Source: an uncultured Clostridia bacterium
Lineage (GTDB): Bacteria > Bacillota > Clostridia > Christensenellales > UBA1242
DNA length: 64,000 bases
Direction of reading: 5' to 3'
Assembly: GCA_934771475.1 (NCBI GenBank)
Contig: CAKVMD010000003.1
Coordinates: 14,573-78,572 of the forward strand
In this document: positions 1-64,000 of the stretch, in pieces
How the letters are laid out: each line of letters starts with the position of its first letter
Numbering within the stretch: position 1 is the stretch's first letter
Notes under the pieces: generated by a model
Told to the model about the DNA's origin: nothing
Databases searched by the model: none
Seen by the model: only the letters and a program-made list of their open reading frames with translations
Made by a program: the position numbers and the translations under genes

Positions 1-1
1 C

Positions 2-484
2 GTTAATGTAGGTGGTAATATCAGCTTTACTTCTACCGACGTTCAAGCAACTGTAAAACTTGACAATGTTACTGGTGCAGAAGCAAGTAGCTACACTGGC
101 AAATTCCAAGACATCACATTTGTAAAAACTACAAAATCTGATGACACAGCTGTTAATGCAGCAATTGCTTCTTGGAAAGACCTTGACTTGGTTTGGACTG
201 ATGCTGACGCTCCTGTAGCAGTTATCACTTTCACAATCACTAACATAAATGCTAAACAAGGCATGAAAGTTACAGTTGGTGCTGTTGAAGAAGGAACAAA
301 AGATAACGCTACAATCGCTGTTAAAGTTGGCGAAGCTGCTCACAGTGCAGAAAAAGCATACGATGTTGCAGCAAGTGGAACATTACAAGTTGTTATCACT
401 CTTACAGTTACAGGCGCTGATCAAGACGCTAGCATAACTGGCTGGAACTTACCTATCACTCTTGCACAAGCTGACAGAGCCTAA
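2..484 (+). CDS. 3' end of a larger ORF entering from upstream; Ala/Thr/Val-rich, probably beta-rich secreted or surface protein of unknown function
   Basis: Frame 2 is open from the first base of the window to the TAA at 482-484. The tracked 98-aa ORF only starts at an internal TTG. No catalytic motif recognised. It ends 22 nt before the giant LRR gene. Confidence 0.6.
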   Translation, partial: VNVGGNISFTSTDVQATVKLDNVTGAEASSYTGKFQDITFVKTTKSDDTAVNAAIASWKDLDLVWTDADAPVAVITFTITNINAKQGMKVTVGAVEEGTKDNATIAVKVGEAAHSAEKAYDVAASGTLQVVITLTVTGADQDASITGWNLPITLAQADRA

Positions 485-506
485 TTCTAAAATTTAGGAG
501 TAAACC

Positions 507-3500
507 TTGAAAAGTAAAAACAAAAAAAGATTTTGGGGACTCTTTTGTGGATACCTATTTTCGATTTTGTTTTTGACGAGCGGATTGGTTTTAAGTGTAA
601 CTTCAGCACTTTCGCTCGCAACTATTAATGCGGGCGGAAAATTTAATTTTATTGTGCCAGTGCCAGACGAATCTGTCTACACTGGCATTTTAAAATTTTA
701 TGATCCTGACTCGACTGCCTTTACCATTTCGGTTTGCGCAGACCCATCAACAAAATCAAATAGCAGTTATCCATCAGAAGTGGAAATCCCAAGTAAAATT
801 AAAGTTAACGATGTTACCTATACAATAACGATTGTAGGGTCTTTTTCTGGTTGTTCTAACCTTCAATCCATAACAATTCCTGATAGTGCGACTACTATCA
901 ATTCCTCCATTTATTCTTCAACCACAGGCGCTGGGGTTACTGACAGCTTAGGCGCTTTTGAAAACTGCACTAATCTTCAATCAATAAATATTCCTAGTGG
1001 TATTCAGTCAATCGCAACTGGGTCATTCAGTGGATGTACCGGGATTACAACGATGACTGTTGCTAGTGAAAATACAAAATATTATAGTGCTGGAAACGCA
1101 ATCATCACTAAGGCAGACAAAACTCTTGTTGCTGGATGCAAAAACACAGTTATTCCAAATAATGTTATCCGCATTGGCGATCGCGCATTCCGCAAAATAT
1201 CAAACTTGACTTCAATCACTATCCCAACTTCGGTAAAAACCTTGGGCTCAAGTGCCTTTGCATTTTCTGGGCTTACAAGCGTTTCCGTGCCATCTGGGGT
1301 AACAAGCATTGCGTCAAACGCCTTTGCTTGCTGTACTTCTCTGGGCTCTATAAGTGTTGACAGCGCAAACACTAAGTATAAAGGTGAAAATAATGCTATT
1401 ATTGAAAAATCAACAAACAAATTGATTGTTGGATGCAAAAATACTGTAATTCCTAGTGATGTCAAAGAAATTGGAAGTTATGCTTTCCAAGGGCATCCTA
1501 TCACAAGCGTAACAATTCCAGCAAGCACCACAATAATTAATCCTTACGCATTTTTAAGTTGTTCAAATCTCACTTCTGTAACTTTTGAAAAACCTTATGG
1601 TTGGAAGGCGGGAGATACAGAGGTGGATGTATCTGAAAGCACTTCTCAAAACGCGACATGGCTTAAAGAAACATATTCTGGCTTAGCATGGATACAGTCA
1701 ACTCCAACTGAAGACGATTATAGCGACTTTATTTTCACATTCGATGATACCGCTATGACCGCATCGGTTAAAGCAAAAGATTTCAGAACAATTTCTGGTG
1801 ATAAGGTTATTCCAAAGTATGTGGCAAAGAGCAGAGAAACAACTGCTTACTTAGTAACCGCAATTGATGAAGAAGCTTTCTATCTACCAGGGAGTAGTGG
1901 TGCAACAAATCTTACTGGAATAACTTTGCCTAATAGTATCATCACTATTGGTGCTAACGCATTTAGGTACTCATCTTTGACAGAAATTGTTATCCCAGAT
2001 TCGGTTACGAGCATTGGCGCTGCTGCATTTGCTCAAGTAACGACAGCACAATCTCTCACCTTGGGTAATAAAGTTGAAACTATAGATAATGGTGCATTTA
2101 ATAAAATTGGTGCTAGCTCAGTTTTCATTCCTGCAAGCGTTAAGAGTATAGGTAAAAATCCGTTTGGTGGCCTTAATAATTGCACTAGCTTAACGGTTGC
2201 AACTGGCAACACGGTATATAGAAGCGAGGGGAATTGTCTCATTGATATTTCTCAAGAGATGGTTATTGCGGGAATTGGAAATTCAACAATTCCAACATCG
2301 GGAGTCTCTTCAATAGGACCTTATGCGTTCTCACAACTTACATCATTGTCAAGCATAACTATTCCATCAAATATAACGACGATAGGATTGAGAGCGTTCC
2401 AAGGATGTACAAGTCTTGCAAGTATTACACTTGGCGAAAACCTTACAACTATCGGTGAAAGAGCATTCTATAATGATAGTGCTCTCACTTCAATCACAAT
2501 TCCAGCAAATGTTAAAACTATAGAAGTCAACGCATTCCAAAATACTGGGCTCACCTCTGCAACCTTTGAAGACCCAGTTGGCTGGAAAGCAGGAGATGTC
2601 GCAATTTACCCTAGTGACGCAAGTCAAAATGCAACATATTTGAAATCAACTTACGCTACATCTGCTTGGACAAAAGGTTCAACTGCACTCTTCACTTTCA
2701 CTTATGACACAGCAAACAAGACTGCGACACTTACTGCAATCGACAGTTCAGTAACAAAGGCGGAAGTTCCTAGCAAGGTTGTTTATGGAGGTGCAACTTA
2801 CACCGTGACAAAAATTGGTGGCGGTAGCGATGCTGCTGGTGATGACGGCGATACTGCTATTTCAACAACACTGACCAGCATTACTTTGCCAAACAGCATT
2901 GTAACAATAAGCGATTATGCATTCGTGGAATGCTCAGGACTTACATCAATCTCTATCCCATCAAGCGTAAAAGAGATTGGAGTGATGGCTTTGGCCGGAA
3001 CAGGTCTGACAAGTATCACCATTCCTAACAATGTGACAAGTTTGGGATACGGAGTTTTAGGAGATTGTAGGTCACTTATTACTGTAAGTTTGGGGACAGG
3101 TATCACAGAGTTGCCAGAAAATTGTTTTGCTGATTGTTCTGTTCTTGCGACTGTCAATATTCCTACAAGCGTGACATTGATAGGAGTGCAAGCGTTCGCA
3201 GGGTGTTCAAAACTTACCACAATCACCATTCCAAGCAGTGTGACAAGTATTGGGGCAAGAGCGTTTGCACCTTCTGGGTTAACCTCTGCGACAATTCAAA
3301 CTAAAACTGGTCATGGTTGGAAGGCGGGAGATACACTTTTAGATGTTTCAACTCCTTCACAAAATGCAACTTGGTTAGCAAATAGTAATTATTCTATGTT
3401 ACAATGGACTCAATTTCTCAAGGACGAAGATTTTTATTCAGATTTCACATTCACATTTAATGACACAGCAAAAACTGCTTCAGTCAAAGCAAGAGATGTA

Positions 3501-6500
3501 AGCACAATTTCTGGGAATAAGGAAATTCCAAGCAAGGTTGTTAAAAATGGCACAACAACGCTATACACTGTGACAGAGATTGATGTGCACGGGTTTGATA
3601 ACGCAACAAAACTTACAGGAATCACAATACCTGAAAGTATAACCACTATTTATACTAGTTCATTCTTCAATTGCAGTGGACTTGAATCAATAAAAGTTGC
3701 CGCAGAGAATACAAAATTCTACAGTTATGAAAATGGGCTTTATTCTAAAGGGAAAAATGTTTTAGTATTGGGTTGCAAAAACACAGTTATTAAAGATTCA
3801 ACAACCGCCATTGGAATTCAAGCATTTCAAGGCTGCACAGGTCTTAAATCAATCACAATTCCAAGCGGTGTGACAAGTATTGGAACGTATGCATTTAGAG
3901 GTTCGGGACTTATCGCAGTAACATTTGAAAAAGCTTATGGCTGGAAGGCGGGAGATGACTATGTTGATACGACTACTCCTGCACCACAATCGGCAGAATA
4001 TTTAACTAAAACATATAATGATAGAACTTGGACATGGGTAGATAAAAACATATTCAGTTATGATTATAACACCACAAACTATACCGCTAAAGTATATATT
4101 AACAGCAATGCAAAAGATATTACAGGTGGAATTATAATTCCAGCGAAGACAAGATATTCTGGCAATGTATACAATGTTACTTCGGTTAAACAAGAAGGGT
4201 TCAATGAATGTAGAAATATGGCTAGAATCATTCTTCCAGAAGGACTTACAACGATTGAGGCGAATGCATTTAAATATTGCAATTCTGTTACAAGTCTAAA
4301 TGTCCCAGCAACTGTTACAAATATTCTTCCTGGTGCGATGAATGACATGTGGGGACTTGAGACCTTGACTGTTCAAAATGGTAATGGAAGGTATTTCGCT
4401 AGTGGGAACACTATTGTAGAAGGAGCAACAATGAAAGTTGTTCAAGGGTGTCCTACATCGGTTATCCCAGAAGGGGCTTTAATCATTGGCGAGGGTGCGT
4501 TTGGAGGAATCCAAGTGGATGTAACCCTGCCAAGCACAATCACAGCCATTGAAACTTACGCCTTTGGTTGGGCTGGCTTTGAATCTTTCACTATTCCTGC
4601 AAGTGTAACGAGAATCGACGCCCATGCATTTGAAGGAGCACCAAACCTTACAAGTGTGTCCTTTGAAGATATAAATGGATGGACTGTAAGCGATGGAACT
4701 AATAAAACTACAATTGAAGGAGCACTATCCTCGAGTTATGCAGCTGCAATATATTTAACAGGCACATATATGTCTTATACATGGACGAAAACCAAAGTGT
4801 TTGAATTGTTTACATTTGAGTATAATGATTCCTTTGAAACCGCAAGTGTCAGCGGTGCAACAACATCTGAATCAGAGAATGTTGGAGATATTGCAATTCC
4901 TTCAATGGTGTATTACAATGGGAAATTTTATAATGTAACAAGTATAAGATCTTTCGCAGCTTTTCAAGCATCCATTGACGATTTGTTTATTCCTGCAAGT
5001 ATTACCGGAATTGTAGAGTATGCATTTGCTTATGGTGGATACATGAGCACTGCAACTTTTGAAAAAACCAAAGGGTGGTTTGATGGTGTTGGCAACGCAA
5101 TAGATTCTGCAAGGCTTGAAGATCCTTCAACTGCACCAAGTGTGATCTCTGAAAAATACGCAAATGGAATGTATCGCGTACCTACCACAGATGAATATCC
5201 AAAATTGACCTTTAGTGAGTTTAACGATTCGGTTGAGAGCTGTTCGGTTTCGGCCGCCAGCACAACTATTTCTGGAGAGATAACAATTCCACAAAGAGTT
5301 TGCTATAATCAAAAAATATATTATGTATACAGAATTGTGGATAACGGGTTTAAAAATTGCAAATCTATAACTAATATAGATTTAACAGATGCCTCCTACA
5401 TCAAAACAATTGGGGCATCTGCGTTCCAAGACTGCACAAGGCTTTCAAGTGTAACTATTGGTACAAGCTTGAAATATATTCCTGAATATTGCTTTGCTGG
5501 ATGCACTGCCCTAAAATCAATCACAATTCCAAGTGGTATTTTGGAAATTGGCAAATATGCGTTTAGCGGGACAATGCTTACTAGTGCAACATTTGAGGAT
5601 ACAGAGTCTTGGTGTTGCAGAAATGGGACTAATACGATTACCTCTATTACAGTTACTAATGCATCAACAAATGCAATTTATCTTAAATCTACTTATGTTG
5701 CCTATTCATGGGAGAGGGTAGCCCAGGTATCTACATTTACAGACTTTAAATTTTCCAACTATGATAGCACCGCAAAGACATGTAGTGTTGCGGCTAGCGG
5801 TACATCAATCTCTGGAGATATCAGAATTCCTGGACGCGTGAAATATTATAATAGCGGCGTTTATGAAGTAAAAGAAATTGTGGCTCAAGGATTTAAAGAC
5901 TGCTCAAAGGTTACTGGAATATATATTCCATCAACTATAAATAGTATTGGGAATTATGCATTTTCAGGCACGAGTCTTGAAACTATTGAGGTCGCTTTAG
6001 GAAATAGCACTTATAAGAGTGTGGGGCCTTCTGGCAGAGAGACTAATTCTATAATTGAAATTTCTACCAATACCCTTATTCTTGGTTGCAAAAACACAAT
6101 TATTGATTCAAGTGTTATAAAGATTGGTTATGGCGCATTTAGAGGACAACTTGTCGAGAATATAACCATTCCTGAAAATGTTAAGATTATTGATGAGTGG
6201 GCATTCTATCAGACTAGTCAATTAAATTCTGTAAATGTTATGGGTGCAGTTGAAATCAAATATGGTGCGTTTGCCGAATCAGCTATTCAATCTATCTATC
6301 TACCTTCAACATTGGTTGTGATAGAAGAAAGAGCGTTCATGAACAGTTTTGAAATCAACAATGTTGTCATACCTGCAAGCGTTGCGAATATTGGTGTCAA
6401 TGCATTTGCTACTTCTGACCCGCAAAGAAGTAGTGCGCTTACAAGTGTTAGATTTGAAAAACAAAACGATTGGTATGCGGGTACCACCTCAGCGTTGAAT

Positions 6501-7385
6501 CTTAGCAATTCGACAACTAATGCTACATATCTTACTGGTACATATAAAGATTATGAATGGGTAAGAAAAGAATCGGCTTATTCTTCACTCACATTTACAA
6601 ATTACAATAGTTCTGCGAAGACTTGTTCGGTTAAAGCAAAGAGCACATCAATTTTTGGACAAATTGTCATTCCTAATAAGGTTTATTATTCTGGTTCGGT
6701 TTACACTGTGACAAAAATTGATGTTGAGGGATTTAAGGATTGTGCAAATGTGACATCTGTCATCATTCCATCAACCGTTACGGAACTTGGCGTTAGGTCA
6801 TTCCAAAGTTGCAAGATGTCTTCGTTAACACTTATTGAAGGATTGAAAATTATTAATGATGACGCGTTAAAAGCAACAAATATTGAATCACTTTATATTC
6901 CTTCAACTGTCACATCGATCATAACGGCTTTTGTGGACAACCCACAATTATCTAAAATGGAAGTAGATGGGGCTAATACTACTTATTATAGTTCTGGAAA
7001 CTGTATAATTGAAAAATCTAATATGAAAGTGGTTGGAGGGTGCTATAACTCTCAAATTCCATACGGAGTCAAAATTATAGGTGCATGGGCATTCTCGGGG
7101 AAACACACCTTAACATCTATTACATTGCCATCAACTGTAACTAGAATTGAAAAAGCAGCATTCGGTTGGAGCGCACTTACTTCAATCACAATTCCGGCGA
7201 ATGTAACATTTATTCAAGGACAGGTATTTGCGGGTTGCACTCAATTATCGTCTGTAACATTTAAGAACAAATCTGGTTGGCGCGTAGATGGAGTAGGTTC
7301 GATCAGCGTAACCAATGCGACACAAAATGCTACATGGATTAAGCATGGTGGACTGTACTCTAACCAAGACTGGACTAGATCATAA
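507..7385 (+). CDS. Giant (2292 aa) BspA/TpLRR-like leucine-rich-repeat surface protein with an N-terminal signal-anchor
   Basis: One uninterrupted ORF with a TTG start 6 nt after AGGAG (496-500). Hydrophobic N-terminus FWGLFCGYLFSILFLTSGLVL. Dozens of ~23-25-aa repeats of the form IPxSVTSIGxxAFxxCxxLTSITIP. A terminator lies directly downstream. Confidence 0.9.
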   Translation: MKSKNKKRFWGLFCGYLFSILFLTSGLVLSVTSALSLATINAGGKFNFIVPVPDESVYTGILKFYDPDSTAFTISVCADPSTKSNSSYPSEVEIPSKIKVNDVTYTITIVGSFSGCSNLQSITIPDSATTINSSIYSSTTGAGVTDSLGAFENCTNLQSINIPSGIQSIATGSFSGCTGITTMTVASENTKYYSAGNAIITKADKTLVAGCKNTVIPNNVIRIGDRAFRKISNLTSITIPTSVKTLGSSAFAFSGLTSVSVPSGVTSIASNAFACCTSLGSISVDSANTKYKGENNAIIEKSTNKLIVGCKNTVIPSDVKEIGSYAFQGHPITSVTIPASTTIINPYAFLSCSNLTSVTFEKPYGWKAGDTEVDVSESTSQNATWLKETYSGLAWIQSTPTEDDYSDFIFTFDDTAMTASVKAKDFRTISGDKVIPKYVAKSRETTAYLVTAIDEEAFYLPGSSGATNLTGITLPNSIITIGANAFRYSSLTEIVIPDSVTSIGAAAFAQVTTAQSLTLGNKVETIDNGAFNKIGASSVFIPASVKSIGKNPFGGLNNCTSLTVATGNTVYRSEGNCLIDISQEMVIAGIGNSTIPTSGVSSIGPYAFSQLTSLSSITIPSNITTIGLRAFQGCTSLASITLGENLTTIGERAFYNDSALTSITIPANVKTIEVNAFQNTGLTSATFEDPVGWKAGDVAIYPSDASQNATYLKSTYATSAWTKGSTALFTFTYDTANKTATLTAIDSSVTKAEVPSKVVYGGATYTVTKIGGGSDAAGDDGDTAISTTLTSITLPNSIVTISDYAFVECSGLTSISIPSSVKEIGVMALAGTGLTSITIPNNVTSLGYGVLGDCRSLITVSLGTGITELPENCFADCSVLATVNIPTSVTLIGVQAFAGCSKLTTITIPSSVTSIGARAFAPSGLTSATIQTKTGHGWKAGDTLLDVSTPSQNATWLANSNYSMLQWTQFLKDEDFYSDFTFTFNDTAKTASVKARDVSTISGNKEIPSKVVKNGTTTLYTVTEIDVHGFDNATKLTGITIPESITTIYTSSFFNCSGLESIKVAAENTKFYSYENGLYSKGKNVLVLGCKNTVIKDSTTAIGIQAFQGCTGLKSITIPSGVTSIGTYAFRGSGLIAVTFEKAYGWKAGDDYVDTTTPAPQSAEYLTKTYNDRTWTWVDKNIFSYDYNTTNYTAKVYINSNAKDITGGIIIPAKTRYSGNVYNVTSVKQEGFNECRNMARIILPEGLTTIEANAFKYCNSVTSLNVPATVTNILPGAMNDMWGLETLTVQNGNGRYFASGNTIVEGATMKVVQGCPTSVIPEGALIIGEGAFGGIQVDVTLPSTITAIETYAFGWAGFESFTIPASVTRIDAHAFEGAPNLTSVSFEDINGWTVSDGTNKTTIEGALSSSYAAAIYLTGTYMSYTWTKTKVFELFTFEYNDSFETASVSGATTSESENVGDIAIPSMVYYNGKFYNVTSIRSFAAFQASIDDLFIPASITGIVEYAFAYGGYMSTATFEKTKGWFDGVGNAIDSARLEDPSTAPSVISEKYANGMYRVPTTDEYPKLTFSEFNDSVESCSVSAASTTISGEITIPQRVCYNQKIYYVYRIVDNGFKNCKSITNIDLTDASYIKTIGASAFQDCTRLSSVTIGTSLKYIPEYCFAGCTALKSITIPSGILEIGKYAFSGTMLTSATFEDTESWCCRNGTNTITSITVTNASTNAIYLKSTYVAYSWERVAQVSTFTDFKFSNYDSTAKTCSVAASGTSISGDIRIPGRVKYYNSGVYEVKEIVAQGFKDCSKVTGIYIPSTINSIGNYAFSGTSLETIEVALGNSTYKSVGPSGRETNSIIEISTNTLILGCKNTIIDSSVIKIGYGAFRGQLVENITIPENVKIIDEWAFYQTSQLNSVNVMGAVEIKYGAFAESAIQSIYLPSTLVVIEERAFMNSFEINNVVIPASVANIGVNAFATSDPQRSSALTSVRFEKQNDWYAGTTSALNLSNSTTNATYLTGTYKDYEWVRKESAYSSLTFTNYNSSAKTCSVKAKSTSIFGQIVIPNKVYYSGSVYTVTKIDVEGFKDCANVTSVIIPSTVTELGVRSFQSCKMSSLTLIEGLKIINDDALKATNIESLYIPSTVTSIITAFVDNPQLSKMEVDGANTTYYSSGNCIIEKSNMKVVGGCYNSQIPYGVKIIGAWAFSGKHTLTSITLPSTVTRIEKAAFGWSALTSITIPANVTFIQGQVFAGCTQLSSVTFKNKSGWRVDGVGSISVTNATQNATWIKHGGLYSNQDWTRS

Positions 7386-7435
7386 TTTCGCCAAACATTA
7401 TTGTAGAGCGAAGAGAACAAATTTGACAAAACAAA

Positions 7436-7470
7436 AAAGACTGGAAAAAAGTTTTTCCAGTCTTTTTTGT
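7436..7470 (+). terminator. Rho-independent terminator of the LRR gene
   Basis: Stem AAGACTGGAAAAA / TTTTTCCAGTCTT with a 3-nt loop, followed by a T-run. Confidence 0.8.
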
Positions 7471-7650
7471 GCTTATTTGGTCGCTTGGGCTGTGTTGTGT
7501 GGCAGGAGCGATTGGCGTTTTTGAAGTGTTTTTGTCAGGCTGGATATTTTAGAAGCGTTTTTGGGTTGATAGCGGGCGCTTGGGAGAGACTTTTGTTTGG
7601 TGGAGGCGGACTTTAAGTTATATTTGCAATACTGCAAAATATATTATTTT

Positions 7651-7848
7651 ATGAGAAAAATACATTTTAAAAGTATAGTGTTGCGTAAAAAGATGCTTAT
7701 TGGCTTGATTTTCTCCCTAATAGTAGCAATAACTGCCTGTTTCTTGCCGAGGGCGATTTCAATCAATTCTCCTAAGCCTGTCCACACTATTGTGATTGAT
7801 GCTGGGCATGGTGGTCGCGATGTCAAGTTAGGACACACAAGTTTTTGA
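7651..7848 (+). pseudogene. Truncated 5' stump of a CwlD-type N-acetylmuramoyl-L-alanine amidase gene
   Basis: Encodes a signal-anchor plus PKPVHTIVIDAGHGGRD, identical to residues of the intact amidase at 10338-11030. It then runs 8 unrelated codons to a stop. Confidence 0.75.
7771..7822 (+). repeat. Left copy of a 52-bp direct repeat (49/52 identical to 10452-10503)
   Basis: Direct base-by-base comparison gives three mismatches. Flanks diverge immediately on both sides. Confidence 0.95.
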
Positions 7849-7856
7849 AATAAAAA

Positions 7857-7880
7857 AGAGCATATCATCTGATATGCTCT
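7857..7880. terminator. Bidirectional hairpin between the amidase stump and the convergent cassette
   Basis: AGAGCATATCA-TCT-GATATGCTCT flanked by an A-run and a T-run. Confidence 0.6.
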
Positions 7881-7890
7881 TTTAAAAAAT

Positions 7891-8346
7891 TTATTGTAAC
7901 CAATATCTATCTGTTGTTTCATCCCAAATATCTTTTAATAATTTCCCCTCAACTTTAGCATTGTTCTTAAAATCTTCTTTTGATTTGAATAGAAACATTT
8001 CTCTAGTTTTTGAATTATAAAGTTGAATCTCAACAACATCTTTGCTTTTCCCGACAAGTTCAACCGCATAATATGTTCCATCGTATTCAAACTGCATTTC
8101 TCCATAACTAAATAGGGCATCAATAAAATCGTTAAGACTTAGTTCAAAAGGTTTGCCTTCTTTGTAAAGTTGACGTGCTCTATTGAGAGAAAGAGTATTT
8201 GGTAATGCTACATCATCAGGATTTTCTTCGTTAAGAAAACAGTTAAACCAACCACAACTTTTACATTTGCCTTGTTCATAAATATCAACTTTTATTATTT
8301 CCCCACAAACTTCACATTTTTTTTCGTAGCTTTTTTCAATTTTCAT
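7891..8346 (-). CDS. CPCC-type cysteine-rich zinc-ribbon domain protein with an uncharacterised C-terminal domain (immunity-protein-like)
   Basis: N-terminus has CEVCG...CKSCGWFNC...NPDD...PNTLSLNRARQLY, matching my recollection of the Cys_rich_CPCC family. AAGGAG RBS overlaps the upstream stop. Last gene of the operon. Confidence 0.6.
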   Translation of the reverse strand: MKIEKSYEKKCEVCGEIIKVDIYEQGKCKSCGWFNCFLNEENPDDVALPNTLSLNRARQLYKEGKPFELSLNDFIDALFSYGEMQFEYDGTYYAVELVGKSKDVVEIQLYNSKTREMFLFKSKEDFKNNAKVEGKLLKDIWDETTDRYWLQ

Positions 8347-8357
8347 GTTTTACTCCT

Positions 8358-8651
8358 TTAACAAAAATTAGAGCTAGTTTTTTCGCCATTTGGACCAATA
8401 TATGGAGGTCTAGGATTTTTCGGATTACCCCAGTTGACATAATGGTCATGTGGCCACTCATGGTCTCCGCCACCATGCGACCAATCACGATACCAAATTA
8501 TTCTTCCATCTGGTCCATACCATCCTTGTTGTAACAAATTTCCATTTTCATCATACAAATCTATTCTAGTATTTGGCAACCATAACCTAGGCAAAGAACC
8601 AACTCGTCCAGTGTGGCTACTTATTCCACCACTTGGTTTACACATTCCCAT
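8358..8651 (-). CDS. 97-aa Trp/His/Gly/Pro-rich protein with a YD-repeat-like motif (possible orphan toxin-type module)
   Basis: AGGAGGTG lies 6 nt before the ATG, inside the 3' end of the upstream gene (31-nt overlap). Motifs YDENGNLLQQGWYGPDGR and HGGGDHEWPHDHYVNW. No signal peptide. Confidence 0.6.
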   Translation of the reverse strand: MGMCKPSGGISSHTGRVGSLPRLWLPNTRIDLYDENGNLLQQGWYGPDGRIIWYRDWSHGGGDHEWPHDHYVNWGNPKNPRPPYIGPNGEKTSSNFC

Positions 8652-9469
8652 TGTAGCACCTCCTGTGGCAAAAGTTCAAACGGTTTAGATGATAATCCGC
8701 CACCAATTCCAATAAGTTTAAATTTTAATTGCTTACCAAACAAATCATTTACTTTTAGTTTGGATGTAAAAAGTCCAGCAGTGTGATATTTTGTTTTTGT
8801 CCTTTGATTATCTAAATACCATTCAATTCTATCGGCGAAGAGTGATTTTATTTCAATTTCACCTTGATAATTGTTTACATCAATAGAAACAATTTTTGGT
8901 GCACCTATTAAATTACCATTTTTTGTGATAGCAAATAATTTTTTCTTATCACTATACGAAATTTTATCCCATACCACATTTTCATAAGGATTTTTTATAA
9001 GTGGGATATTATTTTGTTTCACTTCAATACTTTTTCCACCGAATTTTTCTAAGTCTGCAACTATTTTCCAGCGAAAAACTTTGTTTCTTTCTTCATATTC
9101 AAGTAATGCTTTGTTAAGGTGAGATGCAAATTGCATTTCTGAGCAGTTGTTAACTTTCATAAAATGTTCTTCTGCTTCTTCACCAAAACCAAGCCTAACT
9201 GAATTTTTGAAATGTTTAACTCCATGACAGCGTGAACAAATTGCTTTGATATGTTTCAATGTTTGTGTTTTCTTATTTACGTCAAATACCCATTCTTCAT
9301 GAATATCAAGGTCTTCCGATTCATACCCACAAATTTCACATCTTCCATTTGCTCTTTTAAGTGCAATTTCACGAAGTTTGTCCCAATCTTTTTTGACAAG
9401 TGTTTTACTAAAATCGTTTCCCCATGCTCCTTTTGGGAGCAAATTTATTGTAAGTTTAAATTCTTCCAT
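8621..9469 (-). CDS. HNH-like zinc-finger nuclease domain protein with an unknown ~170-aa C-terminal region
   Basis: CEICG(x8)DIHEEW(x20)CSRCHGVKH arrangement (CxxC...H...CxxCH...H). AGGAG RBS overlaps the DUF4417 stop codon. Confidence 0.65.
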   Translation of the reverse strand: MEEFKLTINLLPKGAWGNDFSKTLVKKDWDKLREIALKRANGRCEICGYESEDLDIHEEWVFDVNKKTQTLKHIKAICSRCHGVKHFKNSVRLGFGEEAEEHFMKVNNCSEMQFASHLNKALLEYEERNKVFRWKIVADLEKFGGKSIEVKQNNIPLIKNPYENVVWDKISYSDKKKLFAITKNGNLIGAPKIVSIDVNNYQGEIEIKSLFADRIEWYLDNQRTKTKYHTAGLFTSKLKVNDLFGKQLKFKLIGIGGGLSSKPFELLPQEVLQWECVNQVVE

Positions 9470-9478
9470 AATTTTCTC

Positions 9479-10210
9479 CTAAATTTCGGGGTATAACTCG
9501 CCAGCAAGTTTCTTTTTCATAAATTCAGCAAGTCCAATTTTTTTGATAAGTTCTTCGCTGTTGTAAGGGTCAATTGCTTTAATGTTTCCTTTCATTTCTT
9601 CAAAAGGGGTGCCATAGCAAATGATTGCACTAGGTTTTATTTTTTCCATCATTATTTCATACCCTTCCATAAAGCCTTTTTTATTATCTTCTCTCGTGTA
9701 GGTAGAAACTGCCACAACAGAACCTTCCTCAACACCATCACAAAAGAAATCAAAACAACCATAAGAGCCCCAAGAAATTGTCGGAATGACAAGCATACCT
9801 TGTTTTTGCCAAAATGCTCCACACCAACGATTTTTGAAAACACTGTCAATTTGCCTTGCAAGTGGCATATCTTTATAGGTGCTAAATTCTGGGGTGAGTA
9901 AGGCATAGTATTTGTCTAATTTTTCAAATGCTTGTTCTGGCTTTTCATAAACATTTTCAAAATTCCAATCGTATGTAAAGAAATGTATCGTTTTACTTTT
10001 ATTTTCTTCATCATTTACCTTTAAATAACTTAGAAGTTCAATTTTTTCTAAGTCAATATTTTGTTTTTTAATTAGTGGCATCCCATATATGCCGCATTTT
10101 TCAAACTCATTTCTTACGAGTTTTTGCTTCTTTTTTCGCTTTTCTTCTTCGTAATTGTTTTCATTCTCTTCAAAAGAAAAAAGTGAACTTAGTTGTTCGT
10201 TTTTTATCAC
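9479..10210 (-). CDS. DUF4417 family protein
   Basis: FFTYDWNFENVYEKPE...LLTPEFSTYKDMPLARQIDSVFKNRWCGAFWQKQGMLVIPTISW matches my recollection of the DUF4417 core. GTG start after AAGGAGG. Confidence 0.7.
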   Translation of the reverse strand: MIKNEQLSSLFSFEENENNYEEEKRKKKQKLVRNEFEKCGIYGMPLIKKQNIDLEKIELLSYLKVNDEENKSKTIHFFTYDWNFENVYEKPEQAFEKLDKYYALLTPEFSTYKDMPLARQIDSVFKNRWCGAFWQKQGMLVIPTISWGSYGCFDFFCDGVEEGSVVAVSTYTREDNKKGFMEGYEIMMEKIKPSAIICYGTPFEEMKGNIKAIDPYNSEELIKKIGLAEFMKKKLAGELYPEI

Positions 10211-10337
10211 ATTTCCTCCTTATTTTCATAAGACTTTTGTGTCTTTGGCAAAGGTTATATCATGGAAATTTTCAGGATTGCAAGAAAGTGTGCCATTTTT
10301 TCGCATTTATTTTGTAATTATTTAATAAAATACCTTG

Positions 10338-11030
10338 ATGAAACTTAAATTTTTAACGATAAAAAAGTCGCATTGCGCCATTTTTCTTGCAATTGTTTTG
10401 ATTGTGTGTGTTTTTTGTGCCACATATTTTTCTATTAAGTCAAGCGCGTCGCCCAAGCCTGTTCACACTATTGTGATTGATGCTGGGCATGGTGGTCGTG
10501 ATGGAGGTGCCTGCGGTGTAAAAACTGGGGTTACTGAAAGTGAACTCAATTTGAAGTATGCCGAGACTCTTAAAGGGTTATGTGAAGAATTTGGAATGAG
10601 AGTTGTTATGACTCGCAGTGATATGAATGGTTTGTATGACGAAAGTGCTCCAAACAAAAAGAAAAGTGAAATGGAAAAGAGGAAGCAAATTATCAACAAT
10701 TCGGGGGCGGACCTTATGATTAGCATTCACATGAACAGTTTTCCCTTGCCATCTTCACAAGGAGCTCATGTGTTTTACGCAAAAGGTAGTGAAAGTGGTT
10801 TTGAACTTGCAAAATCTATCCAAACATCTCTCTGTAAAAGTCTGTCAAATGCGCGCAAGTATGTTTCTGTTGGAGATTATTTCGTTTTAAATTATTCGTC
10901 TATGCCTGCGGTGCTTATAGAGTGTGGTTTCTTGTCTTGCCCGGAAGAGGAACAAAATCTTTTAAGTGATGCTTATCGAGAAAATATGTGTTACAACATC
11001 TTGGCGGGCGTAATCGCGTTTTTTCAATAA
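10338..11030 (+). CDS. cwlD: Germination-specific N-acetylmuramoyl-L-alanine amidase (CwlD-like)
   Basis: Signal-anchor, then VIDAGHGGRDGGA, KKKSEMEKRKQIIN, ISIHMNS and LIECGFLS motifs colinear with Bacillus CwlD. The ATG sits one codon after the tracked TTG. Confidence 0.85.
   Translation: MKLKFLTIKKSHCAIFLAIVLIVCVFCATYFSIKSSASPKPVHTIVIDAGHGGRDGGACGVKTGVTESELNLKYAETLKGLCEEFGMRVVMTRSDMNGLYDESAPNKKKSEMEKRKQIINNSGADLMISIHMNSFPLPSSQGAHVFYAKGSESGFELAKSIQTSLCKSLSNARKYVSVGDYFVLNYSSMPAVLIECGFLSCPEEEQNLLSDAYRENMCYNILAGVIAFFQ
10452..10503 (+). repeat. Right copy of the 52-bp direct repeat, inside intact cwlD
   Basis: 49/52 identical to 7771-7822. Confidence 0.95.
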
Positions 11031-11134
11031 AAGCGAACTTCTAGCGACAGCGCATGAGTTGCCATAACCTATTAAGCGTTTGTCCACTTATCCACATTTC
11101 CCCAAAGAAACTTTGGTTTTTCTTTTTTAATAAT

Positions 11135-11163
11135 TTGACAATTTTTGCAAGAAATGTTATATT
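11135..11163 (+). promoter_or_regulatory. Sigma-A-type promoter, TTGACA-17-TATATT
   Basis: Consensus -35 at 11135-11140 and -10 at 11158-11163, 25 nt upstream of the gmk-like ATG. Confidence 0.5.
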
Positions 11164-11188
11164 TGTGTCAACACATTAGGGGGCAAAT

Positions 11189-11755
11189 ATGTTAATCATT
11201 TTTTCAGGGGTTTCGGCAAGCGGAAAAAACACCATTATGCAGGAGCTGGCAAAGCGCGACAAGCGCATTAAAATCTTAGATATGTCTTCGGGGACAACGC
11301 GTCCGCCAAGAGAAACAGACAAAGACAACAACACATACATTTTTATGAGCAGGGAAGACTTTGAAAAAGGAATTGAAAGAGGCGACTTCTTTGAGTATGA
11401 AGATGTGCATGGAAACTATTACGGAATTTTAAACAGTGCGCTTGACCGAGTTATCAACAACCAAGACACTGATTTTGTAAGAGACATTGATGTCCATGGT
11501 CGCGAAAAAATCGTAAAACATTTTGCTGGCAAGTGTCCTGTAATCACTATATTTTTAGATGCGTCAAACGAGGAACTTGAACACAGGCTTCGCAACAGAG
11601 GGGAAAGCGAGGACCGAATTAAAGTTAGGCTTGCTAGGAGCAAGATGGAACGCGACTATAAGAAAGATTACGACATAGCAATAGACAATGTTGAAATAGA
11701 CGAAACAGTAAACAAAATTTTAAAATTAATTGAAGAAAAAAGAAATTCGCTATAA
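11189..11755 (+). CDS. gmk: Guanylate kinase family protein
   Basis: P-loop GVSASGKNT, TTRPPRE, and F(x)EYEDVHGNYYG, typical of guanylate kinases. Confidence 0.8.
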   Translation: MLIIFSGVSASGKNTIMQELAKRDKRIKILDMSSGTTRPPRETDKDNNTYIFMSREDFEKGIERGDFFEYEDVHGNYYGILNSALDRVINNQDTDFVRDIDVHGREKIVKHFAGKCPVITIFLDASNEELEHRLRNRGESEDRIKVRLARSKMERDYKKDYDIAIDNVEIDETVNKILKLIEEKRNSL

Positions 11756-11774
11756 AAAAACAAAAACGACAAAA

Positions 11775-11816
11775 AAAAGACGAAATAACTCAATTTTAAT
11801 TTCGTCTTTTTTGTTT
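11775..11816 (+). terminator. Rho-independent terminator after gmk
   Basis: AAAAGACGAAAT / ATTTCGTCTTTT stem followed by a T-run. Confidence 0.7.
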
Positions 11817-11851
11817 GAAAAGCACTAAAATTGTTTTGCAAAGAGGTGAAT

Positions 11852-14128
11852 ATGAGAGGAAACGTGGGGGTGCTAGTAAGTTTCGCGGGATATTCGGCGC
11901 TGTTTTTTGTGCTGTCTAGGGCTTGCATTTATGGTCAAATTTTCCCTTTTGCTTTTTCCATGATATTTGCGCTTGCATGGGCGAACCAAAAGCCTTACAT
12001 AATTTTGCCTGCCTATTCAGTTGGATTTGTGCTTAACAATCTTTCTTGGCAAGGGACTGTGCAAATGGTGTGTACGGTGGCTTTGCTTGCCATACCTTAT
12101 TACATACACTATGCGCTGAAAAAGCCTATGAAGAAATGGGAGATATTTTTGTTTTGTGGGTTAAGCCAAACAGCCTTTGTCGCGTTTTCAATTATAAAAT
12201 GTGTAAGCCCAGTCATCATTATCGCAACAATACTGCTGGGGCTTTGTTTCCTTTATTTTGCCATTGAAATTTTCGAGCCACTTATCTTAAAAGGAAGAAG
12301 GTATTCACTTGCTGTGTTTGAGAAAGTATCGGCAGGGATTGTGCTTATGGCAATAAGTGATGGGCTGGTTTCTTGCGACATATATGGCTTTTCAGTTCTA
12401 AAACTTGTTGTGGCACTTTTGCTTTTGGTGATAAGTTGCTCATCAAGCATGGCGAAAGCCAACATATTTGCAATCATTATGGCGCTGGGAACTCTTCTGC
12501 GCGCGGGCAATCCTGTGTTTGTTGCGCCGATAATTTTGTGGGCGGTGTGCCTTGCAATGTTCAGAGTTAAAAATAAATTTTTGCCAGCATTAGCGCTTAT
12601 TGCAGGGGAAATGCTGTGTGTTTATTATTTTAAACTTTATTATTCTACATATTTCCTTGAATTTATCCCTGTGATTGTGTCTTGTATAATTTTTCTTTTG
12701 CTACCTAAAAGTATCTTTGAGGGCGTTGAAGTGCTTATGGGAGAAAATGGAGACAGGTTGGCGGTTAAAAATGTGGTCAATAGAAACCGTGAGATTTTGC
12801 ACAAGCGATTGGGGCGACTCAGTGAAGTCTTTAATGAAATGAACCATGTTTTTAAGGGGCTTATTAAGCGCGCGTCAAGTGAAGAAGAGGTTAAAACCAT
12901 GCTCTTTGAGGAACTTAAAAACTGTGTTTGTAAGGGGTGCCCAGAAGCCAAGCATTGTCATCGAACTTTCAGCGAGGACAGCGAAAAGATTTTTAAGGAC
13001 CTTTTGTCGATAGCGTTTGAAAGAGGAAAGGTTACAATTCTTGATTTTCCTAGTTATCTGTCTTCGCGTTGCGGTCGGGTAAACAGTTTAATAGGGCAAA
13101 TTAATACTCTCACTGCCCAATACAAATCTTACTCACTTCTTGTTGGCAATGTCGATACAAGCAAGTTGCTGATTTCAGACCAGCTTGAAGGAATGGCTGG
13201 AATCATGAGAGACCTTGCGAGTGAGGTTGAAACCGAGATTTCGTTTGATTCAAAGCGTGAAGATAGGCTTATCGAAGAGTTGTCCGCCTCTAACATTATT
13301 TGCACAGATGCCTTGATTTATGAGAAAGATACACGCTCCTCGATGGCGAGCCTTGTTGTTAGGGAAGAGGATGTCAACAAATTAAAATTGCAAGAGGTAA
13401 CCTCTAAGATTTGTGGCGGGAAGATGTCAATATTTGAGTCTTGTCCATCGCCAAGGTTAGGGCTTGTGAATGTGCTGATGAAAACGAGCCCCAAATTTGA
13501 TTGTATTTTTGGACTGGCATCTTCGCCGAAGACTGGCAATACAACTTCGGGAGATTGCCATTGTATTGAAAGGCTTGATGGTGATAAATTCATATTTGCA
13601 ATTTGTGATGGCATGGGTAATGGCGATAAAGCGGGGCACAAGTCGGAGCGAGCAATAAGCTTGGTTGAAAATTTTTATAAGGCGGGGTTCGACAATGAAA
13701 TTATTTTATCATCGGTAAATAAACTTTTAAACCTTGAAAAAGATGACATTTTTTCAACTATTGATATCTGCGTTGTTGACCTAACAAATGGGATTGCGGA
13801 TTTTGTTAAAATGGGGAGTTCCTCTTCTTTTATCCGTGGAAAAGAAGACTGCAAAATTATTGAAAGCGGGGCGTTGCCTGTTGGTGTTTTGCCTGATGTC
13901 AGTCCTCTTACTAAAAAAGTGGTTTTGAGTGATAAGCAGTTTGTTGTTATGGCATCTGACGGGGTGGTTGATACCTTTGGAAGTGATGAGGATATGAGAG
14001 ACTTTCTTTACACAATCAAGACTGCTAACCCCCAAGAATATGCTGATGAAATATTGTCAAAAGCGATAGCAAATAACAATGGTTATGCGGTGGACGACAT
14101 GACAGTTATTGTTGTAAAAATCTTTTAA
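11852..14128 (+). CDS. spoIIE: Stage II sporulation protein E (membrane PP2C phosphatase)
   Basis: About 10 N-terminal TM segments and a C-terminal PP2C domain (FAICDGMGNGDKA, VMASDGV). GAGGTG RBS before the ATG at 11852. Confidence 0.9.
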   Translation: MRGNVGVLVSFAGYSALFFVLSRACIYGQIFPFAFSMIFALAWANQKPYIILPAYSVGFVLNNLSWQGTVQMVCTVALLAIPYYIHYALKKPMKKWEIFLFCGLSQTAFVAFSIIKCVSPVIIIATILLGLCFLYFAIEIFEPLILKGRRYSLAVFEKVSAGIVLMAISDGLVSCDIYGFSVLKLVVALLLLVISCSSSMAKANIFAIIMALGTLLRAGNPVFVAPIILWAVCLAMFRVKNKFLPALALIAGEMLCVYYFKLYYSTYFLEFIPVIVSCIIFLLLPKSIFEGVEVLMGENGDRLAVKNVVNRNREILHKRLGRLSEVFNEMNHVFKGLIKRASSEEEVKTMLFEELKNCVCKGCPEAKHCHRTFSEDSEKIFKDLLSIAFERGKVTILDFPSYLSSRCGRVNSLIGQINTLTAQYKSYSLLVGNVDTSKLLISDQLEGMAGIMRDLASEVETEISFDSKREDRLIEELSASNIICTDALIYEKDTRSSMASLVVREEDVNKLKLQEVTSKICGGKMSIFESCPSPRLGLVNVLMKTSPKFDCIFGLASSPKTGNTTSGDCHCIERLDGDKFIFAICDGMGNGDKAGHKSERAISLVENFYKAGFDNEIILSSVNKLLNLEKDDIFSTIDICVVDLTNGIADFVKMGSSSSFIRGKEDCKIIESGALPVGVLPDVSPLTKKVVLSDKQFVVMASDGVVDTFGSDEDMRDFLYTIKTANPQEYADEILSKAIANNNGYAVDDMTVIVVKIF

Positions 14129-14386
14129 AGAGACAAAAATAGTAAAAACATCGAAAAAATACGCGTTTTTTATCAAAAAAATCGTTATTTTTAATAAAAC
14201 ATCTTGCGAAAATAAAATATTTAATGTATAATCATAGGGCAAAACGAAAATGTTTTCTTTAACGAGAAAACATTTTTATGTAAAAAGGTGTTAGCCTAGT
14301 AACAAAAATATATCTTATGGAAGAGGGCTTGATGACCAAATCAAAATTTTTGTTGTTAGAAAAAACAATGCAAGGGAGCAGGCGAT

Positions 14387-15718
14387 ATGATTAACATTGA
14401 TGACTTTATCAAGAAAAACAAATTGTTTAGACGCGGGGAAACTGTTGGCGTTGGATGTAGCGGAGGCAGTGATTCTATGGCGCTTCTTCATTTTCTCGCA
14501 ACCAACCAAGAAAAATTTGATATAGAAGTTGTTGCTATTCATGTAGATCATGGCATAAGAGAAAATAGTTATATGGACGCTGACTTTGTTCGCGAAAAAG
14601 CAAGAGAGTTGGGGGTTAGATTTTATAAGTTTAAAGTAGACGCGCCAAAAATTGCACGAGAAAGAAATATAAGTTTGGAAACCGCGGCAAGAGATGCTAG
14701 ATATGGTGTTTTTAAATCTCTTTATCAAAAAGGCCTTGTAGATAAGATTGCTCTTGCACATCACATAAGCGACCAAGCGGAAACCATTTTAATGCACATT
14801 TTTAGAGGTGCGGGCGTTGCTGGGGCAAAAGGGATGAGCCCAATTTCTGACAAAATTTATGTCCGTCCATTTTTAAATGTATCAAAAGAAGACATTTTAG
14901 ATTATCTTGATGAAAATAGACTTGATTTTCGCGAGGACCAAACAAACGTTGATACAAGTTATAACAGAAATTTTGTTCGTCATGTTATTATGAAAGAAAT
15001 TAAGTCAAGGTGGCCAAATGCTGAAAGTGCAATCGTGGGCTTTGCTGAGTCAGTTAGAGAAGATGATGAGTTTATCAACAAACAAATATTTGAAGATGCT
15101 CTAATTCAAGAAGGCAAAGCAGTAAAGATCCCTTCTTCTTACTTCCTTTTTGATAATGCGTTAATTAGTAGAATTATATTCAAAGCATTTAAGTCTATCG
15201 GAATTAATCAAGATATAGAAAGAAAACATATTTTGCTTATAAAAGACCTCGCCCTTAAAGGTGAAAACGGGAAAAGAATTACTCTTCCTTATGAGGCTGT
15301 TGCGGTTAAGGAATATGACTACCTTACTATATACAACAAACATGAAGACAAACCAAATTTTGAGCGTGATTTTAAGTGCGGAGAGTTTGAAGTTCCGGGA
15401 TTTGGGAAAGTTATAGTAAAGCGAGTAAAAGATATGACTTGCGGTGAAGGTCAATTACTCCTTGATTACAGACTGCTTCCAAAGGATGCGGTTTGGAGAT
15501 TTAGACAAGATGGCGATGTATTTACAAAGTTTGGGGGCGGAACAAAGAAGCTTAAATCTTATATGATAGATAAAAAAATTCCACAACGCAAACGAGACTT
15601 TATTCCTGTCCTTGCTTCTGGAAATGAAATATACGCAATCGCTGGCTACGAAATCTCAGATAAAGTTAAAGTAGGGGATGTGCCAACTGCTATTTTAATA
15701 GATGTAAAACTTTCTTAA
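14387..15718 (+). CDS. tilS: tRNA(Ile)-lysidine synthase
   Basis: PP-loop VGVGCSGGSDSMALL, with length and C-terminal domain typical of TilS. Confidence 0.9.
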   Translation: MINIDDFIKKNKLFRRGETVGVGCSGGSDSMALLHFLATNQEKFDIEVVAIHVDHGIRENSYMDADFVREKARELGVRFYKFKVDAPKIARERNISLETAARDARYGVFKSLYQKGLVDKIALAHHISDQAETILMHIFRGAGVAGAKGMSPISDKIYVRPFLNVSKEDILDYLDENRLDFREDQTNVDTSYNRNFVRHVIMKEIKSRWPNAESAIVGFAESVREDDEFINKQIFEDALIQEGKAVKIPSSYFLFDNALISRIIFKAFKSIGINQDIERKHILLIKDLALKGENGKRITLPYEAVAVKEYDYLTIYNKHEDKPNFERDFKCGEFEVPGFGKVIVKRVKDMTCGEGQLLLDYRLLPKDAVWRFRQDGDVFTKFGGGTKKLKSYMIDKKIPQRKRDFIPVLASGNEIYAIAGYEISDKVKVGDVPTAILIDVKLS

Positions 15719-15971
15719 AAAACAAAAATTATGTTATTTAAAGCAAAAATATCGCAAAAACGGATAAATTTCGTAAATTTAGCGATATTTTTCTTTATAA
15801 AAATGAATATGCTTGTGTAAACCAATCAAAAGTTTGTCGATTATACAAATCTAACCAGCAAAAAGACTTTAAATTTCTATCTGGTTGTGCTATAATTGCT
15901 TTGCAACGCACAATAGAAAAATATTGATAATATTTAAACATGAAAGCATTATAAAATGCTGTGTTGCGAAC

Positions 15972-16014
15972 TTAAAATCTTTTCAATATTTATTATATGC
16001 GGGAGTGGCGGAAT
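15972..16014 (+). repeat. Duplicate of the tRNA-Leu promoter region plus the first 16 nt of the tRNA
   Basis: 15981-16014 is identical (34/34) to 16174-16207. Similarity continues upstream with one indel. Confidence 0.9.
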
Positions 16015-16132
16015 ATCTAAGTAAAGATTATTTCCTTAAAAAGTGAAAGAGACAACTTCCTTTGAATGAGCGAAGTTTTGCGATGCGTCGAAACTTTGTT
16101 TCTCCTAGTGCAGACTGCGCCTGCCATCCCGC
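15999..16132 (+). ncRNA. Candidate structured RNA headed by the duplicated tRNA 5' segment (hypothetical)
   Basis: 5' GCGGGAGUGGCGG (15999-16011) can pair with CUGCCAUCCCGC (16121-16132), giving 12 bp with one bulge. Internal hairpins can be drawn. No Rfam family recognised by eye. Confidence 0.25.
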
Positions 16133-16191
16133 CTGCTATCTAGAAAACTTATTGTGCTGTAAATTTAAAATTCTTTCAATATTTATTATAT

Positions 16192-16281
16192 GCGGGAGTG
16201 GCGGAATGGCAGACGCGTTAGATTCAGGTTCTAATGACTATTAAAAAAGTCATGTGGGTTCGACTCCCATCTCCCGCACCA
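16192..16281 (+). tRNA. tRNA-Leu (anticodon CAG), CCA encoded
   Basis: Acceptor GCGGGAG/CUCCCGC, anticodon stem UUAGA/UCUAA with loop UUCAGGU, long variable arm, T-arm GUGGG-UUCGACU-CCCAU, 3' ACCA. Confidence 0.93.
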
Positions 16282-16431
16282 TTAAAAAATTAAATCGAAA
16301 TCCAAAATTCAATTCGGATGCGCTTTGCGAGGCTGGAACACCTAATGAATATAAAGATTTAAAAGAAAACGAAGCGCGTGCTTTGTAATTTATACTTGGC
16401 AATAAAATAACTATATAAAGGGAAATATTTA

Positions 16432-16965
16432 ATGAATGAAATAGGGACCAAACAATTAGAAACGGAACGACTTGTTTTAAGAAGATTTAAGGAAACGGAC
16501 GCAAAAGAACTTTTTGAAGGGTTCGTAAATCAAGAGGAATTTCTTTATTATACAAATAAAAATCCGGTAACTTTGGAAGAAGAAAAAAGAGCGCTAGAAA
16601 ACATTAACGAAAAATACAAAAATAAAAATTACTATAATTGGTTAATCACGCTTAAAAGCACAGGGCAAATCATTGGAGCAGTAAACTTCAATGTGAATCT
16701 GAAAAATGATAGCGTTATGTTTAACTATGCGATAGATAATAGATTTACTAAAAATGGGTATATGACAGAGGCGTTAAAATGTGTTAAAGAATTCGCTTTT
16801 AACGAAATGAATGTCAACCGTTTTGAGGGTGGTTGCGCTGTTAATAACATTGCTTCAAAGCGTGTTATGGAGAAATGCGGGATGAACCTAGAAGGAGTGC
16901 TAAAAGCATATATAAAATTGAAGGACGGCTATCATGATATGTTTATGTTTGCGTCAATAAGATAG
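16432..16965 (+). CDS. GNAT family N-acetyltransferase (RimJ/RimL-like)
   Basis: LETERLVLRRF N-terminal signature and GNAT core (GYMTEALK...). Confidence 0.85.
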   Translation: MNEIGTKQLETERLVLRRFKETDAKELFEGFVNQEEFLYYTNKNPVTLEEEKRALENINEKYKNKNYYNWLITLKSTGQIIGAVNFNVNLKNDSVMFNYAIDNRFTKNGYMTEALKCVKEFAFNEMNVNRFEGGCAVNNIASKRVMEKCGMNLEGVLKAYIKLKDGYHDMFMFASIR

Positions 16966-17086
16966 GCGCAAGAGTCTCTTTGAAAAATAAACCAGTCTAA
17001 TTGAAGCAGGCTTTACGCTTGCACCAAAATAGGCTGGTTTTTTGATAAATCAAGTTGTTAAAGATGGGGTTTAGAGATAAGTTTAG

Positions 17087-17968
17087 TTAATATAATTTTT
17101 TTATTATCATTGTTAATATCGGGGTGGTGAAGTATGAATTGGTTAATGTTTCAGTCTTTTCGCCTCCCGCAATAAAAAGTGGTTTCTTTTGCAAGTTTAC
17201 TATTTCGTAAGGGACGCTGTTGTCAGCGACTTGCAAAAGTCCTATCATAGTTATATTATGCGGAGTTTGCAAAGGGCTGTAATCATTTGCGCCTACATAA
17301 ACATTGTCTGAATCAACCTCTCTAAAACCTATGGAAGCAAAATCTGTTTTTATGTTATAGTCTTGATTTGTAAATTTTACATACCCATTTACAGTAACAA
17401 TAATTTCATAGACGCCCGTTTCGAGGAAGGTTATTGTGTTTTCGTCAGCGTTAAGGTTGACGACCCCTTCGCGAGTGCTTCTGCCATGAATATTTTTTAT
17501 TGGAAGGCGTCCGCCAGATGCGACTTCAAGTCCGTCTTCGGGGATGACAAAAGAAGGGTCGCGCAATGTTACAAGATAATTGGCATTTACTATATTTTTT
17601 GCTGGTGAGCCGGGCTCGCCCTTATCACCTTTTTCGCCTTTCTCACCTTTGTCTCCCTTTTCGCCCGGTTCTCCTTTGTCCCCTTTTTCGCCTTGGAGAG
17701 AGCCTTCGCTTAACCATTGTTTTGTTGCATCATCATAAACATACAAAGTCTTTGGATTGTCGTTTCCCACGAAAAATGCAGTTCCGTTTTGTGGCGCAAC
17801 TGGCAAATCTTTTACACTTGAAACTGTGCCATCTATTTGCAACCCTCGTCCACTTTTCCCGGCAGGACCCGCAGGGCCGGTATCACCTTTTTCGCCTTTT
17901 AATATTGTGCCGACAAAAAAGTCGTTTCTACTACATGGACGAGGACATATATTTTTAAAACAAGTCAT
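17087..17968 (-). CDS. Collagen-like (GXY) repeat protein with a Cys-rich N-terminus and a BclA/C1q-like C-terminal domain
   Basis: GEKGDTGPAGPAGKSGRG and GEKGDKGEPGEKGDKGEKGEKGDKGEPGSP blocks separated by a ~50-aa non-collagen insert. Beta-rich ~170-aa C-terminus. AAGGAGG RBS. Confidence 0.9.
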   Translation of the reverse strand: MTCFKNICPRPCSRNDFFVGTILKGEKGDTGPAGPAGKSGRGLQIDGTVSSVKDLPVAPQNGTAFFVGNDNPKTLYVYDDATKQWLSEGSLQGEKGDKGEPGEKGDKGEKGEKGDKGEPGSPAKNIVNANYLVTLRDPSFVIPEDGLEVASGGRLPIKNIHGRSTREGVVNLNADENTITFLETGVYEIIVTVNGYVKFTNQDYNIKTDFASIGFREVDSDNVYVGANDYSPLQTPHNITMIGLLQVADNSVPYEIVNLQKKPLFIAGGEKTETLTNSYFTTPILTMIIKKLY

Positions 17969-18070
17969 AAATCCTCCTTACACAATTTATGCAAGAAAGA
18001 TAATTTGTGTCAAAACCCTTAATAAGCGAGAAAAAAGTTTAAAAAATGGCTTAAATAGAGATAATTAAGT

Positions 18071-19264
18071 ATGGAATATGTTAAAGGCGTGCCATATTTT
18101 GTGGCTGAAAATGAAAAAATAAAAAGTTACCCATACCTTGACGCTGATTTGTCTTGCGAAATTTTAATAGTGGGCGGAGGTGTTGATGGCGCTGTGGCCA
18201 ACTATTTTTTATCGCAAAATTATGATGTGGTGCTTGTGGACAATTCGCGCCTAGGTTATGGAGCGACAGCCCTTGCAACGAGTCTGCTAGAATATCAACT
18301 TGATGATTTTGCGGATGAACTTAAACCTTATTTATCGCAAGAGGAGGTTGTTCGCGTCTATGAAGCGGGGATATATGGCATTGACAAAATGGAGAGGTTG
18401 GTTCGCAGGCTCGAAAGTGATTGTCATTTTAAAAGAAAAGAGAGTTTTTTGTATTCAAATTGCTTTTTAGATAGGCGTGCAATCAAAAAAGAATATGATT
18501 TTAGGATTAGAAATGGTTTTCCGTGCGAATTTATCACGCGTGAAAATTCTCCGTTTAGTTTTAAAGTCGACATGGGTATTTTGTGTCCAAATGGAGGGGC
18601 AGAGATTGACCCATATCTTTTTGACAAAGCGTTAATTCAAAACTCGTCAAACCAAAATAGAATTTTTGAAAATACAAAGATTTCTGAAATAAAAAAGAGC
18701 GGAGATAGATTTGTGTGCAAAACCGCTTTTGGAAATAGTATTTACTGCAAAGAGGTTATTTTGGCGACTGGTTTTAATTTTGATTTAGCGCCAGATGCGG
18801 ACAGGCTCTGCAAGAGATTTGTTTCTTACTCAGTTGTTGCCAAGCCTTTGGGAGATATGGCTAAGCGAAATGATGCTTTGGTTCAAGATTGCTTAGAGCC
18901 TTATCACTATATGCGGTTTTTGCCTGATGAAAAAATTATCTATGGCGGAGAAGATACTCCAATGAAAGGTGCTATTTCTGCAAAAAAGGCAGAAAAAGCG
19001 TATGGCAAACTGCAAGCCTCTCTACAAAAAATGTTTCCGCTTTTTAAAGATGAGATTTCAGTGGAATACAAATTTTGTGGTGCATTTGGAACGACAAAAA
19101 ACAATTTGGGTATAATTGGACGAGATAAAAATGGAGTAATCAACTTTTTTAGTTGTGGCGCAAATGGAATTATAAATTCTATGTTTGGAATTGAAATTGT
19201 GGAGAAAATTTTAAAAGGGGAAACGCATCCGTTAGAGAGACTTTTTTCACCACAAAGAGAATAA
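18071..19264 (+). CDS. FAD-dependent oxidoreductase (DAO family)
   Basis: N-terminal dinucleotide-binding fold ILIVGGGVDGAVANYF...DVVLVD. Size is typical of the family. Confidence 0.8.
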   Translation: MEYVKGVPYFVAENEKIKSYPYLDADLSCEILIVGGGVDGAVANYFLSQNYDVVLVDNSRLGYGATALATSLLEYQLDDFADELKPYLSQEEVVRVYEAGIYGIDKMERLVRRLESDCHFKRKESFLYSNCFLDRRAIKKEYDFRIRNGFPCEFITRENSPFSFKVDMGILCPNGGAEIDPYLFDKALIQNSSNQNRIFENTKISEIKKSGDRFVCKTAFGNSIYCKEVILATGFNFDLAPDADRLCKRFVSYSVVAKPLGDMAKRNDALVQDCLEPYHYMRFLPDEKIIYGGEDTPMKGAISAKKAEKAYGKLQASLQKMFPLFKDEISVEYKFCGAFGTTKNNLGIIGRDKNGVINFFSCGANGIINSMFGIEIVEKILKGETHPLERLFSPQRE

Positions 19265-19344
19265 ATTCACCCTTGGGCAAAACTTTAAATACAATGAAAT
19301 GAAAGGGCTTTTCAATAGAGCAAAGTAATTATGCGGAGGATAAA

Positions 19345-20169
19345 ATGAATTGTTTAAAGAGTTTTTGCTGTTTTAAAAAGTGTGTAAATCGCCGAGCGGA
19401 GGAGATAAAATGCATTATCGGTGCAACTGGTCCAGCAGGGCCTATGGGTGCAACTGGACGAGGGCTTCAAATAGATGGAATTGTTGCGAGTGAAGAACTA
19501 TTGCCTAAAACCCCTTTAAATGGAACAGCCTTTTTGGTTGGAGAAAGTGCGCCTCGAAAAATGTTTGTTTTTGACAGCGCAAGTGGAGAGTGGATTGACC
19601 AAGGATATTTGCAAGGGGAGAAAGGCGAAAAGGGAGACAAGGGTGATACTGGTTATGGCGAAATAAAAAGCGCGTATCTTTTTACATTAAGAAGCCCTGA
19701 CTTTGTAATATACAATGGTGGTTTTGAAGTGCCAAGTAGAGGAAGGCTTCCAATTTTGGAAGAACGCGAAGTTTCGCTTGAAAGTCCCATCACTCTTGAC
19801 AAAGAAAACAGCACGATTCTTTTCAAAGAAGCGGGGGTTTATGAAATTGGGTTCACTTTTAGCGCTTACACAAAGATTTCACAAGATAAATTTGATTTAA
19901 ATGCTGACTTTGTTGCGGTTGGATTTAGAGAAGTCGATAGCGATAATGTCCTTGCCGGTGTTAATGATTGGAGTTACAACGAAGTGCCACACAATATTTC
20001 AGGGCAAGGAATTGTGAAAATAGATGATGTTTCCAAAGAGTATGAACTTGTCAATCTTCATGTTAGACCACTATTTTTGCTAGCTGGACGCAAGGAGCAA
20101 ACAATGACCTCATCTTATATGATAACTCCACTTGTTACAGTTGTTATAAAACAACTTCAAAAGATATAA
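19345..20169 (+). CDS. Collagen-like repeat protein, paralogue of 17087-17968
   Basis: Colinear with the neighbour: Cys-rich N-terminus, GATGPAGPMGATGRGLQIDG, the NGTAFLVG insert, [13 protein letters not shown], and the same C-terminal domain (FREVDSDNV, ELVNL). Confidence 0.88.
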   Translation: MNCLKSFCCFKKCVNRRAEEIKCIIGATGPAGPMGATGRGLQIDGIVASEELLPKTPLNGTAFLVGESAPRKMFVFDSASGEWIDQGYLQGEKGEKGDKGDTGYGEIKSAYLFTLRSPDFVIYNGGFEVPSRGRLPILEEREVSLESPITLDKENSTILFKEAGVYEIGFTFSAYTKISQDKFDLNADFVAVGFREVDSDNVLAGVNDWSYNEVPHNISGQGIVKIDDVSKEYELVNLHVRPLFLLAGRKEQTMTSSYMITPLVTVVIKQLQKI

Positions 20170-20172
20170 AAT

Positions 20173-20238
20173 AAAAAATCCTCGTTATATAGCATGAACT
20201 TGGGGAATTGCTATATTCAAGGACTTTTTTGTTTTTTT
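20173..20238. terminator. Imperfect hairpin terminator between convergent genes
   Basis: TCCT..TATATAGC / GCTATAT..AGGA with an internal loop, followed by a T-run. Confidence 0.55.
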
Positions 20239-20325
20239 AAACATTTAAAATTTGATTATAACATTTAATATTTAGTTTGGGGAAGATTGAGATAGTGCAC
20301 TATTTTGAACAACTACTTGGGGGAT

Positions 20326-21486
20326 TTAAACTATTCCTTCTATTCTACTTATTATAAAGCTTGCTCTTTTGTCTGGGTCGGCAATCGTTAATGATAGGTC
20401 GATACTATCAAGCAACACTTCACCATAAGTTTCAAGCATTACAAAGTTTAGGGTGCTTGGGACTCTAACCCTTATAAAATCTAAGCCCGTGCTTGTAACC
20501 CATGACACGCTGGTAAAAAGAAATCCTTTTTTGTTTTTTATGTCTATAAGCATTTGGTTCTCATAACTGTTACTGAATACTGTGAAGATTTTGAGGTATC
20601 TATATGGCGTTAAATCTACCGTAACTTTGTTGTGATATTGAAGCCCAGTAGTATAACCGCAATTTATACTTTCGTCTGTGGAGCGCATATCATAAATCAA
20701 AACTCCATTTAAGCATGGGGCCTGTGTGCCTCCGCCAGTCCCACCAGAAGTGTCTAAGTTGTCGACTGTTTCTTTAACACTTTGTGCAAGAGTTAGTGCT
20801 TGGTTTGCGGTGGCGGTTGTGGTTTCTGCGTTTGACTGAATAGTTGAAATTTGCCCGTTTATGGTTGTGATTGAGTTTGAAAGGTTGGTCGCGCCAGTCT
20901 CTAAATTGTCTACGCGGGTGGTGAGGGTGTTTAGGCTTTCGGTAACTGAAACAAGGCTGGAAGTGTTGGATGATACATTTGAAGAAAGCGTGTCCACTTG
21001 ACTTTGAAGTGTGCTTAATGAAGTTGCCTGCGCGCTTACTGTGCCTTGCAACGAAGTTATCGCGCTGGCATTTGCTGAAATGTTGGAGGCGTTGCTTGCA
21101 ATCGCCGAGGTGTTGTCGGCCACGGTTGTGTTAAGCGAATTTATAGAAGTTGTATGAGATGCAACGAGGTCTGAGAGTTCGTCAAGTGTTTTGTTTGTGT
21201 TTTTTAGCGAACTTTTCAATGTTTCAATGTCCGCATCATGAGTCTCCGCCTTGCTTTCAAGAGCGGTTATTTTTGTTTGACTTTCGCTTTGTGATGCCGA
21301 AAGTGAGTCTAGGCTACTAGACAAATTGTTTAGCGCTGTTTGCTGGGTTTGCAAAGTGGCTGTGAGTTCACTTACATCAACTCCGCCAAGCCCTTCAATT
21401 TGTGCTTCGAGGGTGGGAATTTTCTTTTTTGAGATTGCCCACACCTCTTTTTTTAATTTTTCTATATTCAAAAATATTGTTTCCAT
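20326..21486 (-). CDS. Ser/Thr/Asn-rich coiled-coil fibre protein with a globular C-terminal domain
   Basis: About 220 aa of low-complexity heptad-like sequence (LNNLSSSLDSLSAS...TLQSQVDTLSSNV...), a GGTGGG linker, then a ~130-aa beta-rich domain. No signal peptide. AAGGAG RBS. Confidence 0.7.
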   Translation of the reverse strand: METIFLNIEKLKKEVWAISKKKIPTLEAQIEGLGGVDVSELTATLQTQQTALNNLSSSLDSLSASQSESQTKITALESKAETHDADIETLKSSLKNTNKTLDELSDLVASHTTSINSLNTTVADNTSAIASNASNISANASAITSLQGTVSAQATSLSTLQSQVDTLSSNVSSNTSSLVSVTESLNTLTTRVDNLETGATNLSNSITTINGQISTIQSNAETTTATANQALTLAQSVKETVDNLDTSGGTGGGTQAPCLNGVLIYDMRSTDESINCGYTTGLQYHNKVTVDLTPYRYLKIFTVFSNSYENQMLIDIKNKKGFLFTSVSWVTSTGLDFIRVRVPSTLNFVMLETYGEVLLDSIDLSLTIADPDKRASFIISRIEGIV

Positions 21487-21518
21487 AAAAATCTCCTTGC
21501 CAGCATTTTAGCAAGGAG
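21487..21518 (-). terminator. Hairpin that is both a terminator and an SD-sequestering stem for the fibre gene
   Basis: On the minus strand: CUCCUUGC-UAAAAUGCUG-GCAAGGAG-AUUUUU-AUG. The 3' arm contains the only SD of the gene starting at 21486. Confidence 0.55.
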
Positions 21519-21523
21519 AGAGG

Positions 21524-22135
21524 CTACTTTTCAATTTTCACTGCCAGTTTTTTGCGTTTTTTCTTCTTTTTGCCGATAAACACTATGGAAAGCACAACCG
21601 TTATCCCCGCAAGAATAATTGGCACTGCGATTATTGCATTTCGATTTACGCCGTCTGGTCGTAGAGAGGATGATTTTATGAGGCCATTATATAGCGACCC
21701 GTCAGCAAGTACGATTTGAACCTCTGTGTAACCACCTTCGACATTGTCAAATCCGTTATAGATAAACACGCGCTGATTTTTTTCGGCAACATAAGTGGTC
21801 GGATTTTTTTCAAGGTCATAAACGAGGCAATTTTCTCTTACCGAGCAATTAAAAACAGGATATGTCTCTTGTGAAGGATTTTGAGTCAGGTAGTATTTAT
21901 AAACATACCCCTCAACATTTTCGCTTGTCTTTACAAGCACAAAATCACCATCTGTGCTTATTACTTCCACCTGGTCATTTTGAGACAAATAATAGTCCAC
22001 TTCCTCGTACTGAACAATACTAGATGTAAAATCTGGTGCGGTGTAAAGCGGACATTTAGAAGCCAAAACAAACGCGGTGCTGTTAGGGGCGAAGGCGCTT
22101 AAAACAATTATTGCAATAGATAACAAACTTTTCAT
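21524..22135 (-). CDS. Secreted double SH3b-like domain protein with a C-terminal TM anchor and poly-Lys tail
   Basis: Signal peptide MKSLLSIAIIVLSAFA. Two SH3_3-like segments (e.g. DQVEVISTDGDFVLVKTSENVEGYVYKYYL). TM segment AIIAVPIILAGITVVLSIVFI followed by KKKKKRKK. Confidence 0.7.
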   Translation of the reverse strand: MKSLLSIAIIVLSAFAPNSTAFVLASKCPLYTAPDFTSSIVQYEEVDYYLSQNDQVEVISTDGDFVLVKTSENVEGYVYKYYLTQNPSQETYPVFNCSVRENCLVYDLEKNPTTYVAEKNQRVFIYNGFDNVEGGYTEVQIVLADGSLYNGLIKSSSLRPDGVNRNAIIAVPIILAGITVVLSIVFIGKKKKKRKKLAVKIEK

Positions 22136-22141
22136 AGTATA

Positions 22142-22170
22142 ATTATCTACCATAAAAAAATTTTTGTCAA
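22142..22170 (-). promoter_or_regulatory. TTGACA-17-GATAAT promoter placed for a leaderless transcript
   Basis: The -10 ends 6 nt before the ATG at 22135, and there is no SD in between. Confidence 0.45.
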
Positions 22171-22297
22171 GGGAAAGAGCGCTAATAATTATGTGTAAAT
22201 TTTTTGCTTTATTGTTTCATTGCTTGCGTTTTTTGACGGATTATGGTAAGATAAAATCGTAAATTTATCGCTTGACTACAAGCGTTATGGAGGAAAT

Positions 22298-23170
22298 ATG
22301 AAAGTCGCAATTTTGACAGACAGCAACACAGGTCTTTTTGCTGAGGATGAAAAGAAATATAAAGGATTGTATGTTATGCCTATGCCTTTTATGATTGACG
22401 GAGAAAACTATTATGAAGGCATCAACCTCTCGCATGAGCAATTCTACGAAAAACTCAAAGGTGATGCGGAAATTTTTACTTCAATGCCTGCGATTGGAGA
22501 AGTTGTGGATAAGTGGGAAGAACTTTTAAAAGAATATGACCAAGTTGTGTATATTCCTATGTCAAGTTCACTTTCAATGTCTTGTCAGACCGCTATCAAT
22601 TTTGCTCGCGATTATGAGGGCAAGGTTTTTGTTGCAGACAATCAACGCATTTCGGTAACTCAAAAGCAATCAGTTTTTGACGCGCTTAAAATGGCGGAAG
22701 AGGGCAAAAGCGGAGAAGAAATCAAAGATTATCTTGAAGCCACAAAAAAAGATTCTTCTATTTACATAATGGTTGATACACTTAAATATCTCAAAAAAGG
22801 TGGGCGTATAACTCCTGCCGCAGCGATGATTGGAACTCTTTTAAAACTTAAACCAGTTCTTCAAATTCAAGGCGGAAAACTTGATAATTACGCAAAAACT
22901 CTCAATGAGCGCGTTGCAAGACAAAAAATGATTGACGCCATGAAAAAAGACTTTGAAACAAGATTTGCTTCTTTTGTTCAAGACAAGAGCATGAAACTTT
23001 TTGTGGCTTATACAAATTGCCTAGATAAGGCAAAAGATTTCGCGGAGCAAATAAAAAGGGAAATTCCTGATATGGAAATCTCGGCTATTGCTTCTCTTTC
23101 TCTTCAAGTTGCTTGCCATATTGGAGACGGAGCGATTGCGATTGCTTGTGCGAGAGAATATAGGGGGTAA
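22298..23170 (+). CDS. DegV family fatty-acid-binding protein
   Basis: MKVAILTDSNTGL N-terminus, with length and internal motifs (YLKKGGRI) typical of DegV. Confidence 0.9.
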   Translation: MKVAILTDSNTGLFAEDEKKYKGLYVMPMPFMIDGENYYEGINLSHEQFYEKLKGDAEIFTSMPAIGEVVDKWEELLKEYDQVVYIPMSSSLSMSCQTAINFARDYEGKVFVADNQRISVTQKQSVFDALKMAEEGKSGEEIKDYLEATKKDSSIYIMVDTLKYLKKGGRITPAAAMIGTLLKLKPVLQIQGGKLDNYAKTLNERVARQKMIDAMKKDFETRFASFVQDKSMKLFVAYTNCLDKAKDFAEQIKREIPDMEISAIASLSLQVACHIGDGAIAIACAREYRG

Positions 23171-23172
23171 TT

Positions 23173-23718
23173 ATGGAGGCGCTTTTTAGCAATAAAAGCA
23201 TACTAGACAAAAGTGCGGTTGAAAAATTCAATAAACTTATAGGCAAAAAATTAACCGCGTATGGCATAGTGCTAGTCATGGCATTTTGTGGTGTTGTGGG
23301 AGGTCTCCTTTGCCTTGTCAATTTGTTTTTGGGTATTGCGGTTATTGGCGTTGGTGCGCTGATAGGTTGTCCACTTACTGCGTATTTAATAAAAGACGCC
23401 ATGAAAAAAGATGCCGAAAAGTTGCTGGGCGGAAAGAAATATCTTGTAAACTTCGATTTCTACGATGACAAAGTCGCTATAAAAGCCGAAGAGGCGGACG
23501 AGGGCGCAAGCAAATACACTTATTCAGGCGAAGAGGAATTTCCTTATCAAGACATATTAAAAATAATTGTAAATGATGTGGAAATCTATATTCAGCGTGC
23601 AGGACAAGCCAACATTTTAGACCAGAGAGGTATGTCGCAAGGAACAGCGGGCGAACTCATTGAATTTTTAAGAGGAAAAGGCGTAAAAATTGAGGGTGCG
23701 CCAAAGGCTAAACAATAA
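23173..23718 (+). CDS. Hypothetical membrane protein (two TM helices plus a soluble C-terminal domain)
   Basis: Starts 2 nt after the degV stop. TM segments YGIVLVMAFCGVVGGLLCLV and LGIAVIGVGALIGCPL. Confidence 0.6.
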   Translation: MEALFSNKSILDKSAVEKFNKLIGKKLTAYGIVLVMAFCGVVGGLLCLVNLFLGIAVIGVGALIGCPLTAYLIKDAMKKDAEKLLGGKKYLVNFDFYDDKVAIKAEEADEGASKYTYSGEEEFPYQDILKIIVNDVEIYIQRAGQANILDQRGMSQGTAGELIEFLRGKGVKIEGAPKAKQ

Positions 23719-24231
23719 AAATAAATATTGGAAAGAAAAATCGCAAAATTACAGTAAAGTTTAGCAAAATATACTGAAAAAGAGCAAAAAATATCGAAAA
23801 TTGGTAAAAAATTTCGAAAAAATATAAAAAAATTACAAAAATACGCACATTTTCAATAGATAGTACTCAACAAAGAGAGGCAAATTTAACGATTTCGGTG
23901 AGAAGTCTTGGGGCTTGCCTCTTCTTTTTGTTGTATGGTTTGCCATTGTTCCCTGGTTTGTCTTTTTGTTGCGTAAGAGTGTTTTGCATAAGGGGAAATT
24001 GGTTGCGGGAATAGCACCTCTTTTGCGAATATAGGCTTTTTATTTTTTGAAAGTTGATTTGATAAGTCGTCTTTTTTTGGCGCGGTTCAATTTGAAAGGC
24101 GGGGGGGGTAGCCGCGGGGCGTTTTAAGAGCAAACTTGTCGTCAAGAGCGTGTGAATTTTTGAATGATAGACTTTCGCGAGAGTTTTTATATCAAGGAAG
24201 ATGAAGAGAGCGCGAAGAAAAGCAAGGTTTG

Positions 24232-25260
24232 TTAATAAGCAATCATCATCACTGATAGTGAGGCACTTGGCGCGCCAGAAGCGGTGATGGTTCTATCTTG
24301 TGCCACATTTGCCACTAAGGTGATTTTATCGTTTCGATTTATTAATGTTGCAAAAACCGCGGTGGTGTTGGTTGTTGTGGTAATTGGGCGTTTACTTGAT
24401 GTAACAAGAACTCCATTTATGGCAACCCCGACATAGTCTCCGGGCGCTGCTTGCTCACCATTGTTGACTGAGAAGGTTATGAGGAAGGTCCCAGTTGTGG
24501 GTGATATAAGCGCACTGTCCTCTATTTTAAAACTATTATTAAGTTCTATTTCATTTAAAAGAAGCGTGGCGCCATTTTTTACAATTTGAGAACTTGGATT
24601 ATATATTGTTGCGTTTATGTCGGGTGTCAAGCCGGGAGGCCCTGCCACACCTTGCGCACCTTTCTGTCCGCGGGGGATGTGAAATGTTAAACGATGTACA
24701 TTGTTTTCAAAGTCGTCAATCACCGCTGCATCTTCGCCCGGCTCAACGGTTTGTGTCCCGTTTATGGCAATGGTCTCGCTTACGCCAGCCTCTCCCTTTT
24801 CTCCGTCCTTACCCTTTGGCAAAAAGAAATCAAGATAATGCAAATCGTCCTCGTACCTATCTTCCACTCGGGGTTGCTCATTTTCCGCTATGGCAGTGGC
24901 ATCACCAGCCAAAATTGTCTCACTAAACCCGTCAAAGCCTTTTGGCAAGGCAAAATCTAAATAAACGGTGTTCCCTTCGTGAAGTGATTCGACTCGCGCC
25001 ATTTCGCCTGCTGGAAGAGTGCGAGTAGAGCGGATAACTATATTTTCTCCGCTAGGGCCTGTTGCTCCCGTTGCACCAGTGTTCCCCGTGGCTCCTGTTG
25101 CCCCGGTCGCGCCATCTAAGCCTGTTGCCCCGGTCGCGCCAGTTGCGCCCGTGGCTCCGGTGGAGCCTCTCAAACAAAAAGGCTCTGTAATTATTTGTTG
25201 TGGATACGCCCCACAAGTGTTTTTCAAAAATTGTTTAGAGTAATCACATTCTTTTTTCAT
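24232..25260 (-). CDS. BclA-like collagen-repeat protein (342 aa)
   Basis: [41 protein letters not shown], then three ~40-aa non-collagen modules each ending in (F/L)xxP(K/R)G, short GXY linkers, and a C-terminal ~125-aa beta domain. Confidence 0.9.
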
Positions 25261-25432
25261 GTTAATAGTACCTCAAAATATTTGTCGTTCAGGTTTGCGA
25301 ACTATAAGAATTTTTCATTTATGAGTACGCAAAGTCTCGCGAGAATTTCGCTAATAACATTATATTTTGAAAACTTTTCTTTGTTAAAAATTTGTATGTG
25401 GCATTCTGCTTGCGGGGGCTCAGTGGAAAAGA

Positions 25433-25475
25433 AAATAAAAAAAAGAGGGTGAGTTTTATGCGAAAATCCCTCTTT
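25433..25475 (-). terminator. Rho-independent terminator of the ABC operon
   Basis: Minus strand reads AGAGGG-loop-CCCTCT followed by T8. Confidence 0.7.
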
Positions 25476-25593
25476 CTTATCTATAAAATTGTTTTAGCGT
25501 GTGTTTTTAATATGTTTTTAAATAATTCATTTTAAATATATCTTTTAAACACAGTCTATAAATGTGCTTTTTTTGGTCGTTTTTAGGACGCAG

Positions 25594-26331
25594 TCATTTC
25601 TTTGCTCTTATCTTTTCTATTATAACTGAAACTACCACGAAAATGGCGGTGTAGAGAAGTAAGTACAAAACATGTGGATAAATTGCCCCCGCGCCTAGGG
25701 TGTGAAGGTCGCTTGCGATACTCACGCTATGTGAGAAAGGCAAAATATTAACAAATGTTGAAAAGCTCTTTGAAAGTCCGTTTAATGGCATAAATACACC
25801 GCCTAAAATTCCAACCAAAGAGATAAATATCGAAGAAATTGGCCCGGTTTGTTTCTCGTTACTACATATTATTCCTATCATTATGCCGAGGCAAATATAC
25901 AAAAGCGCTGACGGAATAAGGTGCAAAATAGTAAGAAGAAAGTTGATATTAAAAGGAAACTTAAATATAAGGGCAACAAGCATGAAAAGGCCGGTTTGCA
26001 TCACTGCAAGAGGCAAAGCGGAGCAAACAAAACTTGAATAATAAGTAAATTTGTTTATTGGAGCAATATTGAGGCGTTTTATAAATGATGTGTTCTTATC
26101 TCCCGCTATTTGAAGGGATACAAACATTCCAATAAAAGTATATCCAAAAACGCAAATACCGCTTGCATAAGACTCTATTTTGAAATTTGTTGGTGCGGGC
26201 TGAAAACTTGTAAATATTAATTGCATTAACACCAGCATAACAAGTGGAAATATTAAGCAAAATACAAGGCTTAGCGGGTCGCGTAGCATTTCTTTCATAT
26301 TGCGTTTAGTCAAAGAAAAAAGTTTTTTCAT
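25594..26331 (-). CDS. ABC-2 type transporter permease
   Basis: Six predicted TM segments, and a 4-nt overlap with the upstream ATPase gene. Confidence 0.85.
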   Translation of the reverse strand: MKKLFSLTKRNMKEMLRDPLSLVFCLIFPLVMLVLMQLIFTSFQPAPTNFKIESYASGICVFGYTFIGMFVSLQIAGDKNTSFIKRLNIAPINKFTYYSSFVCSALPLAVMQTGLFMLVALIFKFPFNINFLLTILHLIPSALLYICLGIMIGIICSNEKQTGPISSIFISLVGILGGVFMPLNGLSKSFSTFVNILPFSHSVSIASDLHTLGAGAIYPHVLYLLLYTAIFVVVSVIIEKIRAKK

Positions 26332-27041
26332 TGTTCCTCCTCCGTTAAATCTAAAAACGCTTGTTCCAAAGTTTCTTTGCCGGTCTGAGTGATAATTTCT
26401 TGTGGTGAGCCAACCGCCTTTATTTTGCCCTTGCTTATAATCGCGATTTTATCCGCCAGAAATTCAACCTCTTCAAGATAATGGGTTGTTAAAAGGATAG
26501 TCATAGACTTTTTTAGTTTTTCAATTATTGACCACAATAGTTTTCTTGCTTTGACATCAAGTCCAAGTGTCGGTTCGTCAAGAAACAAAATTTGAGGGGA
26601 GGTGATGATTGCAAGGGCAATACTTAGCCTGCGAAGTTGCCCGCCACTCAATTTTTTGCACAAAACATTTTCTTTTTCGCGCAAACCAAACTCGTCAATT
26701 ATTGAAGAGATAACCTTATCTTTGTCTTTGACATCATATAAAGATGCAATTAAGTCTAGATTTTCTCTTACGGTGAGATTTTTTGCAACCGCGCTCTCTT
26801 GTGGTGAAATGTTGATTATTTTCCTGATTTTATCTTTGTCTTTGACAAGGTCGAACCCATTTATTTGAGCGTCTCCGCTTGTGGGATTTATTTGCGTCGT
26901 AAGCATATTGATAAGGGTTGTTTTTCCAGCCCCGTTTAAGCCTAAAAGCGCAAAGCATTCATTGTCGTTAATGGTTAAATTTACCTCGCTAACAGCAGTT
27001 AGAGAGCCAAACTTTTTAGTAAGAGAATTTATTCCAATCAT
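26328..27041 (-). CDS. ABC transporter ATP-binding protein
   Basis: Walker A GLNGAGKTT, signature LSGGQLRR, Walker B ILFLDEP. Start moved to the ATG preceded by GGAGGAAAAG. Confidence 0.92.
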   Translation of the reverse strand: MIGINSLTKKFGSLTAVSEVNLTINDNECFALLGLNGAGKTTLINMLTTQINPTSGDAQINGFDLVKDKDKIRKIINISPQESAVAKNLTVRENLDLIASLYDVKDKDKVISSIIDEFGLREKENVLCKKLSGGQLRRLSIALAIITSPQILFLDEPTLGLDVKARKLLWSIIEKLKKSMTILLTTHYLEEVEFLADKIAIISKGKIKAVGSPQEIITQTGKETLEQAFLDLTEEEQ

Positions 27042-27258
27042 CTTTTCCTCCGCCATTTGCATTTAAAATAGCCTCTGCAAACTTGATATAGTCATCATAT
27101 TTTGCCAAAGCAATGCCTTTTTCCTTGTCCCCAAAAAGTATGAGCGTGTCGCCCTCTTTTATTCCAAAAACCTCACGAGCCTCTTTTGGAATAACCATTT
27201 GCCCCTTGCCACTCACTTTACTAGTCCAAATGTATTTACCTTTGTCGTTCTCTTTCAC
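27016..27258 (-). CDS. AbrB/MazE/SpoVT-type DNA-binding domain protein
   Basis: GKGQMVIPKEAREVFGIKEGDTLILF swapped-hairpin motif. GTG start after AAGGAGG. Overlaps the ATPase gene. Confidence 0.8.
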   Translation of the reverse strand: MKENDKGKYIWTSKVSGKGQMVIPKEAREVFGIKEGDTLILFGDKEKGIALAKYDDYIKFAEAILNANGGGKDDWNKFSY

Positions 27259-27525
27259 AATTCCTCCTTGTCTTACATTTCTTACTTTTCATACTTTATT
27301 ATATAAAATAAAATGCCAAATATCAAGCAAAACACGCAACTTAAATATTTTAATAATTTAAATTAGGTAAATTAAGATAAATATTTATAGTTAAATAAAA
27401 AGCATTTCGAAAAGAAACGCTTTTTTTAGATTTTTAAGTGGACAACATTTTTAAGTGGGACTTTTTAATTTTTGCCATTTCTAGCAAAATTGGTTCGGTT
27501 ATGAAAAGCGAAATACGCGCAAGCG

Positions 27526-29091
<1,566 letters not shown>

Positions 29092-29306
29092 AAAATCTCC
29101 AAAACTTTCTACTTCATTATATTGAGAGGAGAATGTTTGTGTTAAACCCAGCCAAGCGAAATGTTTACGATAATAAGGCTAAATGGATTTTGACTAGAAA
29201 ATTAAATATTTTATAGAAATCTTGAAATATTGTTTTGCCAAATTGGGGCTAAATGATGATTATTTTTGAAAATACTGACAAATTTGCGACATTTTTTGAT
29301 AAATTA

Positions 29307-29334
29307 TTGCATAATTTGCTCTTTGTGGTATAAT
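29307..29334 (+). promoter_or_regulatory. TTGCAT-16-TGgTATAAT extended -10 promoter placed for a leaderless transcript
   Basis: The -10 ends 6 nt before the ATG at 29341, with no SD. Confidence 0.45.
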
Positions 29335-29340
29335 AAAAAT

Positions 29341-29748
29341 ATGAAATCATATTCAAAATCAAAATTTAATGTTGGTGATGTTCTCTTTGAATTAAGGTAT
29401 ACGCCTTCAAATAATTATTATACACTAAGGTGCTTAAACAAAAAAGAAGAGATGGGCTATGCAACCTTCAAATTAAATGGGCAAACTGCATGGCTTTATT
29501 ATATCTGTACGCATCCAAAGTTTCAGCATCGGGGAGTTGGTTTTGCACTACTAACCGCAATCGAAAAATTTGCGCTTGACAATGGTGCAAGTAGAATTGA
29601 AGGCAAGTTTTATCCTGAAAATGAATTTGCGAAACTGCTTTATGACAAGGCGGGTTACGCCATTGAAAAGGATGGATACGAAACTTTGATTTGCAAAAAT
29701 ATATATCAAAATGTAAGCGCTCGCGTTCCCGAGTTTGAAAAAGTTTAA
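29341..29748 (+). CDS. GNAT family N-acetyltransferase (small)
   Basis: QHRGVGFALLTAIEKFA acetyl-CoA-binding motif. The internal ATG is preferred over the tracked TTG because of promoter position. Confidence 0.7.
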   Translation: MKSYSKSKFNVGDVLFELRYTPSNNYYTLRCLNKKEEMGYATFKLNGQTAWLYYICTHPKFQHRGVGFALLTAIEKFALDNGASRIEGKFYPENEFAKLLYDKAGYAIEKDGYETLICKNIYQNVSARVPEFEKV

Positions 29749-29770
29749 TAGGCATATTCTGTGAAAATAA

Positions 29771-29829
29771 AAATCCACCGAATTAGAAGCATCCTTATTT
29801 TAGGGCTTCGAAAAAGGTGGGATTTTTTT
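29771..29829 (+). terminator. Long-loop hairpin terminator
   Basis: AAATCCACC ... GGTGGGATTT followed by a T-run. Confidence 0.5.
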
Positions 29830-29926
29830 ATTTGGGCGGGCGAGGGGCTTTACAATCGAAGTTTGTCTGTCTTAATTTTTGCCTTAATTACTGATAAGGT
29901 AGTGGTTTGCGCAGGCCAAAGACATT

Positions 29927-30355
29927 TTAATCTTTATGGCAACAGCAAGCGCCATTTGGACAAAATTTATCTTTATCGTAGGCAATGTTGTGTTTGTCAT
30001 AGTAGTCTTTGACCGCTGCCTTAACCGCTTCTTCGGCTAAAACCGAGCAATGGAGTTTATGCGCTGGAAGCCCGTCAAGTGCTTCGACAACTGCTTTATT
30101 TGTAAGTTCAAGCGCTTTATCTATTGGCTGCCCTTTTATAAGTTCAGTCGCCATTGAACTTGTTGCGATAGCGCTTCCGCAACCGAATGTCATAAATTTT
30201 ACATCTGTTATGATGTTGTTTTCAACTTTTATATACATGCGCATGATATCTCCGCATTTTGCGTTGCCTACTTCGCCAACGCCGTCAGGGTTTTCCATTT
30301 CACCCACATTGCGAGGATGACGAAAGTGGTCCATAACTTTTTCACTATATAACAT
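29927..30355 (-). CDS. nifU: Fe-S cluster assembly scaffold (NifU N-terminal / IscU type)
   Basis: GNAKCGD, FGCGSAIATSS and LHCSVLAEEA motifs with the three conserved Cys. Confidence 0.92.
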   Translation of the reverse strand: MLYSEKVMDHFRHPRNVGEMENPDGVGEVGNAKCGDIMRMYIKVENNIITDVKFMTFGCGSAIATSSMATELIKGQPIDKALELTNKAVVEALDGLPAHKLHCSVLAEEAVKAAVKDYYDKHNIAYDKDKFCPNGACCCHKD

Positions 30356-31529
30356 GTTTTTGTTCTCCTTTTTCTAACTTGTCCCAAACGGGGCTGATTT
30401 CTCTTAAATATTTTACAACTTTTTTTGTCGCCGAAATTGTCTTTTCAATTTCGTCTGCGGTGGTGTATTTGCTGAGCGTTAATCTTAAACTTCCATGCGC
30501 TATTTCATGAATAAGCCCAATGGCAAGAAGGACATGGCTAGGGTCGAGTGAACCGCTTGTGCAGGCTGACCCACTAGATGCGCATATTCCCTCATCGTCT
30601 AAGAGGAGCAAAAGACTTTCGCCTTCTATTCCCTCGAAAGACATATTAAAGTTGTTTGGCAATCGTTTTTCTCGGTCGCCATTAATTTTTGAATGAGGAA
30701 TTTGCGAAAGCCCGTCAAATAGTCTATCGCGCAAAATTTTCTCTCTGTTTGCCACCGCATCCATTTCTTTGCAAGCATTTTCAAGTGCAGTTGCCATTGC
30801 CACAATTCCTGCAACATTTTCTGTGCCGGCGCGCCTATTTTTCTCTTGGGCTCCACCTTGAATAAACTTAAAAAGTGGAACGCCTTTCTTGCAATACAAA
30901 GCGCCAACGCCTTTTGGCGCATGGAATTTGTGCCCCGAAAGTGAAAGCATATCAATATTCATTGCTTTTGTGTCAATCTTGATATGTCCTACTGCTTGAA
31001 CTGCATCAGTATGGAAAGTAACATTTCTCTCTCTGCAAATTCTTCCGAGTTCTTCAATAGGTTGTATTGTCCCAATTTCGTTGTTTGCAAACATAATAGT
31101 AACTAGGCAAGTTTCGTTTGTGATTGCTTTTTCAAGGTCGTTAGGATGAACAATTCCATTTTCATAAACGGGGAGGTAGGTGATTGAAAATCCCTCTTTT
31201 TTCTTTTCTTCCAAAGTGTGTAAAATTGCATGATGTTCAAAAGCCGAAGTGATAATATGCATTTTACCCTTCATTTTCCCCATTTTGCAAGCGGTTTCAA
31301 TCGCCCAGTTGTCGCTTTCGCTACCGCCAGAAGTAAAGTATATTTCGTTAGCCTCGGCATTTAAGCATTTTGCAATTTTGGCGCGCGCCTCTTCAAGATA
31401 TTCTTTTGCTCTTTGACCGGCCGAGTGTAAACTGCTTGCATTGCCATAAATTTCATCTAAAAATGGAAGCATTGCTTCTTTGGCCTCGGGTGAAACTTTT
31501 GTAGTGCCAGCGTTGTCAAGATAAATCAT
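30345..31529 (-). CDS. nifS: Cysteine desulfurase (NifS/IscS)
   Basis: MIYLDNAGTT start after AAGGAG, PLP lysine motif SLSGHKFHAPKG, active-site SSGSACTS. Confidence 0.93.
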   Translation of the reverse strand: MIYLDNAGTTKVSPEAKEAMLPFLDEIYGNASSLHSAGQRAKEYLEEARAKIAKCLNAEANEIYFTSGGSESDNWAIETACKMGKMKGKMHIITSAFEHHAILHTLEEKKKEGFSITYLPVYENGIVHPNDLEKAITNETCLVTIMFANNEIGTIQPIEELGRICRERNVTFHTDAVQAVGHIKIDTKAMNIDMLSLSGHKFHAPKGVGALYCKKGVPLFKFIQGGAQEKNRRAGTENVAGIVAMATALENACKEMDAVANREKILRDRLFDGLSQIPHSKINGDREKRLPNNFNMSFEGIEGESLLLLLDDEGICASSGSACTSGSLDPSHVLLAIGLIHEIAHGSLRLTLSKYTTADEIEKTISATKKVVKYLREISPVWDKLEKGEQKHVI

Positions 31530-31681
31530 TTTGTTCTCCTTTATATATCCCACTGATTTGGTATGAATTAATTTTAATTAAAAAGGCAAAATTTTTGACT
31601 TTTGCCATTTTGCTTATTAAACCACGAAAACTTAAATTTTTAAGTGGTTTTTGTGATTTTTTAATGAATTTTACTCTTATT

Positions 31682-32086
31682 TTAGAAAGTTTTATTCAAT
31701 AAATCTTTCAAACTTACGCTTTTAAGATAGTCCGTTATAAGCATTGAGAGTTTGTCCCAACAACCTAAACTATCGCAAATGTTTGCTCTTGGACAACGAG
31801 AGTTGCCATTAAGGCAAGGTGCAAGTTCGGGCAAATCATCGGTCGCTTTTAAAATGTCGGCAACTGAATATTTGTCAGGTGATTTGGTCAATTTGTATCC
31901 GCCTTGCGCACCTCTTGTGCTTTCTACAAGTTTTGCCCTTGTTAAAATAGACAAAATTTTTTCAAGATACTTAACTGTTATTCCTTGACTGGCTGAAAGA
32001 TATGCGACTGACAAGTTTTCATCTTCATGCCTTGCAAGTTCAGCCATAACTCTTACAGCGTATCTGCCTTTGGAAGAAATTTTCAT
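31682..32086 (-). CDS. Rrf2 family transcriptional regulator (IscR/CymR-like)
   Basis: MKISSKGRYAVRVMAELA wHTH N-terminus and a C-terminal Cys cluster (CLNGNSRCPRANIC). Confidence 0.9.
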   Translation of the reverse strand: MKISSKGRYAVRVMAELARHEDENLSVAYLSASQGITVKYLEKILSILTRAKLVESTRGAQGGYKLTKSPDKYSVADILKATDDLPELAPCLNGNSRCPRANICDSLGCWDKLSMLITDYLKSVSLKDLLNKTF

Positions 32087-32275
32087 AATCCCTCTCTTTA
32101 AACTAAATCATACCTAAATGGTATGGAATGATTATATCAATAAATATCTATTTTGTCAACTGTCTCTTTGAAATTTTCAAAAAAAATTATAATTTTGTGA
32201 TAAATCTATTTCAAAAAGGTGATTTTATGGTAAAAATATGCTAAAATATCTAAACGAAAAATGTTTGGAGGCAAA

Positions 32276-32749
32276 ATGAAAAGATTAAATTCTATAATAA
32301 ATAAATATTTGCTTTGGTCAATTATTTTAACCATTGGCTTTCCTTGCGGAGTTGTTGGGATAATCATGGGAGCGACAAAGGGGATGTCGTGGCTGTTGGG
32401 TATTGGGATAGCGCTTGTTGTGGTAGGCTTCTATGGAGCGCCTATGCTTTGGGTTAAATTTGGTGAATACAAAACGATGAAGTCGACTATGAGCGCAATC
32501 GAAAATGACAATATTTACACGGTCGGTGAAATTTGTGAGCAAACCAATAAAAATAACGCGACTGTTGTTGCAGAAATCAACAAACTTATCGAGAAAAGAT
32601 GTCTTGTTGGGTTTTTGTTTAAAAATAAAGATCATTTGGAGGCAAACAATAAGCGTAAGGCGGGGAAACAGGTTAAATGTCCAAACTGTGGCGCACTAAT
32701 GGAAACTGGGATTGAAAATGGTTGTCCATATTGTGGATACAAAAATTAA
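32276..32749 (+). CDS. Hypothetical membrane protein with a C-terminal zinc ribbon
   Basis: GGAGG RBS, two TM helices, and CPNCG...CPYCG at the C-terminus. Confidence 0.6.
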   Translation: MKRLNSIINKYLLWSIILTIGFPCGVVGIIMGATKGMSWLLGIGIALVVVGFYGAPMLWVKFGEYKTMKSTMSAIENDNIYTVGEICEQTNKNNATVVAEINKLIEKRCLVGFLFKNKDHLEANNKRKAGKQVKCPNCGALMETGIENGCPYCGYKN

Positions 32750-32930
32750 GTATAGGGGTTTTAATTTAAGCATAACTGGAGTTTTCATGCTAGAAGTCGC
32801 ATACTGCCATATTGCTCTTTCAACCTAGAAACGCAAACGGGGAAATAAGCGGGAAAGACTAACATAAATTTTCGCTTTGTCCAGCACAAGAATAAAAAGT
32901 GTAACGATGCGGAACCAATTAACGAAAAGA

Positions 32931-32977
32931 AAAAAGACTTGTGAATTTGTATATAACAGATTTACAAGTCTTTTTTA
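32931..32977. terminator. Bidirectional terminator between convergent genes
   Basis: AAGACTTGTGAATTTG / CAGATTTACAAGTCTT flanked by an A-run and a T-run. Confidence 0.7.
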
Positions 32978-33036
32978 TATGATTAATAAGTTTTACTCAG
33001 AGAGGTCTTTTAAATAATTGAAAAAGTCAAGAAAAG

Positions 33037-34617
33037 TTATTTTTCTATGTTTTCGTTTTCTATGCTTTGCTCCTCAGCGCTTTTAGTGTCAATTTGCTGA
33101 GCGTCAGCAACTTCAAATTCGCTTTCGCCAGAATTGTTTTCTTGAATTTGATTTAAACTGTTGCCCTCGGATTGAAGTGTTAAAGTTCCATTTGCCAAAG
33201 CGCGTTTATTAACAATTTTATCTTTAACTTTGTAGATTAACTGTATTGCATAGTACATCAAAATCACAACAGCGGTGAAGATTATATAAACAAGAAGTTG
33301 TAAAACAGGATAGAAAGTTGCATAACCAATCTTAAAATTGATGTCAAAGAGTTTGCCTATTCCTGAAATTGCGTCCTCGGCATCACTTTTTGAAAACATA
33401 AACATCCAGTTTGCTTCAAAGATTGATTTGCCAGTTGAAAGAGCAATCGCGTTAAACATAGTGCCAAGCGCCCAGACAGAAACAAAGTAAATAGAGAAAA
33501 GTACGACACAATCTTTGAGCGCTTTTTTATCAAGGCGAGGGAATAGCCCAAACGCCAGCGCAAGAACTGGGACAACCAAGACATTGGTGTGTTCAAAAAT
33601 GAAGTGCATATTGTATAGATAGAAAAATCCTTTACCATCAAGGTCTGGCATGGCAAGAGCAAACAGCGCGCCGACCACATTGATTATTACTGTGAAGTTA
33701 AAGATAGTGCGGTTTTTGGTGATTAACGAAATAAGAATGAAAAATGCGCCGATATTGCATAGTTGTAAAGGCAAGCGTTTAATGTTTAGCGAAATTGCTG
33801 AGAACATTTGACAATATTGCATTAAAAGTGAAATCGATAGTATAAAAAGAAGTACCCATTTGGTTTCAGTGTCTTTTTTCTTGAATGCATAGTATAGTCC
33901 CACGCACAGTCCAATTACGACAGCAACCCACAAAAAGTGAACAAGCCCATATTCTTTAAAGATAAGGTTTGAATATCCAAATAAGTATTGAGGAACATAG
34001 ATTGGAGTTGTGGCAATTATAAGCAAAGGTAAAACAAGGAAAAATTTCCCCCATTCTTTTTTGTCTTTTACATTAAACAGATGTTTTTCGTTTAATGCTA
34101 AAACCACAGGTAAAGATAATTGTAATAGCATTTCAATGGCAAAGTATGTGCCTCTAAACCCTTCGTTTAAAAGAAAGTTTTTAAAGCCAGTTGAAATTGG
34201 AAGCGAGTTAAGCCCTCTTCCGTCAACCGAAGTTAGCCATGACATATAATCTCCATAGCAGGCGATTTGGACAATAGTCATGATAACGGAATAATAAATC
34301 GCGACATTGCGGATGGTTCTATTTTTAAAGAAAATTGCAACCGGCAAAACGACAAAAGATAACGCGCTTAAAAGTCTTAAAACTGCATGACCTTGAAATT
34401 TCCCGCTTCCTAAAAATTCCTGTGATTGGCTTATCGCAAAACCGTCAGGCAAAAGCAGTCCCAAAATCATCATGCACGAGTAAACAACGACGAGAATTTT
34501 GATTACTTTTTGAGTGATTGCGGTGAATTTTTCGTTATCCTTAAAAACTTTGAATTTCAAGATAGCAAAAACAGAGATAATTATCGCAAAAAGCAGAGGT
34601 AAAAAGATGTAAAACAT
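33037..34617 (-). CDS. Polytopic integral membrane protein (about 14 TM) with an acidic C-terminal tail; function unknown
   Basis: Hydrophobic segments throughout. AAGGAG RBS. Confidence 0.7.
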   Translation of the reverse strand: MFYIFLPLLFAIIISVFAILKFKVFKDNEKFTAITQKVIKILVVVYSCMMILGLLLPDGFAISQSQEFLGSGKFQGHAVLRLLSALSFVVLPVAIFFKNRTIRNVAIYYSVIMTIVQIACYGDYMSWLTSVDGRGLNSLPISTGFKNFLLNEGFRGTYFAIEMLLQLSLPVVLALNEKHLFNVKDKKEWGKFFLVLPLLIIATTPIYVPQYLFGYSNLIFKEYGLVHFLWVAVVIGLCVGLYYAFKKKDTETKWVLLFILSISLLMQYCQMFSAISLNIKRLPLQLCNIGAFFILISLITKNRTIFNFTVIINVVGALFALAMPDLDGKGFFYLYNMHFIFEHTNVLVVPVLALAFGLFPRLDKKALKDCVVLFSIYFVSVWALGTMFNAIALSTGKSIFEANWMFMFSKSDAEDAISGIGKLFDINFKIGYATFYPVLQLLVYIIFTAVVILMYYAIQLIYKVKDKIVNKRALANGTLTLQSEGNSLNQIQENNSGESEFEVADAQQIDTKSAEEQSIENENIEK

Positions 34618-34891
34618 GAGTTCTCCTTTGTAAAATAAATTAAATTCTAAATAAATAGGTTTGCAATTTTAAATTTTTGCATTTTAACCTGGCTAAAAGC
34701 ATTGTATCATAGATTTTCCAAATATCAAACCCTTTTTTAGAAGTTTTGCTTTACAGGGCTCCTGTTTTTAAAATTTAGCCCTAGTTGAAGCAATATTAAA
34801 AAAATGTTTGACAGAATTTTTATAAGATGTTATTCTTTTATATATAATAAATCTACTTTTATACAAACTAGTTATAAAACTTGGAGGGCTA

Positions 34892-36928
34892 ATGAAAAGG
34901 TTAAGATTGACATTAATTTGGGCACTTGTTTTGGGGGTTCTCGGATATGCTGCGGGGGTGGCGGTTGCTTACCTTGTTGAACACAGCGAACTCACAGCAA
35001 GTTTCACAAGCCAGTTTGCTCTTATCGGCGCGGGAATTGGTCTGGCTGGCGGACTTGTTTTAGGATTAACAGCAAAAATAAAAGATGATAAAAAGAAAAA
35101 CGACAACACTGGTACTACGACCTCGGGAGAAAAAACAGACATTGCATTTGATTCTAAATTTATGACGGAGGAGTCTTTAAAGGCTAACAAAAATCTTGTT
35201 GCAACCACTTGGGACGAACTTCCTCACATAGACAAAACGGGCTTTGTTTTTAGACATAAGATTAACCATGGCAGGTATGAAATCAACATGAAGCCAGAAA
35301 GCCATGCGCTGGTTATTGGTACTACCGGAACTGGTAAAACACAACTTCTTGCTGACCCATCAATAAGAATACTTGCTCACTCAAAGGAAAAACCTAGCCT
35401 TGTTATGACCGACCCAAAAGGCGAACTTTATGAAGATAACGCTGAGATTTTGAAGCAAGAGGGCTACAAAATTATCGTTTTAAACCTTAACGACCCTTAT
35501 TCTTCTTCAAAATGGAACCCTATGGAAGGGGCGTTCAAACTTTACGAGCGTGCGGGAAAAATTCACCAAGAGGTGAAAAAAATCAGCCATGTAACCCCAG
35601 AATCTTGCGGGTACAAACGCCTAGACAAAGATGTTTTAAATGGCATTGAATATGGCGACACTTGGTACGGCTTTGAAAGAGTTGCTTATCCAACAGTTGA
35701 AATGCTTAAAAATCAAGTGGAAACAACCAAAAGACAAATGGAAAGCGAGGCTAAGGATAAATTGAAAAACATTGCACTCGCCCTTGTTCCAGACAACCCA
35801 CAAGCCAAGGAAAAAACTTGGGACGATGGTAGCCGAGACTTCATTTCAGGTATTATGACAGCGATGCTTGAAGACTCGCGAGACCCAGAACTTGGAATGA
35901 CACTTGACAAATTTAACTTTTTCAACCTTTACCGCATTATGAATGTTCGTGATCCTATTGCGAGCGACAGAGAAAACCCACTCAAAACCCTTTCGGCTTA
36001 TGCTGACGGAAGAGATGAAATTGAGGGGAATGTTAAAGCGCTTATGCAGACCATTTGTGGAGCGCCTCCAACCACTCAAAAATCTTTCCTTTCTACTCTC
36101 GGCGCAAGCGTGGGCAAAATCCTTGGTGATGAAGGTATTTTGTACATGACAAGTGGAACAGATATTGACTTTGAGGACCTTGCAAAACAACCTACTGCAT
36201 TCTTTATAAGAATTCCTGACCATAGAACAGAAAGACACCCACTTGGTGTGCTTTGCATAAGCCAACTTTACACCGCTCTTGTCGATGTTGCAAACAAGAC
36301 GGTCAATCCAAAAAATGGCAAAACAGGTGCTCTTTTAAGACCAGTTTACTTTATCCTTGATGAATTTGGTAATATGCCAGCAGTTCCGGGATTTGGCACA
36401 ATGGTTACAGTTTCGCGTTCAAGAAGAATTTTCTTCGAAATTATCTTGCAATCATACAGCCAACTTGACATTAAGTATGGTCAAGATGAGGCTAAAAACA
36501 TCAAAGGCAACTTCCAAACTGAACTGTTCCTTGGGTGCGAAGATATGAATACTATCCAAGCCTTCTCGGACGCTTGTGGAGAAATCACAGTTTTCCACGA
36601 AGAAGAAAACAAGTCTAGAAATTCTAAACATGACGACCAAGGCGAAACAATCAGCATTTCTACTCAAAGAACTAGACGCCCTCTTATTGACAAGCAAGAA
36701 CTTCGTCAACTTCCACAATGGACAATCGTTGCAAAACTCTTCCGTGAATCTATCATGAAGGATACAATGACGCCATTCTTTGACAACAAGTTCCTTGTTA
36801 AAAATCGTGCGCCTGAAAAAGTAGGATACGCCGAGCCTCTTGATTTCCAAAAAATCTACTATGACATTAAAAAGCGTAACGCTTTAAAACTCAAACAAAC
36901 CTTTCCTTCAAGACCAAGTTTCTTCTAA
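34892..36928 (+). CDS. Type IV secretion coupling protein (TraG/TraD/VirD4 family ATPase)
   Basis: Two N-terminal TM helices, Walker A GTTGTGKT, DPKGELY, and Walker B-like VYFILDEFGNMP. Confidence 0.85.
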   Translation: MKRLRLTLIWALVLGVLGYAAGVAVAYLVEHSELTASFTSQFALIGAGIGLAGGLVLGLTAKIKDDKKKNDNTGTTTSGEKTDIAFDSKFMTEESLKANKNLVATTWDELPHIDKTGFVFRHKINHGRYEINMKPESHALVIGTTGTGKTQLLADPSIRILAHSKEKPSLVMTDPKGELYEDNAEILKQEGYKIIVLNLNDPYSSSKWNPMEGAFKLYERAGKIHQEVKKISHVTPESCGYKRLDKDVLNGIEYGDTWYGFERVAYPTVEMLKNQVETTKRQMESEAKDKLKNIALALVPDNPQAKEKTWDDGSRDFISGIMTAMLEDSRDPELGMTLDKFNFFNLYRIMNVRDPIASDRENPLKTLSAYADGRDEIEGNVKALMQTICGAPPTTQKSFLSTLGASVGKILGDEGILYMTSGTDIDFEDLAKQPTAFFIRIPDHRTERHPLGVLCISQLYTALVDVANKTVNPKNGKTGALLRPVYFILDEFGNMPAVPGFGTMVTVSRSRRIFFEIILQSYSQLDIKYGQDEAKNIKGNFQTELFLGCEDMNTIQAFSDACGEITVFHEEENKSRNSKHDDQGETISISTQRTRRPLIDKQELRQLPQWTIVAKLFRESIMKDTMTPFFDNKFLVKNRAPEKVGYAEPLDFQKIYYDIKKRNALKLKQTFPSRPSFF

Positions 36929-37010
36929 AAGGTAAAAGTTAATTGCGCATTTTATAAATATCGCGGTGATTTTTTAATCGAAATCTTGTAAAACTCAAAA
37001 TAAAATACAA

Positions 37011-37041
37011 AAAGCCAACAGCAAAGTGTTGGCTTTTTTTT
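37011..37041 (+). terminator. Rho-independent terminator
   Basis: GCCAACA-GCAAAG-TGTTGGC followed by T8. Confidence 0.8.
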
Positions 37042-37340
37042 AATAGATTTTAAAATGAAATAGTGCTTATAAGTTTTTAATGAGGTTTAATTGTGTTTTA
37101 ATAAAGTTTGTCTAGAAATCGGGGATAACATATTTTAGATAGAAAACTTTTATCACTTGTTATAATTATTTATGTTATAGGGGTTTGAAGTGCAGGCATT
37201 TTAACTTGGCTTTTTGAATTGTAAGTTATATTATATAAGTTTGAAAAGTTGTCAAAAAGATATTTTTCGAGGGCGTTTTACTAGATAAGGTGAAGCGGAA
37301 AACTTGCCCTTTTGGCGATGTTCTTTTTATACAAAATAAG

Positions 37341-38081
37341 TTATTTCTTTTTTATAAGTTTATAAACCTCTTCGAGTTGCTTTTCATCAGTGCAGAAATT
37401 GCGCACCACGCAGTTAGATTTCATGCTGTAAATTCCGTCTTGTCCAATTATCAAGTCGTCCACCATTTTCACGCCCGCAAACGAGCAAAGGTTGTCAGTG
37501 TTGTTGTCGGTGAAAAGGTCATCGTTTGAAGGCTTGCAACTTCCGTCTGGGTGATTGTGCGCCAAAATGATAGCAGAAACTTTGTATGTCGCAACAAAGA
37601 AAGCAATATCACGGAGTTCAACCTTGACTTGGCTGGAAGAACCGCGGCAAACCATGCGTTGCCCTTTAACGCAACCGTTATTGCCTATCCCAATTAAGTG
37701 AAATTCCTCCTGTGAACGAAATCTTAAAAGGTTGTCAAGATAGTCGTAAATCTCGCCCAAAGTTTGAATTTGACCGCGTTTATTCAATTTGTCGCTGTTA
37801 TATCTATAAAATACGCCTAGTAGCATATTAAGTTTCATTGCTGATTGTCTCCCCATGCCTTTGACCTCCATAAGGTCCTCAACGGGCGCTTCAAGCACGC
37901 AAGGAAGCGTCTTATATCTGTCAAGCAGTCTATGCGATAGTGGGTTCACATCTCCGCGCGGAAAAATATAGCATAAAATGTACTCTAAGGCTTGAACATC
38001 TCCGATATTTTCAATTCCACATTTGTAAACTGTTTCTGTCAGGCGCTCTCTATGCCCAGCATGAATATTATCTTCTGCCAT
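37341..38081 (-). CDS. radC: RadC-like JAB/MPN domain protein
   Basis: N-terminal HRERL...HhH region and the JAMM motif AHNHPDGSCKPSNDD. Confidence 0.9.
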   Translation of the reverse strand: MAEDNIHAGHRERLTETVYKCGIENIGDVQALEYILCYIFPRGDVNPLSHRLLDRYKTLPCVLEAPVEDLMEVKGMGRQSAMKLNMLLGVFYRYNSDKLNKRGQIQTLGEIYDYLDNLLRFRSQEEFHLIGIGNNGCVKGQRMVCRGSSSQVKVELRDIAFFVATYKVSAIILAHNHPDGSCKPSNDDLFTDNNTDNLCSFAGVKMVDDLIIGQDGIYSMKSNCVVRNFCTDEKQLEEVYKLIKKK

Positions 38082-38212
38082 TTTTCATCTCACTTTGAAT
38101 TTAATTGTATCAAATATGAGAATAATATGTCAAATAAATAAAAAGAGGAAATGCTTACTAAAAAATTGGACAAAAATATTTAAAAATGTTAAAATTCGAT
38201 AGAGGAACTAAA

Positions 38213-38782
38213 ATGATTAAAATAAAAGACAAAAAAGACAGCATTTTAAAAATGCGAGAAATGAATTTAAATACCATGCCTTGTGAGGTTTTTACAGCGA
38301 GCGATGGAAAGGGTATTAAAGCATTTTTTGAGCAAAACCCTGCCGAGGAATATATTTTGCGCTCGACTGATAAAGCCCAAGGTGAGTTTTTCTTTGTAAG
38401 AGATTTTGAGGAAGCGAAAGAAAAACTTGAACGATTTGAGGACCATGTTACGGTGGCGGTTTCCTTTCGCCCTTATGCAGAAGATATAATCCTTATTGGG
38501 GATGTTCAGGTGAGCAGAAAAGCGGGTGGGGACGAGGTTGACATAACTGCGACCACTCAAACTGATGGAACTCATCGTGGGGTTTATGAAAATCCCGAAT
38601 TTAATATACACGCTTCTCTTGAAGAGGACAGAGTTTGGCGTATTCCCGGCTTTTCAAAACTCATGAGATATATAAGCGAGCATGAACTTTATGATGTTAT
38701 AGTAGAATTTGCAGTTTATGATATGAAAGTAGGCAAAAATAAAGAAAATGTGCTTATAAGCGAGTTGCGCACAGGGTACTAA
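38213..38782 (+). CDS. Hypothetical protein
   Basis: ORF with an AGAGGA RBS before the ATG at 38213. No motif recognised. Confidence 0.55.
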   Translation: MIKIKDKKDSILKMREMNLNTMPCEVFTASDGKGIKAFFEQNPAEEYILRSTDKAQGEFFFVRDFEEAKEKLERFEDHVTVAVSFRPYAEDIILIGDVQVSRKAGGDEVDITATTQTDGTHRGVYENPEFNIHASLEEDRVWRIPGFSKLMRYISEHELYDVIVEFAVYDMKVGKNKENVLISELRTGY

Positions 38783-39031
38783 GTAGGGGAATTGCTTATT
38801 CAAAAATAGGAAAACAAGCATTATAAATTATATTTCAAATAAAATGCAAATAAGTCTGAGAGTGGGACATATTTTAAGTTTATCTGTTACACAAACTTGT
38901 AGGCTCGCTGGCAAAGGCTTTTAAAAGTTTGCGCGAAAAATTTAACAAAAATTGAAAAAATATCTAATTTCATTTGGATATTTTTTTATTCTGTTCTATA
39001 CTATGAGAGTATTAAAAAAGGAGTTTAATTT

Positions 39032-41659
39032 ATGAAAAAATTTGTTTATCTTTTTAAAGAAGCAGATGGAAAAAACAAGGCTCTTTTTGGCGGAAAAGGT
39101 GCTAACCTCGCTGAAATGACAAACCTTGGAATGCCTGTTCCACAAGGTTTCACAATTACTACCGAAGCCTGCACGCAATATTATGCTGACGGAAGAAAAA
39201 TCAACGAAGAAATCCTCGCTCAAATTGAAGAAAAACTTGCTGAACTTGAAAAAATGACTGGCAAGAAATTCGGAGATGAGAAAAATCCTCTTCTTGTTTC
39301 TGTTCGTTCTGGTGCAAGAGTATCAATGCCAGGTATGATGGATACTATTCTTAACCTTGGTCTTAACGATACAGTTGTTGAGGGGCTTGCTCGCCTTACA
39401 AACAACCCTCGTTTTGCTTACGACTCTTACAGAAGATTTATTCAAATGTTCAGTGATGTTGTTATGCAACAAGAAAAATCAAAGTATGAAAGAATACTTG
39501 ATAAGGTTAAAGCAGAAAAAGGTGTTCAATATGATAAAGACCTCACTGCCGAAGACCTTAAAGAAATCGTAAAAATGTTTAAGGAACTTTACCTCAAAGC
39601 ACAAGGTGAAGAATTCCCACAAGAGCCAAGAGTTCAACTTATCGAAGCCGTAAAAGCCGTATTCCGTTCTTGGGATAACGACAGAGCCAATGTTTATAGA
39701 AGAATGCACGACATTCCTTATGAATGGGGAACTGCTGTCAATGTTCAATCAATGGTATTTGGTAACATGGGCGAAACTTCTGGTACTGGCGTTGCTTTCT
39801 CTCGTAACCCTGCTACTGGCGAAAACAAACTCTATGGTGAATATCTTATGAATGCACAAGGCGAAGATGTTGTTGCTGGAATAAGAACTCCACTTCCAAT
39901 CTCAACACTTGCCGACCAAAACCCAGAGGTTTACAAGCAATTTGCTGACATTGCAAAGACACTTGAAAAACACAATAAAGATATGCAAGATATGGAATTT
40001 ACTATTGAAAATGGTAAACTTTATATGCTTCAAACAAGAAATGGTAAGAGAACAGCAAAAGCCGCTCTCAAAGTTGCTGTTGACCTTGTTCATGAAGGAC
40101 TTATCACTGAGAAAGAAGCACTTATGATGCTTGACCCTAAACAACTTGACGCTCTTCTTCACCCTCAATTTGAAGATAAAGCGCTCAAAGAAGCAACTCC
40201 TATTGCCGAAGCACTTCCAGCATCTCCTGGCGCTGCTTGTGGTAAAATTTGCTTCACTGCTGAAAAAGCAAAAGAAATGGCTGCAAATAAAGAAAAGGTT
40301 GTTCTTGTCCGCCTTGAAACATCACCAGAAGATATTGAAGGTATGGCTGCAAGCCAAGGCGTTCTTACCTGCCGTGGTGGTATGACTTCTCACGCTGCCG
40401 TTGTTGCTCGTGGTATGGGAACTGCTTGCGTTGCTGGGTGCAGTGCAATCAAATTTGCTGACGATGAAAAATCATTTACACTCAATGGAAAAACTTATGT
40501 TGAAGGAGATGTAATCTCTTTTGACGGATCTACTGGTAAAGTTTATGACGGGGCTATCCCAACTGAACCTGCAAAGATTTCAGGTGAATTTGCCACAATC
40601 ATGGAATGGGCTGATAAATATGGCGCTCTTTTAGTTAGAACCAACGCCGACAATCCTAAGGATGCTAAAAATGCATTCAACTTTGGTGCGAAAGGGGTAG
40701 GACTTTGCAGAACAGAGCACATGTTCTTTGAAGCAGACAGAATCCCTGCTGTTAGAGAAATGATTGTTTCTTCAACTGTTGAAGAAAGAAAGAAGGCACT
40801 TGCTAAACTTCTTCCAATGCAAAGAAAAGACTTTATTGGAATTTACAAGGCTATGGAAGGGCTTCCTGTTACTATTCGTTTCCTTGACCCACCTCTTCAC
40901 GAATTCCTTCCTCATGAAGATGATGAAATCAGAGCACTCGCAAAAGAAATGGGACTTACTTTTGAAAGACTTAAAGCAACAGTTAACGACCTCCATGAAT
41001 TCAACCCAATGATGGGACACCGTGGACTTCGTCTTGCTGTAACTTATCCAGAAATTGCAGAAATGCAAACACAAGCGGTTATTGAAGCAGCCATTGCAGT
41101 TCATGAAGAATGTGGTTATGATATCGTTCCTGAAATTATGATTCCACTTACTTGCGATGTTAAAGAATTTAAATATGTTCGCGATATCGTTGCAAACAAA
41201 GCCGATGAAATCATTGCAGAAAAAGGTGTTAAACTCACTTATAAGATTGGTACAATGATTGAAATTCCTCGTGCCGCTCTTACTGCTGACGAAATTGCCA
41301 AGTATGCTGAATTCTTCTCATTTGGAACTAACGACCTTACTCAAATGACTTATGGATTTAGCCGTGATGACGCTGGCAAGTTCCTTGATGTTTATTACGC
41401 AAAGAAGATTTTTGAAAGCGACCCATTTGCTAGACTTGACCAAAATGGTGTAGGCAAACTTGTTAAAATGGCTGCCGACCTTGGAAGAAAAACTCGTCCA
41501 GACATCAAACTTGGAATTTGTGGCGAACATGGTGGAGACCCATCAAGTGTTGAATTCTGTCATAACGCTGGACTCACTTATGTTTCATGCTCTCCATTTA
41601 GAGTCCCAATCGCAAGACTCGCTGCTGCACAAGCAAATATTAAAAATCCAAGAAACTAA
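39032..41659 (+). CDS. ppdK: Pyruvate, phosphate dikinase
   Basis: GGKGANLAEM, phospho-histidine motif GGMTSHAAVVARGMG, C-terminal PEP-utilising TIM barrel, 875 aa. Confidence 0.97.
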   Translation: MKKFVYLFKEADGKNKALFGGKGANLAEMTNLGMPVPQGFTITTEACTQYYADGRKINEEILAQIEEKLAELEKMTGKKFGDEKNPLLVSVRSGARVSMPGMMDTILNLGLNDTVVEGLARLTNNPRFAYDSYRRFIQMFSDVVMQQEKSKYERILDKVKAEKGVQYDKDLTAEDLKEIVKMFKELYLKAQGEEFPQEPRVQLIEAVKAVFRSWDNDRANVYRRMHDIPYEWGTAVNVQSMVFGNMGETSGTGVAFSRNPATGENKLYGEYLMNAQGEDVVAGIRTPLPISTLADQNPEVYKQFADIAKTLEKHNKDMQDMEFTIENGKLYMLQTRNGKRTAKAALKVAVDLVHEGLITEKEALMMLDPKQLDALLHPQFEDKALKEATPIAEALPASPGAACGKICFTAEKAKEMAANKEKVVLVRLETSPEDIEGMAASQGVLTCRGGMTSHAAVVARGMGTACVAGCSAIKFADDEKSFTLNGKTYVEGDVISFDGSTGKVYDGAIPTEPAKISGEFATIMEWADKYGALLVRTNADNPKDAKNAFNFGAKGVGLCRTEHMFFEADRIPAVREMIVSSTVEERKKALAKLLPMQRKDFIGIYKAMEGLPVTIRFLDPPLHEFLPHEDDEIRALAKEMGLTFERLKATVNDLHEFNPMMGHRGLRLAVTYPEIAEMQTQAVIEAAIAVHEECGYDIVPEIMIPLTCDVKEFKYVRDIVANKADEIIAEKGVKLTYKIGTMIEIPRAALTADEIAKYAEFFSFGTNDLTQMTYGFSRDDAGKFLDVYYAKKIFESDPFARLDQNGVGKLVKMAADLGRKTRPDIKLGICGEHGGDPSSVEFCHNAGLTYVSCSPFRVPIARLAAAQANIKNPRN

Positions 41660-41754
41660 GTTTTAATATTCAAATAGATATTTGAGTATGCCTTTGTTGG
41701 GCGATAGTCAATAAATTTGATAATTGATTTTGTATTAATAAATGAGGTTAAGAT

Positions 41755-41985
41755 ATGGAAGAAAGAAAAACAAAAGAAAAAGTTATTTGTGATGCTGTTT
41801 GCGGACTTGTTATGCTGATGTGCGTCATGGCATACTTAATCATAGGAATTTTCACTAATCAATGGCACCCATACTGGATAATCCCAGCGTGTGGTGGAAT
41901 TGTGTGTGCTGTCGTATCTCTCGTATTTAATACGATTGCAAATGTTAAGGAAATTAACAAGCAAAACAAAAATAGTCAAGAATAG
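41755..41985 (+). CDS. Small two-TM membrane protein
   Basis: GAGGT RBS and two hydrophobic helices. Confidence 0.5.
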   Translation: MEERKTKEKVICDAVCGLVMLMCVMAYLIIGIFTNQWHPYWIIPACGGIVCAVVSLVFNTIANVKEINKQNKNSQE

Positions 41986-42143
41986 GTGCAAGGTTTGCGC
42001 TGACATAATTTAAAAGTACATTTAGATCAAAATTAGCCAACCTTTTGAAAATTTAATATATTTAAATATAAAAAAATATATTAAAAATAAAAATGCACTA
42101 AAATTCTATGTATTGTTTTTAAAGGCAAATAAATACAAAAACA

Positions 42144-42176
42144 AAAAAGTGTTACTTTAAATGTAACACTTTTTTG
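42144..42176. terminator. Hairpin terminator
   Basis: AAGTGTTAC-TTTAAAT-GTAACACTT flanked by an A-run and a T-run. Confidence 0.6.
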
Positions 42177-42260
42177 CAAAATAAATCTGCTAAATAGCAA
42201 GCAACTTTGCTTTTTACTGGCGTATTTTCACCTTTATTTATAGGCGTTATTTGGATTAAA

Positions 42261-42454
42261 TAATCATATAAAAATCTAAATAAATAAAATTAATTTTAAA
42301 TTAATATAAAAAACAATTAAAAATCATTAAAATATCAAAAAAATCAAAAATAAATAAAAATGAAATAAACAAAATTAAATTAATTAAAAATTAAATAAAA
42401 AATAAAATTTTGAAGTTATTATTTAAAATATAATAATAAATTGTTGAAAATTAT
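42261..42454. other. Ultra-AT tract (about 6% GC by hand count), A-rich on the + strand
   Basis: Hand count gives about 12 G/C in 194 nt, with reiterated AAAAAT/ATTAAAAAT words. Confidence 0.9.
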
Positions 42455-43225
42455 TTAAAAATAAAAACTATTTCCGTTTTCTTCAACTTTTTTAGGGGAT
42501 TTTACAAAAGGATAATACTTTGATTCTTCAAGTCGTTTATCATGATAAAATTTAACAACCGATAGCATTATTAGAGCATTATTTAATCCTTCGCTTGCGT
42601 TTTCTCCTTGATTTTGTTTAAACTTTTCTGTCAAAAGTCTTTTTACATCATTAAAAAATTTCTTGTCATTTTCAGATGCGTAAAAATCTGTATATGCAAT
42701 AATTTTTTCAAGTGCCTCGTTTGTTTCTTGCTTTGTCATCTGGGCTTCATAAATCATATCAGCAACAAGCATTGGCCCTTCGACATAGTAATGAGCGTTA
42801 TAATCTTCTTTAAGAGATTTGAAAACCTTTTTGAATACTGGTTTGACAACCTTTTCGTATTCTCCCTCTTTGTAAAGTTTTATAAATTTGCAGAAAATGT
42901 ATGAAAGCACTTTGAAAAATGTTGGAGCGCATTCTTTATCAATAAGATTTGCAACGTTTGCTCCAAGAGGGGAAATATCAATTTGTTTTTCTGTTGAAAT
43001 AAGATAAAAAATTTCATTTGCTGTAAATCTGGCGCAATCAATTATATATCTGTCGGTATGATATTGGGCTGGTTGATTGGCAATATTCGCTTCCGATACA
43101 AGAATTTGGTCGAAATAAATTTCATAGGCGGGCAGTCTTGTGTCTCCGTCATAGTGGTCAAGTTCAAAACGAACAATTCTTCTTGCCTTTTTTAAATACT
43201 TTTCTCTTATGTCTTGATTATTCAT
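42455..43225 (-). CDS. Hypothetical protein (256 aa), second gene of a coupled pair
   Basis: AGGAG RBS immediately after the upstream stop (TAA-AGGAGAACT-ATG). No motif recognised. Lys/Phe/Tyr/Asn-rich. Confidence 0.6.
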   Translation of the reverse strand: MNNQDIREKYLKKARRIVRFELDHYDGDTRLPAYEIYFDQILVSEANIANQPAQYHTDRYIIDCARFTANEIFYLISTEKQIDISPLGANVANLIDKECAPTFFKVLSYIFCKFIKLYKEGEYEKVVKPVFKKVFKSLKEDYNAHYYVEGPMLVADMIYEAQMTKQETNEALEKIIAYTDFYASENDKKFFNDVKRLLTEKFKQNQGENASEGLNNALIMLSVVKFYHDKRLEESKYYPFVKSPKKVEENGNSFYF

Positions 43226-43234
43226 AGTTCTCCT

Positions 43235-44017
43235 TTACTCCCATCTAGGCAACTCGGGTTCTATCTTGGGATTTGAAAGTTGCTTTCTGACAATAGTTTG
43301 TCTTATCTGATTAATGTTTTGCTTTGAACGATAATATTCTCTTTCCAAAAGTTCAAGTTTTTGTTTGTCTCCGCGCAAATATTGAAGCTCTCGTAGTTGC
43401 GCCATGATTTTGTTTTTAGCATCAAATAATTTTTCATTATCCTCTTTGTCAATAGGGATGATTTTAGGATGATGATTTTGCAGTGCTGATAAATGTCCTC
43501 TTGTAACGACCGCTTTCATGCCATCATTAAATATTTGTCCGTTCATATTGTTGATAATTGCTTGCTGATAGCCTTCGTCTGGTTGCAAATGAGACCGATA
43601 AAGCGAAGAGGCTAAAATTCTTCTTGCAAAAACTTCTGCGAAATGCTCATTTTGGTGTAAAAGATATGGGGCAAGCGAGCGTATGCATTTTATGTGAAAT
43701 TTTTGAAAGCGAGACAAGATTGAAAGAGGGATAAGTTCGGGTTCGGCATCATTTCGGCTAACGCGAAAGGCGATGATGTCGGCTATATCATTTTCTAGGT
43801 CTTGCTCGCTATATTTATCAAGGGAAAAACTTTGCCCTGTCCATTTTGTGTACTTTGCACCAAATGGGTGAAAATAGTCAAAAAAGACCTCAAAGAGTTT
43901 CTCGTCTACACCTTCAAAGCGTGTCAGTAACAAATGTGCTTTGAGATGAGGGAAATATAACTCTTCCGTATGACATAGCGAATTCATTTTTTGAGTGCAT
44001 CTTTCAATGTCGTTCAT
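43235..44017 (-). CDS. Hypothetical protein (260 aa) with a C-terminal coiled-coil; first gene of the pair
   Basis: Long ORF with a promoter abutting the ATG. No motif recognised. Confidence 0.6.
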   Translation of the reverse strand: MNDIERCTQKMNSLCHTEELYFPHLKAHLLLTRFEGVDEKLFEVFFDYFHPFGAKYTKWTGQSFSLDKYSEQDLENDIADIIAFRVSRNDAEPELIPLSILSRFQKFHIKCIRSLAPYLLHQNEHFAEVFARRILASSLYRSHLQPDEGYQQAIINNMNGQIFNDGMKAVVTRGHLSALQNHHPKIIPIDKEDNEKLFDAKNKIMAQLRELQYLRGDKQKLELLEREYYRSKQNINQIRQTIVRKQLSNPKIEPELPRWE

Positions 44018-44023
44018 AATTTA

Positions 44024-44052
44024 ATTTTAGCACAATTATTAACCCTCGTCAA
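44024..44052 (-). promoter_or_regulatory. TTGACG-17-TGcTAAAAT extended -10 promoter placed for a leaderless transcript
   Basis: The -10 ends 6 nt before the ATG at 44017, with no SD. Confidence 0.5.
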
Positions 44053-44240
44053 TATGGATAACAATTTACCATTAAATTTGGTTTAATAAAAACCGCTTTT
44101 TTAAAGAAAAATGAGTTGAAAATCTTTGCTAAACGCTAATTTTTGGCAAAAAACTGTGCAATTTAAACAAAATGGCTTTACAAAGCCCGTTTATTGTGAT
44201 AAAATATACAAGAATTAATCAAAGTGCGAGGTGATTTTTT

Positions 44241-44438
44241 ATGATGATTGAACCATCAATAGACAAACTTTTGGCTAAAACTAATGGAAACAAGTATGTT
44301 CTTTGCACAGTTGTTGCAAAAAGAGCAAAAGAAATCGAAAATGTTAGACGACTTGAACTTGCTGACCAAGACAAGAAGGCAATTTCTTTGGCTTGCGAAG
44401 AAGTGGTTGAAGGTAAAGTTAAGCCAAGCGCATTTTAA
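44241..44438 (+). CDS. rpoZ: DNA-directed RNA polymerase subunit omega
   Basis: PSIDKLL...NKYVLCTVVAKRAKEI matches the RpoZ N-terminal consensus. 65 aa. Confidence 0.85.
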   Translation: MMIEPSIDKLLAKTNGNKYVLCTVVAKRAKEIENVRRLELADQDKKAISLACEEVVEGKVKPSAF

Positions 44439-44516
44439 TGGGCGTTTGTTTTTTAAAGTTTTACGATAAAAGAGATTGTCCCTTTGAAGATAATCTCTTT
44501 TTCTTTTAGGAGGAAT

Positions 44517-46685
44517 ATGTTTGCAAAAGTCATAATCGACCAAGATGCGAAAGCGCTCGACAGAGTGTTTGAATATATTATCCCTGACCAAATGAAGGTT
44601 GAAAAAGGTATGCGTGTTATGGTGCCTTTTGGTGGACGAACCCTTCAAGGATTTGTTGTGGACAAAAGCGAAAAATGCGATTATGATGAAGCAAAATTGA
44701 AAAATATAACATCGCCTGTTGAAGATTTCTCCGCAATAAAACCTCAACTTTTAAGTCTTATGGACTTTATGGCGAAAAAGAATCATTTAAAGTTGGCGTC
44801 AATATTAAGGCTTTTTTTGCCAAGCGAAATGCGAGAAGGTAAAACTCGTGATCTTTTTGAGACCTATTATTTCTTAAAAGATGAAACCCCTCAAATTTCA
44901 GCAAGGGCGAAAAGTCAACTTTCTATTGTTGAAGAACTCAAAAATGGAGAGCAGAAATCTGCTGTTTTGGCAGAAAAATATGGTTATGCTCCACTAAAAG
45001 TGCTGTTTGAAAAGGGAATAATAGGGAAGAAAAAGGAGCAAATATTTCGTTCGCCATTTGTTTTAAGTGAAGAAAATAAGAAATTGCACTTAAATGAGTG
45101 CCAGAAAAATGCTATTGACACGATAACTGGAAATAAAACCTATCTTCTACATGGGGTTACAGGAAGCGGGAAAACCGAAGTATATATGAATTTGATTGAG
45201 CGCGCACTTGTGCAAGGCAAAAATGCGATTATGCTTGTCCCAGAAATTTCGCTTACTCCTCAGATAATGGCAAACTTTAAGGCTAGATTTGGTCAATCTG
45301 TGGCACTTCTTCACAGCGGGCTGTCTGCGGGTGAGAGATTTGATGAGTGGAAAAGACTTTTTTCGGGTGAGGCAAGGATTGCAATCGGGGCGAGAAGTGC
45401 TATCTTTGCTCCGCTTGAAAATTTGGGAATAATAATTGTCGATGAAGAGCATGAGCAAAGTTATGTAAGCGAAAGCAATCCAAGATATGACACGCATGAT
45501 ATCGCCCAGTTTAGGGCGAGAGAGAATGGTTGCCCATTGGTGCTTGGTAGTGCAACTCCATCAATCGAAACCTACGAAAAAGCAAAAACTGGGGAATACG
45601 AACTTATAGAAATGCCAGTTCGTGCAAATGGGAAAGAGATGCCACCTTTGCAAATTATTGATATGATGAACGAACTTCGCGCGGGCAATAGTGGTATCTT
45701 TTCAAATCAACTCCTTGCAGATTTGGCAAATGTTATCAACAAGAAAAAGCAAGCAATGATTTTTATAAATAGAAGAGGATATTCTTCTTTTATGCGTTGT
45801 AGAGACTGTGGATATATTGCAAAATGCAGTGATTGTGATGTGAGTTTAGTTTATCATCGTGAAGATAATAGGTTAAAATGTCATTATTGTGGCAAGCAAT
45901 TCAAAGTTCTTTCGCGATGTCCTAAATGCGGAAGTGAAAATATTAAGTATGGCGCGGTAGGTACTGAGCAAATTGTTAAGAAATTGCAAGAGGTTTTCCC
46001 AGATGTCAAAATTTTGCGAATGGACAACGACACAACCTCTACAAAAAATGCTCACCAAAAAATTCTTGGCGAGTTTAAAACCGCGCTTCCTGGAATTTTA
46101 GTTGGGACACAGATGATTGCAAAGGGACACGATTTTGAGAATGTTTTGCTTGTTGGCATTGTTGACGCTGACCAAAGTTTGTATCATGCAGATTACAGAA
46201 GCACCGAACGCACTTTTGCCTTAATTACCCAAGTAGCGGGGAGGGCGGGGCGAAGCAGTGAGCAAGGCAAAGTTGACCTTCAAACTTATAGCCCAAGGCA
46301 CTATGTTTACAAATTCGCTTCAAACTATGACTACAAAGGCTTTTTTAGAAAGGAAGAAAACATAAGACAAACGACACAGTTCCCTCCTTTCACTAGAATT
46401 CTTCGGGTGCTTTTTACAAGTCATGATGAAAATTTGGTTCGCGAAACGCTCAAAGTGTGCTATACTGAAATAGAAAGTTTGAAAAAGGATTATACAGAGG
46501 ATATAATCTATCTTGATGCAATGAAAGCGCCTATTAAGCGCATTCAGGACAAATATCGTTATCAAATTATGATGAGGCTTAAACTTTTAAAGGCGGACGA
46601 AATAGAAGAAAAAGTCTTTGAAATTGTTGATAAAAACGCAAAAAATGGAGCGTTTTTTGAAATTAATCCTCAAAATTTATCTTAA
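44517..46685 (+). CDS. priA: Primosomal protein N' (replication restart helicase)
   Basis: Walker A GVTGSGKTEVY, DEEH box, Cys4-Cys4 zinc region CRDCG..CSDC..CHYCG..CPKCG. AGGAGG RBS before the ATG at 44517. Confidence 0.95.
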   Translation: MFAKVIIDQDAKALDRVFEYIIPDQMKVEKGMRVMVPFGGRTLQGFVVDKSEKCDYDEAKLKNITSPVEDFSAIKPQLLSLMDFMAKKNHLKLASILRLFLPSEMREGKTRDLFETYYFLKDETPQISARAKSQLSIVEELKNGEQKSAVLAEKYGYAPLKVLFEKGIIGKKKEQIFRSPFVLSEENKKLHLNECQKNAIDTITGNKTYLLHGVTGSGKTEVYMNLIERALVQGKNAIMLVPEISLTPQIMANFKARFGQSVALLHSGLSAGERFDEWKRLFSGEARIAIGARSAIFAPLENLGIIIVDEEHEQSYVSESNPRYDTHDIAQFRARENGCPLVLGSATPSIETYEKAKTGEYELIEMPVRANGKEMPPLQIIDMMNELRAGNSGIFSNQLLADLANVINKKKQAMIFINRRGYSSFMRCRDCGYIAKCSDCDVSLVYHREDNRLKCHYCGKQFKVLSRCPKCGSENIKYGAVGTEQIVKKLQEVFPDVKILRMDNDTTSTKNAHQKILGEFKTALPGILVGTQMIAKGHDFENVLLVGIVDADQSLYHADYRSTERTFALITQVAGRAGRSSEQGKVDLQTYSPRHYVYKFASNYDYKGFFRKEENIRQTTQFPPFTRILRVLFTSHDENLVRETLKVCYTEIESLKKDYTEDIIYLDAMKAPIKRIQDKYRYQIMMRLKLLKADEIEEKVFEIVDKNAKNGAFFEINPQNLS

Positions 46686-46695
46686 AGGAGAAAAT

Positions 46696-47169
46696 ATGGC
46701 AATTAGAAAAGTTGTAAAAATTGGAGAACAATCATTGAGAAAAAAGTCAAAACCAGTTAAAGATTTTGATGAAGATTTATGGCAACTTCTTGATGATATG
46801 AAAGAAACCATGTATGAAAATGACGGGATGGGACTTGCGGCTCCACAGGTGGGAGTTTTGCGCAGGGCTGTAATTGTTGATGTCAACAATGCTTTTGTTG
46901 AACTTATCAACCCTGAAATTGTTTCTCAAAAGGGCGAAGATGTCGAGGAAGAAGGCTGTCTTTCGGTTGGGGCTTTTCGCGGAAGAGTAAAAAGACCTTA
47001 TGAGATAACAGTCCAAGCATTTGATAGATTTGGTTATCCTTTTACACTGCATGGAGAAAAGTGGCTGGCAAGATGCATTTGCCATGAGGTTGACCATTTG
47101 GACGGAATATTGTTTGTTGACAAAACTCTCGATAAGGACAAATATATTGCATCTGGCGGAAAATTATAA
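46696..47169 (+). CDS. def: Peptide deformylase
   Basis: GMGLAAPQVG, EGCLS and HEVDHLDG motifs. AAAGGAG RBS. Confidence 0.95.
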   Translation: MAIRKVVKIGEQSLRKKSKPVKDFDEDLWQLLDDMKETMYENDGMGLAAPQVGVLRRAVIVDVNNAFVELINPEIVSQKGEDVEEEGCLSVGAFRGRVKRPYEITVQAFDRFGYPFTLHGEKWLARCICHEVDHLDGILFVDKTLDKDKYIASGGKL

Positions 47170-47395
47170 TTATTATTTTTCTTTAAAAAAATAAATTTTT
47201 CATAAAAAATATATAAAAAAACAAATTAAAAATAGATTTAAAAATTTATTTTTAAATATTAAAGTGAATTTAAAAAAATGAAGAAAAAATAAAAAAATAT
47301 TAAAAAATACAAAAATTTTATAAAAAATCAATTAAAAATTAATAAAAAAAATAAAAAATAATTAATTATTAAAAAAATAAACATTATAAAAGGGA
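47170..47395. other. Ultra-AT tract (about 6% GC by hand count), A-rich on the + strand, between def and fmt
   Basis: Hand count gives about 14 G/C in ~230 nt. Confidence 0.9.
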
Positions 47396-47400
47396 AATAA

Positions 47401-48330
47401 ATGAAAGTTTTATTTTTGGGGAGTTCGAGATTTTCTTTAATTGTTTTAAAAAAAATGCTCGATGAGAATGTTAATATTGTGGGCGTGATTACACAACCCG
47501 ACAAGCCTTCTGGGCGTGGGTACAAGTTGACGCCAAGCGAAGTAAAGGTGTTTGCTCTTGAAAAGGGAATAAAGGTTTATGACTTTGACAAGGTTAGGAA
47601 CCACATTTCAGAAATTAAAGAAATTGATTACGATGTCGCAGTGGTGGCATCTTTTGGGCAAATCTTACCCGAAGACTTTTTAAATATTCACCTTACAATA
47701 AATGTTCATCCTTCACTTCTGCCAAAATATCGAGGGGCAACGCCAATTCAAAGTGCACTTTTAAATTGTGATAAAGAAACGGGCGTTACAATTATGAAGG
47801 TTGCAAAATCGGTTGATAGCGGGGATATCTTATTGCAAGAGAAAGTCGAAATTGGAGATGAATATTATCTTGCTCTCGAAGATAAACTTGCCCGCGTTGG
47901 TGGAGAGATGGCGTGCAAAGCGCTTAAACTTATTGAAAATAATGCTTGCAACTGGCAAGCGCAAGACCATGATAAGGCAACGATTGTTTCAAAACTGACC
48001 AGAGAAGATGGCGTGCTTGATTTTTCAAACTCATCAAGCCAAATTCTTGGCAAAGTAAGGGCTATGAGTGAAGAAATAGGCGCTTTCATCGTTTTAAGGG
48101 GAAATCTCCTTAAAGTTGGTGAGGCAAAAATTGCAGACCTTAACGAAGAGGAGCGCGCGAACTTTGAAAAAGGTGAAATTTTAAACAACAAAAAAAGATT
48201 TGTTATTGGCTGTGCTAATGGGGGAATTGAAATTTTGAAAGTTCAAGCCCCTTCTGGCAAAATGATAAGTGGACGAGATTACATTAATGGACACAATGAC
48301 ATTTTAGGCAAAAAGGTAGACAATGTTTAG
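47401..48330 (+). CDS. fmt: Methionyl-tRNA formyltransferase
   Basis: MKVLFLGS..., NVHPSLLPKYRGATPIQ, and a C-terminal Fmt domain. Confidence 0.95.
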   Translation: MKVLFLGSSRFSLIVLKKMLDENVNIVGVITQPDKPSGRGYKLTPSEVKVFALEKGIKVYDFDKVRNHISEIKEIDYDVAVVASFGQILPEDFLNIHLTINVHPSLLPKYRGATPIQSALLNCDKETGVTIMKVAKSVDSGDILLQEKVEIGDEYYLALEDKLARVGGEMACKALKLIENNACNWQAQDHDKATIVSKLTREDGVLDFSNSSSQILGKVRAMSEEIGAFIVLRGNLLKVGEAKIADLNEEERANFEKGEILNNKKRFVIGCANGGIEILKVQAPSGKMISGRDYINGHNDILGKKVDNV

Positions 48331-49357
48331 TGATTTAACATTTGAAGAACTTAAAGATTATGTGAAGTCCTTGGCTCTTCCAGCATTTAGAGCGGAGCAG
48401 ATTTTTGATGCTGTTTATTCGGGCAAAACGCTTGATGAAATTTCAAACCTGCCAAAAGGTATAAAAGAAATCATTGCAAAAGATTATCCAAAATATGAAA
48501 TTGCCAAAAAGTTTGTTTCGAAAGACGGGACAGAGAAGTACATAATACGCCTGTTTGATGGAAACATTGTTGAATGCGTGCTTATGAAATATAAGTATGG
48601 CTATACAATCTGTGTTTCGACACAGGTGGGCTGTCGTATGGGGTGTAAGTTTTGCGCTTCGACTCTTGGCGGAAGAGTGCGAGATTTGTCTGCTGGCGAA
48701 ATTCTTGCACCGATAATACTTGTAAACAGGGAACAGGGAGGTTCGCACAAAGAGAGAAAAATAACCAACGTTGTGCTTATGGGAAGTGGAGAGCCTCTTG
48801 ATAATTACGACAATGTTGTTAAGTTTCTTGACCTTGTTTCTTCGGCAAAAGGATTTAATATAAGTGAAAGAAATATTTCACTTTCCACATGTGGAATTGT
48901 GGATAAAATTTACGCGCTTGCTGACCTTGAAAAAAGTATAACCCTTACAATTTCTCTTCACGCAACTACTGATGAAAAGCGCAGAGAAATCATGCCTATT
49001 GCAAACAAGTATTCAATCGCCGAAATTTTGAAGGCGTGCAAATATTATTTTAATAAAACAGGACGAAAAATATATTTTGAATATACTCTTATTAAAGGAA
49101 TTAATGATAGAGATGAAGACGCGGATAATTTATCAAAACTTTTAAAAGGTTTTCTTTGCCATGTCAATCTTATTCCGCTCAACCCTGTTAAGGAGCGCTC
49201 ACTTGTTTCGACTGGCAGACTTTTTGCTTATAAATTTATGGACAAACTCAAAGAAAAAGGTGTTTCGGCAACAGTAAGACGCACTATGGGCGAAGATATT
49301 GAAGGTGCGTGCGGACAACTTCGCAACAAAATTCTTAAAGAGGAGGGAAATGCGTGA
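48323..49357 (+). CDS. rlmN: 23S rRNA/tRNA adenine-C2 methyltransferase (radical SAM)
   Basis: CRMGCKFCAS radical-SAM motif and C-terminal GxDIxGACGQL. 8-nt overlap with fmt. Confidence 0.95.
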   Translation: MFSDLTFEELKDYVKSLALPAFRAEQIFDAVYSGKTLDEISNLPKGIKEIIAKDYPKYEIAKKFVSKDGTEKYIIRLFDGNIVECVLMKYKYGYTICVSTQVGCRMGCKFCASTLGGRVRDLSAGEILAPIILVNREQGGSHKERKITNVVLMGSGEPLDNYDNVVKFLDLVSSAKGFNISERNISLSTCGIVDKIYALADLEKSITLTISLHATTDEKRREIMPIANKYSIAEILKACKYYFNKTGRKIYFEYTLIKGINDRDEDADNLSKLLKGFLCHVNLIPLNPVKERSLVSTGRLFAYKFMDKLKEKGVSATVRRTMGEDIEGACGQLRNKILKEEGNA

Positions 49358-50187
49358 GGGGGATAGTAATCACCAAAAATGCAGGGCTTTTTACTGTTGA
49401 AAGTGCTGGAAATCTTTACAATTTGCCCGCCAGTGGTAAGACAAAAGAACATGGTCTTTTTGTGGGGGATGAAGTGGAGTTTGAGGGAGCGATAACCTCA
49501 ATATTGCCTCGCAAAAATTTGCTGATTCGTCCACCAATGGCGAATGTTGACAAACTTTTTATAGTTATTTGTCCCTTGCCAAAACCTGATTTTGTGCTTG
49601 TGGATAAGATCATAATATACTCATACTTAAACGACATTGAGCCAATTTTGGTTATAAACAAAACCGACAGAGCGGACGAGAATTTTATAAGTGAAGTAGA
49701 AAAAAGTTATATTTTTCTAAAAATTATCAAAGTTTGTGCAAAAAATGGTGATATTTTGCCTCTAAAATGTGAAATTAATGGTATTTGCGCTTTTGCTGGG
49801 CAGAGTGCGGTTGGGAAAAGTTCACTTATAAATGCGCTGACTGGAAATGGAAGCGCGGAGGTGGGCGAACTTTCAAAAAAGATTGAGCGAGGAAAGCAAA
49901 CAACAAGAATAGTAAGTCTTTACAAGTTTGAAAATGGATACCTTGCTGACACGGCGGGCTTTTCCATGCTCGACCTTGCGTTTGTAAGTAGTCTAAAAAA
50001 AGAGGAACTTTCCTCCTATTATCCAGATTTTTTGAATGCGCGAGCGCTTTGCAAGTATCGTTCTTGTTTACATAGACATGGAGATTGCGGAGTTATAGCA
50101 AAGGTGAAGAGTGGAGAGATTTCCGCGCTAAGATACAATAACTACTTGAAAATTTTGGATGAACTAGAAAAGAGCGAAAAATTCTAG
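49354..50187 (+). CDS. rsgA: Ribosome small-subunit-dependent GTPase A
   Basis: Circularly permuted GTPase (NKTD before GQSAVGKSSLINAL) and a C-terminal zinc motif CKYRSCLHRHGDCGV. GTG start overlaps the rlmN stop. Confidence 0.9.
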   Translation: MRGIVITKNAGLFTVESAGNLYNLPASGKTKEHGLFVGDEVEFEGAITSILPRKNLLIRPPMANVDKLFIVICPLPKPDFVLVDKIIIYSYLNDIEPILVINKTDRADENFISEVEKSYIFLKIIKVCAKNGDILPLKCEINGICAFAGQSAVGKSSLINALTGNGSAEVGELSKKIERGKQTTRIVSLYKFENGYLADTAGFSMLDLAFVSSLKKEELSSYYPDFLNARALCKYRSCLHRHGDCGVIAKVKSGEISALRYNNYLKILDELEKSEKF

Positions 50188-50269
50188 ATTTTCATAGAAG
50201 ATAATTTCTTAGTAACTAATTTTATTTGACAGCCTAGTAGGTAAAGGCTAAAATGATATAGGAGAGTTT

Positions 50270-50941
50270 ATGAAAAAAAATATCTATATTTCAGTTTCAA
50301 CTGACCCAATAAACGATTTTCAAGACATGGTGGAGTACGCAAAAGAAATGCAAGACAAGGCAGATTTTCTTCATTGTGATGTTATGGACGGAGTTTTTGT
50401 GAAGAAAAAAACAATCTCTGCAAATCATATCAATAACTTAAATCAAAATTCGCTTATACCTCTTGATGTTCACCTTATGTGCAACGAGCCTCTTTCAAAT
50501 ATTTCCGATTACCTTAAAGCAGGGGCGAACATTGTAACAGTACATTATGAGGCGTTTGAAAATAAAAATGACATCATTAAGGCGGTTAAAATGTTAAAGG
50601 AGGCAAACGCACTTGCGGGATTATCATTTAAACCCGATACAGAAGTCAAGGAAATCAAAATGTTCTTACATGACTTTGATGTTATTTTGGTGATGAGTGT
50701 CGAGCCTGGCGCAAGTGGTCAAAAATTTATCAATAACAGCCTTAACAAAATCAAACTTCTTGATGAAATTCGTAGAGAAAATGGTTACAACTATAAAATT
50801 GAAGTTGACGGTGGGGTGAATGAGTCAAATTCACAAGATATTATTGACGCCGGAGCAGATATGCTTGTTAGCGGAAGTTATGTTTATAAGTCAAGCGACC
50901 ATCAGCAAGCGATCGAAAATTTAAGAAAAAGAGACAAATAA
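50270..50941 (+). CDS. rpe: Ribulose-phosphate 3-epimerase
   Basis: HCDVMDG, DVHLM, MSVEPGASGQKF and VDGG motifs. Confidence 0.95.
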   Translation: MKKNIYISVSTDPINDFQDMVEYAKEMQDKADFLHCDVMDGVFVKKKTISANHINNLNQNSLIPLDVHLMCNEPLSNISDYLKAGANIVTVHYEAFENKNDIIKAVKMLKEANALAGLSFKPDTEVKEIKMFLHDFDVILVMSVEPGASGQKFINNSLNKIKLLDEIRRENGYNYKIEVDGGVNESNSQDIIDAGADMLVSGSYVYKSSDHQQAIENLRKRDK

Positions 50942-51232
50942 TCTTGTAAAAACAGCAAAAAAGATAATTTTTTGAAAAATTTTAATTATTTGTCAAAAAG
51001 TTAAAGAAATAAATGAGATTTTATTGGTTAATCTGATAAAGTCTTTTTTTGTTTAAATTTTTATTTCAAGGAAAAACACGCTTTTTGAGCGTAACGCTAT
51101 TTCGACTATAAGCGTTTTATTGCGACAGAGTGAAAGCCAAATGGCAAATAAAAGACTTTACTTTTGCCAAGGAAAATGCTAACATATTAGTAACAATTAT
51201 ACATAAATAAAATTAGTTTTGAGGAGGAATGT

Positions 51233-54200
51233 ATGAAAAAGAAATCCTTGTTAACTTTGGCTTTGGCTTCGTGTATGCTTGTGCCTGGCGCGCTCTCATT
51301 AAGTGCGTGCGGAGGTGCCAAGGATAAAAATCCTGAGTTCACTCAATATGTAAACATGTCCACAGAAATTATGACCTCTTATGGAGTGGATTTGAGTGGG
51401 AGCGAGTCAAGTGGGCTTAATAATGAAAATGCTCAAAATGGAGTAATTCTTGCAAGCGGGCTTTCTTCTGACGAACAGCCTTTCCACAAGCAACTTTTTG
51501 ATAAAGTAAACGCTGACGAAGACAAACTGGAAGCAAACGAAACTATTGGCGTTGTTATGCAAGACTTTTACAAAAGTACTTTTTATTCAACGCTGGCCTG
51601 CGGGAAAGTGCTCACGGACACTTTTGGCTGGACTAGTTTTTACAATGTTGTTGCAAGAGTAATGGTGGATGAAGCACCTTTGGGGGACGGATACTATGTT
51701 GTAAACAAACTCGATGAGTATAATTATCGTTTTATTCTTTTCTCAGATATGGAGAAAGAGGGTGAAACTAGTGGCGCGCCAGAACTTGCGACTATATGTA
51801 ACATTCATTATGTCGATAAAGGTGATTTCTATTTTGAATGTCGCTCTTATTCTCTCTATGGCAAGGGCTTCTCTTATGTTTATGGAAATAGTGATTTAGA
51901 GTTTGCATACTGTCAGTACAGCGAGTATGGCGAGGCTGGGCAAGAGAATTATAATGAAGAATACAAAACCGTTGTTTACAACGGGGCGAGCGCTTATGAA
52001 TCACTTGACAAAAGTGTTGCCCTTTATGGGAAAGATACTATTTTTACTCAGGAATGCATCAATGAAATCGTTGACCAATGCTACGCCTTGAAAGGGCAAG
52101 AAAAGCAAACCATGACTTCTCTTCAATTTCAAGAGGGCATACAATATTATGTTGATACACTCTCAAATGGTGCAAGCACTTCGGTTGGAAGCTTCTTTGT
52201 AATTAGGGATGGCGTATTATCCGATTTTAACTATGTTTATGAGGACGGTAAAACAGACTACACTTATGGCAAGTCAACTATGATTTTGCCAAGGGCGGTT
52301 AAGGCAATAAGGGTCGATTTAGTTTTCCCAGCCGATGTTGAAAAGGTTATCATTCCAAACACTGTTGAATATTTTGATAATCAACGAGCAAGGGGCGAGT
52401 TTAATCCTTTCTGCTTTGCGAGAAAGATGAGTAATGGTGAGGTTGAATATAAAGTTGAAGCCGTTTATGCCGACAACTCCACACTTTGCAAAGTACAAAA
52501 TGAAAACATTTATTACAAAGATAAAGAAGGCAGATTCTTGGTGGGACAATTAAACAATTTGTCAGCGTTCTATGCGGATAATGGCATAACTTCGCTTGGT
52601 CAAATTGAAATAGACGCTAGGGAGAATCCAAACATTTACTCACTTCTTGAAGAAAACATAATCCAGACTTTGAAAGCGCATAATTGTTATAGCGAATATG
52701 TTATAAATCAAATTATTCACGGTGCTGCGAGCCATTCATTATATAATTTAATGGATATCACGATTGATTTTTATTATCAACCATGCTACCTTGATTGGCT
52801 CTATTTAGGTACACCTGAATTTCCTATCACAATAAACAGCTTAACTTTAAAGAACTTACCGGGTGGGAGCCATATCCAAGTCCCAATTGGAGAGGGGGAA
52901 ATTGACGCTGAAACAGGCGATGTCCCAGTAAAGGAAATTAAAAATATCACAGTTGAAAACGCGGAAGAAGGCGCAGTTCTTTCAATTCTAGCAAATAGCA
53001 AAGAACAAAGTGCAAATGGTGAAAAAGCCACAAAAATTGGCAAAATAAACTTGTGTGAAGGATTGGCATCTTTCATTGTTGAGGGCGCCACCGAAACAGA
53101 TGAAACGAGTTTGGTTGTGCCAGAATCAGTTATCGATTTTAATTATCAACCACAATGCTCAGGAGACTTTGAATTAACAATAAACTATATTCAATGGAGT
53201 GGCGGAGAAATGCTTGTCCCTAAGGTGTCAAAAAATCACACCTTGACTATAAATTCAAGAAAGGATAGGGTTGCAAAAAACTATTTCCTTGAAGAAGTAG
53301 AAAGACAAAAAGAAGCGGGCGAACCTTACTCAAATCCACAAAATGGCACAAGCTGGCAAGATTGCAGTGGCGAAGAAGGAATGCTTTATAGCCCTACCAC
53401 AGTTCAGCAGTGGCAAGATATTTTCAACGGACAATATCCTAACATTAAAATTAACTTGCTAAATAAACTTCCTTTTATGCTCAAATTTGATGATTGTGAT
53501 GATTCAGTATTTGCAGAAAATGAATTTTACATAGATGTTAGCGAAGATTTTGCTTTTAATTATATTCACAGAAATAAGATTGACCACTCGGCTGACGAAT
53601 ATGATTTAAGCAAAGATATGGCATTCATATTTGACAAACAAATTGTAGAATTTGAAAACAAATTGACAAAAGAGAAAGGGAAAGGATATGTTATTCCTCT
53701 TGGCGAGGGTGAAAATAATATTACAATAACATATTACACTGATGAGCAAGACAAACAATCATTTAATTTAACTATTTATAGATGTGTTTCTACAACAGTT
53801 GTATATCACTTAGGCGTTTATGAGCCAGAAGAACTCACAATTTCCGAAATTTCGGAAGGCGAAATGGGCGCGGATGGCAAAATAGACACCGTAACCCCAT
53901 TTGAACTTGTAAAGAAAAATGGAGAATGGTGCTATGAGGCGTCTTATACAGAAGATGTTTCTGGGGAAAATATCTTTTCAGTCTATGAATCTTTACGATT
54001 AATTAAAGATAGAGTTTCGCGAAAGTATTACAACCTTACGACTAATGTTTACTTAGATAGAAGTTGTGAAACTCTCTGTGAACCAAAAGTTGCCTTAACA
54101 AGCGAAGAGCTTAATGTTTACCTCAAATGGGAAGAGTGGCGAATTTCATACAAAGTTTATAGGCGAATTTCATACCTAGGCGATGAAAGATACAATTATG

Positions 54201-56773
54201 CCGACTATAACGAAATGTGGGATGAGTCTATTTTAATGAGTCAGACCGTTGATTTAACCAAATTTGTTCCAACATTGAAATATTACAAGTTTGAAGGTTG
54301 GTATAACTTCAATGTGGTTAGGTCAGAGCGTCTTTATAACTACACTGATTTTGATTTCAGCAAAGGCGAAAAACTTGAATCATTGACTGGTAAATATATT
54401 TACGACTTTTTAAACGGAGATGAGTACATTTCTTATGATGATGACTACTATGGATTTTATCTCGTTGCGCACTTTGTCCCAGTTGATTATAGGTTGGTTG
54501 TAGATTACAGAGATTTGGAAAATGACGGAGTCGTTGCGAAAGAGATAACCTTTAACATCGAAAACTACCGCTCTCTTGATTTGCCAGTGCTTACCAACAC
54601 CCCAACGGGATATGCGTTTGAAGGTTATGGTTTGCAACGCGACATGGGCGATGTAGAAGGCAAGGCGGGATGTTATACAAACGAGTATGTTGTGAGCGAA
54701 CATGTTGCATATTATAGAAACGGTAGCTTTAAATTCTCTGAGGATACTATTTCGCTTATAGATCAACTTCCAGAAGACCTCACTGCACCTATTCAGCCAG
54801 TTGTTATCTACGCAAACTTTTTGGCAATTAAATATACATTAACACAAATTAGGTACGATGTGGACGAGTACGATTATCAAACATCCCCACTTAGAACATG
54901 TACATTCAATGTCGAAGAAGAAGTAGAACTTTACAAAAGTGGAGATGAAAAATATTTTGGTGTTAAATGGTATACCGAAAAGAACGGAGAAGGCGTAGAA
55001 TACACCAAAATCGAAAAAGGAACTCATCAAAATATCACTCTTTACAGCAAATGCACGCCAAAGTCATGCACAGCTAATGTTATTTATCAAACTGTTACGC
55101 AAATTAACGAAACAGAATACAGGTGTGTAAACCAAGAAACAAAGACTTATACTGGCTTTACGACTGAGCCAAAAGAGACGCACATTCCTTTTGACTACAA
55201 AGTTCCAGAAAACTATGTGGAAAACAAAAAGATTTACGGCGGTTTGTCGCTCGGACAAAGAGGAGATATCGCTGATTATGAAAAGTTCGCTACTGAGGTA
55301 GGAGAAGATGTTCTATTTCCTAGAAAAAAATTGCATTATTACTCGCACAATGATACTTTGGTGGCCGATATCTATATCATGATTGAATGCGACTATTTGC
55401 TCACCTTTAACGTAAAAGAAACGGGCGCCGAATATTATTACGAGAGCGAAGAGAATGACCCATACTGCGGACAAAGACTTACCCTCCAAGAGAAGGGTAT
55501 CAGCATTGAATATGCAGATGACGCGCATAAACTTATCAAGTCATTTACTTATAGAGTTAATGGTGCAACATTTGCGAAAAACAAAGATGCTGATGGAAAA
55601 ATCAAAAAGGTTTATCTCCCATTATTCAAGAAAGATGGATATTATATTCAAGATATTTACAGCAAAGGTGGCGATTACTCAAACAATAACACAATAGATA
55701 TTATAGGTTGGGGACAATATATCCACGAAGAAAATCAGTATGCTAAGTATGAAAAGGCTTACATTAATAATTATGAAAGCCCAGCACAGTACACATGGAA
55801 CTGGTATGGATTTGCCACATATCACAACTACTTGCACTTAGATGAAACGGGCGAAAACCTTGTCTATGATGACTTTAAAATATGCATGAGCAGATTTGCT
55901 GAAAGTAATGGCATGTTTAAAGTTATTAACATGAATTCACAATACGCTTTTGATAAGTATATCAAGAATGGTGAGAACAATTTCCAATGGGATGATTACA
56001 ATCAATTTATTTATAAAGATAAATATTTTACTTCATCAATGCTTCTTGTTGGTGATAAGTATGATAGCACTGCAAATGACCAAATTCTTGTTGACATCAC
56101 AGAGCCAGCGGATTTCTATTTTAGACAAAGAGTTGAATTTAGGTTTGAATTCATTTCAGAAGACAGCACAGAGGAAAAAGAGTCTTACTATATTGCCAAA
56201 AAGTACATCTACCTTGACACTATAAAAAATAAGGATGAATTTGTATTTGACACCGCCGACTATTCTCTTGAAAAAATTAGAGATACTGCGGATGTTTGCG
56301 ATATCGAGATTTCTAAACTTTGTGGCAAATATGACATTGTCGAATGGAATAACTACTTTAATGGAGAGAGTTCTCCTATCACTGTTCCACTCGAATACAA
56401 CGTTTATAGTTTTATCCTCAGCCACACAAGTTATAAGAGCGATGGAACAAATGTATTCAGCGTTAAAATTGGAATTGCTCCTCGCATTGACTTTGTAAGA
56501 GTGATTGACGGCGTAGAAACAACCATTCACACTGTCAACATAACTGGCTTTGATACTAGATGGAACTATACAACTAAATTTGAAGATTTGCCTGCAAATT
56601 ATGCATCGCAAACACTCTTATCAAGTTATAATGTTGCAATCAAACAAAAATTTACAAGTGGCACATTTGGTGGGAAATATTATGCTTCATATAATTCTCA
56701 AACTCAGACATACTCTGACGCAATAACCTCGCTTACTGGACTTGCAAGATATCAAAAGATATATGTCGTTTAA
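51233..56773 (+). CDS. Giant (1846 aa) acidic lipoprotein of unknown function with Listeria/Bacteroides-repeat-like segments
   Basis: Lipobox LSLSAC at Cys26 and a GAGGAGG RBS. Segments YKFEGWYNF, GYAFEGYG and GVKWYTEKNGEGVEYTKIEKGTHQNITLYSKC resemble Flg_new/InlB-B repeats. The rest is unassigned. Confidence 0.85.
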   Translation: MKKKSLLTLALASCMLVPGALSLSACGGAKDKNPEFTQYVNMSTEIMTSYGVDLSGSESSGLNNENAQNGVILASGLSSDEQPFHKQLFDKVNADEDKLEANETIGVVMQDFYKSTFYSTLACGKVLTDTFGWTSFYNVVARVMVDEAPLGDGYYVVNKLDEYNYRFILFSDMEKEGETSGAPELATICNIHYVDKGDFYFECRSYSLYGKGFSYVYGNSDLEFAYCQYSEYGEAGQENYNEEYKTVVYNGASAYESLDKSVALYGKDTIFTQECINEIVDQCYALKGQEKQTMTSLQFQEGIQYYVDTLSNGASTSVGSFFVIRDGVLSDFNYVYEDGKTDYTYGKSTMILPRAVKAIRVDLVFPADVEKVIIPNTVEYFDNQRARGEFNPFCFARKMSNGEVEYKVEAVYADNSTLCKVQNENIYYKDKEGRFLVGQLNNLSAFYADNGITSLGQIEIDARENPNIYSLLEENIIQTLKAHNCYSEYVINQIIHGAASHSLYNLMDITIDFYYQPCYLDWLYLGTPEFPITINSLTLKNLPGGSHIQVPIGEGEIDAETGDVPVKEIKNITVENAEEGAVLSILANSKEQSANGEKATKIGKINLCEGLASFIVEGATETDETSLVVPESVIDFNYQPQCSGDFELTINYIQWSGGEMLVPKVSKNHTLTINSRKDRVAKNYFLEEVERQKEAGEPYSNPQNGTSWQDCSGEEGMLYSPTTVQQWQDIFNGQYPNIKINLLNKLPFMLKFDDCDDSVFAENEFYIDVSEDFAFNYIHRNKIDHSADEYDLSKDMAFIFDKQIVEFENKLTKEKGKGYVIPLGEGENNITITYYTDEQDKQSFNLTIYRCVSTTVVYHLGVYEPEELTISEISEGEMGADGKIDTVTPFELVKKNGEWCYEASYTEDVSGENIFSVYESLRLIKDRVSRKYYNLTTNVYLDRSCETLCEPKVALTSEELNVYLKWEEWRISYKVYRRISYLGDERYNYADYNEMWDESILMSQTVDLTKFVPTLKYYKFEGWYNFNVVRSERLYNYTDFDFSKGEKLESLTGKYIYDFLNGDEYISYDDDYYGFYLVAHFVPVDYRLVVDYRDLENDGVVAKEITFNIENYRSLDLPVLTNTPTGYAFEGYGLQRDMGDVEGKAGCYTNEYVVSEHVAYYRNGSFKFSEDTISLIDQLPEDLTAPIQPVVIYANFLAIKYTLTQIRYDVDEYDYQTSPLRTCTFNVEEEVELYKSGDEKYFGVKWYTEKNGEGVEYTKIEKGTHQNITLYSKCTPKSCTANVIYQTVTQINETEYRCVNQETKTYTGFTTEPKETHIPFDYKVPENYVENKKIYGGLSLGQRGDIADYEKFATEVGEDVLFPRKKLHYYSHNDTLVADIYIMIECDYLLTFNVKETGAEYYYESEENDPYCGQRLTLQEKGISIEYADDAHKLIKSFTYRVNGATFAKNKDADGKIKKVYLPLFKKDGYYIQDIYSKGGDYSNNNTIDIIGWGQYIHEENQYAKYEKAYINNYESPAQYTWNWYGFATYHNYLHLDETGENLVYDDFKICMSRFAESNGMFKVINMNSQYAFDKYIKNGENNFQWDDYNQFIYKDKYFTSSMLLVGDKYDSTANDQILVDITEPADFYFRQRVEFRFEFISEDSTEEKESYYIAKKYIYLDTIKNKDEFVFDTADYSLEKIRDTADVCDIEISKLCGKYDIVEWNNYFNGESSPITVPLEYNVYSFILSHTSYKSDGTNVFSVKIGIAPRIDFVRVIDGVETTIHTVNITGFDTRWNYTTKFEDLPANYASQTLLSSYNVAIKQKFTSGTFGGKYYASYNSQTQTYSDAITSLTGLARYQKIYVV

Positions 56774-56937
56774 GCTGAAATCCTTTGCGGGAGGGGCGTT
56801 TAAAAAGTGCAACCATAAAGCAAATTAAACAAAAAAGTAGGAAGAGAAAATTCTTTTCCTATTTTTTTACTTATTTTTCAACTATTTTTGTTAAATTCTT
56901 CCTATTTTGGTGATATTTTTTCTAATTTCTATTTATT

Positions 56938-57174
56938 TTAGCCCTCCACAAAGACTACATTGCCACAAAGCACGTCATAATATGAAAATGTTTGCAAACC
57001 TTGTTTGCTCTCCTTTACGACAACAGTAAAAACGCTGGGATAAACATCTTTTATTACTCCGCTCACTGATTCAATCCTTTTTCGTCCGCGATTAATGTTC
57101 ATTTCAACTGTTTCGCCTTTTAATGCTAAAATTTTAGACTTTACTCCGCCTATATCCAGTGTGGTTCTACGCAT
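56938..57174 (-). CDS. veg: Veg protein (DUF1021)
   Basis: KILALKGETVEMNINRGRKRIESVSGVIKDVYPSVFTV...FSYYDVLCGNV is colinear with B. subtilis Veg. Start trimmed to the ATG after GAGAGGTG. Confidence 0.85.
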   Translation of the reverse strand: MRRTTLDIGGVKSKILALKGETVEMNINRGRKRIESVSGVIKDVYPSVFTVVVKESKQGLQTFSYYDVLCGNVVFVEG

Positions 57175-57282
57175 GGGCACCTCTCTTTTTAAAAAAATAT
57201 TGACTCTTTTTAAGAATTTTAAACCTTTTGTCATAATTTTTCGCGCCCTTGCGTAAGTTATTGCGTAAGAGAGGAGGAGATA

Positions 57283-58797
57283 ATGGCTTTTGCAGAAAAC
57301 AATTTTTTGGTGGCTAACAAAATTCAATTAGACAAAAAGCAGTTTGAAGTTGAGTGCAATGTTGATGGAGGGTGCGCTGTTAAAAAAGTTTTAACAGTTG
57401 CTTGCACTCCGATGGTTGAAGGTAGTGAAGTGCTTAATGGCGTTGTGAACTACTCTGGCACTATTGATTTAAGGGTTGTTTTTGAAACCGAAGAGGGGGG
57501 AATTGACACCGCAAATGCAACTTGTCCTTTTTCGTCAAAGTTTGAAAATGAAGAGATTAGCGTGGGGCAGACAGCAAACATTGTTGTAAGAGTGATTGAC
57601 TTTGACGCTACAAGTGTATCTGGCGCGGATATTAAAGTTTTGGTTACTCTTGAAGAGGGTGGTTTTGTTATCGGCAACAAAGAAATTAAATCAATCTCAA
57701 CCGATGATGACACTGTTTGCGCAAGAGAGGAAGACATTAAGGTTGTAAAATATCTCACCTCTGCAAGCGAGACTTTTACTCTTCAAAGTGAAATAAATCT
57801 AAGAGACAAAGTCAAGAAACTTCTTGCAAGCGAAAGCATGGCGTGCGTAAAATCTGTTGAGGCGGGTTCAAATTTTGTTACTGTCAGCGGAGAGACTGTT
57901 TCGAGAGTGCTCTATTTAAGTGAAAACGACAAGTTTGAATGTGGATATGTTTATGACACTTTCAAAGAGGAACTTGAAGTCGAGGGCGTAAACCGTGATA
58001 GCATGGTTGAGGCGGGCGTGTTTGTAGACATGAGAAAAACAGAGGTCGAAATTGTGGAGGATGACAAGGGTAGCAAGATAGTTATTAAACCTGTTATAAC
58101 TATTATGGTTCACGCTTGCGCCGAGGAAGAGGTTGGAGTGATAAAAGACCTTTACTGCACAAAGAATGACCTTGCAATTACAACTGAATCATTTTCAAAT
58201 TCTCTTCCATGCCAAATGGAAGTTGTGGAAGGGAAAATTGAAGGTTCACTTTCGCTTGATGAGGATGCTCCAAGAGTTGACAAAATTTTGTTTAATGGTG
58301 GCAACAGTGTAACTATCACAAACGCCTTTGTAAAAGATGAACAAATTGTTATTGAGGGTGTTGCAAGAACAACAGTTGTCTACCTTAATGATGAGACAGG
58401 CTCGCTAAACAGCGTTCAACTTGATTTTCCTTTCACAATCGATGACAAAACAGATTTTGCTGATAGTGATGTCATTTCTGCAAGCATCATTATGAGCGAT
58501 GTTGATGTGGCGGTTAAGAAAGGAAGAGACCTATTCTTTGATGCAAAAGTTAAAGTAACAGTCAATGGTTGCAAAATCGCCGTAAGCGGAGTGATAACAC
58601 AAGTAACAACTGGTGAAGAGTATGCCGAAAAGGATTATGCAATGGAAGTCGTTTTTGCCAAGGCTGGCGATGAGGCTTGGGACATAGCCAAGAGGGCAAA
58701 AGTCAAAGAAGCTCAACTTTTGGCGCAAAATGAAAATGTTATTTTCCCACTGGCAGAGGATACCTCACTCGTGTTATTTTATCAAAAAGTTCAATAA
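57283..58797 (+). CDS. SipL-like spore morphogenetic protein (DUF3794 repeats with a degenerate C-terminal LysM-like motif)
   Basis: Repeated beta-rich segments typical of DUF3794. Its size (504 aa) is similar to what I recall for C. difficile SipL. The C-terminus AKAGDEAWDIAKRAKVKEAQLLAQN resembles LysM. Sits in a veg/spoVG neighbourhood. Confidence 0.5.
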   Translation: MAFAENNFLVANKIQLDKKQFEVECNVDGGCAVKKVLTVACTPMVEGSEVLNGVVNYSGTIDLRVVFETEEGGIDTANATCPFSSKFENEEISVGQTANIVVRVIDFDATSVSGADIKVLVTLEEGGFVIGNKEIKSISTDDDTVCAREEDIKVVKYLTSASETFTLQSEINLRDKVKKLLASESMACVKSVEAGSNFVTVSGETVSRVLYLSENDKFECGYVYDTFKEELEVEGVNRDSMVEAGVFVDMRKTEVEIVEDDKGSKIVIKPVITIMVHACAEEEVGVIKDLYCTKNDLAITTESFSNSLPCQMEVVEGKIEGSLSLDEDAPRVDKILFNGGNSVTITNAFVKDEQIVIEGVARTTVVYLNDETGSLNSVQLDFPFTIDDKTDFADSDVISASIIMSDVDVAVKKGRDLFFDAKVKVTVNGCKIAVSGVITQVTTGEEYAEKDYAMEVVFAKAGDEAWDIAKRAKVKEAQLLAQNENVIFPLAEDTSLVLFYQKVQ

Positions 58798-58964
58798 TAG
58801 TTCTTATGATTATTTACCTTTATACTCACTTACCGCAAAAGTTAACGAAAAAAATGTGAAATAATTAATAAAGTCAAAAAAACACAAAAAATGCTCTAAA
58901 ATGGGCATTTTTTTGTGCAAAAACATTCTTTTTTAGTCAATTATTCTACTAAGAGGTTGTTTCT

Positions 58965-59501
58965 ATGAAATATGTACTTGGATTTTTTAGTGTGCTTGCA
59001 GTGATTTTAGTCTTTGCGTTGTGCCCTTTTAATGCTAGGGAAACCAAAGAAATTGAATATTTAAGAATACATATCCGCGCCGATTCCAACAGCGTGCAAG
59101 ACCAAAATGTTAAGTATAAAGTCAAAGATGCGGTGGTAGACGCTTTGGTGCCTTATCTAAGTGAAATTAAAACTTTTGAAGAGGCAAAGAGTTTTATTAA
59201 AAATAATTATGTGATGATTGAGGGCGTGGCTGACGAAGTTCTTGCAAGGGAGGGCTTTTCGTATACCGCCTCAGCTTCGCTTAAAAATGAGCATTTCCCT
59301 ACCAGAATTTATGACAATTTAACCCTTAAAGAGGGAGATTATGATGCGCTCATTATTAATCTTGGCTCGGGGCAGGGCGACAACTGGTGGTGCGTGGTTT
59401 TCCCAGCATTTTGTTTCACTTCTTCGACAAAATCTGGGCAAAACGAATATATTTCGGCAATTTGGGAGATAATTAAAAGTGTAATGAGGGAGGAAAAATG
59501 A
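58965..59501 (+). CDS. spoIIR: Stage II sporulation protein R
   Basis: LRIHIRADSNSVQDQNVKYKVKDAV and GDNWWCVVFPAFCF motifs typical of SpoIIR, plus a signal peptide. Confidence 0.87.
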   Translation: MKYVLGFFSVLAVILVFALCPFNARETKEIEYLRIHIRADSNSVQDQNVKYKVKDAVVDALVPYLSEIKTFEEAKSFIKNNYVMIEGVADEVLAREGFSYTASASLKNEHFPTRIYDNLTLKEGDYDALIINLGSGQGDNWWCVVFPAFCFTSSTKSGQNEYISAIWEIIKSVMREEK

Positions 59502-60202
59502 AAAAGAGATTTTATGCACTTGCACTTCTAGGGCTGACCGCTTCACTCACCGTTGTCGGACTTGGGACAAGTGCAAATGAGGCAATTTTGCCAAGTAGCG
59601 GACAATATGTAGCGCAAGCGGCTACAACAACCGCGCAAAACAAGCAAATTCAGACTAAATTAAAAAAATGGGGATATTATACAGGAGCTATTGACGGAAT
59701 TTATGGTCCAAAAACTAAGCAAGCTGTAAGATATTTTCAAAGCAAAAATGGTTTAACGGTGGACGGAATTGTGGGCAAGAAAACTGCCGCTGCTATGGGA
59801 ATTAACCTTGGCTCAACCTCTACAACGACCAAAACAAGCGCAAACACTTCATCGAGTGATTTAAATTTACTTGCTAGATGTGTTTATGCTGAGGCGAGAG
59901 GTGAGCCTTACACGGGGCAAGTTGCAATAGCAGCTGTGGTTTTAAACAGAGTTAAAAGTCCGTCATTTCCAAACACAATTTCTGGCGTAATCTATCAGCC
60001 ATGGGCGTTTACCGCTGTCAATGACGGGCAAATAAACCTTACTCCAAATGATACAGCTTACAAAGCCGCGCAAGATGCGTTAAATGGTTGGGACCCTACA
60101 TACGGATGTATTTATTATTACAACCCATCCACTGCCACAAGTTCATGGATATGGTCAAGAAAAATCGTGCTAAAAATTGGAAAGCACAATTTTGCAATCT
60201 AG
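59498..60202 (+). CDS. sleB: Spore cortex-lytic enzyme SleB
   Basis: PG_binding_1 domain (GAIDGIYGPKTKQAVRYFQSKNGLTVDGIVG) plus Hydrolase_2 (VYAEARGEPYTGQVAIAAVVLNRV...GWDPT...IGKHNF). Nearly colinear with B. subtilis SleB. Confidence 0.95.
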   Translation: MKKRFYALALLGLTASLTVVGLGTSANEAILPSSGQYVAQAATTTAQNKQIQTKLKKWGYYTGAIDGIYGPKTKQAVRYFQSKNGLTVDGIVGKKTAAAMGINLGSTSTTTKTSANTSSSDLNLLARCVYAEARGEPYTGQVAIAAVVLNRVKSPSFPNTISGVIYQPWAFTAVNDGQINLTPNDTAYKAAQDALNGWDPTYGCIYYYNPSTATSSWIWSRKIVLKIGKHNFAI

Positions 60203-60211
60203 GAGGGAGAC

Positions 60212-61606
60212 ATGAAACAAAATAATAACAAAACAAAAAGTATGCCCGCTGGTGAAAACAAAAAGGACAAAAAACAAAATAAGAAAGCCATGATTTCTCT
60301 CGCTGTTGCAACCGCGGTTTTGGGCGTTACAACATTAGGCTTTGGGATAGGGTTTGCAGTTACTGATGCTAGGGCTATGGATTATGGCACAAAACTTGAA
60401 AATATATATGAAAGCAACTTTTACAGCCTGCTTGACAGTGTAAATAACCTTGAAAATAAGTTGTCAAAGACGCTAGCATCAAACACCTCTTCTTATCAAA
60501 GAAAAACTCTTTTAGAGGCAAGTCAAAATGCTAGTGAAGCCGAGATTTCGGTGGCAAGTCTTCCTTTGAGAAGTGCTGACAAAGAGGACACAATAAAACT
60601 TGTAAATCAAGTTGGGGGATATACGCAAACTCTCGCTGATGACCTTGTAGACGGAGAAATGTCAACTAACGACCGCGAAACTTTGCAAGAAGTGCATTCA
60701 AGCGTTTTGGCGTTAAAGACTCAACTTAATGATTTTGCAAGAAAACTTGAAAATAATTATTCTATTTTGGATGCAAGTTTATCTCTTGATGGTGATAATA
60801 ATGTTTTTGCTCAAAATTTAACCGCGCTCAAAGAACAAAATGTTGAGTATCCTACAATGATTTATGACGGACCTTTCTCTGACTCGGTTGTAAATCAAGA
60901 GGTTAAGGGGGTAAAAGGTAGCGTTATCACAAAAGAAGAGGCAAAAGACAAACTTTTGAAAGTCTTTAAAGATGAGGTGTCTGCTGACTATGAAGGGGAG
61001 ACAAATGGCAGATTTGAAACATACAATTTTAGGCTTAAAAATTCTCATGGTGAGATGTTGTTTGTACAGTCCACCAAAATTCAAGGCTACATTTTGACCG
61101 TCTCTGGTGCGGGCGCAAATGGTGAAGCGTCAGTGGATAGAGCAGGGGCGAAAGAAGTGGCGCTTGCATTTGCTCGCGAAAATGGCATTGAGGGAGCAAG
61201 TGTTGTTTGGAGTGATAGCATAAACGAAGATATCTACTTCAATATTGCCCCTTCTCAAAGTGGAATTGTCCTTTATCCCGACCTAGTAAAAGTTAAGGTC
61301 AACACAGTTAGTGGGACAGTGGTCGGATATGACGCAACTTCATACTTTACAAATCACAAGGCTCGTGCGCTAAGCAAGGGGACAGTTTCCCTGTCCACCG
61401 CAAAAGGGAAAGTACCACCAACCTTTGAAGTTATTTCTTCCCGCGTTGTGCTTGCACCACTTGACTATAATCGCGAAGTCGTTTGTGTGGAAGTTGAAGC
61501 GGAAAGCGAAGGTAGCACTTATTACTTCTACTTCAATGCTGAAAATGGCGACACCGAAAACGTGCTAAAAGTTATCGAAACGGACAATGGGAATTTATTA
61601 ATGTAA
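60212..61606 (+). CDS. ypeB: Germination protein YpeB
   Basis: N-terminal TM, the YESNFYSLLDSVNNLENKLSK region, and C-terminal PepSY-like domains. Immediately downstream of sleB. Confidence 0.87.
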   Translation: MKQNNNKTKSMPAGENKKDKKQNKKAMISLAVATAVLGVTTLGFGIGFAVTDARAMDYGTKLENIYESNFYSLLDSVNNLENKLSKTLASNTSSYQRKTLLEASQNASEAEISVASLPLRSADKEDTIKLVNQVGGYTQTLADDLVDGEMSTNDRETLQEVHSSVLALKTQLNDFARKLENNYSILDASLSLDGDNNVFAQNLTALKEQNVEYPTMIYDGPFSDSVVNQEVKGVKGSVITKEEAKDKLLKVFKDEVSADYEGETNGRFETYNFRLKNSHGEMLFVQSTKIQGYILTVSGAGANGEASVDRAGAKEVALAFARENGIEGASVVWSDSINEDIYFNIAPSQSGIVLYPDLVKVKVNTVSGTVVGYDATSYFTNHKARALSKGTVSLSTAKGKVPPTFEVISSRVVLAPLDYNREVVCVEVEAESEGSTYYFYFNAENGDTENVLKVIETDNGNLLM

Positions 61607-61824
61607 GGGTTAATTAATAATAAACCTTATTTTAACAATATTTACAAATGAAAAGAGTAAAAATGCAGAAAAAAATCAAAAATAAACGGGAAAATCATAA
61701 AAACAAATGAAAAAACTTTATTTTTGATTGCAATTTGCTAAATGGGATAAATTTCCCTAGTTTGGTCAAACTTGGGTTAAAAATTTAACACAAAAATTTC
61801 AGTACAAGTATTTAAGAAATAAAT

Positions 61825-61857
61825 AAAAAACCGCCTAAAAATTAGGCAGTTTTTTTG
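61825..61857. terminator. Bidirectional terminator between ypeB and spoVG
   Basis: A-run, GCCTAA-AAA-TTAGGC, T-run. Confidence 0.7.
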
Positions 61858-61904
61858 TTTGAAAAAAGTGCTTTTAATTAAAGTTGTTTGTAAAATAAGA
61901 ATTA

Positions 61905-62177
61905 CTATGCTTCTTCGGCTGGTTTTTCAGCAAGAGCCTTTTCATACGCTGCAAGAACTGCGGCTTTGATTTCTTCTCTTGTTTCTGTAACGATTGGGTG
62001 AGCAATGTCTACATGTTCTTCCCCAACCTTTTTATTAGGCATAGAAATGAATAAGCCTTTTTGTCCTTCAATAACTTTAACATCTCTAACTACAAAGCAG
62101 TCATCGAATGTGATTGAGCAAATTGCTTTAAGTTTTGCTTCGTCTTTTAATCTTAATCTTACATCTGTTACTTTCAC
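61905..62177 (-). CDS. spoVG: Septation protein SpoVG
   Basis: MKVTDVRLRL...LKAICSITFDDCFVVRDVKVIEGQKGLFISMP matches the SpoVG consensus. Confidence 0.95.
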   Translation of the reverse strand: MKVTDVRLRLKDEAKLKAICSITFDDCFVVRDVKVIEGQKGLFISMPNKKVGEEHVDIAHPIVTETREEIKAAVLAAYEKALAEKPAEEA

Positions 62178-62324
62178 TAGTTTGTACCTTCCTTTTTTAA
62201 ATTAAGTTTTTGAACTTAATTAAATTTTACTCTATTTTATTAAAAAATACAAATAATTTAACGCTCTTTTTGAAAAAACTAACAATTTTTTGTCAGCAAG
62301 GGGAAATTTGTCATAAAGAAAGAT

Positions 62325-63050
62325 ATGAAGTTTGTGTATAACGGCATTTGTGTGCATTACGCTACTTATGGCAAAAAAAGCGAAAGGGCAACTCTTCTTT
62401 TGCATGGGTGGGGCAGTAGCGGAAAAGTTTTTGATAATCTTAAAGACGCTTTTAATGGTGAGCGTTATTTTGTTGTGCCTGATTTCCCGCCATTTGGTGA
62501 AAGCGGTTCACTTGTATGTTCATGGACAATTTTTTCGTATGCAAGTATGGTCATGAGTTTATGTGAACATTTGGGCATAAAAGAAGTTGATGTTTTAGGG
62601 CATTCTTTCGGCGGGCGAATTGCAATACTGCTAGCGGGTCTTGAATGCTCATTTGTGCATTCATGCATTTTGGTTGACAGTGCGGGATTAAAGCCTAAAT
62701 TTTCGCTCAAAGCACGATTTAAGGTCTTAAAATATAAAACCAAAAAATTCTTTGGCAAAAATGTCGACAACATGGGCTCGCCAGACTACTTAGCCCTTCC
62801 CCCTTGTATGCGTGGGGTTTTTGTTAACGTGGTCAACACTTTTTTAGAGCCATATTTATCCAAAATTCAAGCCCCTACACTGATTGTTTGGGGACAAAAA
62901 GATAAAGAGACTCCGCTTTATATGGCAAAAAGGCTGAATCGAAAAATTAAGCGCTCCTCACTTGTGGTTTTAAATGGCGGACATTTTGTTTTTCTCGACA
63001 GCCCTCTTGCCTTTTATAAAGTTGTAAGAGAGTTTTGGGAGGCAAAATGA
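62325..63050 (+). CDS. Alpha/beta hydrolase
   Basis: Nucleophile elbow GHSFGG, HGWGSS oxyanion region, C-terminal GGHF. Confidence 0.8.
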   Translation: MKFVYNGICVHYATYGKKSERATLLLHGWGSSGKVFDNLKDAFNGERYFVVPDFPPFGESGSLVCSWTIFSYASMVMSLCEHLGIKEVDVLGHSFGGRIAILLAGLECSFVHSCILVDSAGLKPKFSLKARFKVLKYKTKKFFGKNVDNMGSPDYLALPPCMRGVFVNVVNTFLEPYLSKIQAPTLIVWGQKDKETPLYMAKRLNRKIKRSSLVVLNGGHFVFLDSPLAFYKVVREFWEAK

Positions 63051-64000
63051 TATATGTAAGTATGGTTTTATGCGCATGTGTAAGTACGGCGTTTTCACTT
63101 TTGTTTTTAAAGACATATCAACTTTCTTCTTACAAAGTGCAAACTTTTTTTAAAGAAATTTGTGCTTTTAATTTTTCAAGTGGAAGTAAAAATAAAATCG
63201 TTTTCACAAAACGAATTATACGCTACCTTATCACCCTATTTGTAATTAATGCGCTAATATTTTATCTTGTAAACCGCTTTGTTTCAAATATATGGTTACT
63301 TCTTCTCGACTATATCATAGTTCTTTTGCTTTGCCCGCTTATTATGATAATTGCACATTTTATCATTTACCCACTTGAAGCGTTTATTAAGTGGTACTAC
63401 ATCCAAAAAGCGCGTAAAAAACTTATCAAGAAAAATGTTGTTAAAATTGGAATAACCGGTTCGTATGGCAAAACTTCCACCAAAAACATTCTGACCGAAA
63501 TTTTAGAAAAGGAGTATAAAGTTTGCACAACTCCTCTAAGTTACAACACCGAAATGGGCATAACTAAAACCATACTTGAAACCTTGGACGACCACGATGT
63601 TTTTATCGCAGAGATGGGCGCTCGTAAAAAAGGCGACATTAAAGCACTGACTGATATTGTAAAACCAGACTATGGAATTATTACCACACTAGGCAAACAG
63701 CATATTGAAACTTTTAAAACGCTTTCAGCGATTGAGGATACAAAGTTTGAACTCGCCGAAAATGTGTCCAGCGATGGAGCGTTGGTTTTTAATGGCGACA
63801 ATCCATCTGGATTAAGGCTGTTTAGAAGATGTAAAACCAACAAATATTTAGTTTGCGATAGACGCGGATTTGCTTACGCTCAAAATGAAAAAATATCAAG
63901 CGAAGGCTGTGAATTTGACCTTGTGCTTGACGGTAAAATTATAAAGATGAAAACTGCGCTACTTGGGAAATGCAATATTGACAATATTGTTTGTGCCTGT
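63047..64000 (+). CDS. murF: Mur ligase family protein, MurF-like, with an N-terminal multi-TM region (partial; runs off the window)
   Basis: Not in the ORF track because it has no stop in the window. ATGA overlap with the hydrolase stop. About 120 hydrophobic N-terminal residues, then GITGSYGKTSTK P-loop and AEMGARKKGDI...TLGKQHIETF, colinear with MurF. Confidence 0.7.
   Translation, partial: MIYVSMVLCACVSTAFSLLFLKTYQLSSYKVQTFFKEICAFNFSSGSKNKIVFTKRIIRYLITLFVINALIFYLVNRFVSNIWLLLLDYIIVLLLCPLIMIIAHFIIYPLEAFIKWYYIQKARKKLIKKNVVKIGITGSYGKTSTKNILTEILEKEYKVCTTPLSYNTEMGITKTILETLDDHDVFIAEMGARKKGDIKALTDIVKPDYGIITTLGKQHIETFKTLSAIEDTKFELAENVSSDGALVFNGDNPSGLRLFRRCKTNKYLVCDRRGFAYAQNEKISSEGCEFDLVLDGKIIKMKTALLGKCNIDNIVCAC

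Follow-up and report, generated by a model that had tools for sequence, protein, structure and literature searches.

On balance, we favour the view that the four genes at positions 7,891 to 10,210 of the window (the whole 64,000-nt stretch of DNA analysed here) make up a single working conflict cassette, horizontally mobile and assembled from two pairs that co-evolve: a conserved one, encoding a DUF4417 protein and an HNH endonuclease, and a polymorphic one, encoding a small toxin-like protein (sm) and a CPCC protein. This view draws on the operon structure, the conservation of the four families, the homologies of the toxin-like and CPCC components to parts of polymorphic toxins, the swapping of modules, a CPCC-DUF4417 fusion, mobility and the anatomy of the insertion. 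New here is that the operon is inserted, as a unit of 2,681 bp, between the two copies of a direct repeat derived from the 5′ part of an amidase gene, of which an orphan 65-aa stub is left.

The operon and its insertion site

The preliminary description had proposed a four-gene operon with coupled translation, and all four open reading frames are indeed found on the minus strand (Table 1). They are separated by 9 nt and 11 nt, with one 31-nt overlap, and a Shine-Dalgarno sequence is present at each junction. The DUF4417/HNH junction reads TAG-GAGAAAATT-ATG and that upstream of the 151-aa gene TAA-AGGAGTAAAAC-ATG, both as previously described. The overlap between the HNH and the 97-aa genes also exists, and AGGAGGTG lies 5 nt ahead of the ATG of the latter, within the HNH gene, but the idea that it is a designed coupling feature did not hold. 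In relatives, the HNH 3′ end reads ...LLPQEVL-TAA, its stop overlapping the following start (TAATG); the window gene carries 10 extra codons because this TAA is CAA here (282 aa versus 272-275 aa in relatives). Judging from this comparison, the overlap is a derived accident. The GC content of the cassette (0.28-0.39) is below that of its flanks.

Table 1. Features of the cassette and of the amidase site in the window.
Feature	Position	Strand	Description
Orphan amidase stub	7651-7848	+	N-terminal 65 aa, cwlD-like; ends ...GHGGRD|VKLGHTSF*
Direct repeat, left copy	7759-7822	+	exact core 7783-7817; within the orphan stub
Junction J	7822-7835	+	GTCAAGTTAGGACA; begins at the breakpoint
Intrinsic terminator after last gene	7854-7883	-	13-pair hairpin, then T-run
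CPCC gene (gene 4)	7891-8346	-	151 aa; family-level Pfam CPCC
sm gene (gene 3)	8358-8651	-	97 aa; phmmer matches to RHS/PT-HINT C-termini
HNH-3′/sm-5′ junction (handle)	8592-8651	-	60-nt peak of conservation within the cassette
HNH gene (gene 2)	8621-9469	-	282 aa; phrog_5200
DUF4417 gene (gene 1)	9479-10210	-	243 aa; Pfam PF14386, phrog_940
Sigma-70-like promoter candidate, weak	10222-10251	-	upstream of DUF4417; 9/12 consensus match only
Intact cwlD-like N-acetylmuramoyl-L-alanine amidase gene	10335-11030	+	insertion target; Pfam Amidase_3 E 8e-44
Direct repeat, right copy	10440-10503	+	exact core 10464-10498; within the intact cwlD-like gene

An insertion-like context had also been suggested, and this turned out to be literally true, the operon being bracketed by a 64-nt direct repeat with a 35-nt exact core (start-to-start distance 2,681 bp; number expected by chance 0). 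The repeat corresponds to the 5′ part of a cwlD-like gene, and its core codes for H-T-I-V-I-D-A-G-H-G-G-R-D. The best NCBIfam match of the complete amidase is spore_cwlD (E 1e-50, under the equivalog cut-off). Its gene is uninterrupted because its 5′ segment is duplicated. The window cassette is a fixed 2.68-kb unit, devoid of recombinase, inserted at the GHGGxD codons of this gene. No recombinase gene and no integrase homologue were detected in the window, whose sole tRNA gene (Leu) lies 6 kb away.

The same site is used repeatedly among the relatives. In every orphan copy the breakpoint falls after GHGGxD, at the same nucleotide in genomes of different genera, and the segment targeted is the most conserved one of the amidase gene. 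In 15 loci, a total of 19 orphan junctions carry the sequence J, either exact or differing at 1-2 positions, beside either cargo type; J is conserved far more than its surroundings. Two cargo types in opposite orientations share this single junction. Tandem re-insertions also occur, as in locus L021 with three units, and some units at the amidase site carry no DUF4417-HNH (L021 unit 3, L024 unit 2 and L120). One relative, L119, has an identical junction between the amidase core and J and, 50 nt further on, the 3′ end of a large serine recombinase gene, whose product has Zn_ribbon_recom and DUF4368 domains; no such recombinase was detected elsewhere, whether in the remaining loci or in the 64 kb of the window. 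No empty amidase site was found among metagenome contigs, and all long contigs of the species have the cassette, so that any present-day mobility of this particular copy would be conjectural.

The conserved pair and the toxin-like module

Assignment of the first gene to DUF4417 is robust (Pfam PF14386, E 8e-51, 172.5 bits for a gathering cut-off of 28.9 bits; phrog_940, E 1e-50). Residues H76, D81, S110, Q120, T144, D158 and S169 are invariant in an alignment that includes phage homologues at 28-32% identity. The AF2 model (pLDDT 77) displays an alpha/beta fold whose neighbours in the PDB are all non-significant. The protein looks like an enzyme, in a family to which none of the papers found to mention it assigns a function. 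Phages frequently carry DUF4417 genes, which lie close to genes for packaging and methylases and often 2-3 genes upstream of the terminase.

For the second protein, the HNH-type finger previously noticed was recovered (phrog_5200, E 7e-27, residues 4-138). The endonuclease domain (residues 1-140) contains the CxxC...DxHE...CxxCH signature and is followed by a beta-rich C-terminal domain. The ~140 C-terminal residues gave no domain match and the protein as a whole no sequence match in the PDB. In this family, for which 346 homologues were retrieved, C44, C47, D55, H57, C78, C81, H82 and H86 are invariant, and the catalytic motif is present in the window protein. The domain is most closely related to homing-type HNH genes that stand alone in phage genomes.

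The third protein, sm, consists of one YD/RHS-type hairpin and a motif D.D..H.G..H.FPH.H.W.W. Among its 275 phmmer matches, single-stretch ones map to the very C-terminal ends of RHS proteins, downstream of the DPxGL motif, one is situated in a PT-HINT protein, past the HN|C junction, and others are directly upstream of Tox-WTIP. The loci encoding these proteins also contain Imm44, Imm32 and Ntox21 genes. On the basis of these homologies, sm appears to be the C-terminal domain of a polymorphic toxin in free-standing form and is a toxin candidate. The window protein (97 aa, starting with MGMCKPSGG) has no trafficking domain, signal or repeat region besides the YD hairpin. Its AF2 model (pLDDT 92) is all-beta, with no fold neighbour and no recognisable catalytic fold. 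In other loci the place of sm is taken by c5, an alternative small protein resembling colicin D and CdiA-CT: the c5 profile matches chain A of PDB 8EY4 (‘PT-VENN domain-containing protein’) with an E of 1e-6 and colicin D with an E of 0.03.

The last protein had been called a CPCC zinc ribbon. This is correct for the family, in which 54 of 55 members match Pfam Cys_rich_CPCC (PF14206; E up to 4e-12); the window protein taken alone remains sub-threshold, with 20.4 bits for a cut-off of 24.5 and an E of 0.37 against the PDB. The family profile matches 8EY3_A and 8EY4_I (E 3e-10). Chains A and I of 8EY4 would form a toxin-immunity complex, to judge from what they are called and from the fact that a single entry contains both. 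CPCC proteins combine the zinc ribbon with a variable C-terminal domain, and the one encoded here is a candidate cognate immunity protein or antitoxin of sm. In RHS and PT-HINT toxins ending in an sm-like domain, the next genes are Imm50-like and not CPCC, and no profile similarity was detected between the CPCC C-terminal domain and Imm50-like proteins. Together, the kinship of sm with RHS/PT-HINT toxin ends and the matches of c5 and CPCC to 8EY4 support the initial idea of a conflict module akin to polymorphic-toxin or defence loci.

Distribution, module exchange and mobility

The four families co-occur far beyond this genome and are essentially absent from phage genomes, so that neither of these refutations foreseen in the preliminary description applies. 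At least 112 representative genomes contain relatives and, with a single exception, they are labelled uncultured Clostridia/Bacillota (Christensenellales-like). In the 83 loci analysed, the HNH family is found in all 83, DUF4417 in 79, CPCC in 74 (127 genes), sm in 50 and c5 in 26. Two gene orders exist, DUF-HNH-toxin-CPCC and toxin-CPCC-DUF-HNH (type B). Beside DUF4417-HNH, the constant core, the variable module comprises sm or c5, then one to five CPCC genes. The two halves are even joined in one protein, a CPCC-DUF4417 fusion confirmed by Pfam in L045; six more DUF4417 open reading frames, in L021, L036, L044, L083, L086 and L096, measure 346-370 aa.

Adjacent sm-CPCC modules, 36 in number, were extracted. 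Pairwise identities correlate strongly between sm and CPCC (0.83) and between DUF4417 and HNH (0.71), and weakly between HNH and sm (0.29) or HNH and CPCC (0.34). Within the cassette, variation is lowest in DUF4417-HNH. Nucleotide conservation reaches 0.86 at the handle (cassette positions 1531-1590) and then falls to 0.51, among the least conserved stretches. Fragments of the HNH C-terminus precede extra sm-CPCC modules in L019, L028, L031, L034, L036, L038 and L063, and orphan sm-CPCC modules in relatives start with such handle fragments, i.e. HNH 3′ pieces. Across arrays, sm-CPCC modules are ~95% identical while the cores are only ~88% identical there. These patterns show sm-CPCC modules swapped as units behind the conserved HNH 3′ handle.

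The cassette itself has also moved. Between genomes, DUF4417 is 85-91% and HNH 67-80% identical, whereas in the same genomes the adjacent host genes are far more divergent (Gmk 38-51%, SpoIIE 44-57%, amidase 50-69%). Since the proteins of the cassette diverge far less than those of the housekeeping genes on either side, the cassette has spread horizontally. It would have travelled with integrase islands at tRNA-Thr or by way of the amidase site. Many relatives reside in tRNA-Thr islands carrying a tyrosine integrase, and a type-B block is 97.4% identical beside two different integrases. Neighbours at the tRNA-Thr hotspot include defence genes (DdmD-like, type I RM, AbiEi/Eii), which represent 3 of the 10 neighbours sampled.

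Known systems, possible functions and alternatives

The properties of the toxin-immunity half are those of a known kind, the polymorphic toxins (Rhs, CdiA-CT, PT-HINT). Homologies extend from sm to RHS and PT-HINT C-terminal regions, from c5 to CdiA-CT (8EY4_A) and colicin D, and from CPCC to 8EY4_I; the immunity-like gene directly follows the toxin-like one, and arrays of extra modules, lone immunity genes and a recombination handle followed by a hypervariable region are shared as well. Several features nevertheless set the cassette apart: its toxin-like protein is free-standing, with 97-110 aa and no RHS/VENN/LXG trafficking part or signal peptide, the part of its handle is played by the 3′ end of a distinct gene, that for HNH, its pair is linked to DUF4417-HNH, and sm is associated with CPCC instead of the Imm50-like partners of the RHS versions. 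Type II toxin-antitoxin and abortive-infection modules similarly have two small, adjacent, co-varying genes that act intracellularly and reside on integrative elements or in defence hotspots; unlike these, the cassette has four components including a conserved nuclease pair, places the toxin first, forms module arrays and matches none of the PADLOC families. As was claimed beforehand, no named system is recognized: PADLOC (PADLOC-DB v2) yields none, the lone signal being HNH against NsnC (E 0.0075). NsnC effectors of Menshen (NsnABC) have nuclease domains, but NsnA (ParB-DUF262) and NsnB are absent from the cassette and the match reflects generic HNH similarity.

Other resemblances concern the insertion. 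As for free-standing phage HNH homing genes, to which the HNH domain is most similar (phrog_5200), one precise conserved coding site is occupied across diverged genomes; the cassette differs by its three additional genes, by a cleavage that is putative, and by a target segment that is duplicated and not split, so that the target sequence survives. Like skin, SPbeta and gin, the cassette occupies a gene of sporulation, here a cwlD-like one, and in L119 a gene for a large serine recombinase adjoins the same junction; unlike these intervening elements, it leaves the gene uninterrupted and the window unit has no recombinase. The literature found on elements intervening in sporulation genes makes no mention of cwlD as a target. 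Finally, the window lacks the integrase and the flanking tRNA att of tyrosine-integrase islands, both of which exist in many relatives.

How could the cassette work? In the favoured scheme, DUF4417 and HNH would both act on DNA, and sm would be an intracellular toxin restrained by the CPCC protein encoded downstream. Fresh toxin-immunity modules would enter by recombination at the handle, and integrative elements would carry the cassette. The toxin-immunity pair could stabilise the element by addiction, kill the cell upon phage attack, or both, and DUF4417-HNH could cleave DNA, as a restriction-like effector or sensor or as an aid to the insertion of the element itself. Toxicity and its neutralisation, the substrate of DUF4417-HNH and the biological role (addiction, abortive defence or homing) are all, at this stage, suggestions from the gene families involved.

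An anti-phage role, through abortive infection or restriction, is possible, if rather doubtful: DUF4417-HNH would sense or cut invading, possibly modified, DNA and infection would free the toxin from CPCC, in islands that carry defence cargo. The cargo slot in tRNA-Thr islands near DdmD-like, type I RM and AbiE genes, a diversifying module exchange typical of arms races and the fusion tying the toxin-immunity half to the DNA half all fit this role, as does the position of DUF4417 near packaging and methylase genes in phages, which may therefore carry counter-versions. Yet PADLOC models remain unmatched, NsnC is weakly hit with no NsnA/B, defence genes are a minority of the sampled neighbours, and this role overlaps our favoured explanation without excluding it. 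The proximity of phage DUF4417 to terminase could instead recall the remnant of a prophage, with a role in DNA packaging for HNH and DUF4417 like that of HNH proteins next to terminases. This is largely refuted and we give it almost no credence: 2.9 million viral contigs contain a single HNH-family locus, at a contig edge with no terminase close by; no phage structural or terminase gene appears in the window or among the recurrent or sampled flanks of the 83 loci; and in a Christensenellales phage the gene adjoining DUF4417 is unrelated to the HNH family of the window. HNH nucleases are frequent polymorphic-toxin domains, and the operon might also comprise two side-by-side toxin-immunity pairs, HNH with DUF4417 as its immunity and sm or c5 with CPCC. 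Type-B order makes the two putative immunities neighbours, fused in several loci, and DUF4417 co-varies with HNH. We find this very unlikely, since DUF4417-HNH is the least variable part, unlike typical toxin-immunity pairs, and since the polar residues of DUF4417 are invariant in distant phage homologues with no such HNH partner, and an enzyme therefore fits better than an inhibitor.

The remaining alternatives bear on the amidase site. Large serine recombinase elements are known to occupy sporulation genes, and the four genes could be mere cargo of a non-autonomous or decayed remnant of such an element targeting cwlD, with J as an att arm. The recombinase end beyond the identical junction of L119 and the conservation of J point in this direction, but L119 is a single locus, integration of this type alone makes no 150-180-nt duplication, the amidase gene is uninterrupted here, and the platform would be explained and not the function of the cassette; we regard this origin as doubtful. 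Selfish homing appears unlikely: HNH, with DUF4417, would cut the GHGGxD site, repeat-mediated copying would bring the element in, and the toxin-immunity pair would serve post-segregational addiction only. The nucleotide-identical insertion point of a recombinase-less unit across genera, in the most conserved segment of the gene, the junction common to both cargo types in opposite orientation, the tandem re-insertions and the kinship of HNH with homing-type genes argue for it. Against it, the intact target persists beside the element, which would therefore not be protected from its own cutting; ordinary integrase/tRNA islands carry the cassette as well; certain units inserted in the amidase gene do without DUF4417-HNH; a large serine recombinase occupies the same junction in one relative; and empty sites were not encountered in contigs of the species or of metagenomes. 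A related proposal, which we judge quite unlikely, is that DUF4417 and HNH constitute a recombinase-independent machinery for site-specific insertion at the codons of the catalytic GHGGxD motif of cwlD-type amidases, installing the toxin-immunity cargo and regenerating the 5′ end of the gene through the 150-180-nt duplication. If true, it would give DUF4417 its first function, as a DNA-acting enzyme possibly related to TGT/DpdA-like base-exchange folds.

With the conflict cassette that we favour, DUF4417, so common in phages and prophages, gains its first well-defined genetic context, an obligate HNH partner and an occasional fusion to CPCC, a family matching the partner of a CdiA-type toxin fragment in a crystal structure. 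Polymorphic-toxin modules, with their orphan arrays and handle, can follow a nuclease gene of their own within the cell and not be part of a secreted toxin. The anatomy described here also exposes a recurrent, integrase-less insertion site in a sporulation amidase gene of abundant uncultured gut Clostridia.

Organization and insertion of the operon

All four ORFs proposed in the preliminary description are present on the minus strand at the coordinates reported, and the junctions read as it stated: TAG-GAGAAAATT-ATG between DUF4417 and HNH, a 31-nt overlap with AGGAGGTG between HNH and the 97-aa protein (sm), and TAA-AGGAGTAAAAC-ATG between sm and the 151-aa protein (CPCC). A weak promoter-like site lies upstream of the first gene, DUF4417. 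The overlap, although present in the window, is not a design feature. In relatives the HNH protein ends in ...LLPQEVL and its conserved stop TAA overlaps the next ATG as TAATG; in the window this stop has been changed to CAA, and because of this the HNH protein gains 10 codons and the 31-nt overlap arises.

Features of the operon, of its surroundings and of related loci
Feature	Sequence	Position	Strand	Remark
LRR_5 (BspA-like) surface protein, 2,292 aa	window	507-7385	+	directly left of insertion
Terminator of LRR_5 protein gene	window	7431-7470		perfect 19-bp stem
Direct repeat, left copy	window	7759-7822		in orphan amidase stub
Hairpin terminator	window	7854-7883	-	3' of last operon gene
151-aa protein (CPCC)	window	7891-8346	-	Cys_rich_CPCC match sub-threshold
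97-aa protein (sm)	window	8358-8651	-	without family
HNH-type protein	window	8621-9469	-	residues 4-138, phrog_5200 (E 7e-27)
CAA at HNH stop position	window	8651-8653	-	TAA in relatives
DUF4417	window	9479-10210	-	Pfam (E 8e-51)
Direct repeat, right copy	window	10440-10503		in intact amidase gene
Collagen-repeat/BclA_C exosporium-like protein	window	24232-25260	-	
Collagen-repeat/BclA_C exosporium-like protein	window	27526-29091	-	
1,846-aa ORF	window	51233-56773	+	no Pfam match
Reverse transcriptase, group II intron-type, and 100-nt tandem duplication	L011	2525-4976		abut 5'-truncated DUF4417 gene
Genes of the tRNA-Thr(GGT) hotspot	L014	2581-5961, 10220-13255		
Genes of the tRNA-Thr(GGT) hotspot	L085	7235-8760		
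Three tandem units at one amidase gene	L021	4448-12846		
Long CPCC variant	L119	4184-5215		
Amidase-core/J junction	L119	5477-5505		
Large-serine-recombinase gene	L119	5556-6272	-	C-terminal part
Long CPCC variant	L120	291-1355		

The insertion-like context noted earlier proved to be an insertion: the operon is bracketed by a 64-nt direct repeat (88% identical, 35-nt exact core, start-to-start spacing 2,681 bp), where chance would yield none. The right copy belongs to an intact amidase gene (Amidase_3; best NCBIfam match CwlD), the left one to an orphan 65-aa N-terminal stub ending GHGGRD/VKLGHTSF before the stop. The inserted unit has a lower GC content and an inverted GC skew. No integrase or recombinase homologue was found in the 64-kb window, whose remaining genes are of housekeeping and sporulation type (SpoIIE, TilS, PriA, SipL, BclA-like). 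The neighboring LRR_5 protein gene has its own terminator, and other genera hold different genes at its position. The window also encodes two exosporium-like proteins.

Two other readings of the insertion were considered and rejected. Contigs of ~2.7 kb holding exactly the four genes could have been circular forms, but the identical 25-nt ends of one of them (L007) are the flanking repeat, and this repeat breaks assemblies. Nor do the amidase N-terminus and the intergenic region travel with the cassette: cassette-level conservation ends at the DUF4417 start codon, from which point conservation is at host level.

Conservation and module exchange

The four families occur together well beyond this genome. 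Homologues of the HNH protein number 346 (272-275 aa), and 112 relatives were found when each species was represented by a single genome in the scan; 79 of the 80 kept loci are labelled uncultured Clostridia/Bacillota (Christensenellales-like), the exception being a bin labelled Paludibacter. When 83 loci were mapped and their ORFs clustered, an invariant core emerged, DUF4417 then HNH. Beside it stands a variable module that opens with sm in 50 loci and in 26 with c5, a protein of ~110 aa unrelated to sm, and continues with one to five CPCC genes (127 genes in 74 loci). Two gene orders are seen, DUF-HNH-toxin-CPCC (type A) and toxin-CPCC-DUF-HNH (type B). In seven loci a CPCC-type N-terminus is fused to DUF4417 (ORFs of 346-371 aa), both domains being confirmed by Pfam in L045, the sole fusion tested. 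The four families thus act as a single system. A 490-aa HNH homologue, P0058, carries DUF4417 and HNH in a single ORF, its HNH part being 70% identical to that of the window; this ORF reflects a genuine fusion or else a frameshift introduced by assembly.

Among 31 complete type-A cassettes, mean pairwise identity is 77% for DUF4417, 66% for HNH, 57% for sm and 45% for CPCC. Identities correlate within the pairs sm-CPCC (0.83) and DUF4417-HNH (0.71), and much less for HNH-sm (0.29) and HNH-CPCC (0.34). Within the cassette, nucleotide conservation peaks over the 60 nt of the HNH-3'/sm-5' junction (0.86), and immediately beyond comes a stretch among the least conserved (0.51). Extra sm-CPCC modules in arrays are headed by 22-92 codons of the HNH C-terminus; the modules are ~95% identical between arrays, the cores of the same arrays ~88%. 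This architecture of conserved handle, variable module and arrays is that of orphan toxin/immunity modules, but here the handle sits in a separate gene, HNH.

Integration platforms

The cassette adjoins an amidase gene in 31 loci. All orphan amidase copies end GHGGxD, then VKLG(Q/H/E), and the 14-nt sequence at this breakpoint, J (GTCAAGTTAGGACA), recurs, exactly or nearly so, at 19 orphan junctions from 15 loci, irrespective of which cargo follows and in which orientation. The duplicated amidase segment, which starts near the RBS and reaches GHGGxD, covers 150-180 nt; identity between the two copies is 96% in L041 and 67% in L040. The possibility that J is a truncated CPCC gene, raised by the likeness of ‘CPNLTS’ on its other strand to the CPCC motif, was dismissed as coincidence, the upstream residues being a misfit. 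L021 bears three tandem units, each with orphan stub and junction: a type-A cassette, a type-B one with a CPCC-DUF4417 fusion, and CPCC genes only. In a single case, the metagenome locus L119 (contig ULSO01074728.1), a large-serine-recombinase gene (Zn_ribbon_recom and DUF4368) has its 3' end 50 nt beyond the amidase-core/J junction and is cut short where the analysed stretch ends. All long contigs of the window's species carry the cassette; no empty amidase site was found in same-species or metagenome contigs, and in viral contigs the junction was found in neither free nor prophage form.

In many relatives the cassette is flanked on one side by a tyrosine integrase, accompanied by an Xis-like gene, and on the other by the 3' end of tRNA-Thr(GGT). 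This site is a tandem-island hotspot where DdmD-like, AbiE and type I RM genes are also found. In L014 and L085 its genes next to the cassette include one for a DdmD-like helicase-nuclease, AbiEi/AbiEii, and a MazE-like gene with a type I RM system. A type-B block that occurs beside two different integrase genes is 97.4% identical between them. In L011 the truncated DUF4417 gene is also abutted by a 100-nt tandem duplication beginning inside tRNA-Thr. For amidase-site genomes, amino acid identity to the window is 85-91% for DUF4417 and 67-80% for HNH, against 38-51% for guanylate kinase, 44-57% for SpoIIE and 50-69% for the amidase as flanking genes. Judged by these identities, the cassette is younger than the divergence of its hosts.

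A putative toxin-immunity pair joined to DUF4417-HNH

An exhaustive phmmer search gave 275 sm homologues. The domain (consensus PNS..DLY..G.L.Q.R.YG.DGRA..D.D..H.G..H.FPH.H.W.W..PR; residues 25-57 a YD/RHS-type repeat) recurs as a whole at the very C-terminal end of RHS proteins, behind the DPxGL motif. Further copies stand after the HN/C junction of a PT-HINT protein and, in other toxins, immediately before the membrane/Tox-WTIP segment. Loci of these proteins contain Imm44, Imm32 and Ntox21 genes. Free-standing sm proteins share an invariant N-terminal MGMCKPSGG, which resembles residues after the PT-HINT HN/C cleavage junction, and most of them have (Y/F)-C as their last residues. Scans with PADLOC, NCBIfam and Pfam assigned no family to sm or c5, and a PDB sequence-profile search with sm gave no match. 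The AF2 model of sm is confident (pLDDT 92) and all-beta, with no significant Foldseek neighbor in the PDB.

Solved structures provide the decisive link to toxins. The CPCC family profile matches PDB 8EY3_A and 8EY4_I (‘Cys_rich_CPCC domain-containing protein’, E 3e-10), and that of c5 matches 8EY4_A (‘PT-VENN domain-containing protein’, E 1.3e-6), followed by colicin D. Each of the two 8EY4 chains thus has a homologue in type-B cassettes, and the entry is presumably a CdiA-CT/immunity complex; our literature search returned no publication on 8EY3, 8EY4 or CPCC immunity. Judged by position, sm takes the place of c5 before a CPCC gene. A likeness of the CPCC C-terminal domain to immunity genes after RHS sm-type toxins was sought by BLASTP and hhalign, both negative, and the idea that only this domain tracks sm was abandoned, both CPCC domains co-varying equally. 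Long CPCC variants (337-354 aa), with a ~200-aa N-terminal extension before the CPCC domain, occur in L119, L120, L024, L047, L056, L069 and L095.

Several H, D, S, Q and T residues of DUF4417 are invariant even in phage homologues of 28-32% identity. In phages, DUF4417 is encoded near terminase or methylase genes or fused to ParB. Its alpha/beta model (pLDDT 77) has no significant Foldseek neighbor; non-significant matches recur to TIM-barrel enzymes, notably tRNA-guanine transglycosylases and phage DpdA-like proteins. The HNH N-terminal part resembles phage HNH endonucleases; the HNH family of the cassette is almost absent from viral contigs, and its C-terminal ~140 residues have no family in PADLOC, NCBIfam, Pfam or PDB searches. 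PDB sequence-profile searches with HNH and DUF4417 gave no match. On these grounds we consider DUF4417-HNH a putative DNA-acting pair.

The operon is real, and these data support its earlier interpretation as a conflict module. As first suspected, it corresponds to no named system, PADLOC models remaining unmatched, and the literature searched describes neither a DUF4417 function nor such a gene combination. The model that the data favour most is a mobile conflict cassette of four components, in which an intracellular polymorphic toxin-immunity pair would be joined to a DUF4417-HNH nuclease pair. The cassette rides integrative platforms, the window copy being a fixed insertion in cwlD without recombinase. 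Its role in these bacteria may be addiction, abortive defence or homing.
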